This document shows, in pieces, positions 1 to 64,000 of a stretch of 64,000 bases of DNA (positions are counted from its first letter, which is position 1; every line of letters starts with the position of its first letter). Below the pieces are notes generated by a model that made no database searches, was not told the DNA's origin, and worked only from the letters and a program-made list of their open reading frames with translations. Source of the DNA: Heptranchias perlo (lineage: Eukaryota); NCBI RefSeq assembly GCF_035084215.1, contig NC_090348.1, positions 9,796,001 to 9,860,000 on the forward strand. Direction: 5' to 3'. The translations under genes were made by a program, and so were the position numbers.

Positions 1-112
1 TGGAATCCAAATTCTCAAACTGCCATGGTGGGATTTAAACTCATGTTCACTGGATTATTAGTCCAGGGCCTGGTGTTTACTAGTCCAGGAACATAACCAC
101 TACACTACCACA
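1..112 (-). mobile_element. 5' tRNA-like head of a SINE (same family as the satellite-hosting SINE), cut by the window edge
   Basis: Minus strand reads GGTAGTGTAGTGGTTATGTTCCTGGACTAG (A-box-like) then GTTTAAATCC (B-box-like). Aligns by eye with 15715-15820. Confidence 0.75.
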
Positions 113-587
113 CCACATCATTTGATAACAATGACTGTGATGATCAATATATACGGATCCCACTTTGATCCACCAACTATTAAAGGTACCTGAACAAGGC
201 CTTGTTTTGCTGCAGTAGGCTACGTCTTAAAGGACCGGCACATGAAGCAACGTGCTGGCTCCTATCAACATCTCTGTAATCAGTAAAAACACATATCCAG
301 AACTTTCTAAAGAGGAAAAATGGTTTCTATAAATATCCTCACAAAGCAATAAACAATGTTCAAATTCCTTGTGGCCACATTTGGCTGTAGGAGAGCCTGT
401 CGTCTTCAAAAATATATTAATTTTGAAACTTACGCAATTGGTCAAGCCCAACCCTATGTCCATTAGAGTGGATTAACCAGCTGAAACTAACTATGATTAC
501 CGGCAGCCTGCCAGTAGATCCATGGTACGTCAGTTCTCAGGCCTTACGAAATTTTAGGCACTTCTTTAAACATAATACAAGAATAAC

Positions 588-750
588 ATCAACCTGCATT
601 TATATAGCGCCTTTAACGTAGTAAAACATCCCAAGACAATTCACAGGAGCGTTATCGGACAAAATTTGACACCGAGCCACATAAAGAGATACTAGGATAG
701 GTGGCCAAAAGCTTGGTCAAAGAGGTAGGTTTTAAGGAACACCTTACAAG
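588..750 (-). mobile_element. L2 LINE 3' end fragment
   Basis: CTGCATTTATATAGCGCCTTTAAC...CCAAAAGCTTGGTCAAAGAGGTAGG; similar to the L2 fragments at 36722 and 56780. Confidence 0.7.
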
Positions 751-1115
751 TGGTGAGAATTCTGTAATGAGACGCTTGACCAAGTCTCCAGAGCAAATAT
801 GGATATCTAGAGCAGATAAAACTGTGACTTTTCCAAAATCTAGTGAACAGTGAGTCTAATTGCAAATACAAGGCTGATTATGGAGTGGGATGATTGCATT
901 ATGTGAGACAGTTACACAAAATAAATTGTCCGTCTTATGCACTTGTGAGTCTTGACGATAACCCTCCCTTCGCTTGGTTGCCCAAGTCTTTGTTAGCTCT
1001 TACTTTCTCCAATGTCCCCTTTGCTTTGTTATTATTTCATATATTAAAAACAGTGACATGGGATCAGGAAGGCTAGACTGATTTTTTTTTCTTGTTATGT
1101 AGCTAAAAATCTAAG

Positions 1116-1518
1116 ACTTTGCATTTACACCTCATTCCATCCTTAGGACATCTCAACAGTGTATTGATGGACTGTAAATCTTTTGTTACATAGGCAAATG
1201 CTGCGGTCAATCCACATACAGCAAGATCTTGAAAATAGCGATGAGATAAATGAACCGCTGGTCTGTTTTGGTGGTGTTGGTTGAAGGAGCAATTTTGGCC
1301 AGGACACCAGAACTTCCTGCTCTTCAAGTTAGCCATAGGATCTTGAACGTGCACCTGAACAAGCAAATGGTGCCTCCGCACCTTTAACAATACAGTGCTC
1401 CCTCAGCACTGCACTGAAATATCAGCCCGGAACATGCACTCGAGTCCTGGAGTGGTACTTGAACCCACATCCTTCTGGCTTCGAGGTAAGAGTGCTACCA
1501 ACTGAGTTCAGCTAACAC
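1116..1518 (-). mobile_element. Diverged DeuSINE (SacSINE1-like)
   Basis: tRNA-like head (rc of TTGAACCCAC...GTGCTACCAACTGAG) and a central GGCCAGGACACC..CCTGCTCTTC block shared with the other copies. Confidence 0.7.
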
Positions 1519-1539
1519 AAGTTATTAAATTAGACAACG

Positions 1540-1615
1540 CTTTCAAAGAGCCGACACAGGCGCAACGGGCCGAATGGCCTCCTTCTATGCTGTAAGATTC
1601 TATGATTCTATGAAT
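1540..1615 (+). mobile_element. CR1 LINE 3' tail
   Basis: GGGCCGAATGGCCTCCTTCT hairpin followed by the (ATTCTATG)n terminal repeat typical of CR1. Confidence 0.75.
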
Positions 1616-2024
1616 CTAAGTTCAAATGCTACACTCAAGTAACATTCACAATTGGACTACTCTTGGGGAGACAGCCTTGGCAACCTCATTCTGGTTCATC
1701 TGGAGCAGGAAATTCTCTGGGAAGAGTCCTGTTTCTGCATTGTATCTTCAGGATGGGGGAGGGGGAACAGGATTGTCAGGGAAACATTTCAACAGCATCT
1801 GGGGAAAGATGCAAGCTGGAATTTACCATTGTCCTGACTGAGCGGAAGCAGGGAGGAGAGCCAAGAAGTGATAGAAAAGTCTACTGAAGAGCAGCACAGT
1901 TTACAGTGAATAGGATCGGCCAACAAACTCTCCCAACTCTGGAGAGTCTGGGAGAAAAAAAAATGGAAAAGATCTAAAGTTAAAGGAATGAATAAATATA
2001 CAGTATATTATATAGGGGGGAGAA

Positions 2025-2122
2025 ACGTCTAGTCATGATCCTCCAGCCATCATAGTGTGGGGCAGGCTTGGTGGACCAGCTGGTCTTTTCCGACTCGTCA
2101 ATTTTGTATGTTTGTATGTAAG
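2025..2122 (+). mobile_element. CR1-like 3' tail fragment
   Basis: GGACCAGCTGGTC hairpin followed by a TTGTATGT tandem tail. Confidence 0.5.
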
Positions 2123-2350
2123 CTATGAAAATAAGCCTGTTTACTTTTGATGCCATCTTGCTGAGTATGAGGAGATCAAGATCAGCCTCAAAGTTTAGCA
2201 ACACTCTACAGCAACGTCCAGCTTCAGAGCACACCACACCATCATCAGGTGCTGCTCCATTTCAGAGGAAGTGAATATGCACATAAATACTATTCATTCA
2301 TTAGCACTTTCATTATATAAATGGACAATGACGTACTAGGTGCTTCAACA

Positions 2351-2688
2351 CAGGGGTGTTCAATCTGCGGCCTTTTTACCACAGAGTCTTTAAGCTCTGG
2401 CACTCCAGTCCTTGAAGCCCAAGATACTAAATGCTACCTGCACCAATATTTTTTATTCGCTGGTTTGTTCTGTTTGAACTATGTGGGCCTAGGGGATTAG
2501 AAAGGGCTCTTCTTAGTGCTGTTGCCTCACTGATGAGTAAATCCTAAACCAGAACACCGAGATCTGCAAGTATCAACAACTTGAGATATAAGTAAATTAA
2601 TAAGAATACATTAATTTAAATGTGTGGTCCTGAGGCTCCATGGCAGGCACCCATGTGACCGAGGGAAACAAAAGCTTAGACACCCTTA
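2351..2688. mobile_element. Possible decayed hAT (Charlie-like) MITE
   Basis: Left end CAGGGGTGTTCAA; right end TTAGACACCCTTA is a degenerate reverse complement. No clean 8-bp TSD. Confidence 0.35.
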
Positions 2689-3579
2689 CCTTAGTAGTGA
2701 AAATACTCAACTGCTAATCTGACCACCCTATGCCTCTGGATTAGAAGACTACGACAGAATGAGGAAACTCTAACCAAATATTCTGAAATGGCTTCAAACC
2801 TAGGTTGTCGTGGTGAAATGACAGAGGCAACTTGTATTATCATCCAATTCACCAGAAATAGACATGTTATTTTAAATGTTTTAAATGCAAAACCAACCAT
2901 CATCAATAATAAAGGCAGTTCTGTTATTTTGTTTTCTGTGGGTTTTCTTTCAAATCAACGAGTGACGATATTGAATGCATATTAACAATGCTTTTTAATT
3001 TTCATCGGACAAGATCAACAAGGATCAAATAATATTTCAAAGACTACAAAATACAAGTCAAGTTTTCAACCCTGATGTAATTCTAGGATCACCAGAAAGT
3101 TCAAGAACAAATGGCAATAATGTCTTTTCAGCTGACCATAAGATTGGAATGTAGCAACTAGAGGCCCATTTGGCCCACCTAACTCATGTAGAGGACCCAT
3201 TGGAACATTTTCATCTCCCAATGTTGGCGCCAAGTCAGGAATCTGTCCATTTATTTTTGGAAGGCTTTACTGAGTCCGTAATCGATGATAATCTAGTCCA
3301 TAAGTTAACAGCTCAGAAAATGAAGTATGAGGGGTAAATTTTACTAGTTAGCATTTCCAGTAACGAGAGGGCAAATCGGTCCATCAGGTGTGGAGGTCAG
3401 CATTCCAGACTCATGGCTATTCTGATTTTCTGGTCATTAAAATTGATAACTGGGAATGCCGCAAATTGGCACTGGCCTTTGTGCCATATTGTCCAATATG
3501 TCCTCCAGTTGAGCAACGCTCCATACTGGGAGCATTTGCTGATTAAATTAACTCAGTTCTTCCCTGTATATATAGTACA

Positions 3580-5622
3580 TTTTTTCTTTATTCATTCAAG
3601 GGATGTGGGCATCGCTGGTAAGGCCAGCATTTATTGCCCACCTCTAATTGCCCTTGAGAATGTGGTGGTGAGCCGCCTTCTTGAACCGCTGCAGTCTGTA
3701 TGGTGAAGGTTCTCCCACAATGCTGTTAGTTAGGGAGTTCCGGGATTTTGACCCAGCGATGATGAAAGAACGGCGATATATTTCCAAGTCAGGGTGTGTG
3801 ACTTGGAGGGGAACGTGCAAGTGGTGGTGTTCACATGTGCCTGCTGCCATTATCCTTCTAGGTGGTAGAGGTCACGGGTTTGGGAGGTGCTGTCGAAGAA
3901 GCCTTGGTGAGTTGCTGCCGTGCATCTTGCAGATGGTACACACTGCAGCCACGGTGCACCGGTGGTGGAGGGAATGAATGTTTAGGTGGATGGGGTGCCA
4001 ATCAAGCGGACTGCTTTGTCCTGGATGATGTCGAGCTTCTTGAGTGTTGTTGGAGCTGCACTCACCCAGGCAAGTGGAGAGTATTCCATCACACTCCTGA
4101 CTTGTGCCTTGTAGTTGGTAGAAAGGCTTTGGGGAGTCAGGAGGTGAGTCACTCGCTGCAGAATACCCAGCCTCTGGCCTGCTCTTGTAGCCACAGTATT
4201 TATGTGGCTGGTCCAGTTAAGTTTCTAGTCAATGGTGACCAGCAGGATGTTGATGGTGGGGAATTCGGTGATGGTAATGCCATTGAATGTCAAGAGGGGG
4301 TGGCTGGACTCTCTTTTTGGAGATGGTCATTGCCTGGCACTTGTCTGGTGTGAATGTTACTTGCCCTTATCAGCCTGGATGTTGTCCAGGTCATGCTGCA
4401 TGCGGGCACGGACTGCTTCATTATCTGAGGGGTTGCAAATGGAACTGAACACTGCAATCATCAGCGAACATCCCCACTTCTGACCTTATGATGGAGGGAA
4501 GGTCATTGATGAAGCAGCTGAAGATGGTTGGGCCTAGGACACTGCCCTGAGGAACTCCTGCAGTGATGTCCTGGGTTGAGATGATTCTCTTCCAACAACC
4601 ATGACCATCTTCCTTTGTGCGAGGTATGACTCCAGCCACTGGAGAGTTTTCTTCCTAATTCCCATTGACTTCAAATTTACTCAGACTCCTTAGTGCCACA
4701 CTCGGTCAAATGCTGCCTGGATGTCAAGGGCAATCACTCTCACCTCACCTCTGGAATTCAGCTCTTTTGTCCATGTTTGGACCAAGGCTGTAATGAGGTC
4801 TGGAGCTGAGTGGTCCTGGCGGAACCCAAACTGAGCATTGGTGAGTAAGTGCCCCTTGATAGCACTGACGACGACACCTTCCATCACTGTGCTGATGATT
4901 GAGATTAGGCTGATGGGGCGGTAATTGGCCGGTTTGGATTTTTCTTGCTTTTTGTGGACAGGACACACCTTGGCAATTTTTCACTTGTCGGGTAGATGCC
5001 AGTGTTGTATCTGTACTGGAACAGTTTGGCTTGAGGCGTCGCCAGTTCTGGAGCACAAGACTTCAGCACTACAGCCGGGATGTTGTCGGGGCCCATAGCC
5101 TTTGCCGTATCCAGTGCACTCAGCCGTTTCTTGATGTCATGTGGAGCGAATTGAATTGGCTGAAGACTGGCTTCCGTAATGATGGGGATATCAGGAGGAA
5201 GCCGAGATGGATCATCCACTTGGCACTTCTGGCTGAAGATGGTTGCAAATGCATCAGCCTTGTCTTTTCCACTCACGTGCTGGGTTCTGCCACATTGAGG
5301 ATGGGGATGTTCATGGAGCATCCTCCTCCCGTTAGCTGTTTACTGGATGTGGCAGGACTGCAGAGCTTTGAACTGCTCCATTGGTTGTAGGATCGCTTAG
5401 CCCTGTCTATAGCAAGCTGCTTCCGCTGTTTAGCATGCATGTAGTCCCGTGTTGTAGCTTCACCAGGTTGGCACCTTATTTTTAGGTATGCCTGGTGCTG
5501 CTCCTGGCATGCTTTTCTACACTCCTCATTGAACTAGGGTTGATCCCCTGGCTTGATGGTAATGACAGAGTGAGGGGTATGCCGGGCCATGGGGTTACAG
5601 GTTGTGGTGGAATACAATTCTG
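3580..5622 (-). mobile_element. 5'-truncated, frameshifted CR1-group LINE (RT-bearing ORF2 remnant)
   Basis: Minus-strand ORF pieces carry RT motifs NYRPISL, QFGFR, ALDIQAAFDRVWH, GVPQGSVLGP, FADD and YKAQVRSVMEYS, split over several frames. A-rich 3' end near 3580. Confidence 0.9.
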
Positions 5623-5820
5623 CAACATCTCTTGCAACACAAAGAATTTCTCCACATATACCACACTATTCCCATCAAAATTTAAAACTAGCTTGGGATA
5701 TGCCCCTTCTTCATCTTTCCATTAATAGATTGACCTTCCTATGTAACTCCTCATAGTTCATTGATTTCAGTCCCGGTACCATCCATTGCCAATCTAAGGC
5801 AAACTTCGAAGAGTCAATAC

Positions 5821-6055
5821 TAAAGCAAAATACTGTGGATGCTGGAAATCTGAAATAGAAATAGAAAATGCTGGAAACACTCCGGTCAGACAGCATCAGT
5901 GGAGAGAAACAGAGTTAACGACTCAGGCCAATGACCTTTCATCTTTCGAGGAACAGTGAATATCACAGAGACCTGTAACTTTAACTCTGTTCCTCCCTCC
6001 ACATCTGCTGCCTGACCTGCTGAGTGTTTCCAGCATTGTCTGTTTTTATTTCAAA
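5821..6055. mobile_element. Old palindromic PLE-derived miniature element with decayed hammerhead cores
   Basis: GAAAATGCTGGAAACACTC..CAGCATC..GGAGAGAAACAGAGTTAA is mirrored by TTAACTCTGTT..CTCC..TGCTG..GAGTGTTTCCAGCATT. One-sided extension on the left. Minus strand has GATGAAAGGTCATTGGCCTGAGTCGTT, a degenerate hammerhead-like core. Confidence 0.6.
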
Positions 6056-7184
6056 GATTCAATGTTTATTGTCCAATGGTTTAACAATTTTATGAATCTG
6101 CGGTTTCAAAGTTTGAAAAGTTTTGCACAAAGCACTGTATGTGGAGAAAGCCACAATAAAGGTTTAGCAAGATATGCCGAACTCCAGTGAGCATCTGTTT
6201 AGTTACTAGACTGTGAAACCACCAGATGCTAGAGGACTGGGCGTTCCAGAGCACATTAACTTTTAAAGGTGCACACATTATCCTTTACTTCCATCAGTTA
6301 TTCCAGGAATCTTTGACAGAGAAACCGTTGCCTTGATCTTATGGCCAGATGTGATATCATGAGCAGCATTGTCTTTTGGTTGGGGAAACTCTGAGGCAAC
6401 AGTGCTACTCTTTGAATTCCACGATATCTTCTACTACATTTTACACCAAGTATATAGGCCTGCCAGACTTCAGGACAAATCGTGCATCGCTTTAAAGATT
6501 GAAATGCTTTAATCTATACAGATTCTCAATGTAATCTTATTTGAAGATCACACTGGTCTCTCCAATTTCCATTCAGAACGACATTTGTCCCTCATCACCT
6601 TGGCAATGGCCTAAGTATCTGAATTAGGCCAACGTGGGTTATTGTGAATAACCCATTTTTTTTTGCTTTTGCCTTCTGAATTTGGCTTGGCATCCATACT
6701 CAGTACAATTGACACAGAAACAAGTATTTTTTCAGTAATTATAGCAGAGGAATTGTCGCCTTATATGGATTGCAATTAGCTGTATATGTGGCTTCCTTAA
6801 TGAGACATATAGAAGACAGTGCGAAAGAACACCTGGGACTCACGATCACCGATTTTCTCCATGGAAATGAATAATCCCTGGGGTCTTAACAGAGCCTTCA
6901 GAATCACTCCCGAATGCTGTGGCAGCTGCTAACTATTAGGAGCTAATTCACATATGCATGTTATTGTTTCTATTTTCCACTCATGTGAGTTATCACGTCA
7001 CTAGGAAATGAAAAAAAAATACAGCTCAATCGGCAAAGCCTCCCACTTCAACTGATTATTTTTTGTGGCTCTATAAACTTTTTCACTAGACTGGTTTCGG
7101 GAAGTGAATTCACCCCAATACGTAGACAAATCAGCTGTCACCTGGTTTCCTGGCTGTAGATTTTCTTTCTCTCTATTATAAAGA

Positions 7185-7598
7185 AAAGAAAGACAGACTT
7201 GCACTTATATAGCGCCTTTCATGACTTCAAGATGACTCAAAGCACTTTACAGCCAATTAAATACTTGAAGTGTAGTCACTGTTGTAATATAGGAAACGTG
7301 GCAGCCAATTTGCGCACAGCAAGGTCCCACAAACAGTCATGAGATAATGACCAGATAATCTGTTTTTAGTGATGTTGGCTGAGGGATAAATATTGGCCGG
7401 GACAACGGGGAGAACTCCCCTGCTCTTCTTCGAAATAGTTCCAATGGATCTTTTATGTCCACCTGAGAGGGCAGACAAGGCCTTGGTTTAATGTCTCATC
7501 CAAAAGACGGCACCTCCAACAGTGCAGCACTCCCTCAGTACTGCACTGGTGTGACGGCCTTAGATTTTGTGCTCAATTCTTTGCAGCAAGACTTGAAC
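7185..7598 (-). mobile_element. DeuSINE (SacSINE1-like), head truncated
   Basis: High similarity to the full-length copies at 43308 and 54257; L2-type tail CTTGCACTTATATAGCGCC. Confidence 0.85.
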
Positions 7599-8309
7599 GC
7601 ATCTGTGCTAAGACAGACATTTGCTGCCTTACTGCACACAAAGCAAAATCCCAAGTCATGGCCCCCACTTAGTTCCAGAAGATGTACCATTATACTAAAT
7701 GTCAGTATGAGCTAAAACGTCAGCACAGCTCACCGTCTCTCACTTGCTTTAACAGCCGGGGTTATAACATACCCTGGAAACATTTTCCATAAGCCTTTTG
7801 TTTTCTCTAGTTCACAAATCAGCTTGTGCAAACTTGTTAAGTAAGTTTGTGCAATGGAAAGTACAGCCCATACAATATTTCAAATGTGTGTGACCCTAAA
7901 ACTATGCACAATAAAATATATTGGCATATGTAGACCTTTGGTTTCAGTGCCAGTATTTTTAGAACTAAATTTAAACAGTCTGCTCCAGGCATACAGTATA
8001 AATGGGTTATTCTATTTTGTTTTCAGAAGGTTGAGTGTTGATTGTTGTGGAATATTTGCTGCCACTTTGATGTTACAATGCAGATCAGCAACAATATAAT
8101 GCAATGCCAGCAATGAATCACGAGAGACATCACTAGGACATGACACAGAGACTCAGCTGCTGACTTTGATGTCCCATTTTGATGTCTGTCTTCATGCTTG
8201 CTGCCTGATCAAAAAACTACAGTCTGAAGAAATTTATGAGTCAGGTTCACTTTATTGGACTCTTTTGGTGACACTAATTGGTAGCATCAAGGTTATGAAA
8301 GTTGGCCGT

Positions 8310-8415
8310 GCTTTCTTTGGAGAAAGAGAAAAACTTCAAGGTGACTTTAACAAAGTTTTTAAGATCGGTAAGGGGAATGACAAAGTTGATCAAGAGAAAT
8401 GTTTCCTTCTTTGAA
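8310..8415 (+). mobile_element. Old CR1 ORF2 C-terminal fragment
   Basis: Translates KLQGDFNKVFKIGKGNDKVDQEKCF, matching LRGDLIEVFNMLKGFNRVDTEEVF in the CR1 at 55270-55704. Confidence 0.55.
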
Positions 8416-8489
8416 CCCTTCAACACAAGAGACGTGGCAAATTAAAAATGAGGAAACTTGGAGTAAAACGGAAGCAAAAAGGAAAAGGA

Positions 8490-8922
8490 AAAAAAATTAA
8501 ATTTAGAATTTGATATTTTTAAAATCTCCAACAATAATTGAAACCTGAAGGAATGAGACTCCACAGTTGTAATAGTTAATTTTCAGTACCAGAGGGGTTT
8601 GGCAGTAATTAACACTTATCACATCGTTAAAAGGGTACTTAGACTGGAATGGACAAGACTTAACTTTCTGTGGTAACTTTAGTTCGTATCTACTGTGCAA
8701 ATACAGCAATTTCATGCCATTCAATGCATTTCAATGGTGAGTCTAGCAGCGAGACGTCGTTTTCGAAGCTAACGACGGAGCAGTGCAACTCGGACAGCAA
8801 CTTTTGGAAATTTGAGTTTAACCGCACATCTGCACCACCCCTGAAGTTGCTGTACTATTTGCGCATAAGTAACTGTGAGCGCCATGAGGCTCACCGTTAT
8901 TTTGGCAGGAAAATCTGGGTCA
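8490..8922. mobile_element. Partial PIF/Harbinger-like MITE
   Basis: Ends in GAAAATCTGGGTC, resembling the AAAATTGAGCCC-type termini of other MITEs here. The partner end was not found. Confidence 0.35.
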
Positions 8923-8969
8923 TTATAATGATTCAGGTCAAAGACACCTCCTTCCACCATACTTTGGCC

Positions 8970-9970
8970 GACCCAAACTTGAACCCAACCTCTAGGATTT
9001 GACAGTATTGAAATGAACACAATATCCTGGTGATACTTTGCTAGTGGCTGATAACAGTATTCACTTTTTAGTGAAGCTGCTTTCACCTCCTTTCAGTAGA
9101 AGCTTTGTCTAATATCACTGGTAAAGGTCTCTGTTCCCAATTGATGTCATTAACCAGTGACCCAAACCTGAATAAATACGGAAGGGAATGGTGTTTTAGT
9201 GAAAAGTTTCTAGAGATGCAATTTCCAGATGTGGTCACTAAAAACATTTGTCGTTATTTGGTATGAAAGGGGTACCAGTACCTCAGGCGGGGATTTTTGG
9301 CCAGAATTGGCCTTGAACAGACAACTCTGAAACCTCGCCTCTACATTGTATGTTAAGTCTCGTACATTATTTACAGCATGGAAGAGGCCAAGTCTGCTGC
9401 AGTGCGACCGTCATTTTTTAAAATTAAAATAATAAATTAGAACAATAGACAATCAGCTGTGCAGTGACATAAACAAATGATTGATTAGATGATCAGGTTC
9501 TCCTCAGTTGAGAAACGATGTAGTTTAGAAACAATAGTAAAGGAGCTCCCCAATGATTCAGTTGGTAAATACGATGGCAAGTGTTGAACGAGCCGTAGGG
9601 ACCAGGAAGATCCTAGAAACACTGTTCGGTCTGTGTTGAACTAGCTGATCTTGGCCAGGGTGATAACAAGGAGTACAACTGGCCTCAGCATCCTTAGACT
9701 GAGGTGGTGGTAAATCAGCCACACCTGATTGCTATCTAGTGACCACTGTTTGAAAATGCATGGGTTTGGATGTCAGGGGAGGATTGCAAGTGACTAGGCT
9801 TTAGTTTGGAATAGACTGCCAATACCTTGACCAGAGACACTTAACTAGGCATCTACTGCGATGTAGTGAAGCAAACATCACTAAGTAGTAAATACTGTTA
9901 CCAATTGTTAGCAAAATATCACCAGGATATTCTATTTATTTCAATCCACGGTTGGTTTCAATTTTGGGTC
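8970..9970. repeat. ~110-bp degenerate inverted repeats 1 kb apart (probable ancient DNA transposon)
   Basis: 8970-9087 matches the reverse complement of 9866-9970 (GACCCAAA.TTGAA.CCAACC; AATATCCTGGTGATA.TTTGCTA; TAACAGTATT). Confidence 0.7.
9541..9840 (+). mobile_element. LF-SINE-like SINE, diverged
   Basis: Blocks GACCAGGAAG..GGTCTGTG..TAGCTGATCT..ACAACTGGCCTCAG..AAATCAGCCA..CCTGATTGCTATC.AGTGACC follow the order I recall for the LF-SINE consensus. Confidence 0.55.
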
Positions 9971-10015
9971 ACAAAACTTGGCTCATACATGGAGGCATAG
10001 ACAGCCATTGTTAAA

Positions 10016-10300
10016 GTAATGTAATGGTTATGATACTGGACTAACAACCCAGAGATCATGAATTCACAACTCCACCATGGCAAGTTACACAACATTTCGT
10101 CACTAATGTCATTCAGGACACTGCCACCTCTACCTGATCAAAGCGACATGTGACTCTAGTCCATCATACAAGGTTGACTCTTAACGCCCTCTGAAGTAGC
10201 CTAGCAAAAGCCACCCTGTTAAACATGTTATCGTTATTGACTAGTCAGACCCATTATCACCTTCGCTGGGCTACTAAATAAGGTCTTGTTATCATAGACC
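10016..10300 (+). mobile_element. Diverged copy of the tRNA-SINE family that hosts the satellite
   Basis: Head GTAATGTAATGGTTATGATACTGGACTA...CCACCATGGCA; body mirrors 15455-15790. Confidence 0.65.
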
Positions 10301-10468
10301 TGAAACCTCAGCAGAGCAGAGAAGAAAATTGGGACAAGAAAAATGGTAGAAGTGTGTATAGTGAGATACTTTGATGACATCTACTCTTTAAACGATCCAA
10401 CTCTGAAACAGATTTATTGTTTGTAATTCATCCCAATGACCAAACTGTCTAGTTACAAGAGGAATATT

Positions 10469-11198
10469 GAGCTCGATTTTCCTGGGAAATTGCGGGTGCG
10501 TTGGGGGCTCCAAAAATCGGAGAAATCCCATCCGGGCTCAGAAGCTGGCTCCAACCCACCGACTTCCAAGTTCCCCACAGATGCACCTGTGTGCGCGCGG
10601 GCGTCCCGAGTCCGAAAGTCCCGCCGGCTTAAAGAGCCAAATGTACCTCATTGAGGTACTTCAGGCACTTTACTTGTGACATATTAGGTAGTTGGAATGA
10701 TTTTCAACTTACCTGGGCGGCTTGCCCACCACTTCTGATTCACGCCCGGTAAAACCAGACGTGAAGGGCCGCACCAGGCAAAAAGAAACAAAATAAATTA
10801 AATAAAAAACCATTGCACGAAGTTAAAACACAAAATCAACCTACCTTTCCACCCTGCCCCGCTGTCCAACGTCTCCCTCTCCGATCTCCCCTGATGTCCC
10901 CCTGATCTTCCCCTCTTCATGCCACCCGATGTCCCCCCTTCAACCCCGATCTTCCCCTCTTCACCCCCAATCTTACCCTCTCCCCTCCCGATCGTCCCCT
11001 CTCCACCGCCCCCTCCCGATCTTCTATTCCAGTGCCGGATGCCAATCAGGCTGGTTGCCGGGCCCGAAACCCGGAGAGCACGTTAATCAATTACAATGCG
11101 ATCGCCTCAGAAACGGTAAGTTTAATTTATGCGAGTTTGGCACGCGCACCTTCACCCACCCCCCGCTGCCAACCCACCACCATTACAAAATTGAGTCC
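10469..11198. mobile_element. GC-rich PIF/Harbinger-like MITE
   Basis: TIR pair GAGCTCGATTTT / AAAATTGAGTCC; internal CCCGAT repeats; blocks shared with 47512-48298. Confidence 0.65.
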
Positions 11199-12450
11199 TT
11201 TGTCTCATTAGAAGTGAGGCTGTTTGGAATCATTTTCCAAGCAAAATCACAGCCAAAGTATTTAATGCTGATGAATAGCATTAGTAATTACAATTAAAAA
11301 ATTGCAGATTTAATTCTGAATCTAGCCATTAGCTATGGGTGAAAAGTTTTCCCGGTAAGTAACATATTTGTTCAGGATGTTTTGCCATGTGTAAACCTAT
11401 CTAGTAATTGAACTATGACTATCAACGGCATTCAGAAGATTTACCCCATGGCTTGTTTGATATCTTATGAATCCAATTGGTCTAAGTATAAATCCAGCCC
11501 CGGCATTTCATTGAAAAGTTTCTGAGGAAAACAAGACTCAAGGATATCCTCGGGTTAGAACTTGACCCATAAAAACACAGAAATAAAGGATTTAAGAGGG
11601 ATTTTTTTTGCTTTTGCTCGGCAAGAGACTGTGCCTAATCTGAGAGATTATGGGTAAGATGCTCCTGGTAGTGTAAGATGTGATGAGAGGCTGAACTTGT
11701 GAACTGTCCACGTCAAACTAGAAGAGGTCATTGAATTACTGGTATATTAGTACCAGATATGGAATTTGTAACATCTGCAGTAAGAACAAGATGCTGTATA
11801 AAGAAAACCCTGTTATGAGGGCTCCACTGCTTTAGTCTTTCTGGACTGTTTGCAATTACAAAATGATTTACTACCTACTTTACGTAACAATTTTCACGAT
11901 TACAATATTAAACATTTTGGTTCATTTTGTTCAGCAAGTTGCAATATCTTAAAAATACATTGTAAAATACTTTGAAGGAACAAACTAGCAAAAAGCTGTT
12001 ATGAAAGGTCAGGGAACTGACATCCAACTCAGAGCTGACTGAAGAAGTTATACATTATAATCCATCATTTCCTGTACAAAAGACAATGCTGGAAAAGAGA
12101 AGGAACGAAGGGAGAGAAAGAAGGAAGGATAAATAAATAAAGGAAGAAAAGGAAGGAGGAAAAAAATGGAAAGGAGGAATAAAAAGGAAAAATGCGAAGC
12201 AAAGGAACAATGCGCTATACCAAGTATGTGTACAACTTATAATCACCTCCTCCACACTGTGTTGACATTCTTCAGTATCATCAATGGCCATGCACTCTCA
12301 GCCATCCCCTGCAAGTATTCCTTAACTCGGATCCCTACATGCTTTCATCCCACCAAAAGCTTTATGGTTATGTAATTGATCGGTTCATGCACCTGTCATC
12401 ATCTCCACCACAGACTGGGTTTCACTACATTCTCACCCTTTCCTGTTATT

Positions 12451-12645
12451 ATGTGGAGATGCCGGTGATGGACTGGGGTGGACAAATGTAAGGAGTCTTA
12501 CAACACCAGGTTATAGTCCAACAGCTTTATTTGGAATCACAAGCTTTCGGAGCTTTTCACCTGACGAAGGAGGAAAGCTCCGAAAGCTTGTAATTCCAAA
12601 TAAAGCTGTTGGACTATAACCTGGTGTTGTAAGACTCCTTACATT
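12451..12645. mobile_element. Miniature palindromic Penelope-like insertion (tail + inverted pLTR ends)
   Basis: ~73-bp inverted arms (12484-12556 and ~12574-12646). Left tail matches the reverse complement of 42661-42694 with 1 mismatch. TSD TTTCCTGTT(A/G)TT at 12439-12450 and 12646-12657. Confidence 0.9.
12557..12593 (+). ncRNA. Minimal type I hammerhead ribozyme motif
   Basis: TCAC-CTGACGA-A-GGAG gaaag CTCC-GAAA-GC-TT-GTAA: core CUGANGA/GAAA, stem II GGAG/CTCC, palindromic AAGCTT in place of stem III, one stem I mismatch. Confidence 0.75.
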
Positions 12646-12701
12646 TTTCCTGTTGTTGGCTGCCTTCTTTAAGAAGAATGCACAGAGGGAATGGTAACAT
12701 G

Positions 12702-15082
12702 GCGCCGGATTTTTAAACTCCACCCTTCCGACTCCCTCTGTAGCTTCCCTCCTGGGGAGGGAGGGCAGGTTCGTCATGACACTCTGCTTCTCCTTCCTCT
12801 CGTCCACATTACTGGTGAGCAAAATCCTGAGACCCTCGCGCCACTCCTTCTACTGAAAGTGACATGAGCTCAGCTGCTCAGGAAACCATTCTAATCTGCT
12901 TTTCCTCTTCTATATGTGGCCGAGTGAGAAGCAAGGGAAGAAGCAACAGGCCGCTCTGCATCAGCCCTGGCAACGCTTCAGAGCACACACCGTCACTCTT
13001 GCTCTCTCTCTCTCCTTCCCTCCCAAGCACCACTGCAGAGGCGTCAGCTCCAGGGGCATTAGAGAGTGAGGCAGAAGGGAATGCACGAGGTCAAACACAG
13101 AACATAAGAGAGCAGGAGTCACTGGGGGTGGAACATGAGAAAGAAGACAATGCTGACTGGAGGATCAGAGACATTGCCTCTTGATTGGGCAGCCTGGGAC
13201 CTAGATCTCAGAGACTTTTTAAATGGGTGCTTTGCAGAGCAACAAGCATATGCTACAGGAACTGGGACAGTATCCAACACTACTGCAGATGTCAAACCAA
13301 TTGAAGTCCACTGCTCACATCTGCAGTACCCCGAGGATAGCTTCCCAGAACTGCAGTTGACTGGACATATGGCAGCTCCAAGCCAATCTGCAGCAGAGGC
13401 CCCAAAGTCAAAGGTCCTGAGGCAGTATGTGCGTCCTCTACGGAAGCTCAGATTGTTGCCATAGAGGCCTGAGGTGCCCCATTGGACAAAGCTGCTTCTT
13501 CAGGCCTGGGATACCGACAAGAATTTCAGAGGGCTTCATTGACCTCATGGTACCATTAGGTTTGCTTTCCCGCAGATCAGTGGCCATGCAGAGCAGCACG
13601 CGATACAAGTATCGCAATAGGAATACGCTCACATAGTGATACCATCTCTCAGGATAGCAGCACGTATGCACCCTCCTGCCAACCCCCTCAGATGCCTGCA
13701 CATGTGGCAGGAAGGAGGCATGGCCAGGCCATCCATGCAGCAGTACTAGAGGTGCAGCCTGCAGCAGGTCCATCGAAGGACTTAGATGTTGTGAGACAAG
13801 GGCCACCCTAGGCCCAAGAGGCTCATATTGACCACAGTAGTCAGACACCTTGAGGGTGATTTTAAACCCCAAGGTCGGGTGGGTTGAGGGCGGGTGGGAG
13901 TTGAAAATAGTTGTTTTTTGGGTCGCAACCGCAACCCGGCTTTATTTCCGGGTTTAACGTCGGCGCATTGGGAATGCAATGTCGGAAAATTTTGCGGGTG
14001 TGATCCAAAAGAACAACTATTTTCAACTCCCACCCGCCCCCACCCCACCCGTTCTTGGGGTTTAAAATCACCCCCTACGTGTACTCCTGCCACTGGGTTA
14101 GCACCTAAGAGGAGCAATCGATTAGGGTTAGGAGTTCATACTTTGTACACGGGTGAAGCACAGTAGGAAGACACACCAGACACATTGTACACTATGGGTT
14201 TTTATGAAAATTATAGGTGCAGGTGTTCATGCAAACATTCTACTTGGTGAGGTTTGGAAGAGGCTCTCATCAAGTGTTTTGAATGGGAGCTGGTTGAGTT
14301 GATGCTCACGGAGAAGGTTCTGCAGATGATGGCAGATTAATGGTGTGAAGGGGAAGATGTACACCTGACTGTTCATGCAGTGGCCAAAGGTGGTGGCGAA
14401 AAGAAGCTCTCCTGTATCAGCATGGCAAAAATGTGCCTTGCAACCAGGAGAAGGTTGTTCTTCACATCATTATCAGGCTGCTGTTCCTCGGGCAAGGGCA
14501 GGTAGTAGTGCCTCCTTAGGTGTAGGGGTTCTGGAGGATAGATGCCATGTGTCTCTGGTGCAGCCTCACCTGCCTAGGCTCCCTCCATTCCTTCTCCTCT
14601 CTCTTCTTCCAAAAGCAAAGGAAGAGGGGAGTCCCCATTGGAAAGCCCATATTATGCACTGTCTGAAGGGAGGGAGGCAGCCCCATAGCAAATGGCAGAA
14701 GGGCAGATGGTAAAGTCATTGGCAAGAACAAAAAAAGACAAAAGAAAAAAAATCTAAATTACTACAGATATAATGATTGTGCAAAATTTTAAAATAATTG
14801 TGTTTAGCTCTTTAAATTACTTCCACCTTTTCATAGCACCATGATTATAAGCATGATTACTGCCAAGAGTAATTGAAGGAGTAATTACAGGAAATAGGAC
14901 ATATGACATCACCACTGCCTCATTTAAATACACCCACCATTCTAATGTGGGCATATCCACCAGAAAATGGTTGAAAATTGAGCAGATGCTCAAGTGGGCC
15001 CATAGATCCCTACCCTACTTCACATTCTCACCTGATGTAATGTCACCTGAAAATTGGCTGCTTTCACAAGAAAATCTAGGCA
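12702..15082. mobile_element. Possible heavily decayed Harbinger-like transposon
   Basis: GCCGGATTTT at the left and AAAATCTAGGC at the right resemble a TIR pair. GC-richer interior with no convincing transposase motif. Confidence 0.25.
13852..14075. mobile_element. Fold-back MITE (~85-bp inverted arms)
   Basis: GAGGGTGATTTTAAACCCCAAG..GGGCGGGTGGGAGTTGAAAATAGTTGTT is mirrored by AACAACTATTTTCAACTCCCACCCGCCC..CTTGGGGTTTAAAATCACCCCC. Confidence 0.85.
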
Positions 15083-15454
15083 TGGAGTTGAGAAAAAAAC
15101 ACTTCAATATTTACTCCAGACTGACAGCCCCGAGATTGATATCAGACACTTTTGTAAACACTAGCCTTCTGAGTTATCAACCTTAGACAGGAAAAATTCA
15201 ATTATCCTTAAATTAAATATATGGTGAAAGTGATTTAGGGTAAATTGCTTCTTTTACATCCAAACTTCAAAATGGGATATTGGTGCCCATGGGGTGGAAG
15301 GTTTATTTCTCGTTTTGTTTTGCTTGAATTGAAAAATTAGACAATAATGCAATCATCAAAATCAGATATTTATACATAGAAAATCAAATTTCAATCCATA
15401 GTCTCAGTTGGATCATTTATTTCTTTGCAATTTTTAAAAATATATATTTTTAAA

Positions 15455-15790
15455 ATTCATTCTTTGGGATGGCAAGCCTGGTATTTATTGCCCATCTCCT
15501 AGTTACCCTTGAATGGTTTGCTGCAGAGAGGATGGAAGACTCAACCACATTGGTGTGGGAGTGGAGAGTCACATGTAGACAAGACCAGATAAGGACAGCA
15601 GGTTTCCTTCCCTAAAGGATGTTTGTGAACCATTTGGGTTTTTACAACAATCTGACAACTTCATGGTCACTTTTACTGATACCAGCTTTTGATTTCCAGA
15701 TTTTTTAATCTGAATTCAAATTCTCAAACTGCCACGGTGGGATGTGAACTCATGTTCATGCTGGATTAGTAACCCAGGCCTGTGGATTCC
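15455..15790 (-). mobile_element. Body and tail of the tRNA-derived SINE whose head is expanded into the satellite
   Basis: B-box-like GTTCACATCC (rc of 15740-15749). The tail ATTCATTC..GGGAT..ATTTATTGCCCA..CCCTTGA is shared with the 3' end of the LINE at 3580-3660. Confidence 0.8.
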
Positions 15791-18700
15791 CAGTCCAGTA
15801 ACAGAACCACTACACTACACTAGTCCAGTAACAGAAACACGACACCAGTCCAGTAACAGAAACACTGCACTACACTAGTCCAGTAACAGAAACACTACAC
15901 TACACAAGTCCAGTAACAGAAACACTACACTAGTCCAGTAACAGAAACACTACACTACACTAGTCCAGTAACAGAAACACTACACTACACTAATCCAGTA
16001 ACAGAAACACTACACTAGTCCAGTAACAGAAACACGACACTAGTCCAGTAACAGAAACACTGCACTACACTAGTCCAGTAACAGAAACACGACACTACAC
16101 TAGTCCAGTAACAGAAACACGACACTAGTCCAGTAACAGAAACACTGCACTACACTAGTCCAGTAACAGAAACACTACACTACACTAGTCCAGTAACAGA
16201 AACACTACACTACACTAATCCAGTAACAGAAACACTGCACTACACTAGTCCAGTAACAGAAACACTGCACTACACTAGTCCAGTAACAGAAACACTACAC
16301 TACACTAGTCCAGTAACAGAAACACTACACTACACTAGTCCAGTAACAGAAACACTACACTACACTAGTCCAGTAACAGAAACACTACACTACACTAGTC
16401 CAGTAACAGAAACACTGCACTACACTAGTCCAGTAACAGAAACACGACACTAGTCCAGTAACAGAAACACTGCACTACACTAGTCCAGTAACAGAAACAC
16501 GACACTAGTCCAGTAACAGAAACACTGCACTACACTAGTCCAGTAACAGAAACACGACACTAGTCCAGTAACAGAAACACTGCACTACACTAGTCCAGTA
16601 ACAGAAACACTGCGCTACACTAGTCCAGTAACAGAAACACTACACTACACTAGTCCAGTAACAGAAACACGACACTACACTAGTCCAGTAACAGAAACAC
16701 GACACTAGTCCAGTAACAGAAACACTGCACTACACTAGTCCAGTAACAGAAACACGACACTAGTCCAGTAACAGAAACACTGCACTACACTAGTCCAGTA
16801 ACAGAAACACGACACTAGTCCAGTAACAGAAACACTGCACTACACTAGTCCAGTAACAGAAACACTGCGCTACACTAGTCCAGTAACAGAAACACTACAC
16901 TACACTAGTCCAGTAACAGAAACACTGCACTACACTAGTCCAGTAACAGAAACACTGCACTACACTAGTCCAGTAACAGAAACACGACACTAGTCCAGTA
17001 ACAGAAACACTACACTACACTAATCCAGTAACAGAAACACTACACTACACTAGTCCAGTAACAGAAACACTGCGCTACACTAGTCCAGTAACAGAAACAC
17101 TACACTACACTAGTCCAGTAACAGAAACACGACACTAGTCCAGTAACAGAAACACTACACTACACTAATCCAGTAATAGAAACACTGCACTACACTAATC
17201 CAGTAATAGAAACACTGCACTACACTAGTCCAGTAACAGAAACACGACACTAATCCAGTAACAGAAACACTACACTACACTAATCCAGTAATAGAAACAC
17301 TGCACTACACTAGTCCAGTAACAGAAACACTGCACTACACTAGTCCAGTAACAGAAACACGACACTAGTCCAGTAACAGAAACACTGCACTACACTAGTC
17401 CAGTAACAGAAACACTGCGCTACACTAATCCAGTAACAGAAACACTACACTACACTAGTCCAGTAACAGAAACACTGCGCTACACTAGTCCAGTAACAGA
17501 AACACTACACTACACTAGTCCAGTAACAGAAACACGACACTAGTCCAGTAACAGAAACACTGCACTACACTAGTCCAGTAACAGAAACACTGCACTACAC
17601 TAGTCCAGTAACAGAAACACGACACTAGTCCAGTAACAGAAACACTGCACTACACTAGTCCAGTAACAGAAACACTGCGCTACACTAATCCAGTAACAGA
17701 AACACTACACTACACTAGTCCAGTAACAGAAACACTGCGCTACACTAGTCCAGTAATAGAAACACTGCACTACACTAGTCCAGTAACAGAAACACTACAC
17801 TACACTAATCCAGTAACAGAAACACTACACTACACTAGTCCAGTAACAGAAACACTGCACTACACTAATCCAGTAACAGAAACACTACACTACACTAGTC
17901 CAGTAACAGAAACACTGCGCTACACTAGTCCAGTAACAGAAACACTACACTACACTAATCCAGTAACAGAAACACTACACTACACTAGTCCAGTAACAGA
18001 AACACTGCGCTACACTAGTCCAGTAACAGAAACACTACACTACACTAATCCAGTAACAGAAACACTACACTACACTAGTCCAGTAACAGAAACACTGCAC
18101 TACACTAGTCCAGTAACAGAAACACTACACTACACTAATCCAGTAACAGAAACACTACACTACACTAGTCCAGTAACAGAAACACTGCGCTACACTAGTC
18201 CAGTAACAGAAACACTACACTACACTAATCCAGTAACAGAAACACTGCACTACACTAGTCCAGTAACAGAAACACTACACTACACTAATCCAGTAACAGA
18301 AACACTACACGACACTAATCCAGTAACAGAAACACTGCACTACACTAGTCCAGTAACAGAAACACTACACTACACTAGTCCAGTAACAGAACCACTACAC
18401 TAATCCAGTAACAGAAACACTGCACGACACTAGTCCAGTAACAGAAACACTGCGCTACACTAGTCCAGTAACAGAAACACTACACTACACTAATCCAGTA
18501 ACAGAAACACTACACTACACTAATCCAGTAATAGAAACACTGCACTACACTAATCCAGTAACAGAAACACTGCACTACACTAGTCCAGTAACAGAAACAC
18601 TACACTACACTAATCCAGTAACAGAAACACTACACTACACTAATCCAGTAACAGAAACACTACACTACACTAATCCAGTAACAGAAACACTACACTAGTC

Positions 18701-21700
18701 CAGTAACAGAAACACTACACTACACTAGTCCAGTAACAGAACCACTACACTAATCCAGTAACAGAAACACCACACTACACTAATCCAGTAACAGAAACAC
18801 TACACTACACTAGTCCAGTAACAGAACCACTACACTAATCCAGTAACAGAAACACTACACTACACTAATCCAGTAACAGAAACACTACACTACACTAGTC
18901 CAGTAACAGAACCACTACACTAATCCAGTAACAGAAACACTACACTACACTAATCCAGCAACAGAAACACTGCACTACACTAATCCAGTAACAGAAACAC
19001 TGCACTACACGAGTCCAGTAACAGAACCACTACACTAATCCAGTAACAGAAACACTGCACTACACTAGTCCAGTAACAGAAACACTACACTACACTAGTC
19101 CAGTAACAGAACCACTACACTAATCCAGTAACAGAAACACTGCACGACACTAGTCCAGTAACAGAAACACTGCGCTACACTAGTCCAGTAACAGAAACAC
19201 TACACTACACTAATCCAGTAACAGAAACACTACACTACACTAATCCAGTAATAGAAACACTGCACTACACTAATCCAGTAACAGAAACACTGCACTACAC
19301 TAGTCCAGTAACAGAAACACTGCACTAATCCAGTAACAGAAACACTGCACTACACTAATCCAGTAACAGAAACACTGCGCTACACTAGTCCAGTAACAGA
19401 AACACTGCACTACACTAATCCAGTAACAGAAACACTACACTACACTAATCCAGTAACAGAAACACTACACTACACGAGTCCAATAACAGAAACACTGCAC
19501 TACACTAGTCCAGTAACAGAAACACTACACTACACTAATCCAGTAACAGAAACACTGCACTACACTAGACCAGTAACAGAAACACTGCACTACACTAATC
19601 CAGTAACAGAAACACTGCACTACACTAGTCCAGTAACAGAAACACTGCACTACACTAATCCAGTAACAGAAACACTGCACTACACTAGTCCAGTAACAGA
19701 AACACTGCACTACACTAATCCAGTAACAGAAACACTGCACTACACTAGACCAGTAACAGAAACACTGCACTACACTAATCCAGTAACAGAAACACTGCAC
19801 TACACTAGTCCAGTAACAGAAACACTGCACTACACTAATCCAGTAACAGAAACACTGCACTACACTAGTCCAGTAACAGAAACACTGCACTACACTAATC
19901 CAGTAACAGAAACACTACACTACACTAATCCAGTAACAGAAACACTGCACTACACTAGTCCAGTAACAGAAACACTGCACTACACTAATCCAGTAACAGA
20001 AACACTGCACTACACTAATCCAGTAACAGAAACACTGCACTACACTAGACCAGTAACAGAAACACTGCACTACACTAATCCAGTAACAGAAACACTGCAC
20101 TACACTAGTCCAGTAACAGAAACACTGCACTACACTAATCCAGTAACAGAAACACTGCACTACACTAATCCAGTAACAGAAACACTACACTACACTAGTC
20201 CAGTAACAGAAACACTACACTACACTAGTCCAGTAACAGAAACACTGCACTACACTAATCCAGTAACAGAAACACTGCACTACACTAATCCAGTAACAGA
20301 AACACTACACTACACTAGTCCAGTAACAGAAACACTACACTACACTAGTCCAGTAACAGAAACACTACACTACACTAATCCAGTAACAGAAACACTACAC
20401 TACACTAGTCCAGTAACAGAAACACTGCACTACACTAATCCAGTAACAGAAACACTGCACTACACTAGTCCAGTAATAGAAACACTACACTACACTAGTC
20501 CAGTAACAGAAACACTACACTACACTAGTCCAGTAACAGAAACACTGCACTACACTAATCCAGTAACAGAAACACTGCACTACACTAGTCCAGTAATAGA
20601 AACACTACACTACACTAGTCCAGTAACAGAAACACTACACTACACTAGTCCAGTAACAGAAACACTACACTACACTAATCCAGTAACAGAAACACTACAC
20701 TACACTAGTCCAGTAACAGAAACACTGCACTACACTAGTCCAGTAACAGAAACACTACACTACACTAGTCCAGTAACAGAAACACTACACTACACTAGTC
20801 CAGTAACAGAAACACTACACTACACTAATCCAGTAACAGAAACACTACACTACACTAGTCCAGTAACAGAAACACTGCACTACACTAATCCAGTAACAGA
20901 AACACTGCACTACACTAATCCAGTAACAGAAACACTACACTACACTAATCCAGTAACAGAAACACTACACTACACTAGTCCAGTAACAGAAACACTGCAC
21001 TACACTAGTCCAGTAACAGAAACACTACACTACACTAATCCAGTAATAGAAACACTGCACTACACTAATCCAGTAACAGAAACACTGCACTACACTAATC
21101 CAGTAACAGAAACACTGCACTACACTAGTCCAGTAACAGAAACACTGCACTACACTAATCCAGTAACAGAAACACTGCACTACACTAATCCAGTAACAGA
21201 AACACTGCACGACACTAGTCCAGTAACAGAAACACTACACTACACTAATCCAGTAACAGAAACACTACACTACACTAGTCCAGTAACAGAAACACTGCAC
21301 TACACTAATCCAGTAACAGAAACACTACACTACACTAATCCAGTAACAGAAACACTACACTACACTAGTCCAGTAACAGAAACACTGCACTACACTAATC
21401 CAGTAACAGAAACACTGCACTACACTAGTCCAGTAACAGAAACACTACACTACACTAATCCAGTAATAGAAACACTACACTACACTAATCCAGTAACAGA
21501 AACACTGCACTACACTAATCCAGTAACAGAAACACTGCACTACACTAGTCCAGTAACAGAAACACTGCACTACACTAATCCAGTAACAGAAACACTGCAC
21601 TACACTAATCCAGTAACAGAAACACTGCACGACACTAGTCCAGTAACAGAAACACTACACTACACTAATCCAGTAACAGAAACACTACACTACACTAGTC

Positions 21701-24700
21701 CAGTAACAGAAACACTACACTACACTAATCCAGTAACAGAAACACTACACTACACTAGTCCAGTAACAGAAACACTGCACTACACTAGTCCAGTAACAGA
21801 AACACTACACTACACTAATCCAGTAATAGAAACACTACACTACACTAGTCCAGTAACAGAAACACTACACTACACTAATCCAGTAATAGAAACACTGCAC
21901 TACACTAATCCAGTAATCGAAACACTACACTACACTAGTCCAGTAACAGAAACACTACACTACACTAATCCAGTAATAGAAACACTGCACTACACTAATC
22001 CAGTAACAGAAACACTGCACTACACTAATCCAGTAACAGAAACACTACACTACACTAATCCAGTAATAGAAACACTACACTACACTAATCCAGTAACAGA
22101 AACACTACACTACACTAATCCAGCAATAGAAACACTACACTACACTAATCCAGTAATAGAAACACTACACTACAGTAGTCCAGTAACAGAACCACTGCAC
22201 TACACTAGTCCAGTTACAGAAACACTGCACTACACTAGTCCAGTAACAGAAACACTACACTACACTAGTCCAGTAACAGAAACACTACACTACACTAATC
22301 CAGTAACAGAAACACTACACTACACTAATCCAGTAACAGAAACACTGCACTACACTAATCCAGTAATAGAAACACTACACTACACGAGTCCAGTAACAGA
22401 AACACTGCACTACACTAATCCAGTAATAGAAACACTGCACTACACTAGTCCAGTAACAGAAACACTACACTACACTAGTCCAGTAACAGAAACACTGCAC
22501 TACACTAGACCAGTAACAGAACCACTACACTACACTAATCCAGTAATAGAAACACTGCACTACACTAGTCCAGTAACAGAAACACTGCACTACACTAGTC
22601 CAGTAACAGAAACACTACACTACACTAATCCAGTAATAGAAACACTGCACTACACTAGTCCAGTAACAGAAACACTACACTACACTAGTCCAGTAATAGA
22701 AACACTGCACTACACTAATCCAGTAACAGAAACACTACACTACACTAGTCCAGTAATAGAACCACTATGCTACACTAGTCCAGTAACAGAAACACTACAC
22801 TACACTAATCCAGTAACAGAAACACTGCACTACACTAATCCAGTAATAGAAACACTACACTACACTAGTCCAGTAACAGAACCACTACACTACACTAATC
22901 CAGTAACAGAAACACTACACTACACTAGTCCAGTAACAGAAACACTACACTACACTAATCCAGTAACAGAACCACTACACTACACTAGTCCAGTAACAGA
23001 ACCACTACACTACACTAATCCAGTAACAGAAACACTACACTACACTAATCCAGTAACAGAACCACTACACTACACTAGTCCAGTAACAGAACCACTACAC
23101 TACACTAATCCAGTAATAGAAACACTGCACTACACTAGTCCAGTAACAGAAACACTGCACTACACTAATCCAGTAACAGAACCGCTACACTACACTAGTC
23201 CAGTAATAGAAACACTGCACTACACTAATCCAGTAACAGAACCGCTACACTACACTAGTCCAGTAACAGAACCACTACACTACACTAGTCCAGTAACAGA
23301 ACCACTACACTAGTCCAGTAATAGAAACACTGCACTACACTAATCCAGTAACAGAACCACTACACGACACTAGTCCAGTAACAGAACCACTACACTACAC
23401 TAATCCAGTAATAGAAACACTGCACTACACTAGTCCAGTAACAGAAACACTGCACTACACTAATCCAGTAACAGAAACACTACACTACACTAATCCAGTA
23501 ATAGAAACACTGCACTACACTAATCCAGTAACAGAAACACTACACTACACTAGTCCAGTAACAGAAACACTGCACTACACTAATCCAGTAACAGAAACAC
23601 TGCACTACACTAATCCAGTAAAAGAAACACGACACTACACTAGTCCAGTAACAGAAACACTGAACTACACTAGTCCAGTAACAGAAACACTGCACTACAC
23701 TAATCCAGTAATAGAAACACTGCACTACACTAGTCCAGTAACAGAAACACTGAACTACACTAGTCCAGTAACAGAAACACTGCACTACACTAGTCCAGTA
23801 ACAGAAACACTGAACTACACTAGTCCAGTAACAGAAACACTACACTACACTAGTCCAGTAACAGAAACACTACACTACACTAGTCCAGTAATAGAAACAC
23901 TACACTACACTAGTCCAGTAATAGAAACACTACACTACACTAGTCCAGTAACAGAAACACTACACTACACTAATCCAGTAACAGAAACACTACACTACAC
24001 TAGTCCAGTAACAGAAACACTACACTACACTAATGCAGTTACAGAAACACTGCACTACACTAATCCAGTAATAGAAACACTACACTACACTAGTCCAGTA
24101 ACAGAAACACTGCACTACACTAATCCAGTAACAGAAACACTACACTACACTAATCCAGTAACAGAAACACTGCACTACACTAATCCAGTAACAGAAACAC
24201 TACACTACACTTATCCAGTAACAGAAACACTGCACTACACTAATCCAGTAACAGAAACACTGCACTACACTAATCCAGTAACAGAAACACTACACTACAC
24301 TAATCCAGTAACAGAAACACTACACTACACTAGTCCAGTAACAGAAGCACTACACTACACTAATCCAGTAATAGAAACACTACACTACACTAATCCAGTA
24401 ACAGAAACACTGCACTACACTAATCCAGTAACAGAAACACTACACTACACTAATCCAGGAACAGAAACACTACACTACACTAGTCCAGTAATAGAAACAC
24501 TGCACTACACTAATCCAGTAACAGAAACACTGCACTACACTAATCCAGTAACAGAAACACTACACTACACTAGTCCAGTAATAGAAACACTGCACTACAC
24601 TAATCCAGTAACAGAAACACTACACTACACTAATCCAGTAACAGAAACACTACACTACACTAATCCAGTAACAGAAACACTGCACTACACTAATCCAGTA

Positions 24701-27700
24701 ACAGAAACACTACACTACACTAGTCCAGTAACAGAAACACTGCACTACACTAATCCAGTAACAGAAACACTACACTACACTAATCCAGTAACAGAAACAC
24801 TGCACTACACTAATCCAGTAACAGAAACACTACACTACACTAATCCAGTAACAGAAACACTGCACAACACTAATCCAGTAACAGAAACACTGCACTACAC
24901 TAGTCCAGTAACAGAAACACTGCACAACACTAGTCCAGTAACAGAAACACTGCACTACACTAGTCCAGTAACAGAAACACTACACTACACTAGTCCAGTA
25001 ACAGAAACACTGCACTACACTAATCCAGTAATAGAAACACTGCACTACACTAGTCCAGTAACAGAAACACTGCACTACACTAGTCCAGTAACAGAAACAC
25101 TGCGCTACACTAATCCAGTAACAGAAACACTGCACAACACTAGACCAGTAACAGAAACACTACACTACACTAGTCCAGTAACAGAAACACTGCACTACAC
25201 TAATCCAGTAACAGAAACACTGCACTACACTAATCCAGTAATAGAAACACTGCACTACACTAATCCAGTAATAGAAACACTGCACTACACTAATCCAGTA
25301 ACAGAAACACTGCACTACACTAATCCAGTAACAGAAACACTGCACTACACTAGTCCAGTAACAGAAACACTGCACAACACTAGTCCAGTAACAGAAACAC
25401 TGCGCTACACTAATCCAGTAACAGAAACACTGCACTACACTAATCCAGTAACAGAAACACTGCACAACACTAGTCCAGTAACAGAAACACTACACTACAC
25501 TAGTCCAGTAACAGAAACACTGCACTACACTAATCCAGTAACAGAAACACTACACTACACTAATCCAGTAACAGAAACACTACACTACACTAATCCAGTA
25601 ACAGAAACACTACACTACACTAATCCAGTAACAGAAACACTACACTACACTAATCCAGTAACAGAAACACTGCACTACACTAATCCAGTAACAGAAACAC
25701 TGCACAACACTAGTCCAGTAACAGAAACACTACACTACACTAGTCCAGTAACAGAAACACTGCACTACACTAGTCCAGTAACAGAAACACTGCACTACAC
25801 TAGTCCAGTAACAGAAACACTGCACTACACTAGTCCAGTAACAGAAACACTACACTACACTAGTCCAGTAACAGAACCACTATGCTACACTAGTCCAGTA
25901 ACAGAACCACTATGCTACACTAGTCCAGTAACAGAACCACTATGCTACACTAGACCAGTAACAGAACCACTACACTACACTAGTCCAGTAACAGAACCAC
26001 TACACTACACTAGTCCAGTAACAGAACCACTACACTACACTAATCCAGTAACAGAAACACTGCACTACACTAATCCAGTAACAGAACCGCTACACTACAC
26101 TAGTCCAGTAACAGAAACACTACACTACACTAGTCCAGTAACAGAAACACTGCACTACACTAATCCAGTAACAGAACCACTACACGACACTAGTCCAGTA
26201 ACAGAACCACTACACTACACTAATCCAGTAATAGAAACACTGCACTACACTAGTCCAGTAACAGAAACACTGCACTACACTAATCCAGTAACAGAAACAC
26301 TACACTACACTAATCCAGTAATAGAAACACTGCACTACACTAATCCAGTAACAGAAACACTACACTACACTAGTCCAGTAACAGAAACACTGCACTACAC
26401 TAATCCAGTAACAGAAACACTGCACTACACTAATCCAGTAAAAGAAACACGACACTACACTAGTCCAGTAACAGAAACACTGAACTACACTAGTCCAGTA
26501 ACAGAAACACTGCACTACACTAATCCAGTAATAGAAACACTGCACTACACTAGTCCAGTAACAGAAACACTGAACTACACTAGTCCAGTAACAGAAACAC
26601 TGAACTACACTAGTCCAGTAACAGAAACACTACACTACACTAATCCAGTAACAGAAACACTACACTACACTAGTCCAGTAACAGAAACACTACACTACAC
26701 TAGTCCAGTAATAGAAACACTACACTACACTAGTCCAGTAATAGAAACACTACACTACACTAGTCCAGTAACAGAAACACTACACTACACTAATCCAGTA
26801 ACAGAAACACTACACTACACTAGTCCAGTAACAGAAACACTACACTACACTAATGCAGTTACAGAAACACTGCACTACACTAATCCAGTAATAGAAACAC
26901 TACACTACACTAGTCCAGTAACAGAAACACTGCACTACACTAATCCAGTAACAGAAACACTACACTACACTAATCCAGTAACAGAAACACTGCACTACAC
27001 TAATCCAGTAACAGAAACACTACACTACACTTATCCAGTAACAGAAACACTGCACTACACTAATCCAGTAACAGAAACACTGCACTACACTAATCCAGTA
27101 ACAGAAACACTACACTACACTAATCCAGTAACAGAAACACTACACTACACTAGTCCAGTAACAGAAGCACTACACTACACTAATCCAGTAATAGAAACAC
27201 TACACTACACTAATCCAGTAACAGAAACACTGCACTACACTAATCCAGTAACAGAAACACTACACTACACTAATCCAGGAACAGAAACACTACACTACAC
27301 TAGTCCAGTAATAGAAACACTGCACTACACTAATCCAGTAACAGAAACACTGCACTACACTAATCCAGTAACAGAAACACTACACTACACTAGTCCAGTA
27401 ATAGAAACACTGCACTACACTAATCCAGTAACAGAAACACTACACTACACTAATCCAGTAACAGAAACACTACACTACACTAATCCAGTAACAGAAACAC
27501 TACACTACACTAATCCAGTAACAGAAACACTGCACTACACTAATCCAGTAACAGAAACACTACACTACACTAGTCCAGTAACAGAAACACTGCACTACAC
27601 TAATCCAGTAACAGAAACACTACACTACACTAATCCAGTAACAGAAACACTGCACTACACTAATCCAGTAACAGAAACACTACACTACACTAATCCAGTA

Positions 27701-30700
27701 ACAGAAACACTGCACAACACTAATCCAGTAACAGAAACACTGCACTACACTAGTCCAGTAACAGAAACACTGCACAACACTAGTCCAGTAACAGAAACAC
27801 TGCACTACACTAGTCCAGTAACAGAAACACTACACTACACTAGTCCAGTAACAGAAACACTGCACTACACTAATCCAGTAATAGAAACACTGCACTACAC
27901 TAGTCCAGTAACAGAAACACTGCACTACACTAGTCCAGTAACAGAAACACTGCGCTACACTAATCCAGTAACAGAAACACTGCACAACACTAGACCAGTA
28001 ACAGAAACACTACACTACACTAGTCCAGTAACAGAAACACTGCACTACACTAATCCAGTAACAGAAACACTGCACTACACTAATCCAGTAATAGAAACAC
28101 TGCACTACACTAATCCAGTAATAGAAACACTGCACTACACTAATCCAGTAACAGAAACACTGCACTACACTAATCCAGTAACAGAAACACTGCACTACAC
28201 TAGTCCAGTAACAGAAACACTGCACAACACTAGTCCAGTAACAGAAACACTGCGCTACACTAATCCAGTAACAGAAACACTGCACTACACTAATCCAGTA
28301 ACAGAAACACTGCACAACACTAGTCCAGTAACAGAAACACTACACTACACTAGTCCAGTAACAGAAACACTGCACTACACTAATCCAGTAACAGAAACAC
28401 TACACTACACTAATCCAGTAACAGAAACACTACACTACACTAATCCAGTAACAGAAACACTACACTACACTAATCCAGTAACAGAAACACTACACTACAC
28501 TAATCCAGTAACAGAAACACTGCACTACACTAATCCAGTAACAGAAACACTGCACAACACTAGTCCAGTAACAGAAACACTACACTACACTAGTCCAGTA
28601 ACAGAAACACTGCACTACACTAGTCCAGTAACAGAAACACTACACTACACTAGTCCAGTAACAGAAACACTGCACTACACTAGTCCAGTAACAGAAACAC
28701 TGCACTACACTAGTCCAGTAACAGAAACACTACACTACACTAGTCCAGTAACAGAACCACTATGCTACACTAGTCCAGTAACAGAACCACTATGCTACAC
28801 TAGACCAGTAACAGAACCACTACACTACACTAGTCCAGTAACAGAACCACTACACTACACTAGTCCAGTAACAGAACCACTACACTACACTAATCCAGTA
28901 ACAGAAACACTGCACTACACTAATCCAGTAACAGAACCGCTACACTACACTAGTCCAGTAACAGAAACACTACACTACACTAGTCCAGTAACAGAAACAC
29001 TGCACTACACTAATCCAGTAACAGAACCGCTACACTACACTAGTCCAGTAACAGAAACACTGCACTACACTAATCCAGTAACAGAAACACTGCACTACAC
29101 TAGTCCAGTAACAGAAACACTGCACTACACTAATCCAGTAACAGAACCGCTACACTACACTAATCCAGTAACAGAAACACTGCACTACACTAATCCAGTA
29201 ACAGAAACACTGCACTACACTAGTCCAGTAATAGAAACACTGCACTACACTAATCCAGTAACAGAACCGCTACACTACACTCGTCCAGTAACAGAAACAC
29301 TACACTACACTAGTCCAGTAACAGAAACACTACACTACACTAATCCAGTAACAGAAACACTGCACTACACTAGTCCAGTAACAGAAACACTACACTACAC
29401 TAGTCCAGTAACAGAAACACTGCACTACACTAATCCAGTAACAGAACCGCTACACTACACTAATCCAGTAACAGAAACACTGCACTACACTAATCCAGTA
29501 ACAGAAACACTGCACTACACTAGACCAGTAACAGAAACACTGCACTACACTAATCCAGTAACAGAAACACTGCACTACACTAGTCCAGTAACAGAAACAC
29601 TACACTACACTAGTCCAGTAATAGAAACACTGCACTACACTAATCCAGTAACAGAAACACTACACTGCACTAGTCCAGTAACAGAAACACTACACTACAC
29701 TAGTCCAGTAACAGAACCACTACACTACACTAATCCAGTAACAGAACCACTACACTACACTAATCCAGTAACAGAACCACTACACTACACTAATCCAGTA
29801 ACAGAACCACTACACTACACTAATCCAGTAATAGAAACACTACACTACACTAGTCCAGTAATAGAAACACTACACTACACTAGACCAGTAACAGAACCAC
29901 TACACTACACTAATCCAGTAACAGAACCACTACACTACACTAATCCAGTAATAGAAACACTACACTACACTAATCCAGTAACAGAAACACTGCACTACAC
30001 TAATCCAGTAACAGAACCACTACACTACACTAATCCAGTAATAGAAACACTACACTACACTAGTCCAGTAATAGAAACACTACACTACACTAGACCAGTA
30101 ACAGAACCACTACACTACACTAATCCAGTAACAGAACCACTACACTACACTAATCCAGTAATAGAAACACTACACTACACTAATCCAGTAACAGAAACAC
30201 TGCACTACACTAATCCAGTAATAGAAACACTACACTACACTAATCCAGTAACAGAACCACTACACTACACTAGACCAGTAAGAGAACCACTACACTACAC
30301 TAGTCCAGTAACAGAACCACTACACTACACTAGTCCAGTAACAGAACCACTACACTACACTAGTCCAGTAAGAGAAACACTGCACTACACTAGACCAGTA
30401 ACAGAACCACTACACTACACTAGTCCAGTAAGAGAAACACTGCACTACACTAGACCAGTAACAGAACCACTACACTACACTAGACCAGTAACAGAACCAC
30501 TATGCTACACTAGTCCAGTAAGAGAAACACTACACTACACTAGACCAGTAACAGAACCACTGCACTACACTAGTCCAGTAACAGAACCACTGCACTACAC
30601 TAGACCAGTAACAGAACCGCTACACTACACTAGACCAGTAACAGAACCACTACACTACACTAGACCAGTAACAGAACCACTACACTACACTAGTCCAGTA

Positions 30701-31228
30701 ACAGAACCACTACACTACACTAGACCAGTAACAGAACCGCTACACTACACTAGACCAGTAACAGAACCACTACACTACACTAGACCAGTAACAGAACCAC
30801 TACACTACACTAGACCAGTAACAGAACCACTACACTACACTAGTCCAGTAACAGAACCACTACACTACACTAGACCAGTAACAGAACCACTACACTACAC
30901 TAGTCCAGTAACAGAACCACTACACTACACTAGACCAGTAACAGAACCACTACACTACACTAATCCAGTAACAGAACCACTACACTACACTAGTCCAGTA
31001 ACAGAACCACTACACTACACTAGTCCAGTAACAGAACCACTACACTACACTAATCCAGTAACAGAACCACTACACTACACTAGTCCAGTAACAGAACCAC
31101 TACACTACACTAGACCAGTAACAGAAACACTACACTACACTAGTCCAGTAATAGAACCACTACACTACACTAGTCCAGTAACAGAACCACTACACTACAC
31201 TAGTCCAGTAACAGAACCACTACACTAC
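15791..31228. repeat. ~15.4 kb tandem array of a 30-bp unit TA(G/A)TCCAGTAACAGAA(A/C)CACT(A/G)CACTACAC, roughly 520 copies
   Basis: Directly visible. 25-bp deletion variants occur mainly at 15.8-19.3 kb plus one at ~23290; fixed 30-bp phase from 23311 to the end. Confidence 0.99.
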
Positions 31229-31709
31229 CATCCTACCTGCGTATGAAGCCACCCCTCCAACCAACTTCCTCATTCAGCATTTTCCAAAAAGGCTTCAAAA
31301 TTCTCTTCTGTTCCTCCAGTCATCACTGATCCTGGTGAGCTGCTCTCTCCACTCTCACTGTGTTGACCAATTGGTTCACCCATGTCCGTATTACTGGCAC
31401 TTCCCTGCCCCTTCTGTACTGGAATAGTTAGCTGCTTTCTCCCTTTAACCAGAATATATATACTGTCCCAGAACTTGTAGTACTATCACTTAGCTCATAT
31501 CTTGTTCTATCATAACTAGATTGTATTTCTCATCGTTGGATAATTATGTGCCATAATATAAGACTGAGTGTCTATATAACATGTGCACCAAATCAGCTCC
31601 GGCTCACCACATCTCCAACAAGTGTCTAGAAAGATACTTTCTGCCAGAAACAATTATGAGGGTTAAAGTGAATGGAATTACAGTGTACTTGCATGTAGCA
31701 TGCAAATAT

Positions 31710-31985
31710 CATCCATGGCTCAGTAGTAGCACTCTTGCCTGAGTCAGAATGTCAGAAGATAAAAGATCCCACGGCACTATTTCGAAGAAGAGCAGGGGAG
31801 TTCTCCCCAGTGTCCCGGCCAACATTTATCCCTCAACCAACATCGCCTAAAACAGATTATCTGGTCATTATCACATTGCTGTTTGTGGGACCTTGCTGTG
31901 CGCAAATTGGCTGCCATATTTTCTAGATTACAACAATACTACACTTCAAAAAGTACTTCATTGGCAGTTCTCTCTTTATCTTTCT
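31710..31985 (+). mobile_element. DeuSINE (SacSINE1-like) with internal deletion
   Basis: Head CCATGGCTCAGTAGTAGCACTCTTGCCTGAGTCAGAA joins directly to TAAAAGATCCCACGGCACTATT, skipping the B-box region present in 54257-54715. Confidence 0.8.
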
Positions 31986-32952
31986 ACAAGCTACAACACT
32001 TCCTTTCCTCTATTCTTGCCACATCCATTCCTAATGCCACAAATGGGGACTCCATTCCCTATTGTGCTTTTTGAATCATAACCTTCCAACAATGGGCTTC
32101 TTACTTCAATTAACTTTCCTGGCTCTGTGTGAATTGGGATTTCTAGATCAAACCTCAACAACTGGCCCATCATTAAACAGATTTTTAGACAAACTGTTCC
32201 AGTTCAAATTGTCTCGTAAAAGGACCTAAAATCTGAGTCACAATCCATCCATACTTGTTTTTGCATTAACTCCTTTTCCACACCACACAGTACTTTCCTT
32301 GTTGTCCTTCCCGTGCCAACTACCTTTTGTTGGCAGTTGTTTTTACTGTAGGTCTATGCCTACTGGGAACTGGGTTGATTTTGTCTGCATATATTCAATG
32401 TAGGACTCTTACAGCCAACAAAGAGAGGACACTTCCATCCCAGCAGTCTGGCTTGCACATCCCAGAGATCAAAGGACACGGCCTGTACCCACTGAAATAC
32501 CCAGCTGGTTTCGCCATTCTTTGCTCTCTAACACATGCCCAAAACCAGAAGTACCAACCTCCGGATCAGCCACAGTGACAGAGCGAACCACATCTGCCAC
32601 TGTTCCACGAGCAGCCTGTGAGGAAAGGTTCAGCAAACGCATAGCTGATGTCTGCTTGGCCTGTAGTATCGAAAATTCAGCTAGCTGCAGTACAAGTCTG
32701 CTGGGTTTTTTATTCAATGCACTACAGGCAGATTGTTGGGGATAGAATTGGAATATTAATCAGTTGTTGTGAAGGGTTATGGCTGAAATGTTAGTCTAAC
32801 ATTCCCCTTTATAGTTGCGAACTGACCAGCGTATTTCCAGCACTTTTGTTTATTCTTAAATGCTTATTACTCTCATAGTACAGACGTTATCCCATGACTG
32901 CATAAAAAAAGAGCTCACAGAGAAATGTCATACAAGAGCAGCAAGACTTCAT

Positions 32953-33733
32953 GGGCTCAATTTTAAAACCGAGCCAGGAAGGGGATCAAATTGAGGACGG
33001 GAAACCCATTAGTACGGGTTTTCCAGACGTTCTTATGATTTTGACGTAAGGACGTCTTTTATTTTGTTTTTGTCGGTTTCCTGCCCGACTGACCGGCCTG
33101 ATTGACAGATTGGTCTCAGTCAGACGGGAGACTAGCCAGGGAGAGGACGTCTGCAGGGAAGTCTTTGTTGTATGGATGGGGGGGGGGGGGCATGGGGGCA
33201 TGGGTTGGCACGGGGTCGTGAGTCATGGAGTGGAAGGATCGGGATCGGAGGATCGGGGTGGGGGGGGTGGATCGGGGTCGGGGGTCGGAGGATCGGGGTC
33301 GCAGGCTCCGTGATTGGGGGGGAGTTCCGCGATCAGGGGTCGGGTGTCCGCAATCGTTTGGGGGTCAGTGCAGGTAGGCTTGTTGGGCCTGGGGGAAGCA
33401 ATCCTGCTCCTCCAGGCCCACAAGCAGTGCCTTTCTAGGCACCTACCTGTTAGTCTCGGGCCTTCTTGCCTCCTTTCACGAGGTGTAAAACAGAAGGCCC
33501 GGGAATCCCGGCCCCCCGGGGTTGAAATCGGGAACTCCAGAAAAACGGAGGCCCGAAGCCTCCTTGAAAGGTTTTAAGGCCCGACCTGCCTCCTGGGAGC
33601 GGGTTGGTCACCTGTCCCTCTTCCTGCCCCGGTGAAAACCAGAAATGGGCGGGTTGGAGGCGGGTCTGAAATGGTGGCAATTTTCATTGCCCCACCCCCA
33701 ACCCACCCAATTTTTACTTTGAAAATTGAGCCC
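32953..33733. mobile_element. GC-rich PIF/Harbinger-like MITE
   Basis: Perfect 12-bp TIRs GGGCTCAATTTT / AAAATTGAGCCC; flanks CAT/TAT (3-bp TSD with 1 mismatch); internal GATCGGG G-rich repeats. Confidence 0.8.
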
Positions 33734-34704
33734 TATGTATGAGCTTCTCGGATTAGAAATTATAGTTCAGAGTTCTTTTTGTTGTTGTCAGGAAAGAAAG
33801 ACAATATGCAAAACTGTCTATAGATAAACATATCTGCAGGAGCACTTTTTAGAAATATTAATGGATGCAAGTTTGCACAATGAGGAGAAGGCAAAGCTTC
33901 CAGCGGCCGATTTTCCCAGTGCTAGTCTGTCTCTCCTAGTGTCCTAGGCACACAAGGCCAGTCTCTTCTGCACCTTCATGTTTTGGTTAATTGCTGCTCC
34001 TGTCCCCAGGTGATGTCTTCTTCCAGTAGGTTCCCCTCTAAAGTGCATCACCGGGCTGTCCTTAAGCAGTGCCCGGTGCAGGATACTAGAGTCTTGAATA
34101 CTGAACGCCTAACAAGTTAACTTACCGGCAGCTGCTTTGCTGCTTCTCTATCTTGTTAGTGACTTTATCTGTTCAGCTCATTGAGTATCTTGTGAAGATA
34201 TCTTGAGGGATGGAGGGGGAAGATTGCCTCCAAGTGCTACATATGACAAGGTTGTAAGAATGGGTGTGAAAGAGAAGTCCACCATGCCTCAAACAGAAAA
34301 TGCAGTATTTATTTTTGATATGACTTTAGATACACAGAAGTGTGAAAATTGGCTTTGGTTCGCTGTGGCAGAGACACAAGAGCAGGTTTTCCAATCAACA
34401 AAGGTCACATATGAATGTTTAACATGCTTGTATTACATACATGTGTTACAGGTGTTAGCTCTTGTCTAACTAAAAATAGTCCAGAGAAAAATGTCATACA
34501 AGTCGGTAAGCATTAGGATAAGCGTTAACTTCGCTGATCAGCTTATACCTCAGGAGTTCTTTCGTGTTGGGCGTCAGGGAAGAAACACAATATGCGAAAC
34601 TGCCTAGAGATAAAAATATTTCAAGGGGCCATCTAACCAAGCCAGTTCCGTGCAGTGATAACACTGCCTGTACTCATAAGTTGATTGCATCAGAAATGAC
34701 CTCA

Positions 34705-35268
34705 GTGTTAGATTTTAACCCCCTGCAGATTTCGGGCGGAGGGAAGGCGGGGTGAGTGCAAAATGCACTTGCAGGCCTGAGTTTGAGGCCCAGGGTATTT
34801 TATCTCCTGGGCCGCACCTCCAGTTGCCCGCCCGAAAGAGGTGGAAGGTGGCAGCTGGCCGGCAGGTGGGAGTGGAAGCTCAGGTAGCCAGAGACTGCCT
34901 GCCGGCACCAAATGGAGCAGGTTGAGTCGCGGGAGGGGGTTTCGTAATGGTCCCGTGAGAAGGGGAGGGAATCCGGGGGGGCAGGAGAGGCCACGGGTCT
35001 CCTCCTGGCCCCATAAAGGAAAGTTTTTAAACTTACCTTGGAGGGCCTCTTCGTCCTCTCAGCAGCTGCTGACATGGCGGGAAAGCTATGGCAGCTTCCC
35101 CAATCAGGCCAGGGATAAAGTGTGATCGGGGAGGCATCCATCCGAGTCCAGTGAGGGGGCCTTACCTATCGCCAAACCAGCGGTATCAAAATTCGAAACT
35201 GGTGGGAGCGGAGCAGACAATGGGATTGTTCCACTCCCGCTGAGCACAGAGAATTAAAATTCCACCCC
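34705..35268. mobile_element. GC-rich MITE, degenerate TIRs
   Basis: GTGTTAGATTTTAA ... TTAAAATTCCACCCC bracket a GC-rich island. Confidence 0.5.
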
Positions 35269-35825
35269 TCATGTTTTTGAAATGTTATTTCATGCAGGTT
35301 TGCAGCCTTGGGTGAAGATATAACTCATTGAGGCTGATGTTCCTAGGACTGTATCCAGGGAACGCCTATTCTCTGGGTGCAAAGGTCAGGAAAAAATCCT
35401 GGGATTTCCAGAACATCCCCAAAGGGCACCTGCAATATGCAAAGGTCATTGGTTCCTGTGAATGCGAGTTTAGAAAGCATGTCCACACCTTACTTTCCTG
35501 CCCTTGCCCCAAAAGGGCACCCAGACATACAGGTGCTCAGAGAAGTTGGCCATGAGCCTTGGGCCAGGGACCCCTTCAGATCAGAGGGTCTGAGGGACCC
35601 AGGAAACAAGACAATGGAGTCTGCAAAGCTAGGTGACAACTTCTGCCTGCAGCCTCCCAAAGGTTCTTCTAGCCTGTAGCCCTTCTAGCTGCTACCGGAG
35701 GCAAGCAACTGGTTCACCAGCTTCAGGCCTCTCTGAGCTGTTTACGACATGGTCCACCAAATTTGGGCACTCTGACTGGCAGAGCACACTTCAAGTGTAC
35801 GTTATTTGTCCAGTGGCTGGGCAAA

Positions 35826-36098
35826 AGAAGATCATTGGCAAAAGAACCAGGAGGGAGATGAAAAGAATTTTTTTTAACGCAGCGAGTTGTTATGATCTGG
35901 AATTCACTTCCTGAAATGGTGGTGGAAGCAGATTCAATAGTAACTTTCAAAAGGGAATTGTATATTTGAAAAGGAAACATTTGCCAGGCTACAGGGAAAC
36001 AGCACGGGGGAGTAGGACTACTTGGATAGCTTTTACAAAGAACAGGCATGAGCACGATGGGCCGAGTGGCCTCCTTCTGTAATGTATGAATCTATGAA
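35826..36098 (+). mobile_element. CR1 LINE 3' end
   Basis: FF-QRVV-IWNSLP-type coding end, GGGCCGAGTGGCCTCCTTCT hairpin, TATGAATC tail. Confidence 0.8.
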
Positions 36099-36721
36099 GA
36101 GGTGGGGCCAAGAAAATTGACCTCATTATCTCTAATGGCTGAACCATCAAGAAAGTTTCACTCTAGTCGAAATCGAAATATCTGTTGTTTTAGCCCTTGG
36201 CAGATGCAGGAGCCCTGGTGATGTCTGTCAGATTGCTAATTATTGTGTCCTGCCAGTATTTGCATGATATCTTTGATCTATTTTTTGTTGAAACCTCTCT
36301 TTGGAAGCTTAGAAAATTTATAAGAGCTGGGATCTTTCCCCAAAGACCTCAGTTGCCTGATTTGACTGCCTGTTTCCACATGGAGCGCTCAACAGGGGTT
36401 CCGTGGGGATCGGGGATCAATTAAAAGGTTCCGGAAAGAACTACAAAGATTTTGGGCTCTTGCTTTTGAAACAGTTTAAGTATGGCGTAATATTGTCCTG
36501 CTATTACCTTACTATGTATTTCTGCTTCGGTTAATTGTCTCTTTTGTAAATGAACTTGACCATTAATTCTACTCCAAACACAACAATCTGACAATGTTAT
36601 ATTTGCTGCCTTTCGAGAGGGGGCAGAGTGTGGTGGACACCATACATTTTTCTGGCAGATAATACTGTGGTAAAAGGGTAAATGTTAGTCCAGCGGCACT
36701 CTATCCCATTCACGTCATGCA

Positions 36722-37315
36722 AACAACAACTTGCATTTATATAGCACCTTTAACATAGAAAATGCACCAGAAGGCATTTCACAGGGGCATAATCAAAAGA
36801 TGGACATCGAGTGACCAAAAGAGTTGGGTTTTACGGAGGGTGTTGAAGGAGGAGAGGGAGGTGGAAAGGTTGAAGAATTGAGGGTGGAAATTCCAGAGTT
36901 TGGGGACTAGGAAGTTGACGGCCAATGGTGGGCTAAAGGGGGGAGAGGACGAATGCAAGAGGCCAGAGTCAGAGGAGCAGAGTGTAGGGGTCGAGGAGGT
37001 TACAGAGATAAGGAGAAGCACAGCCATGAAGGGATTTAAACACAAAGATGAGAATTTTAAATTTGAGGCATTGGGGGACTGGGAGCCATTATAGGTCAAC
37101 GAGGACAGGGTTGATGGGTGAGTGAGACTTGGTTTAGGATAGGACATGGGCAGCACAGTTTTGGATGAGCTGAAATTTATGGAGCATGGGAGGCCAGCCA
37201 GGAGAGCATTGGCATAGTCAAGTCTGAAGGTGACATGGATGAGGGATTCAGCAGCAGCTGGGCTGAGATAAGAGCAGAGGGGGGTGGTTACAGAGGTGAA
37301 AGTCAGCAGTCTTCA
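36722..37315 (-). mobile_element. L2 LINE 3' fragment
   Basis: Tail CTTGCATTTATATAGCACC; purine-rich L2 body, colinear with 56780-57560. Confidence 0.8.
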
Positions 37316-37739
37316 TTTCGTAGGAGTTGCAGGTCTGCTTATTACTGTGCCTTTTTACTGTGAACTTAACTTTAAGTGTGGGAGAGAGCCCAAACTATTA
37401 ACAATGGGATTCTGATAATGTTACACACAGAACACAGAGGAAATCAGCTCCCTCTGTGTAAGAAGTGTCACATTTCTTCTGGAGCCTTTGTCACTAGCCA
37501 GGTTTTCACACCATCGAGTAGGGTGAGCAAGACACTGTTATTGTACAGTCTGACCTTTGTTTTGAGGGAGAGAGTGTAGTGTTTCTCCAAATGTTATCTC
37601 GTTTGTTAAAGGCACCAACTGCTTTGCCAACTTTAGCTGATAACTCTTCCAATATTAGCACTGCTGCATATTATATTTCCACGATAGGGGAAGTGGCTGA
37701 TGTTCTGTAGTGTCTCTCCCCTCGGCTGGGTGTCATCAT

Positions 37740-38700
37740 CGCTGCCATCCATTCCAATCTTCGCGGTCTTTTGTTTTGTTCTGAGATTTTTACTTTGACT
37801 TATTGCTTGGTTTTATTGTTGATGTCCTTTTTTCTTTTGTTTTTGCCAACAGTGCTCTAGCCACTGTGAAATCTAGACCTCCAAGTGTTTTCTGTCTTCA
37901 GTTTCAGCCCATGGTTCTCTGCGTTTTGACCCGTGCATTATCAGTCCATACAATGCAGGGGTGATGATACACATGTCCGCTGCCCTCCAGTCTTTATTTT
38001 GTACCACTCTTGTTGTTATATCTTCCCTTTAATACAACTTTCCCTTACATCGGAGAATTTCTTAATGTTTAATGTACTTTCTGGGGAAATCCACAACACA
38101 GTGCAAAATTTGCCAGTGTGCAAGACTAAAAATTCTATCAAAGGTCTTTTCAAAATCACTGTAGTTAACTATTAACCTGACACCTTAATACATTTCACTA
38201 CGATATTGTTAAGTACAAAGATTTGATCATTGCATGATCTTCCATTTCTAAAGTCAACCCGTCTCCGCATCTCTTTTCCATTTACAGCTGAGCTAATCCT
38301 GTTCAGCAGTGTGATGTTAAATACCTTTCATTGGGCCTGTAGTGAAGCCAGTCCATAATGCCCTGCAACAGGTCTCCCTTCTTTTAGGTTCCTTTTTATT
38401 CCACCTCTCTTCCAGTCCATGCGATTCTTGTCTTGCACTCATACATTATTTGACAATTTGCCATTCTCCCCCCAAGTTCTTAACCATTTCCGCTGCTACA
38501 TTGTAAGCTCGTGAAGGACTCTCTGATCTTCATCTTTATGACTTCCTTGTCTTATTTAAGTTCACATTCATACCTTGGGTTCTATCACGTTCTCTCTGGA
38601 ATATTTAGCTTTACTTGTGGTTGAGGTGTGCTCAGGGGTGAATTATCCTGACCAGACTGAACAGTTCTCGAGTATCGCTCCTTTTAATTGCAAGCATATT
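37740..38700 (-). mobile_element. Ancient RTE-clade LINE RT remnant (many stops and frameshifts; not in the ORF track)
   Basis: Manual minus-strand translation gives DWKRGGI, KVFNITLLNRI, DFRNGRSCNDQIFVLNNIV and NYSDFEKTFDRI..WQIL, in the order of the RTE RT motifs. Confidence 0.7.
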
Positions 38701-39955
38701 TAAAAATAAAACGACCAGCTTTAACAAACTGTAAACAATTAAAGGTTCCATTTTACAATTTGTTCAGAAGCCCCCTTCGGACTAAGGGGAGTGAGGGAGA
38801 ATCATTATGCTGCAAGAAAGTACAATTACAGCCCACTAAAGAGAATTTTCCCAACTGTGTTCTCCCAGCTCTTTGCTTTGACATCCTAATAGAAGTCAAT
38901 AGTTACAAATGGATTTGTTAATGTTATGATAAAGGCAGCAGAGAATGGTTGCACCATCACTACCATCTCTGTCTGAGCACTCTCCTGCCTTGAGGTCATT
39001 CATGTACTTTTGTCAAGAGTGCATCTGAATACCATATACCTCACAATTAATGTTCCCAGCAGTATGACTTGAGAGCGAACACAGATGTCACATTCCTAGA
39101 AATTTCCACACCCATCGAACAGATAAACGTATCACTGTTCTCCTGTCCCTGTGCTAGATCAAAACAGAGCAACATAGCTTTTTGTGACTAAGGAGGAAAA
39201 CAGAAAAGAAGTGACAAGATACGACAGAAGAACTGTTAATCCAAACTACGACACTACACAAAAATAAAAAGCTCCATCTGTACTTTATAATCGTGGTACA
39301 CAATCTACTAAAGCAACATATTCAGCTTGTAACTCCCTGTCTACTCAGAACAGGGATGCAAGAATTGTTACAAAAGGGAGGTCAGGACTGTTTAAAACTG
39401 CTACAGTACCAAACTAAAGGAAGTGCTGATATCCAGGGGCTTTTCTTCACTCTTATAGCCCTGACTCAGAGCAAGTACCAGAGCTAACACCAAGTATATT
39501 ACAACAAATAGCTAGCCACTGTTTTGCTTTGACATGATCTGTTGAGTTAGAGGCCATATTTCCTACTGTATGGTAAATTTAGTGGCAGGAGATATGCACT
39601 TCCAGTAGAAAGCACCAAGTCCGTGTTTAACAATGCTCCAAGGATTACCCATTCAAAATGGTAAATGAACAGAAGCTGGATGAAAATGCAGTTGTGTGCT
39701 TGTTGAGACCTTGTTCAAGGCCGATCATGGAAAAAACTTCTGCAAAGTTACATATGGTGGCAGAAAATCAAAGAATTAACTTCAGGTCAGGGGTAACATC
39801 AGTGATCTTAACAAGTAGGAGGAATATTTCGGGCCTGTTACAGTTCACAGCCAATTAAATTTATGTCTATGGAGAGCACGATCTCCCTCCCTAAGCAATA
39901 TAAATTGTAAACAATTTTACAACACCAAGTTATAGTCCAGCAATTTTATTTTAAA

Positions 39956-39994
39956 TTCACAAGCTTTCGGAGGCTTCCTCCTTCGTCAGGTGAA
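39956..39994 (-). ncRNA. Minimal hammerhead ribozyme motif in the PLE 3' region
   Basis: Exact reverse complement of 42570-42608. Confidence 0.8.
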
Positions 39995-40230
39995 CGATGT
40001 GAAAATGAAATCCTCGAAATGAAATCGCATTTATAATTCACAGAACAATGCTTGGTGATAACAGACAGTTTTTTCAACTGCCCGTTGCCAAGGCAATCAG
40101 TGTGCAGACAGACAGGTGTTACCTGCCAGGTCTCACAGAATATACAAATCACCAAAAAAAAAACAACAAACAAAAAAAAACAGAAATAGAGAGGTAGAAA
40201 CATAGAAAAGACAGCAACTGACCCGTTATA

Positions 40231-42028
40231 TTAAAAACAGATAACATTTGTTCGCTGGTGGGGTAACGTGTAGCGTGACATGAACCCAAGATCCCGGTTG
40301 AGGCCGTCCTCATGGGTGCGGAACTTGGCTATCAATTTCTGCTCGACAATTTTGCGTTGTCGTGTGTCTCGAAGGCCGCCTTGGAGTACGCTTACCCGAA
40401 GGTCGGTGGATGAATGTCCATGACTGCTGAAGTGTTCCCCGACTGGGAGGGAACCCTCCTGTTTGGCGATTGATGCGCGGTGTCCGTTCATCCGTTGTCG
40501 CAGCGTCTGCATGGTCTCGCCAATGTACCATGCTCTGGGGCATCCTTTCCTGCAACGTATGAGGTAGACAACGTTGGCCGAGTCACAGGAGTATGAACCA
40601 TGCACCTGGTGGGTGGTGTCCTCTCGTGTGATGGTGGTATCTGTGTCGATGATCTGGCATGTCTTGCAGAGGTTACCGTGGCAGGGTTGTGTGGTGTCGT
40701 GGACGCTGTTCTCTTGAAAGCTAGGTAATTTGCTGCGAACGATGGTCTGTTTGAGGTTGGGTGGCTGTTTAAAGGCGAGTAGTGGAGGTGTGGGGATGGC
40801 CATAGCGAGGTGTTTGTCCTCATTGATGACATGTTGAAGGCTGCGGAGAACATGGCGTAGTTTCTCCGCTCCGGGGAAGTACTGGACGACAAAGGGTACT
40901 CTGTTGGTTGCGTCCCGTGTTAGTCTCCTGAGGAGGTCTATGCGATTTTTTGCTGTGGCCCGTCGGAACTGTCGATCGATGAGTCGAGCGTCATATCCCG
41001 TTCTTACTAGGGCGTCTTTCAGCGTCTGTAGGTGTCCATCGCGTTCCTCCTCGTCTGAGCAGACCCTGTGTATTCGCAGGGCCTGTCCATAGGGGATGGC
41101 CTCTTTGACGTGGTTAGGGTGGAAGCTGGAAAAGTGGAGCATCGTGAGGTTGTCCGTGGGCTTGCGGTAGAGTGAGGTGCTGAGGTGCCCGTCTTTGATG
41201 GAGATTCGTGTGTCCAAGAAAGAAACTGATTCTGAGGAGTAGTCCATGGTGAGCTTGATGGTGGGATGGAACTTGTTGATGTTATCGTGTAGTCTCTTTA
41301 GTGATTCCTTGCCGTGGGTCCATAGAAAGAAAATGTCGTCGATGTATCTGGTGTATAGTGTTGGTTGGAGGTCTTGTGCAGTGAAGAAGTCCTGCTCGAA
41401 CTTGTGCATGAAAATGTTGGCGTATTGGGGTGCGAATTTGGTCCCCATGGCTGTTCCGTGTGTTTGGGTAAAGAACTGGTGATCGAAGGTGAAGACATTG
41501 TGATCCAGGATGAAGCGGATGAGTTGTAGGATGGCGTCCGGAGATTGGCTGTTGTTGGTGTTGAGTATTGATGCTGTCGCAGCGATGCCGTCATCGTGGG
41601 GGATACTGGTGTAGAGTGCCGAGACGTCCATCGTGGTGAGAAGTGTTCCTGGTTTAACTGGTCCGTGGGTACTGAGTTTTTGTAGGAAGTCTGTAGTGTC
41701 GCGACAGAAGCTGGGGGTTCCCTGTACGATGGGTTTCAGGATGCCCTCGATGTATCCAGAGAGGTTCTCACACAGGGTTCCGTTGCCTGATACGATAGGA
41801 CGTCCGGGTGTGTTGGCTTTGTGTATCTTTGGGAGGCAGTAGAAGTCTCCCACGCGGGGAGTACGTGGGATGAGAGTGCGTAGGATGCTTTGAAGGTCTG
41901 GATCGAAGGTCTTGATCAGTTTGTTGAGCTGGTGGGTGTGTTCTTTGGTCGGATCTGCGGGTAACCGTCTGTAGTGTTCCTGGTTGTCCAGTTGTCGGTA
42001 TGCTTCTTTGCAATAGTCCGTTCTGTTC
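40231..42028 (-). CDS. PLE reverse transcriptase + GIY-YIG endonuclease, N-terminally truncated (genuine part of ORF 40231..42150)
   Basis: RT motifs FYCLPKIHK, GRPIVS, MDVSALYTSI, GTAMG, RYIDDIF, FLD, YRKPT; linker CHGNLCKTC (CX4CX2C); endonuclease NVVYLIRCRKGCPRAWYIGET..R..H..HF..E..GLN. About 600 codons with no stop. Confidence 0.93.
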
Positions 42029-42038
42029 GACGATGGCT

Positions 42039-42333
42039 CATTGGCGAGACCATGCAGACGCTGCGACAACGGATGAACGGACACCGCGCAACAATCGCCA
42101 AAGAGGAGGGTTCCTTCCCAGTCGGGGAACACTTCAGCAGTCATGGACATTCATCCACCGACCTTCGGGTAAGCGTACTCCAAGGCGGCCTTCGAGACAC
42201 ACGACAACGCAAAATCGTCGAGCAGAAATTGATAGCCAAGTTCCGCACCCATGAGGACGGCCTCAACCGGGATCTTGGGTTCATGTCACGCTACACGTTA
42301 CCCCACCAGCGAACAAATGTTATCTGTTTTTAA
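42039..42333 (+). pseudogene. Duplicated C-terminal half of the GIY-YIG domain in the inverted arm
   Basis: IGETMQTLRQRMNGHR...DGLNRDLGFMSRY, nearly identical to the C-terminus of the main ORF. Confidence 0.9.
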
Positions 42334-42569
42334 TATAACGGGTCAGTTGCTGTCTTTTCTATGTTTCTACCTCTCTATTTCTGTTTTTTTTTGTTTGTTG
42401 TTTTTTTTTTGGTGATTTGTATATTCTGTGAGACCTGGCAGGTAACACCTGTCTGTCTGCACACTGATTGCCTTGGCAACGGGCAGTTGAAAAAACTGTC
42501 TGTTATCACCAAGCATTGTTCTGTGAATTATAAATGCGATTTCATTTCGAGGATTTCATTTTCACATCG

Positions 42570-42608
42570 TTCACCTGACGAAGGAGGAAGCCTCCGAAAG
42601 CTTGTGAA
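42570..42608 (+). ncRNA. Minimal hammerhead ribozyme motif
   Basis: TTCAC-CTGACGA-A-GGAGG aag CCTCC-GAAA-GC-TT-GTGAA: stem I TTCAC/GTGAA, stem II GGAGG/CCTCC, palindromic AAGCTT. Confidence 0.8.
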
Positions 42609-43307
42609 TTTAAAATAAAATTGCTGGACTATAACTTGGTGTTGTAAAATTGTTTACAATTGTCAACCCCAGTCCATCACCGGCATCTCCACATCAAGCA
42701 ATATAAAGCCAGTAGCAACTGTCCTTCCATTTGTAGACGTGATTACAGATGTTATCTGAATTGACAATTTAAAAAACAGCTAAATAATAAGTATAATTAA
42801 CTTAAAGATAATTCAGTTACCACTTTTCCATGTGTTATTTCACTTAGCTCTTGGCTGGTGCTGATTTTTGAAGTTTTTTTCATGGTGGGGGGGGAAGTTC
42901 CTGCCCTTTTTATTGCGGCAGGCGGGGGGGGGGGGGGTTCAATGATTCAGTGGAATGGTTGCTTGAGAGATGGAGGGAGTGAAACTGGTTGTCAGCAGTA
43001 GCGCAAAACAAGAGATAACGAATCGGCAGCCCGTTTCCCTCCCCCTCAAGTTTCTTTTCCAATGAAGTCAATGGTGCTGTATAAATGCAAGTTCCTTCTT
43101 TCAAAGTGTTTTAACGTTTTGCTATATAGTAAAAAATGTCCAATTGTGCACTTCCAGGTTGGAGCCTTGACAACTGGGAGTGTATATCATAAAATGGCAC
43201 ACGCAGCCCATAATCTTCCATCCATTAAAATGGGCTGCACACGTGCGACTTCCTGATTAGGACAGATTATGGGGTGGATGCGTGCAAGCAATTTCCTAGT
43301 AGGCAAG

Positions 43308-43768
43308 AAAGAACGAACTTGCATTTATATAGCGCCTTTCACGACGTTCAAAAGCACGTTACAGCCAATGAAGCACTTTTTTTTAAGTGTAGTCTCTGTT
43401 GTAATGTAGGAAACATGGCAGCCAAGTTGCGCACAGCAAGGTCCCACAAATAGCAATGTGATAACGACAAGATAATCTGTTTTAGTGATGTTGGTTAACA
43501 GATAAATTTTGGCTAGGATGCCAGAAGAACTCCCTTGCTCTTCTTTGAAGGGTGCCATGGGATCTTTTATGTCCACCCGAGAGGGTAGATAGAGTCTTGG
43601 TTTAACGTCTACAGCTGAAAGATGGCACCTCCAACAGTGCAGCACTCCCTCAGTACTGCACTGGGGTGTCAGCCTAGATTTTGTGCTCAAGTCTCTGGAG
43701 TGGGACTTGAACCCACAACCTTCTGATTCAAGAGGTGAGAGTGCTACCCACAGAGCCATGGCTGACAC
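43308..43768 (-). mobile_element. Full-length DeuSINE (SacSINE1-like)
   Basis: tRNA head with A-box-like TGGCTCTGTGG and B-box GGTTCAAGTCC, conserved centre, L2-derived tail. Confidence 0.88.
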
Positions 43769-44179
43769 TCCAAGCAGTCAAGGAATTGCACATGGGGCAC
43801 ACCGCTGGAAAAATGACCTTTCTGTTTCCTGTGTGATGATTTTGATTTATCACCTCAAAATAATGGGATAATACCTGCAGCAGTGTCTGACCTGCGACCA
43901 CCAGTACTTCACCAGAGTTCCACGCAAAATGCTCCCTCAGGTTTGGAAGGACAAAGCCTAGAATTGTACTGCTCGTCACAGTTCAGGTGAAGCTAATATT
44001 GTAGCTCGAGCACCACACCACTGGCCCCTGTGAACAAATGGGCTGAGCTCAACAGATCAGGCAAGGTCAGTGTATTTGCAAAATTACTGGGACTCTGGGT
44101 CAGACATGGCCACGTTAATCAGCACCAACAGCCAATGTTGTGTCCATGGAGCAGAGGGTGCAAAGAAGGAAAGAGAAAG

Positions 44180-44522
44180 AGAAAAAGAAATAAAGACTTA
44201 CATTTATATAACATCTTTCATGTCCCAAAGCGCTTTACAGCCAATGAAGTACTTCTGAAGTGTAGTCATTGTTGTAATGTAGGAAACTCAGCAGCCAAGT
44301 TGCGCTCAGCAAAGTCCCACAAACAGCAATGAGATAATGACCAGATAATCTGCGTTAGGTGTAGATTGAGGGATAAATGTTGGCCAGGATTCTGGGGAGA
44401 ACTCCCCTGCTCTTCTACGAATAGTGTCATGGGATCTTTTACATCCACCTGAGAGGGAAGACGGGGCCTCAGTTTAACGTCTCAACTGAAAGACACCACC
44501 TCCGCCAGTGCAGCACTCCCTC
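44180..44522 (-). mobile_element. DeuSINE (SacSINE1-like), 5'-truncated
   Basis: Colinear with 43308-43650. Confidence 0.85.
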
Positions 44523-45183
44523 GAGACCAAGGAAGTGCTGGATAGACAATGTCAAGAGTGACTTGTCACAGAAAAGGAGCCAGAGGACTGAGCCAGGGCT
44601 AGTTCAGAACCAAAAACAATCAAGTGAATTCATTCGCTGCTGAGCTGACAGACGGGAATTATTTATTAGTCGCAGTGATAAGAATTTGCCAAACTAACAG
44701 GAACTCCATCTAACGTGTTGTACCATATTTATAGTATATAGATGCCGGATTCATTGTGAACATGACCAGACCCAATCTCTGCCACTATAAATCGAGTGAA
44801 TCACACATTCCAAATGTGTAAACTAAACCCAGCTCAAGAGTTGGTCTCTAGGGGTAATTATCATGCAGCTAGTGGGCAGGGTCTCTTATCAAAAATTGGA
44901 GTATGTGTTGCGTCCAATTTCCCAATGTGCACTTCAGCCACACACCAGCAGCGCAAAGTCGTAAATTTACCCGCCTTCAGCTGATGTGGACACATTCCAG
45001 TATAAAACAGCAGTAGATTCACGACCCAATCTCCCTGTGCCATCACACAGATTCCTTTCCCGGGTGGCCATCACTTCCCCTCTCCCATCCCACCCCAACA
45101 TTACTTTCCTGCATCTCCTGCCAACTGCTGTCAATGGCATCTTACAGACATTGCCCACACAAAAAAACTTTACAATGGTCTAT

Positions 45184-45208
45184 ACACACACACACACACA
45201 CACACACA
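45184..45208. repeat. (AC)n microsatellite
   Basis: Directly visible. Confidence 0.9.
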
Positions 45209-46398
45209 CCCTGCCTGGCCGCACATGAACTGATGTATTTATTTGTACAAAATAGCTTTTTTTATATTAAAAACAGGTCTGCCTTCAAAATTACCCAGCA
45301 GTGCAAAACAGGCCAGTTCTACTGAATTCACTTTAGATTAGTGAGACAAGGCAAAATCAGGAGGAGAATGAGCTCCAATCTTAACCAGAATTGCCCGAAC
45401 TGCTACAGTATATTGCCCACTGGGTGAGATGCTCTACCTGCACCTCTCTGCTTGTTCAGTGTTTGGACTAAAGAGTACCACCTCTGGAGCACACAGGTAT
45501 GCGAAACAGGGACTGCCACCAACTGCGCAGAATGCCTGACATAGGAAACATACGTATTAGTGCAAGAATTGATACCAATGGTTAAGTTACTCGTTTGCAG
45601 CAAGCCCTAATCCATAGACATAACTTTCTCACTAACTTGTTAATTGGCGGACGAGAGAATTCCATCCTGTATCTTTGACACATGCTGGACTCCAACATTA
45701 GAAATAGCACAGGTCTCGATAAACACTCCACCAGAGTATTTATAGTACTTTTCATCTCACTGCAGACAGATATGACTGACTTAGATATATAAACACGTTC
45801 GTAATTGGTATTATGACAAAATTTTATTAGCGCACAAGGCAGTACATCTTATTCTACACAGGACACAGTGGGGTAGATTTTCACCTTTACCAGCTGGATG
45901 ATAAGCTGGACAATAAGCTGGCAAGGGGGATCACACAATCTTTGTAGAACCAGCCTGATTTCCATTCGATTGAAATCAACAGTGAAGACGAGCATCCACC
46001 CACCGTTTCTGGCTTTCTGTTCCATGTTATAACGGGGAATGATTGCATTGAAAGTGCCGTTTCTCTCAGACAGTCTGCATTACGCAAGAAGGGTGATTAG
46101 AACTTTGAAGTCAAAGCGAATGCGCCAAGTATGGGGATGGGGGGGTGCTGGTCATGTCAATCTGCCAATAACCTACCCTTTGACAAAGCTAGTTGTCGCG
46201 TGACAAGAGTTCTTAGTGCATTTATACAAAGCAGAATATTGCCAACAATTTAAAACAATTGGGCCTCAGTGGTTATAAAAGAAGTTGGAAATAAATTTTA
46301 ATGTTGACACAAGAGGGTTATACTGGAACCAAAAATATCTTCCCAGGCACGAATGATGAAAACTGTAAATAATGGAGTTTGATTTTACTCTTTTAGAA

Positions 46399-46611
46399 TA
46401 CATTTACACTACAACTTCAGCATTGTGGGAATCAGTAACAGATTTGGGCCAACGCTAAACTTAGGTACTGTACATCGAGTCCAGGAAGTCTCACTCCATT
46501 ACGGAGTTGGGCCCTCACTCCGGTTTCAGGCTGCATTTACACTGTGACTGCAGTGTCAGTGTGAAGCAAAACCACTTCACACCAACGCTGGATTGTAATT
46601 TAAATGCAGTG
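46399..46611. repeat. Short tandem hairpins with CATTTACACT ends (Harbinger-MITE-like)
   Basis: 46529-46611: GGCTGCATTTACACT..CAGTGTCAGTGTGAAG / CTTCACACCAACGCTG..TAAATGCAG; a similar unit starts at 46399. Confidence 0.5.
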
Positions 46612-47511
46612 GAATTGATGTTGATGTGATTTGTTAAGATAGATTTAAACTATCGCCCTGCATTAATGATATGCTCAACATGCTGAGGGAAATGACAGGA
46701 TTTCCATCTGCCCACTCTTTGGCGGGGTCAGGTGAGTGAAAGCATTGTCAGGGCACTGTAAAAAGTGAACTATGCTTTGTAGTTATATTGACTTTTATGG
46801 TTTTCAGTTTTCTTGTTTTACAAATAGTGTGAACATCTTGAGGTCTTCAGGTTTATATGCCGAAAACAGCACTGCCGTTTTTGAATTATAGCAATTGTTA
46901 TGTCAATTGTAAGGCAATTAAGCACTGTGCTCCTGCCATGCTACAGTTCAACCAACTCAGGAGCTTCTTGTTAGTGCTTCAAACCCCCTTTTGTTGCATA
47001 AATGTTTGTGGATTTTTTTTATTTAAGTGCGAGAAGATAATTACCCAAGTACTTGAGATGAATTTTCCTCTTCAAATAGCCTTTGTTTATTAAAACATTA
47101 GATTTACTCATCCTACATGCATCCGGTAGTTAGGTCAAGGCATTTAATTAAAAATACATTGCCTGGCATAAGGAGTTGCACAATGTTTTCAACATTAAAT
47201 CAGTCAGGATTTCTTTACCCTGTTATTTTTCTTTTAGTTCCCCAAAGCTTTCTCCCACCAACACTATAGCTCTTTTGGCCAATGGGGAATAGGCAAAAGG
47301 AAGGGCCAGAAAAACTCCTACTAGTTCCTTCTCTGTCCAGCTCCCTCCTTCAAGGCATAGCACTCCTACACTGCACAGTGCTACAAGCATTCAAAAGGGA
47401 GATGAGCAGGTTCCTGCAGGTAGACGACATGGAGCCATAGAAGGTGGATGGGTTGACGGGGTTCGTGATACCTGTTGCCGTGGTCTCCTGAAGCTAACTG
47501 AGAGGGGGTCA

Positions 47512-48298
47512 GAGAGGAATTTCGCAGAAGGGTTTTCTTAAATTTTAGCTTCCAGCCGGGAAGGATTTTCAGGTGCGAAACCCGAAAGGTAAGTGGGCGG
47601 GTCGTGATCTGTGATAGAGATCTTAATGAGGCCAATAAATTTTACTTCTGGGTTTCGCATCCAGCTGCCAGCCTGATTGACAGGCTGGCTGGCTGCGTCA
47701 GGCAGGATGGCCTGCTGCAGCAGGCTGCAGCCCGGAGGTAGAGAGGGAGGGATCATGGCCCGGGAAGAAGATCCGGGGGCCGGGGAGAAGATCGGAGATC
47801 ACTGGAGTTCAGGTGAAGAGTCGGAAGTAGGTGGGGGTCCACCTGGATTGGGGGGGGTGTAGTCCACCATCAGTGGGGAGGGGGTCCACCGAACACAGGG
47901 ATCCTGTCAGCCAGGTGAGCTTGTTGGGCCTGGATGAAGCACTCCAGCTCCTCGGTCCACAAGCAGTGCAATAAAGGCCCTCACCTCATGGATCCGGCCC
48001 TTCCCGCCTGCACTCACTTGACGTGATTCGGAAGCAATGGGAAATCTGGTACGGTTAAATTGATTTTAATTGTCCAATACACAAAATATTAAGTACCTCA
48101 ATGAGGTACATTGCCCTTTTACATATCAGTCCGCTGGCTTTAAGTGGGGGCGGGACTTCCTGGTGTCTGCTGTCCACACGCAGACAAACCTACCTGGGTT
48201 AAACCCAGAAGTGGGCGAGTTGGAGCCGAGATGCGGTCCCGCTCCAAAAATCTTTTATTTTAACCTCCTACCTGTTCTTGGGGGTTAAAATTACCTCC
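47512..48298. mobile_element. GC-rich Harbinger-like MITE
   Basis: Right end AAAATTACCTCC; shares blocks with both 10469-11198 and 32953-33733. Confidence 0.6.
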
Positions 48299-49450
48299 AA
48301 ACATACTCCAGCAGGTGAAACGAGTTTAATGACCCGAATGGGTTGCAGCGTTGCAGATAGGACAGACTTGATGGACCATCTCCTTCTTTTGTGTGTTCGT
48401 AACTAAGAATGACATAAGCTATGAGGCAAATTCTAAAGCCAGCTAAGGCAGAGGTTTGTACTCGAACCCCCTAATCGGCAGTCCATGCAGTTACCTGGGT
48501 ATCCGAATCTGTACGTGATTTCCAGAGAGAGAGAAAAAAAATGACTGAACAGCAACAATAAGGCAAGGCAGTGTTAATTTAGGAAAAACAGAAACCGCAG
48601 AAAACACAAGCATAAACTTTGTGTTATTTAACATCGTACCAGGTAAAATAAACAAGCATGGACTGAACTGCTTCGCACCAACTAAAAAACAGTAAATAAA
48701 GGTCCCATCTGTTCGGTGCCTATGCAGCAGGAAGAATCTGTTTAGGATGATGAAAGACTTCCATGCACAACCACACTGGGCCCACAGTGTGACCTGGAAA
48801 AATAAACCAAGGAGCCTGATGTCTTCCACATTTCATCCCTGCAGCCTCCAAAAGGCAAAACTAGTGCACATGTGGTACACATTACTGCATGTGAAACCGG
48901 GCCCTCTCCACAACCCAACGCACTCAAGGTGGCCAGTTGTAAATGTAAACACTTGCAAGCACGCGGCCCTCTGCTGGTGATGAATGCACTACTGTTCCGG
49001 GCTACTGGTACTGGTGATGAATGCAGTACCACCCTCCTCATCGGAGTAAGTAAGCGCACATCCATCTGTACAGAGATCAAAACCAATACAATGAGGGACT
49101 GCATTTCTTCAGGTCTGTTCATATCTTGAATGTGGTTTATGCAAATGCATCGACGACTACCAACGATAACATGGAATTTTTTCCAAAACTGCTAACTCTG
49201 TTTCATTCTTAAACGTGTATGCCATAATTAAAATTGTGGTGATTTTTTGAGCTGTTCTGAACATGTGAAATTTAATAGACCAATTACTGCTCGGAAGAAT
49301 ATTGCAATCTAGGCATTTAAGGCACTTGCATTGGTGTTTACCCACTCCACACATTCCAGTACATGTTTAACGACAGAAAACGATTACTGTTGGTGCACCA
49401 AAAACTTTGATGTAGTCAATTATTACAGAGCTTATATAATTATCTTAAGT

Positions 49451-49583
49451 AAAAGAAAGAACTTGCATTTATATAGCGCCTTTCATGACCTCAGGAAGTC
49501 CCAAAGCGCTTTACAACCAATGAAGTACTTTTGAGGTGTAGTCACTGTTGTAATGTAGGAAACGCGGCAGCCAATTTGCACAG
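49451..49583 (-). mobile_element. DeuSINE 3' fragment
   Basis: AAAGAAAGAACTTGCATTTATATAGCGCC...GCAGCCAATTTGCAC. Confidence 0.8.
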
Positions 49584-50884
49584 TGAGCTTCCTCAGTGCA
49601 TTAGTTTTGTAATGCATCTTTTATTTGTCAGCTTTTGCCAAGTTTGCGATGATCATGTCGCATTTGGAGGAAAAAGCAAGAAAGAAAAAGAACATCAGAC
49701 TGCCCCTTCGATGTGTTCTAATTGTTCTGTGGAGAGCAATCAGTCCATTCCTGGCATGGACTATAGCAGGGCACCAGTGAGTGCACAGAACCACAATCCT
49801 ACAGAATCCCAAACAGATGAAGTGTGTGTTGAGGGAGCAAGCATGAGGAGGAACTAATATATAAGTAGTATTAGCATACTCAATCCCCAGTATAAACAGA
49901 GTCCGGTCCAGATGGTCTCTATTCTTAATAAATCTCCCAATTACAGACGGAGAATTTCTATGAGTTGGCATTCACATGGAAAGCGCTTGCGTGAGCAGAG
50001 TTAGAATGGGCTCTGACATATGTGGTGAGAGCCAGAATACTGTGTGCATACTTTAAATGTAAAGATCCAACTGCTGGTTAATTAATTCCCTCCAACTGCC
50101 TAATATATCACCTTTATGAACTAACAGATCTAATTGTTCTTTTTCTTGGAAAGCTTGTGGTCAGGAAACCCACAAATGTGACTAAAATGATCTGCAAAAT
50201 CACTATGTTATGCAGAAAGCATTGCAAGTGAGGCAGTGTGCAAATACAAGAGGTGCATTTAAGATATGTTGTGCAAAGGGCCCAGTAGTTTAGAAAGAGA
50301 GGTGCGATCCCCAGCCGAGTTCAACTCTCAGCCTTACTGAAAATTTACACCATCATGGGGTGAGCCTCAGTCAGGCCATTAACTGGAACACCAGGCCACA
50401 GCAGAATGTTCCAACTCAAAAATGGGGGAGGAGGAGGGGATGCTGAGAAGAAAACAGAAAGATCCACCCAACCACATGTACATTACCCCTACCCCTACCC
50501 ACCCACCCCCAACACACACACAATTTGACAGCCACAGAGCAGCCATGGGCAAGTCCCCGCATAATAGGCCACAGAAAAAGTGCAGCAGTGGAAAGCCTAA
50601 GTGGAGTAGGAGGTAATGTCTAATTAAATGCCAGAAATGAAGTTTCAACCTAATGTCAAGGCATTGCCTTGTGAATTTGGCCAGGAATATGTTGCTTGCA
50701 ATTGGAAATGAAACCAGGAAAATTGAAACCTTATCATCATTTCTCTAGTCAGCTGGTGTTAAATTCACGGCTTTGGCCGAAAGTCAAGGTTCAATTTATT
50801 GGTCAAAAACCCCCCAGAAAATAAGCAGACAATTAACATGATTAGGATCATCCCGATGTCTTTGCCTTCTTCTGTTCTTATATA

Positions 50885-51054
50885 TTCAAGACTGAGATTG
50901 ATAGATTTTTGGACTCTAAGGGAATCAAGGGATATGGGGATCGGGTGGGAAAGTGGAACTGAGGTAGAAGATCAGCCATGATCTGACTGAATGGCGCAGC
51001 AGGCTCGAGGGACTTTTTGGCCTACTCCTGCTGCTATTTCTTATGTTCTTATGT
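50885..51054 (+). mobile_element. CR1 LINE 3' end
   Basis: GATCAGCCATGATC...GGCCTACTCCTG with a TTCTTATG repeat tail. Confidence 0.8.
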
Positions 51055-52254
51055 AATCTGAGGTACTCTTCAGCAAAGCGGGAAATATGAAAAAGCCTTT
51101 CAGTTTTTGGAATTATTGAAACTGCAGAATTGGAAGGAGAAATCAAGTTGTCCTTTCATCTCCAGGACTGATGTGATGAAAATCGTTAGCTTCTACACAA
51201 ATTAATTTTCAGCAGACTGAATCCAGTTTCTATTTGACCAGCACATAACTGCACATAATTCACCACTAAGCTAACAATCCAACTCAGACAACCAGTAACG
51301 GGCAGCTGTGGCAGTAGAAAGTGCCCTTTTGAACTTATGGTGTATTGTTCAGCAGATTAAAAAGAGCCTCCTGTAAAATGCCTTTGGGTATTTTGTTATG
51401 CAAAAGGTGTGATACAATTGTGCTAACATAGGGTGCAAATAGCGGGCAATAAGTTCTGTTCCTCAACACTGATATTCCTTAGCTCAGTTTGCATTGAATT
51501 ATTTTCAAAGAACTTCAGACAATTTAGGCTGGGGGAAGTTTAATTCTCAGTAAAGAGTCTTGCAAGATACTTTACAATGGATTCCCACACTACACATTTG
51601 GTAATGTAATCATATACCCAATGACATATGTCCTTTCAGGTGGTGCTCAAGCTTATCTTGTGCACTGTGATTTTGTTATTTTTCCTGTAGGTTCTTTATC
51701 ACCTTTTTTGTAGGTTTTTCTGCATGCTTTCACAAGCGAAAACACAATAATTAAAGCACAGAAACAACAAAACTTCTACACTGCTGCTGCAAAAAAGCAT
51801 AATTTGTTAAAAGTGCAACGCAATCAATGCGTGGCTTCATTTGCATGCATCATGTGACAAGAGTTTGGATTTTGCAATCACTGGGTGGCCATTTTGGAGT
51901 CACATGGTAAACAACATTGGGACAAATCACCTTGGCGGTTTTTGGCCATTTTCCTTCCTGTGTGTAGCTGTGATAGGTGTTTCCCTAATAAATGCACGAG
52001 TTCCTGCAGATACGGAAGCTTTAATCTAAGAAGTTACATGAATAGAGTGAGAGGTAAGTTATGAAATGTTTTGTGTCACCATTGTACAGGGTAGGCCACA
52101 CCCAATTAACACTGGGTGAAGCTTTTAAAAACCCTATAATTTCATCACAAAGTTAATTCAGTCAGTCCTGCGTGTGTTTATATTTCCTATAATTATGCCT
52201 TTACATTGCAATCAGACATTTTTTAAAATTCAGATGTAATTCTTGAAATGCTTT

Positions 52255-52400
52255 GTCGCAGGGAGTGGCTAAATGTTTAAAGCAAAGAAAGATACGGGCC
52301 TACGGAGAGAGAAAGGGGCAGTGGGATTAGACTTGGATTGCTCCAACGAACAGCTGGCACACACACACAGTGGGCTGAATGGCCTACTTCTGTGTTGCAA
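52255..52400 (+). mobile_element. Old CR1 3' fragment
   Basis: GGGCTGAATGGCCTACTTCTGTG terminal motif. Confidence 0.6.
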
Positions 52401-52464
52401 ACATCTAAATAATTAGGGTTAATTTGCCATGTCATAGAACTAACCCTTTTGTTTTTAGAAAAAA

Positions 52465-52755
52465 AGCTGAGATGTCTTGCTGTTCAGATGGGCAGAAAAT
52501 GCCCCATGGAATTATTTGAAGAGCAGGGAGTTCTCCCGGTGTCCTGGCCAACATTCCTCCCTCAACCAACACCACCACAAAACAGTTATCTGGTCATTCA
52601 TCTGATTTACTAGTTGCAGGATCTTGCTGTGTGCTGATTGACTGCTGCTTTTGCCAACATCATAACTGTGACTGCACTTCAGCCAAGTAATGAATTGGAT
52701 ATGAAGCGTTTTGGGTGTGATAAAACACTTTTTATAAATGTGAGTGTCCTTCTTA
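52465..52755 (+). mobile_element. Diverged DeuSINE fragment
   Basis: GAAGAGCAGGGAGTTCTCCCGGTGTCCTGGCCAACATT core block. Confidence 0.7.
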
Positions 52756-53278
52756 TTGCACTAATAAGTGAAGAGAAACACGTTTCAGAGAATTTGTTGG
52801 GTAACGCTCCCACACATTTCTGTTAGTGCCCAGAACTGGCAACAGTTCTCACTGTAACAGCCAGTAACTGTTTTTTTAGAAAAAAACATTTGCAATCTAA
52901 TGAGTTCCTCACATGCAACACTTCCACTAAAGCCTCTGTTCAAAACAACAAACTAAAATTACAGCACAACTGAAACCTCTTTACTCCTTTAATAACAACT
53001 CTTTAACAAACTCCTTACAAACAGAATCCCTGCTCCAGCATTCCAAGTCATGTGGACAAACCCAGATTAGGACACTGCCCTTGTTCCCGTCTAGCCCTTG
53101 ACAATACTGCACAAGAACAACGTGTACAATACAATGTTGTTAATGGTGAGTATCTCAGTTATTTAAGGATGTTAGACACGGTGAGGGACAACAGGCAAAA
53201 ATGTCAGACGCACTAACAATTAATTTGCATTGCATTATAGACATAATCCTTTTGTCTTTAGGAAACGAGCTGACCGTA

Positions 53279-53708
53279 GAAAAGAAAGGCTTGCATTTAT
53301 ACAGCATCTTTCACAACTTCCCAAAGTGCTTTTACAGTCAATGAAGTACTTTTGAAGTGTAGTCACTGTTGTAATGTAGGAAATGCGGCAGCCAATTTGC
53401 ACACAGCAAGATTCCACAAACAGCAATGTGATAATGACCAGATAGTTTGTTTTGGTGGTGTTGGTTGTGAGATAAATATTGGCCGTGACTCCCCTGCTCT
53501 ATATCGAATAGTGCCATGGGATCTTTTACGTCCACCTTAGAGGCCAGATGGGACCTCGGTTTAACGTCTCATCCGAAAGACAACACATCTGACAGTGCAG
53601 CACTCCCTCAATACTGCACTGGAAATGTCAGGCTAGGTTATGTGCTCAAGTCTCTGGAATGGGGCTTGAACCCATGACCTGACTCAGAGTGCTACCCACT
53701 GAGCTACA
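53279..53708 (-). mobile_element. DeuSINE (SacSINE1-like), near full length
   Basis: Colinear with 43308-43768. Confidence 0.85.
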
Positions 53709-54005
53709 GTACTGTACTAATAAGTGCAGAGCATATTTAATAGAGTTATGAGCACATAATACTCCCATACAAGTTTCCCAGAAAATAAATGGTGCTAGAT
53801 GGGATACTTTTAGTCCATATAACTTCAGTTTATCAATATACTGCAGCCTAATACTCAAGATATACTGTTGCATTAAGAACTATTATGTACTGTGAACCCA
53901 TGAAGTAAGGAGGCAGGTAAGAGGGAGGAAACATCTCCACATTTTGTGAACTACTTGCTCAAAGGCAAAGTGGATATTTCTTCACAACATAGCTGTGTAC
54001 ACTTA

Positions 54006-54183
54006 GGGTACATTCACACTCCCAGTTTAGCATCAGTGCAAAGCCATTAGGACTGAGCACTAATGCTAGACTGGGAGAGTAAATCCAGATTCAGCATCTG
54101 GACTGACTCCAGAGTGAAGTGAAGCAAGACTCCCTGAAGGCACAGTCTCAAATCACTTTCAGTGCATGGAGTGTAAATCCAGT
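54006..54183. repeat. Two adjacent ~80-bp hairpins (MITE-like)
   Basis: CTCCCAGTTTAGCATCAGTGC / GCACTAATGCTAGACTGGGAG; a second, weaker hairpin ends GGAGTGTAAATCCAG. Confidence 0.55.
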
Positions 54184-54256
54184 GAGGCATCAAACCTGGG
54201 GTACAGAGAACCCAAACCTCATTTTAAATGGATAGAGAGCAAGCATTCTCCCTATA

Positions 54257-54715
54257 GTGTCAGCTGTGGCTCAGCAGTGGCACGGTCAGCTCTGAGTCAC
54301 AAGATTGTGGCTTCAAGTCCCACTCCAGAAACTGGAGCACAAAATCTACGTTGACACTCCAGTGCAGTACTGAAGGAGTGCGGCACTGTCGGAGGTGGCG
54401 TCTTTCGGTTGAGACGTTAAACCGAGGCCACATCCGCCCTCTCAGGTGGATGTAAAAGATCCCATGCACTATTTCAAAGAAGAGCAAGGGAGTTCTCCCT
54501 GGTGTCCTGGCCAATATTTATCCCTCAGCCATCACTAAAAACAGATTATCTGGTCATTATCACATTGCTGTTTGTGGGTCCTTGCTGTGCGCAAATTGGC
54601 TGCCACGTTTCCTACATTACAACAGTGACTACACAACAAAAGTACTTCATTGGCTGTAAAGTGCTTTAGGACGTCCCGAGGTCATGAAAGGCATTATATA
54701 AATGCAAATCTTTCT
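54257..54715 (+). mobile_element. Full-length DeuSINE (SacSINE1-like)
   Basis: GTCAGCTGTGGCTCAG head, CTTCAAGTCC B-box-like motif, conserved centre, tail TATATAAATGCAAATCTTTC. Confidence 0.88.
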
Positions 54716-55194
54716 CTGCCTTTTTAACCATTGGGAGAAAGGCTCTGCCCACCTCTGAACCCAGACAGCTCAGGACTGTTATTGCCAGGCAGGGGCCAGG
54801 CATTGCAAACACAATTTGGCCTGTTCTTGGGCCAGGAGCTGCAAAGTGCATGAACTTCAAGAGGATTCTGTCAGTGAGAAAACTGTTGCTTTATAATTTT
54901 GACAGTCTGGCTCCCCTTTAAACAGATCAGCAATAATAAATATAATGTGAACCATCTTTGTTGCTTTCTTTGTTGTCTGAAAACATTGGAAGTATATATA
55001 CCCTGTAAAAGAAGGTTCTAAGTTATGGTATAATATTAAAAATTTGTAAAAATTGCACAAAATTCTTTATAAATAGTACTTAATCTTTTTGGAACTTTTC
55101 TCTTCCCCCGATTACAAAATGGGGCATTAAAATCTCCCCACTCCTCCCTCGGTCTGCCCAATGAAAAAATAAATTGCAGAAGTTTCTTATTCAA

Positions 55195-55830
55195 AGTAAA
55201 AGGAAACCTTTGGAATGCTTTTCCATAGGGGGTAGTTGAGCCGAGATCATTGCATCCTTTAAGAGAGGAGTAGGAACAGGAGTAGGCCATTCAGCCCTTC
55301 GAGTCTACTCAGCCATTCAATTAGATTATGACTGTTCTGCACCTTAACTCCATATTCCTCGATACCCTTACCTAACAAAAATCTATCGATCTCAGTCTTG
55401 GATGCTCCAATTGACTCCAAGCATCCACAGCCTTCTGGGAGAGAGAATTCCAGATTTCTACTACCCTTTGTGTGAAAAAGTTCTTCTTGATTTCACTCCT
55501 GAATGGCCTAGCTGTAATTTTAAGATAATGTCCCCTCGTTCTGGATTCCCCCACCAGAGGAAATACTTCCTCTGTATCTACCCTATTGAATCCTTTTAAC
55601 ATATTAAACACCTCGATCAGATCACCCCTCAAATCTTTTATACTCAAGGGAATACAGGCCAAGTTTATGAAACCTGTCCTCATTATTTAACCCTCTAAGC
55701 CCCATTTGAAGCAGAGGAAGTTACATGGCTATGAGGAGAGTGCAGAGGCAGAGGGATTAGTTCTACATTGCTGCAACAAAGAGACAACACAGACACAATA
55801 GTCCAAATAACCTACTTCTGTGCTGTAAAC
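55195..55830 (+). mobile_element. Old CR1 3' fragment interrupted by another CR1
   Basis: TGGAATGCTTTTCC..TTTAAGAGAGGAG (to ~55270) resumes as ATTTGAAGCAGAGG..CTACTTCTGTGCTG (from ~55705); colinear with 35890-36090. Confidence 0.55.
55270..55704 (-). mobile_element. CR1 LINE 3' fragment
   Basis: ORF 55372..55683: LRGDLIEVFNMLKG..SRTRGH..FFTQRVVEIWNSL. Confidence 0.88.
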
Positions 55831-56779
55831 TTCCAAGGAGCCTCGAGGAGTAGCACAGCCTCACTCACAATGAGTGGAGGTTAGAGCATCGGGCCTTTCT
55901 CTGTTCCACGCTCACTTCTACTGAGGCTTCGCTTCACACCAGGTAGGGAGCAAGGCCTTGCAAGATGAGCCACATTTTCTGCTCCAGATCATGTATTTGA
56001 CAGCTACAAACACTCACAAAGTACACATTCCAACATTTTGTTTGTAGGCTGCATCCGTAGAACATGTTCCAATCATGATGAAGGGAACTAAACCCACACC
56101 TGTGCGCTTAAATCACAGCAATATAAAAACAAATATGCAAACCATCATTGTAAACGGGCTTTATTTGATACAAAGGTCTTTACAACCTTTGCTGGAAAGA
56201 CTAAGTGTTTCTTATAAAACTTGAAACAAAAGCTGGGATTGGCCTTGACATTGCATTTTATAACCACAGCCTTTTATGGTCTAAGTTGTGAGTTGTACTT
56301 TCTGTTCAAGTTAATTGCCTTTTAAGTATGCATTGTTTGTACTTTGATCGCAAAGCGAGTGACCTCATTCTCCTTCACACTTTTACATGGCAAAACGGCA
56401 ATCTCAAGAGCTAAATGCTTTGTCCCTTCCATTTTTGCCAGTACTCTAGCAAGTGTACAGAACTGCTTGTGCTGATCAGCTTTATTTTTAAGAATGTCTC
56501 TTAGTGGGCAGAGGCTTGTTGGCATTGCTGGTTGGCATGCTCTCGTTGGCAGGTCTCAAGTTCACATCCCCCCTTTGGTGATCAGAACCAAGCTATTGGA
56601 GGAAGACAACCAAGCGGAAGGAAGGGGCTTCTTCCCCCATCTATCGTACATCTCCTCAAAGCCTCAGGACGGCACCATCAAGAGAAATGGGAGCAGGTCA
56701 TCTCCCAACCCACTTGTCCAGGGGCACAATTTATCCCCTCAGGCAATCCTGGCCTCAAAGCTGTGCTCACAGGGCTGTT

Positions 56780-57562
56780 AAGAATATCAGACCTCAATTG
56801 TCTTCGTGGAAGCGCAAGGAAAATTGGATGCCGAGCCAAAGAAGGAGATATTAGGAAGGGTGACCAAAAGCTTGGTCAAACAGGTGAGTTTGAAGGTTGG
56901 TCTTAAAGGAGAAGGGGGTGGGAGGTAGCGTGGAGGAGGAGGGGTTTAGGAAGGGCATTCCAGACTGTCGTGCTTAAACGGCTGATGGCATGGCTGATGA
57001 TTGGGGGGGCAAAAGGAGGAAGGGATGCGCAAGAGGCCAGAGGAACAGAGTTCAAGGGGGTTACAGATAAGGAGGGCGGGGCCATGAAGAGGTTTAAACA
57101 TGTGAATAAGAATTTTAAATTGGAAGTATTGGGGGACCAGGAGCTAATGTAGGTCAGTGAGGACAGGGGTGATGGGCAAGCAGGACTTGGTGTGGGATAA
57201 GAAAGGTTTTGGATGAGCTAAATTTTAGGGAGAATGGTAGGCTGGTGAGGAGATTACTGGCATAGCCAAGTCTGGAGGCAACAAAAGGATGAAATAGGGT
57301 TTCAGCAGCAGGTGGGCTGAGGCAATATTACAGAGGTAGAGGTAGGCGGTATTTGTGATAGAGATGATATGGGGTAGGAAACTCAGCTCGTAATCAAACA
57401 GGATGCCGAGGTCGCAAACACTGGTTCGACCCGAGACAGTGGCTGGGATGAGGGATTAAGTCAATGGCGATGGTACGGAGTTTGTGGCAGGGGCCAAAGA
57501 CAATGGCTTCAGTCTTCCCAAAGTTTAGCTGGAAGAAATAACAGCTCATCTAAGACTGGATC
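56780..57562 (-). mobile_element. L2 LINE 3' fragment
   Basis: Colinear with 36722-37315; VWNALP motif. Confidence 0.8.
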
Positions 57563-58059
57563 AGTGCTCCCTTGCAAGCACCAGGGGCCTTCGAGACTCC
57601 ACAATAATTATAAACATGTAAAATGATTTACCTTTTGCCTCCTTGATTAATCTATCTAACAGATTGCACTGTTCAAAACAAGATTAGATTCTTGGTACCT
57701 GTTTTCAGTAAAACAAATCCTGTCGGATTTTAATTTGGCAAACTTCATTTTCCATTTCAGGGGACCTATTGTGAACTTTTATTCCTTTTTCAAACCATGA
57801 ATTTTACTCACACCCTTTCTGTCCAGTCCTATAAGAAAGCCTTGCAGTGTTATCTATAAACCAAACAGAAATGCACACACTGATAATGCCTTATTATTGT
57901 GTGATGTTTAATGCCATTTGGTTTGTTTCTTATCTTGTTGACAAAGCCCTTTTGAAAACTAGTTCATGTAGTTAAACAGACCGAACCCTGTTTCAAGAAC
58001 TTTTAAAGGAACAGTTATGTCTTAGGGAATCTTTACCACGCTCAGAGAACAACGAGATG

Positions 58060-58188
58060 GAATCATAAAAAATACAGTACAGAAGGCGGCCATTTGGCCC
58101 ATTGGGCCTGTTCCCAGTGCTGGCTCCTCAACTAGAGCGATCTACTCTCATCCTATTTCCCTGTAACCTTTTATATTCTTCCTTTTAA
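58060..58188 (-). mobile_element. CR1 3' tail fragment
   Basis: CAGAAGGCGGCCATTTGGCCCAT is the reverse complement of the CR1 terminal hairpin. Confidence 0.6.
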
Positions 58189-58514
58189 AGAAATAACTTG
58201 CATTTATTTAACACCTTTCACCACCTCAGGGTGTCCCAAAGTGCTTCACAGTCAATTAAGTAGTCACTGTTGTAATAAAGGCAAGCGTGGCAGCAAATTT
58301 GCACACAGCAAGATCCCACAAATAGCAATGACCAGATAATCTGTTTTGGTGGTATTGGTTGCTGGATAAATGTTGGCCAGGACACCAGGAGAATTCCCCT
58401 GCTCTTCTTCGAATAGTGCCATGGAATCTTTTATGTCCACCTGAGAGGGCAGACTGGGCCTCGGTTTATGTCTCGATTGAAAGATAACACCTCCGAAGGT
58501 GCGGTCCCTCAGTA
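58189..58514 (-). mobile_element. DeuSINE, 5'-truncated
   Basis: Colinear with the other copies. Confidence 0.8.
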
Positions 58515-58532
58515 CTTATCCAATTCCCATTT

Positions 58533-59060
58533 ATAGAAAGACAGGAACAGAAGTAGGTCATACAGCTCCTCAAGTCTGTTCTGCCATTCAATGAGATCAT
58601 GACTAATCTGTACCTTGACTCCATATCCCTGGATAACCTTGCCTAACAAAAATCTATCTCAGTCTTGAAAATTTCTATTGACCCAGCATCCCAGCCTTTT
58701 GGGGAGGGCGGGTTAGTTCCTGATTTCTACTACACTGTGTAGTAGAAGATTATGCCCCTTATTCTGGATTCCTCCACCAGAGGAAATAGTTTCTCCATTT
58801 CTATTCTATCGAATCCCTTTATCATTTTAAAGACCTTAATTAGATCACCGCTCAAACTTGTAAACGCAAGGGAACACAAGCTTGGTTTATTCAACCTTTT
58901 CTCATAATTTAATCCTTTAAGCCCTGGTATCATTCTGGTGAATTTACACTGTACATTGGGCCGCCAAAGCCAATACATCATTCCTGAGCATCGGTGCCCA
59001 AAACTGAAGGCAGTACTCCTGATGGGCTCTCACTAAGGCTATGTACAACTGAAGCATCGC
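58533..59060 (-). mobile_element. CR1 LINE 3' fragment
   Basis: ORF 58730..58981: VQCKFTRMIPGLKGLNYEKRL..GDLIKVFKMIKGFDR. Confidence 0.88.
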
Positions 59061-59307
59061 ATCCTTATTTTTGTACTGAAGTACAACTTCCTCACTTTTT
59101 GTAGTTACATCATGTTACAGCCTCTACTCCAAAAGTCACTCGTGATTGAGCATTTGATGTTGTAGTAACACTCTTGTGTGGGAGAAAAAAATTCCACCTG
59201 CTCTATTTGTTCTTCTAGTGATAATCTGGAGTCTATGCTCCTTTTGTGACGGGTGATGTGATTGGTGATACAATGTGGCTGATGTGCCCGATACTCCTGA
59301 TGAATTC

Positions 59308-59371
59308 TTCTTATAGTTATTTATAACTATATATAACTTATTTATAACTTCTTATAGTTATTTATAACTAA
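59308..59371. repeat. AT-rich short duplication TTCTTATAGTTATTTATAACTA x2
   Basis: Directly visible; each copy contains the inverted repeat TAGTTAT..ATAACTA. Confidence 0.7.
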
Positions 59372-60589
59372 AATAACAAAAAGATTTGTGCTGCAGCAAT
59401 TGCAGGCCTTGTTTCAGTGTCAAGCCTTTACCGGTGAAATTCAGCAGTGCAGCAGTGGAGTTTTCAGCGTAGAATTTTCTGGGTTCATTGGGAGCTGAGC
59501 AGGCCTTAAAACTCACTAATAAAGCCACTTTCTGCTTCACTTCCATGTCTAGCGACACAATGAGGCCACCCATCTCTGCCAATTTTTTCACAACCAACTG
59601 ATCGTGCTCTGGATTGTTTCTGTAACGAAGGCCCCCTTTTTTAAAAACAATGTGCACATGTCAATAGCCTGACCGACGGGACTGGCAAGATGCATTGGTG
59701 GGGGGGGGGAGGGGGAGTCATCACTCAACTCCCATCAGATACGAATACCCCGCTGGATGTCAACCAGAGACATTCAGAGACCGGAACTCCCATCTCCACT
59801 CGCCAGGTCAAAGTCCCTTTAGATATGTAAAGAAAATCAGATTTGTGCTTGCCAAACGTACAAGGGGGTTTTTTACTACAGGTATGTTTCATTTAAGAAA
59901 AAGCCAAAATCATTCAGAGTTCCTTTAATGAGAGACAATATTGAAATTTGGAGAATTTTGATCAGAGAATGGGGGACAAGTACTACAAATCCCACAGAAG
60001 TTAGTTCTTTGAAAAACTTGTCAGCTGACAGCTTCCACAAAGAGTGTCTTTTTTGCTGCTGTGGTTTTTGTAAGCTCCCATGCCAGTTCTGATGTGCCTT
60101 CCATCTGTCCACCATACTCAAAGTAACCCTCCTTAACAGCTGTACAACAAGCGAGGTTTGTTTAAGGCTTTGAGTTCATATGGGAGCACAGCAGGCAATG
60201 TCCACGTAGGCTGCCAATAAAGTTGCCAGCAAAAGGTTAAAATAACAAGGACTAACACTGCCATCACCTACGAAGAATCCAGTGCAATACATAGAACACA
60301 GGATTCGGCAGCACATGTGTAACTGTTCTTGTAAAACCATTGCATCTCACTGCAAAATTTCAACTTTTTTTTATGCTTATTAGATTGACATGTGTGATTA
60401 CAGTAACCACACTGATAAAAATTGTACTCTTCATGTAATGTACCTGGTTTAACAAAATACACAAAAATACCCAGCGTTTATTAAAATGATTACCTCTTAC
60501 TTTATGTTTGCTGCACTTTTTCTACTTGATATTCACCCTTTCAAAGCTGGATAATCTCCTGAGGCAGGCACAATGGGGTAGACTGTTGA

Positions 60590-61000
60590 GCTACAGAGAG
60601 TCTGCAGCACAGTAACAGGCGATTCGGCCCAGCTGGTCTATGCCGGCGTTTATGCGCCACACGAGCCTCCTCCTTCCCTACCTCATTTAACCCTATCAAC
60701 ATACCCTTCTATTCCTTTCTCCCTCATGTGCTTATCTAGCTTCCCCTTAAATGAATCTATGCTATTTGCCTCAACTGCTCCTTGTGGTAGCGAGTTCTAC
60801 ATTCTCACCATTCTTTAGGTAAATAAGTTTCTCCTGAATTCCCTATTGGAATTATTAATGACTATTTTATATTGATGACCTCAAGTTTTGGACTCCCCCA
60901 CAAGTGGAAACATTTTCTCTACGTCTACCCTATAAAGCCCTATCATTATCTTAAAGACCTCCATCAGGTGACCCCTCTGCCTTCTAAAGAGAGCCCCAAT
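60590..61000 (-). mobile_element. CR1 LINE 3' fragment
   Basis: CAGCACAGTAACAGGCGATTCGGCCC terminal hairpin; body colinear with the other CR1 3' ends. Confidence 0.8.
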
Positions 61001-61675
61001 GGAAGTAAAAATTAGGAGAGATGTAAAACAGGCCGCCAACTTTGTATAGGTAATTGATACTTTCTAGGACTTTCACGCGGACCAGGACGGAACCAACGTG
61101 TCCTCTCAGCAGATGCGAGTCCCGCTAGATCCATCTGGGGCACTCTGGGCAGAATTCCCAGGGAAGCCTGGGAGTGTCCCTAAACCTGCTGACTGAGAGA
61201 TGATTCAATACAGCTTGGACAACTCAGAAAAGCTTTGTAGGGCACAAACGGGAAACAGTCCTGGTGGAACCGGGTTCTGCACCATTTCCTGATCCCCTGA
61301 TCAGAGTTACCCCGAGTTTTCGCCTTGACCCCGATTGGAATTTCAGGGCCTTCATGTTTAAATACTGCTGTAAGATGCTTACATTTGGAAAGTACACTGC
61401 AGACTGAAGTGATCCTAATCCTTGAAATTTCACAACAAGATAATAGGTACAAGCTCAACGGTCTGAAATTCCTCTCTCTGCTATGTCAGCAAAAGGTATT
61501 AAACCATTTAGCCTCCGCTTAAATAGAAAGAGGAATTTCCAATAAACATTTTAAGCATTCATACCTCTTACATCACAGCAACAACACCCTGGACAATTCC
61601 ATTCTTCATGTTCAATAAATAGGCAAATAATAAAAAAAGATGAACTCACACTACTATTATGAAGCCACTACACAG

Positions 61676-61778
61676 TCATTGCGATGTCACCACACCATTT
61701 TATTATGACATCACCACACACTATCACTGTGACATCACCAAATGGTGTCTCTGTGACATCATTACACTATGATGTCAG
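61676..61778. repeat. Degenerate 24-bp minisatellite with TGACATCA cores
   Basis: Cores start at 61682, 61706, 61730 and 61754 (24-bp spacing), plus TGATGTCA at 61770. Confidence 0.65.
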
Positions 61779-64000
61779 CAGCCTCTGCCATTCTGATGTT
61801 ACTTGCAAGCTACAACAGGTGGAATCAGAACATATCCAGACATAAGCAGCGAGAATGGCACCATGTGACATTTTCAAAAGTTCTCTATTGGACCCCACCG
61901 AATTTGTAAAAGAAACATGGTGATCCAGTAAGTTATAAGATAGGCCGTTGTAGACTGGCCATTGGGAGAGAGCTTTCAAAACATTTCTCAAATGTGGCAT
62001 TTGATCAGGTGGTTCTGATAAGGCTTCGTCATAGTAAATAGCATGCAAGACAAGAATGAAAACAGAAACTGCTGGAAACATAGGAAATCCATCAGAGAAA
62101 GGAACTTGTGGAAACAAGCAAATTCTGCTAAATGTACAATTTACAACTTTCATCATGGAATGGACCTGTTCTCATTACGATTTGCATTGTTTGTCCCTTT
62201 TTCTCCAGGCTCACACTGTGCGAAGCCCCATCTCATTTGTTATTTATTTACTTAAATGCTGTTCATTCATTTATACATTCATAAAGGATTTTAATCAATA
62301 TAATTATTCCTTTATTACTGCAAGAACTTGGAGATAATGGCCCCGGGGGGCTGTGGTGGAGCAGAACTGCCTGCCTGCCCTAGCCTCAGGTCAAAGACCC
62401 CATCACAAACCCCAAGGATGGGGTCACTTGCATGGCCACGGTGGACTCCCAGTCCTTCAGAGGCTCATTAGTAGTGCCCACCTTGCCACTCAGCCTGAAG
62501 TCTCCTCAAGGCCTAGCTAGACACAGGAAAAAGTTGTCTTTTCCTTCCACTGGAGCCACTCTACTGCTAGAAAAAGTAATGGGTCCCCTCTGGATTACCT
62601 TACTCTACTAAAGGCTATGGGCCTTCAGAAGGTCTCATAGGAATTCAAGCCGGGTCTCGGCTGGAGTGAGTTCCGCCAAGAGCAACCAAGGGTGTAATGG
62701 GAGGAATTTCCTGCCCAGAACCTCCCCCTGACACAACACCCTTGATATGGTGGGGGGAAGCAGATGATCCATCCAAGGACCCCCAACCGGAATTTAAGGG
62801 CCCAATCTATACAGGACGGAATCCCAGTGGGACTCGGTTCTGGCTCGTATTCTGGGGAAATCGGACTTCGTGCCACCTCCAAACCCAGAAATGTTGGGGT
62901 TAATAGGTTTCAAACCAGTACCCCCAAAATGAACATAGTTAATTAATATTTAATGCATGTTGCTAGTTTAACAAATGTTTCCCCTCACAGATTTCATACC
63001 TGAAATATTTGGAACAATGAACAAAGAAAGCAGATAATCTTAATGCAACTACAATTATACTGTGCAGCAATGAGAAAACATGAACTGCATTTGAGAGTTA
63101 TAGCATCAAGCTACCGACTCAAGAAATAACTGCTCATGAAAGCGTCAAATGTTACAATCAATATTTGTTTTATTAGATCGATAAAACTCACTCACTGTGA
63201 GCAGTGTTTGGCCCCTGCTTTTCATCTGGTAGTGGGATGGTACTGTAAATGTGCTTCATACATACAAGAGAGAGAAAAAAACTATAGAACTACCTGAAGA
63301 GGCTATTACAGTAGCCTCTGAAAGCTGCACTAATCCTAATCTGGAGTATCTTCTTCTGCCTTCTTTCATTAGTAGTAAAATTCCATCATCAGTTTTGTGA
63401 GGTCAGCGTGTGGTTGGATATTTACTGAGCTGGAGACAATTGTATGGGAGGCTGTGGGAAAGTGAGGGATTCTGAACTTTGACAGCCTACTCATTGTTCG
63501 CCCTTGCGTGTAACAAATCAGCAGGTGCTCCTACAGAGAATCTGATCAGTTTCTACACACACACACACAATGATGACTATACTAACTTGCATCATTCCAC
63601 TCAGTACATCTGTCATTATATTTGTGGAGTTCAGTTAGGCATTTCAACAATCTTCTTCCAAACTCTAACCCTCTAAGTTAATGACAAACAACAATAGGCA
63701 ATATTTATTCCAACACATTCTCTTCTAAACCCTCTCCACATTGGTCTTTGCAATTGACAATTTTTTTTAATTCTTACAGCCATGTTGTACTCTAAGAAAT
63801 AATGCACTCCATTTTTATAGTGAAGCTCTCTTTTACCATCAGTTGACTCTCACCATAATCCTAGTCCAAGCTCACAGTACTGTAAAATACCTCCTCTCCC
63901 TGACACACGATACACGACTGTGTTGCAAAACTTGGTGCCTATAATGTGCTTATTCTCACAGTAAGACTGGGGTTTTCTGCTTCTGCACACACCAGCTCGC

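Follow-up and report, generated by a model that had tools for sequence, protein, structure and literature searches.

Long arrays of very short tandem units raise two questions: from which sequence the unit was derived, and whether the array serves any function. Both questions apply to a 15.4-kb array in the shark Heptranchias perlo, which was analyzed here within a continuous stretch of 64,000 nucleotides (hereafter, the window). Its unit carries an A box, a promoter motif of RNA polymerase III (Pol III), and long open reading frames cross it, such that both a promoter and a protein might be suspected. We show herein that the array is flanked by SINE sequence at both of its edges, and argue that it is very probably a SINE-derived minisatellite born in situ, and most likely a neutral one, its neutrality being deduced from the absence of signal.

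Results

Structure of the array

When the 64-kb window was scanned with TRF, the array was placed at positions 15792 to 31228, with a period of 30, 518.9 copies, 92% matches, 1% indels, and a score of 24791. Parsing of the array, which is read on the minus strand, on a core shared by its units yielded 518 complete units plus a partial one at the terminus (~519 units, 15.4 kb). The 30-bp form accounts for 492 of the 518 and the 25-bp form for the other 26, and no other length occurs; two apparent 60-mers are pairs of 30-mers with a mutated core. As only these two lengths are found, the entire 15.4 kb is devoid of single-base indels. The 492 30-mers are 95.2% identical to their own consensus, with variation mostly at four or five sites. 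The array thus has the makeup of a minisatellite, i.e., short units, 60 distinct unit strings, and interspersed variants.

The observed/expected ratio of CpG was 0.12 in the array versus 0.39 in its flanks, a deficit that stems from the unit's own sequence and hence carries no weight as evidence of methylation. All four array segments that were folded gave unremarkable values relative to shuffled sequences (z from +0.29 to -1.36). Expansion driven by hairpins was rejected, since these segments and two SINE heads fold no better than shuffles (z from -1.36 to +0.49). No telomere dimer was found in the 64-kb window.

The array lies inside a SINE

At its left edge, the array passes without a break into a non-repetitive element, the head of which matches positions 3 to 108 of the window at 91 of 108 nucleotides (E 2e-27), with a score of 143 against a maximum of 34 for shuffled sequences. 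At its right edge, positions 31199 to 31230 are identical to positions 79 to 110 at 30 of 32 nucleotides, and only ~6 nt of SINE head lie beyond the array; the probable 5' end of the host SINE (the acceptor-stem strand) was placed by alignment with the sister head at 31229 to 31234 on the minus strand, within a few bases. The terminal 25 nt of the array match the head of an unexpanded copy (copy 1, positions 85 to 109) at 23 of 25 nucleotides, the best match outside the array, and that of a more-distant copy (copy 3, positions 10015 to 10039) at 20 of 25, where the best unrelated background is 18 of 25. The presence of SINE sequence at both edges supports birth of the array inside a SINE.

An earlier note on this DNA had proposed that the array is continuous with a SINE body on its left, that it ends as the unexpanded head at 81 to 110 does, and that it represents a tandem amplification of the A-box-bearing head inside a SINE; the edge matches, the TRF result, and the 23 of 25 identities bear out all three proposals. 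The note's description of the unit as the A-box/D-arm region is correct for these two parts and has to be widened, as the unit extends beyond the A box and the remainder of the D arm into the anticodon arm, of which it contains the 5' half. The copy at 81 to 110 cannot be taken for the progenitor. Position 10 of the unit is G in all 492 30-mers and T in both copies 1 and 3, from which it follows that the units share one ancestor and that the copy at 81 to 110 is a sister. Judging from the two sisters compared, this G may mark a subfamily and not the host copy alone.

On the minus strand, the host SINE can be followed leftward from the proximal consensus A box (unit 0; 15807 to 15817), through two tandem anticodon-like arms (15761 to 15798), a B-box-like motif (15739 to 15751), and a body (15513 to 15738), to a 3' tail (15455 to 15512) that is common to the 3' end of a LINE and is succeeded by T runs at 15455 and 15440. 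The two arms reflect an older duplication of ~22 bp, common to copy 1 (copy 3 has one arm), and the SINE head has duplicated short segments at least twice. Positions 15712 to 15818 match copy 1, and the body weakly matches that of copy 3 (32 of 43 nucleotides; 3 of 1000 shuffles were as good). Within the tail, positions 15470 to 15512 agree with LINE positions 3616 to 3657 at 34 of 43 nucleotides, a level reached by none of 1000 shuffles (blastn E 0.002). The T runs after the tail could terminate Pol III transcription. A perfect A/T palindrome of 24 nt is found at 15432 to 15455, immediately past the tail.

Without the array, the host element measures ~370 bp and is non-coding, and two further copies are present in the 64 kb. 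Being short, non-coding, and dispersed, with a tail shared with a LINE, it was classified as a SINE. A tRNA origin of its head is likely, albeit weakly supported: the Rfam tRNA model was the top match for copies 1 and 3 and the second for the host (14.1, 15.7, and 12.8 bits, respectively; E 0.64 to 3.5), none of which reaches the gathering score of 29; in a scan of the wider host region (15400 to 15900), no tRNA match was listed. A tRNA or other RNA gene was rejected for the entire window, since ARAGORN, and Rfam at its gathering threshold, returned none across the 64 kb. No target-site duplication of the host SINE was found, the longest string common to both flanks being 6 nt and lying inside the SINE tail. 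Such duplications are often absent for some LINE partners. That both flanks of the array came from one SINE insertion is likely from their sequences, and falls short of proof given the missing duplication and the shortness of the head at the right.

Sister copies, the candidate partner, and other elements in the window

Copy 1 (1 to 114, minus strand) is an unexpanded sister head cut by the window start, and copy 3 (10010 to 10290, plus strand; match E 0.006) is more diverged and internally deleted, with a single anticodon arm. A profile search of the window found no SINE copies beyond its four training sequences, for which the search was circular. The candidate partner is a broken LINE at 3576 to 5340 on the minus strand, the 3' end of which matches the SINE tail. 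It is recognizable by reverse transcriptase (RT) fragments with Pfam RT domains, and its longer relatives carry an AP-type endonuclease; the fragment at 4693 to 4980 has named matches in Mobula, Scyliorhinus, and Heptranchias.

A second, commoner SINE-like family, which presumably resembles the Deu-domain SacSINE1, has ten copies in the window, 67 to 90% alike (1180 to 1506, 7165 to 7601, 31759 to 31968, 43305 to 43769, 44182 to 44522, 49451 to 49582, 52484 to 52745, 53281 to 53704, 54256 to 54741, and 58187 to 58516). TRF detected no tandem expansion in any of the ten. A frame of 177 codons at 36779 to 37312 (minus strand) has no Pfam match and looks by eye like the 3' fragment of a LINE, and positions 36722 to 36823 match 585 to 688 within the window. 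An element at 39903 to 42661, which we take to be Penelope-like from its RT and GIY-YIG domains, carries a 639-aa open frame (40231 to 42150, minus strand) flanked on either side by an inverted arm of 629 bp, the two arms being 99% complementary. The best matches of this RT frame are from Heptranchias perlo (92 to 97%), followed by Scyliorhinus, Mustelus, and Chiloscyllium, and its 94% identity to Heptranchias proteins indicates a young element. A near-perfect hairpin at 12480 to 12650, with 83-nt arms 5 nt apart, resembles the ends of the Penelope-like element. Two GC-rich segments resemble non-autonomous DNA transposons, one at 32953 to 33733 (16-nt inverted repeats 749 nt apart) and the other at 13845 to 14082 (78-nt inverted repeats 82 nt apart).

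As to host genes, Pfam was compared with 161 of the 209 stop-to-stop frames of at least 62 aa that remain once the array, the LINE, and the Penelope-like element are set aside, a scan which short exons would escape; three weak matches were obtained, all below their cut-offs.

Origin and turnover of the unit

The sister head contains the tetranucleotide TAGT three times, at offsets 13, 18, and 38. Slippage from the first to the third would produce precisely the 25-mer, to which the addition of a single pentamer gives the 30-mer. Since the 30-mer can also be read as one uninterrupted stretch in that head, it might also have originated in a single step. The TAGT repeats agree with the model, described in a section of a review (PMC6947457), in which minisatellites originate at short flanking repeats. 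Among the observations against the explanation preferred here, two concern this step: the seeding repeat is 4 bp, versus the 5 to 10 bp of that model, and the host body now reads differently at the spot of the seeding TAGT.

The 25-mers fall into several variant types, which suggests repeated switching between 25 and 30 bp, and 25 of the 26 lie within the first 122 units. At position 13, both terminal units are ancestral and 420 of the 492 30-mers are derived; 37 of the 77 ancestral-type units are in the last 50 units, and one is in the first 50. Differences between paired units rise from ~1.7 for neighbors to 2.0 at long range.

These features can be accommodated in the following scheme. A tRNA-headed SINE would have been inserted by a LINE, with which it shares its tail and which presumably mobilized it. 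The array would then have been founded by slippage over 25 bp, from one TAGT to another 25 nt away, with a pentamer added afterwards; alternatively, a contiguous 30-bp segment could have been copied all at once. TAGT repeats and units of both lengths are present today, and the order of events given here is a proposal. Growth and turnover of the array would be due to slippage together with unequal exchange or conversion; variants would have spread locally, switches between 25 and 30 bp recurred, and blocks of up to 2.8 kb been duplicated, which would account for the patterns observed. Interior units would meanwhile have drifted from the A-box consensus, both terminal units keeping the A box.

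Block duplication, assembly, and recurrence

Alignment of the units revealed a block of ~2.8 kb present twice, at 23345 to 26045 (units 256 to 346) and at 26165 to 28895 (units 350 to 441). The two copies differ by 4 nt in 2670 aligned, all in two adjacent units, and by three whole-unit gaps. Nine unit variants, each with two copies, are repeated at a lag of 94 to 95. A higher-order repeat was rejected, as only lags 94 to 95 stand out (identity 0.18 to 0.20 versus at most 0.157 elsewhere), owing to this single duplication. The block may stem from an unequal exchange of very recent date, or else two alleles were joined in tandem during assembly. If the latter were true, the real length of the array would be ~12.6 kb; the near-identity of the blocks and the nine recurring variants speak for it. 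Nonetheless, a recent unequal exchange would look alike, the 518 units are without single-base indels, and the array has regional gradients of variants and ancestral-type ends, so we regard a tandem placement of alleles as rather unlikely. That the array as a whole is an artefact is very unlikely.

A broader alternative is that this is one locus of a multi-locus family, either because the SINE head expands recurrently or because an older array was copied in. It is compatible with a minisatellite of SINE origin if each locus arose in place. The seeding TAGT repeats sit in the family head itself, the head already contains the older anticodon-arm duplication, and there are multi-locus or family-level precedents in the portions cited of PMC10702118 (snake sSat3) and PMC6947457 (mouse B1 arrays). 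However, both other copies in the window are unexpanded, and protein searches revealed no matching repeat, although they had little power on this point, as a stop interrupts the sole open frame in the sister heads. On balance, we consider a multi-locus family possible, if less likely than not. Distinctly less probable, and offered as a speculation, is a joint reading of several features. According to it, the shark SINE head would be a recurrent expansion hotspot that has seeded dispersed kilobase A-box minisatellites across shark genomes. The subfamily-fixed anticodon-arm duplication would be an early stage of the same slippage, disseminated by retrotransposition, and all 88 promoter-side units would lack the GG of the A box owing to selection on, or a change in, the choice of Pol III start site. 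If the head is such a hotspot, it would offer a genome-wide natural series of arrays with the ancestor still attached.

Promoter elements

The consensus of the A box is TRGYNNARNGG, and B-box motifs are GTTCRnnnC and GTTCRAnnC. The earlier note had also reported a B-box-like motif, and one does start at 15749 on the minus strand; it fits the first B-box motif and fails the second by one mismatch, the equivalent of A58 being C. It retains the equivalents of G53, C56, C61, and C62 (numbering mapped in this analysis), the positions of the base contacts of TFIIIC in the B box being taken from part of PMC11724288. As the reported contact bases are kept, one ordinary SINE promoter, and at most one, may survive, to judge from its motifs. 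The same note's picture of a single B box with ~520 promoter half-sites piled up upstream of it does not hold: strict A boxes number only 76 among the ~519 units (79 with the motif given in PMC11724288), and 443 of the 518 complete units lack one, mostly through a GG-to-GT change. A further 669 minus-strand 11-mers, in two registers per unit, have one mismatch at the final G, and weak A-box-like sequence is thus abundant. Strict A boxes are absent from units 1 to 88, the next one past unit 0 being in unit 89 (~18380). Spacings between A and B boxes in nature are stated to be 31 to 93 bp (PMC11724288, in part). Measured from the B box, the distances are 55 nt for unit 0, 85 nt for the degenerate unit 1, and ~2.6 kb for unit 89; only units 0 and 1, and hence 1 of the 76 strict A boxes, are inside this range. 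No B box was found within the array on either strand, and the array does not have the layout of a multimeric type 2 promoter, in which each unit would have a B box 31 to 93 bp from its A box. Only two T4 runs occur on the minus strand of the array, which argues against the units being separate transcription units.

Could the array nonetheless recruit TFIIIC or Pol III as a stack of A boxes, or act as a boundary or source of small RNA? In favor are its 76 strict and 669 one-mismatch motifs, all on the minus strand, and the distance of 55 nt that separates the proximal A box from a B box with a single mismatch. In cryo-EM, tauA shifted to some extent to a second A-box-like motif, and a longer transcript was obtained at <10% (PMC11724288), and architectural roles of TFIIIC at extra sites have been described (bioRxiv 2020.04.17.046805), as far as the excerpted text of these sources goes. 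On the contrary, the strict motif is missing from most units and from the whole promoter-side run of 88, no B box accompanies the array, and T4 runs are nearly absent. In the yeast in vitro experiments excerpted from PMC11724288, moreover, the B box was bound with nanomolar and the A box with micromolar affinity, A-only DNA nearly abolished TFIIIC binding, and an upstream pseudo-A-box was unable to substitute. Pol III starts 12 to 20 nt upstream of the A box (bioRxiv 2020.04.17.046805, in part), which puts the array upstream of the transcript, with no more than ~1 unit transcribed. Provided that the yeast promoter data apply to the shark locus, as we infer, a SINE transcript would hold at most about one array unit. 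We therefore consider a functional A-box stack highly improbable.

Coding potential

A further possibility is that the plus strand is a coding exon for a Thr/Pro-rich, mucin-like protein of decapeptide repeats. Stop-to-stop frames of 1333 and 2649 aa, no stop in the open plus-strand frame of any of the 492 30-mers, and a Pfam match to Extensin_1 (145 bits; cut-off 105) favor this reading. The frame is nonetheless shifted by the 26 25-mers, chance alone would account for the missing stops (P ~0.39), and there is no excess of synonymous changes (6 of 28 distinct substitutions versus 23 of 90 possible; p 0.76). No real homologue emerged, as identity was at most 57% in the best 150 of 549 profile matches, of which best 150 four share short motifs and are other repeats. 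A protein word search with the array repeat gave two candidates and no match. The Extensin_1 match is best read as compositional. On these grounds, i.e., frame shifts, a chance-level lack of stops, no synonymous excess, and no homologue, the coding exon was rejected as exceedingly improbable, and a neutral minisatellite of SINE origin remains the preferred reading. The frame of 2649 codons, stop-free from 23297 to 31246 (plus strand), consists of the repeat only and is a trap for gene predictors.

Discussion

Our results have a practical side, in that arrays of this kind give spurious multi-thousand-residue "mucin-like" open reading frames, of which annotators should be warned. They also offer a single window that contains the parent element of the array, two relatives that have not expanded, and the candidate LINE partner, so that the history of the array can be read unit by unit. 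We found neither an earlier report of a SINE-derived satellite in a shark nor a name for the host SINE family in the open-licence literature. In the part of PMC5499810 consulted, CmiSINE and SacSINE1 are described as carrying L2 tails.

The closest counterparts are the SINE-derived satellites sSat1-3, described from 56 squamate genomes with units of ~70 to 290 nt (Vassetzky et al. 2023, PMC10702118; cited here and below from excerpts). Single sSat loci contain 320, about 950, or more than 1200 monomers; similarity is 94% in the one with 320. As in these satellites, the units of the shark array are tandem and come from part of a SINE, tRNA-headed in squamates and probably so in the shark, and the terminal units run into the SINE termini, in sSats sometimes at both ends (PMC10702118). 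Where an sSat unit is to be part of a SINE and shorter than it, the shark unit matches the sister head at 23 of 25 nucleotides; where at least four homogeneous middle monomers are looked for, there are 518, 95.2% identical to the consensus; and the terminal units reach the body and tail on the left and ~6 nt of head on the right. Some sSat units also cover the head, i.e., the B box in snakes and the 5' or tRNA part in geckos (PMC10702118). Unlike them, the shark unit has an A box and no B box, belongs to another SINE family, and measures 25 or 30 nt versus ~70 to 290 nt, a range that is descriptive and outside the definition in PMC10702118. The existence of such satellites outside squamates is called uncertain in the excerpted text of that paper, and the present locus provides a clear case in a shark.

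Tandem arrays with a tRNA-like promoter are also known from amphibians (PolIII/TAN, OAX/satellite I, Rana/polIII, and Hy/polIII). These differ in that their units are 200 to 360 nt, one family can be transcribed in vitro, and a parent SINE is unproven, whereas the shark array consists of a promoter fragment without a B box and is still attached to its parent SINE (PMC10702118, in part). The left edge of the array is like a Pol III type 2 promoter, in that a single A box is separated by 55 nt from a single B-box-like motif. Unlike such a promoter or extra TFIIIC sites, the array adds only A-box-like motifs, and binding is reported to depend on the B box (PMC11724288, in part). SINE-derived satellites and minisatellites are, in sum, already known from reptiles, mouse, and human, and the shark locus reveals no new mechanism.

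In unit size, the array is closer to the minisatellites of mammals. The Alu and B1 elements that gave rise to these are 7SL-derived, unlike the tRNA-like head of the shark element. Alu- and B1-derived minisatellites have been described by Jurka and Gentles (2006), Bois et al. (1998), and Ahmed and Liang (2012), and 2663 human minisatellites are associated with Alu, according to passages of two reviews (PMC6947457 and PMC9659126). As proposed for the shark, their short units are born in a SINE at short direct repeats, and they expand by slippage, conversion, or unequal crossing-over (PMC6947457, in part). The locus described here thus combines the layout of squamate sSats with a unit the size of a minisatellite's.
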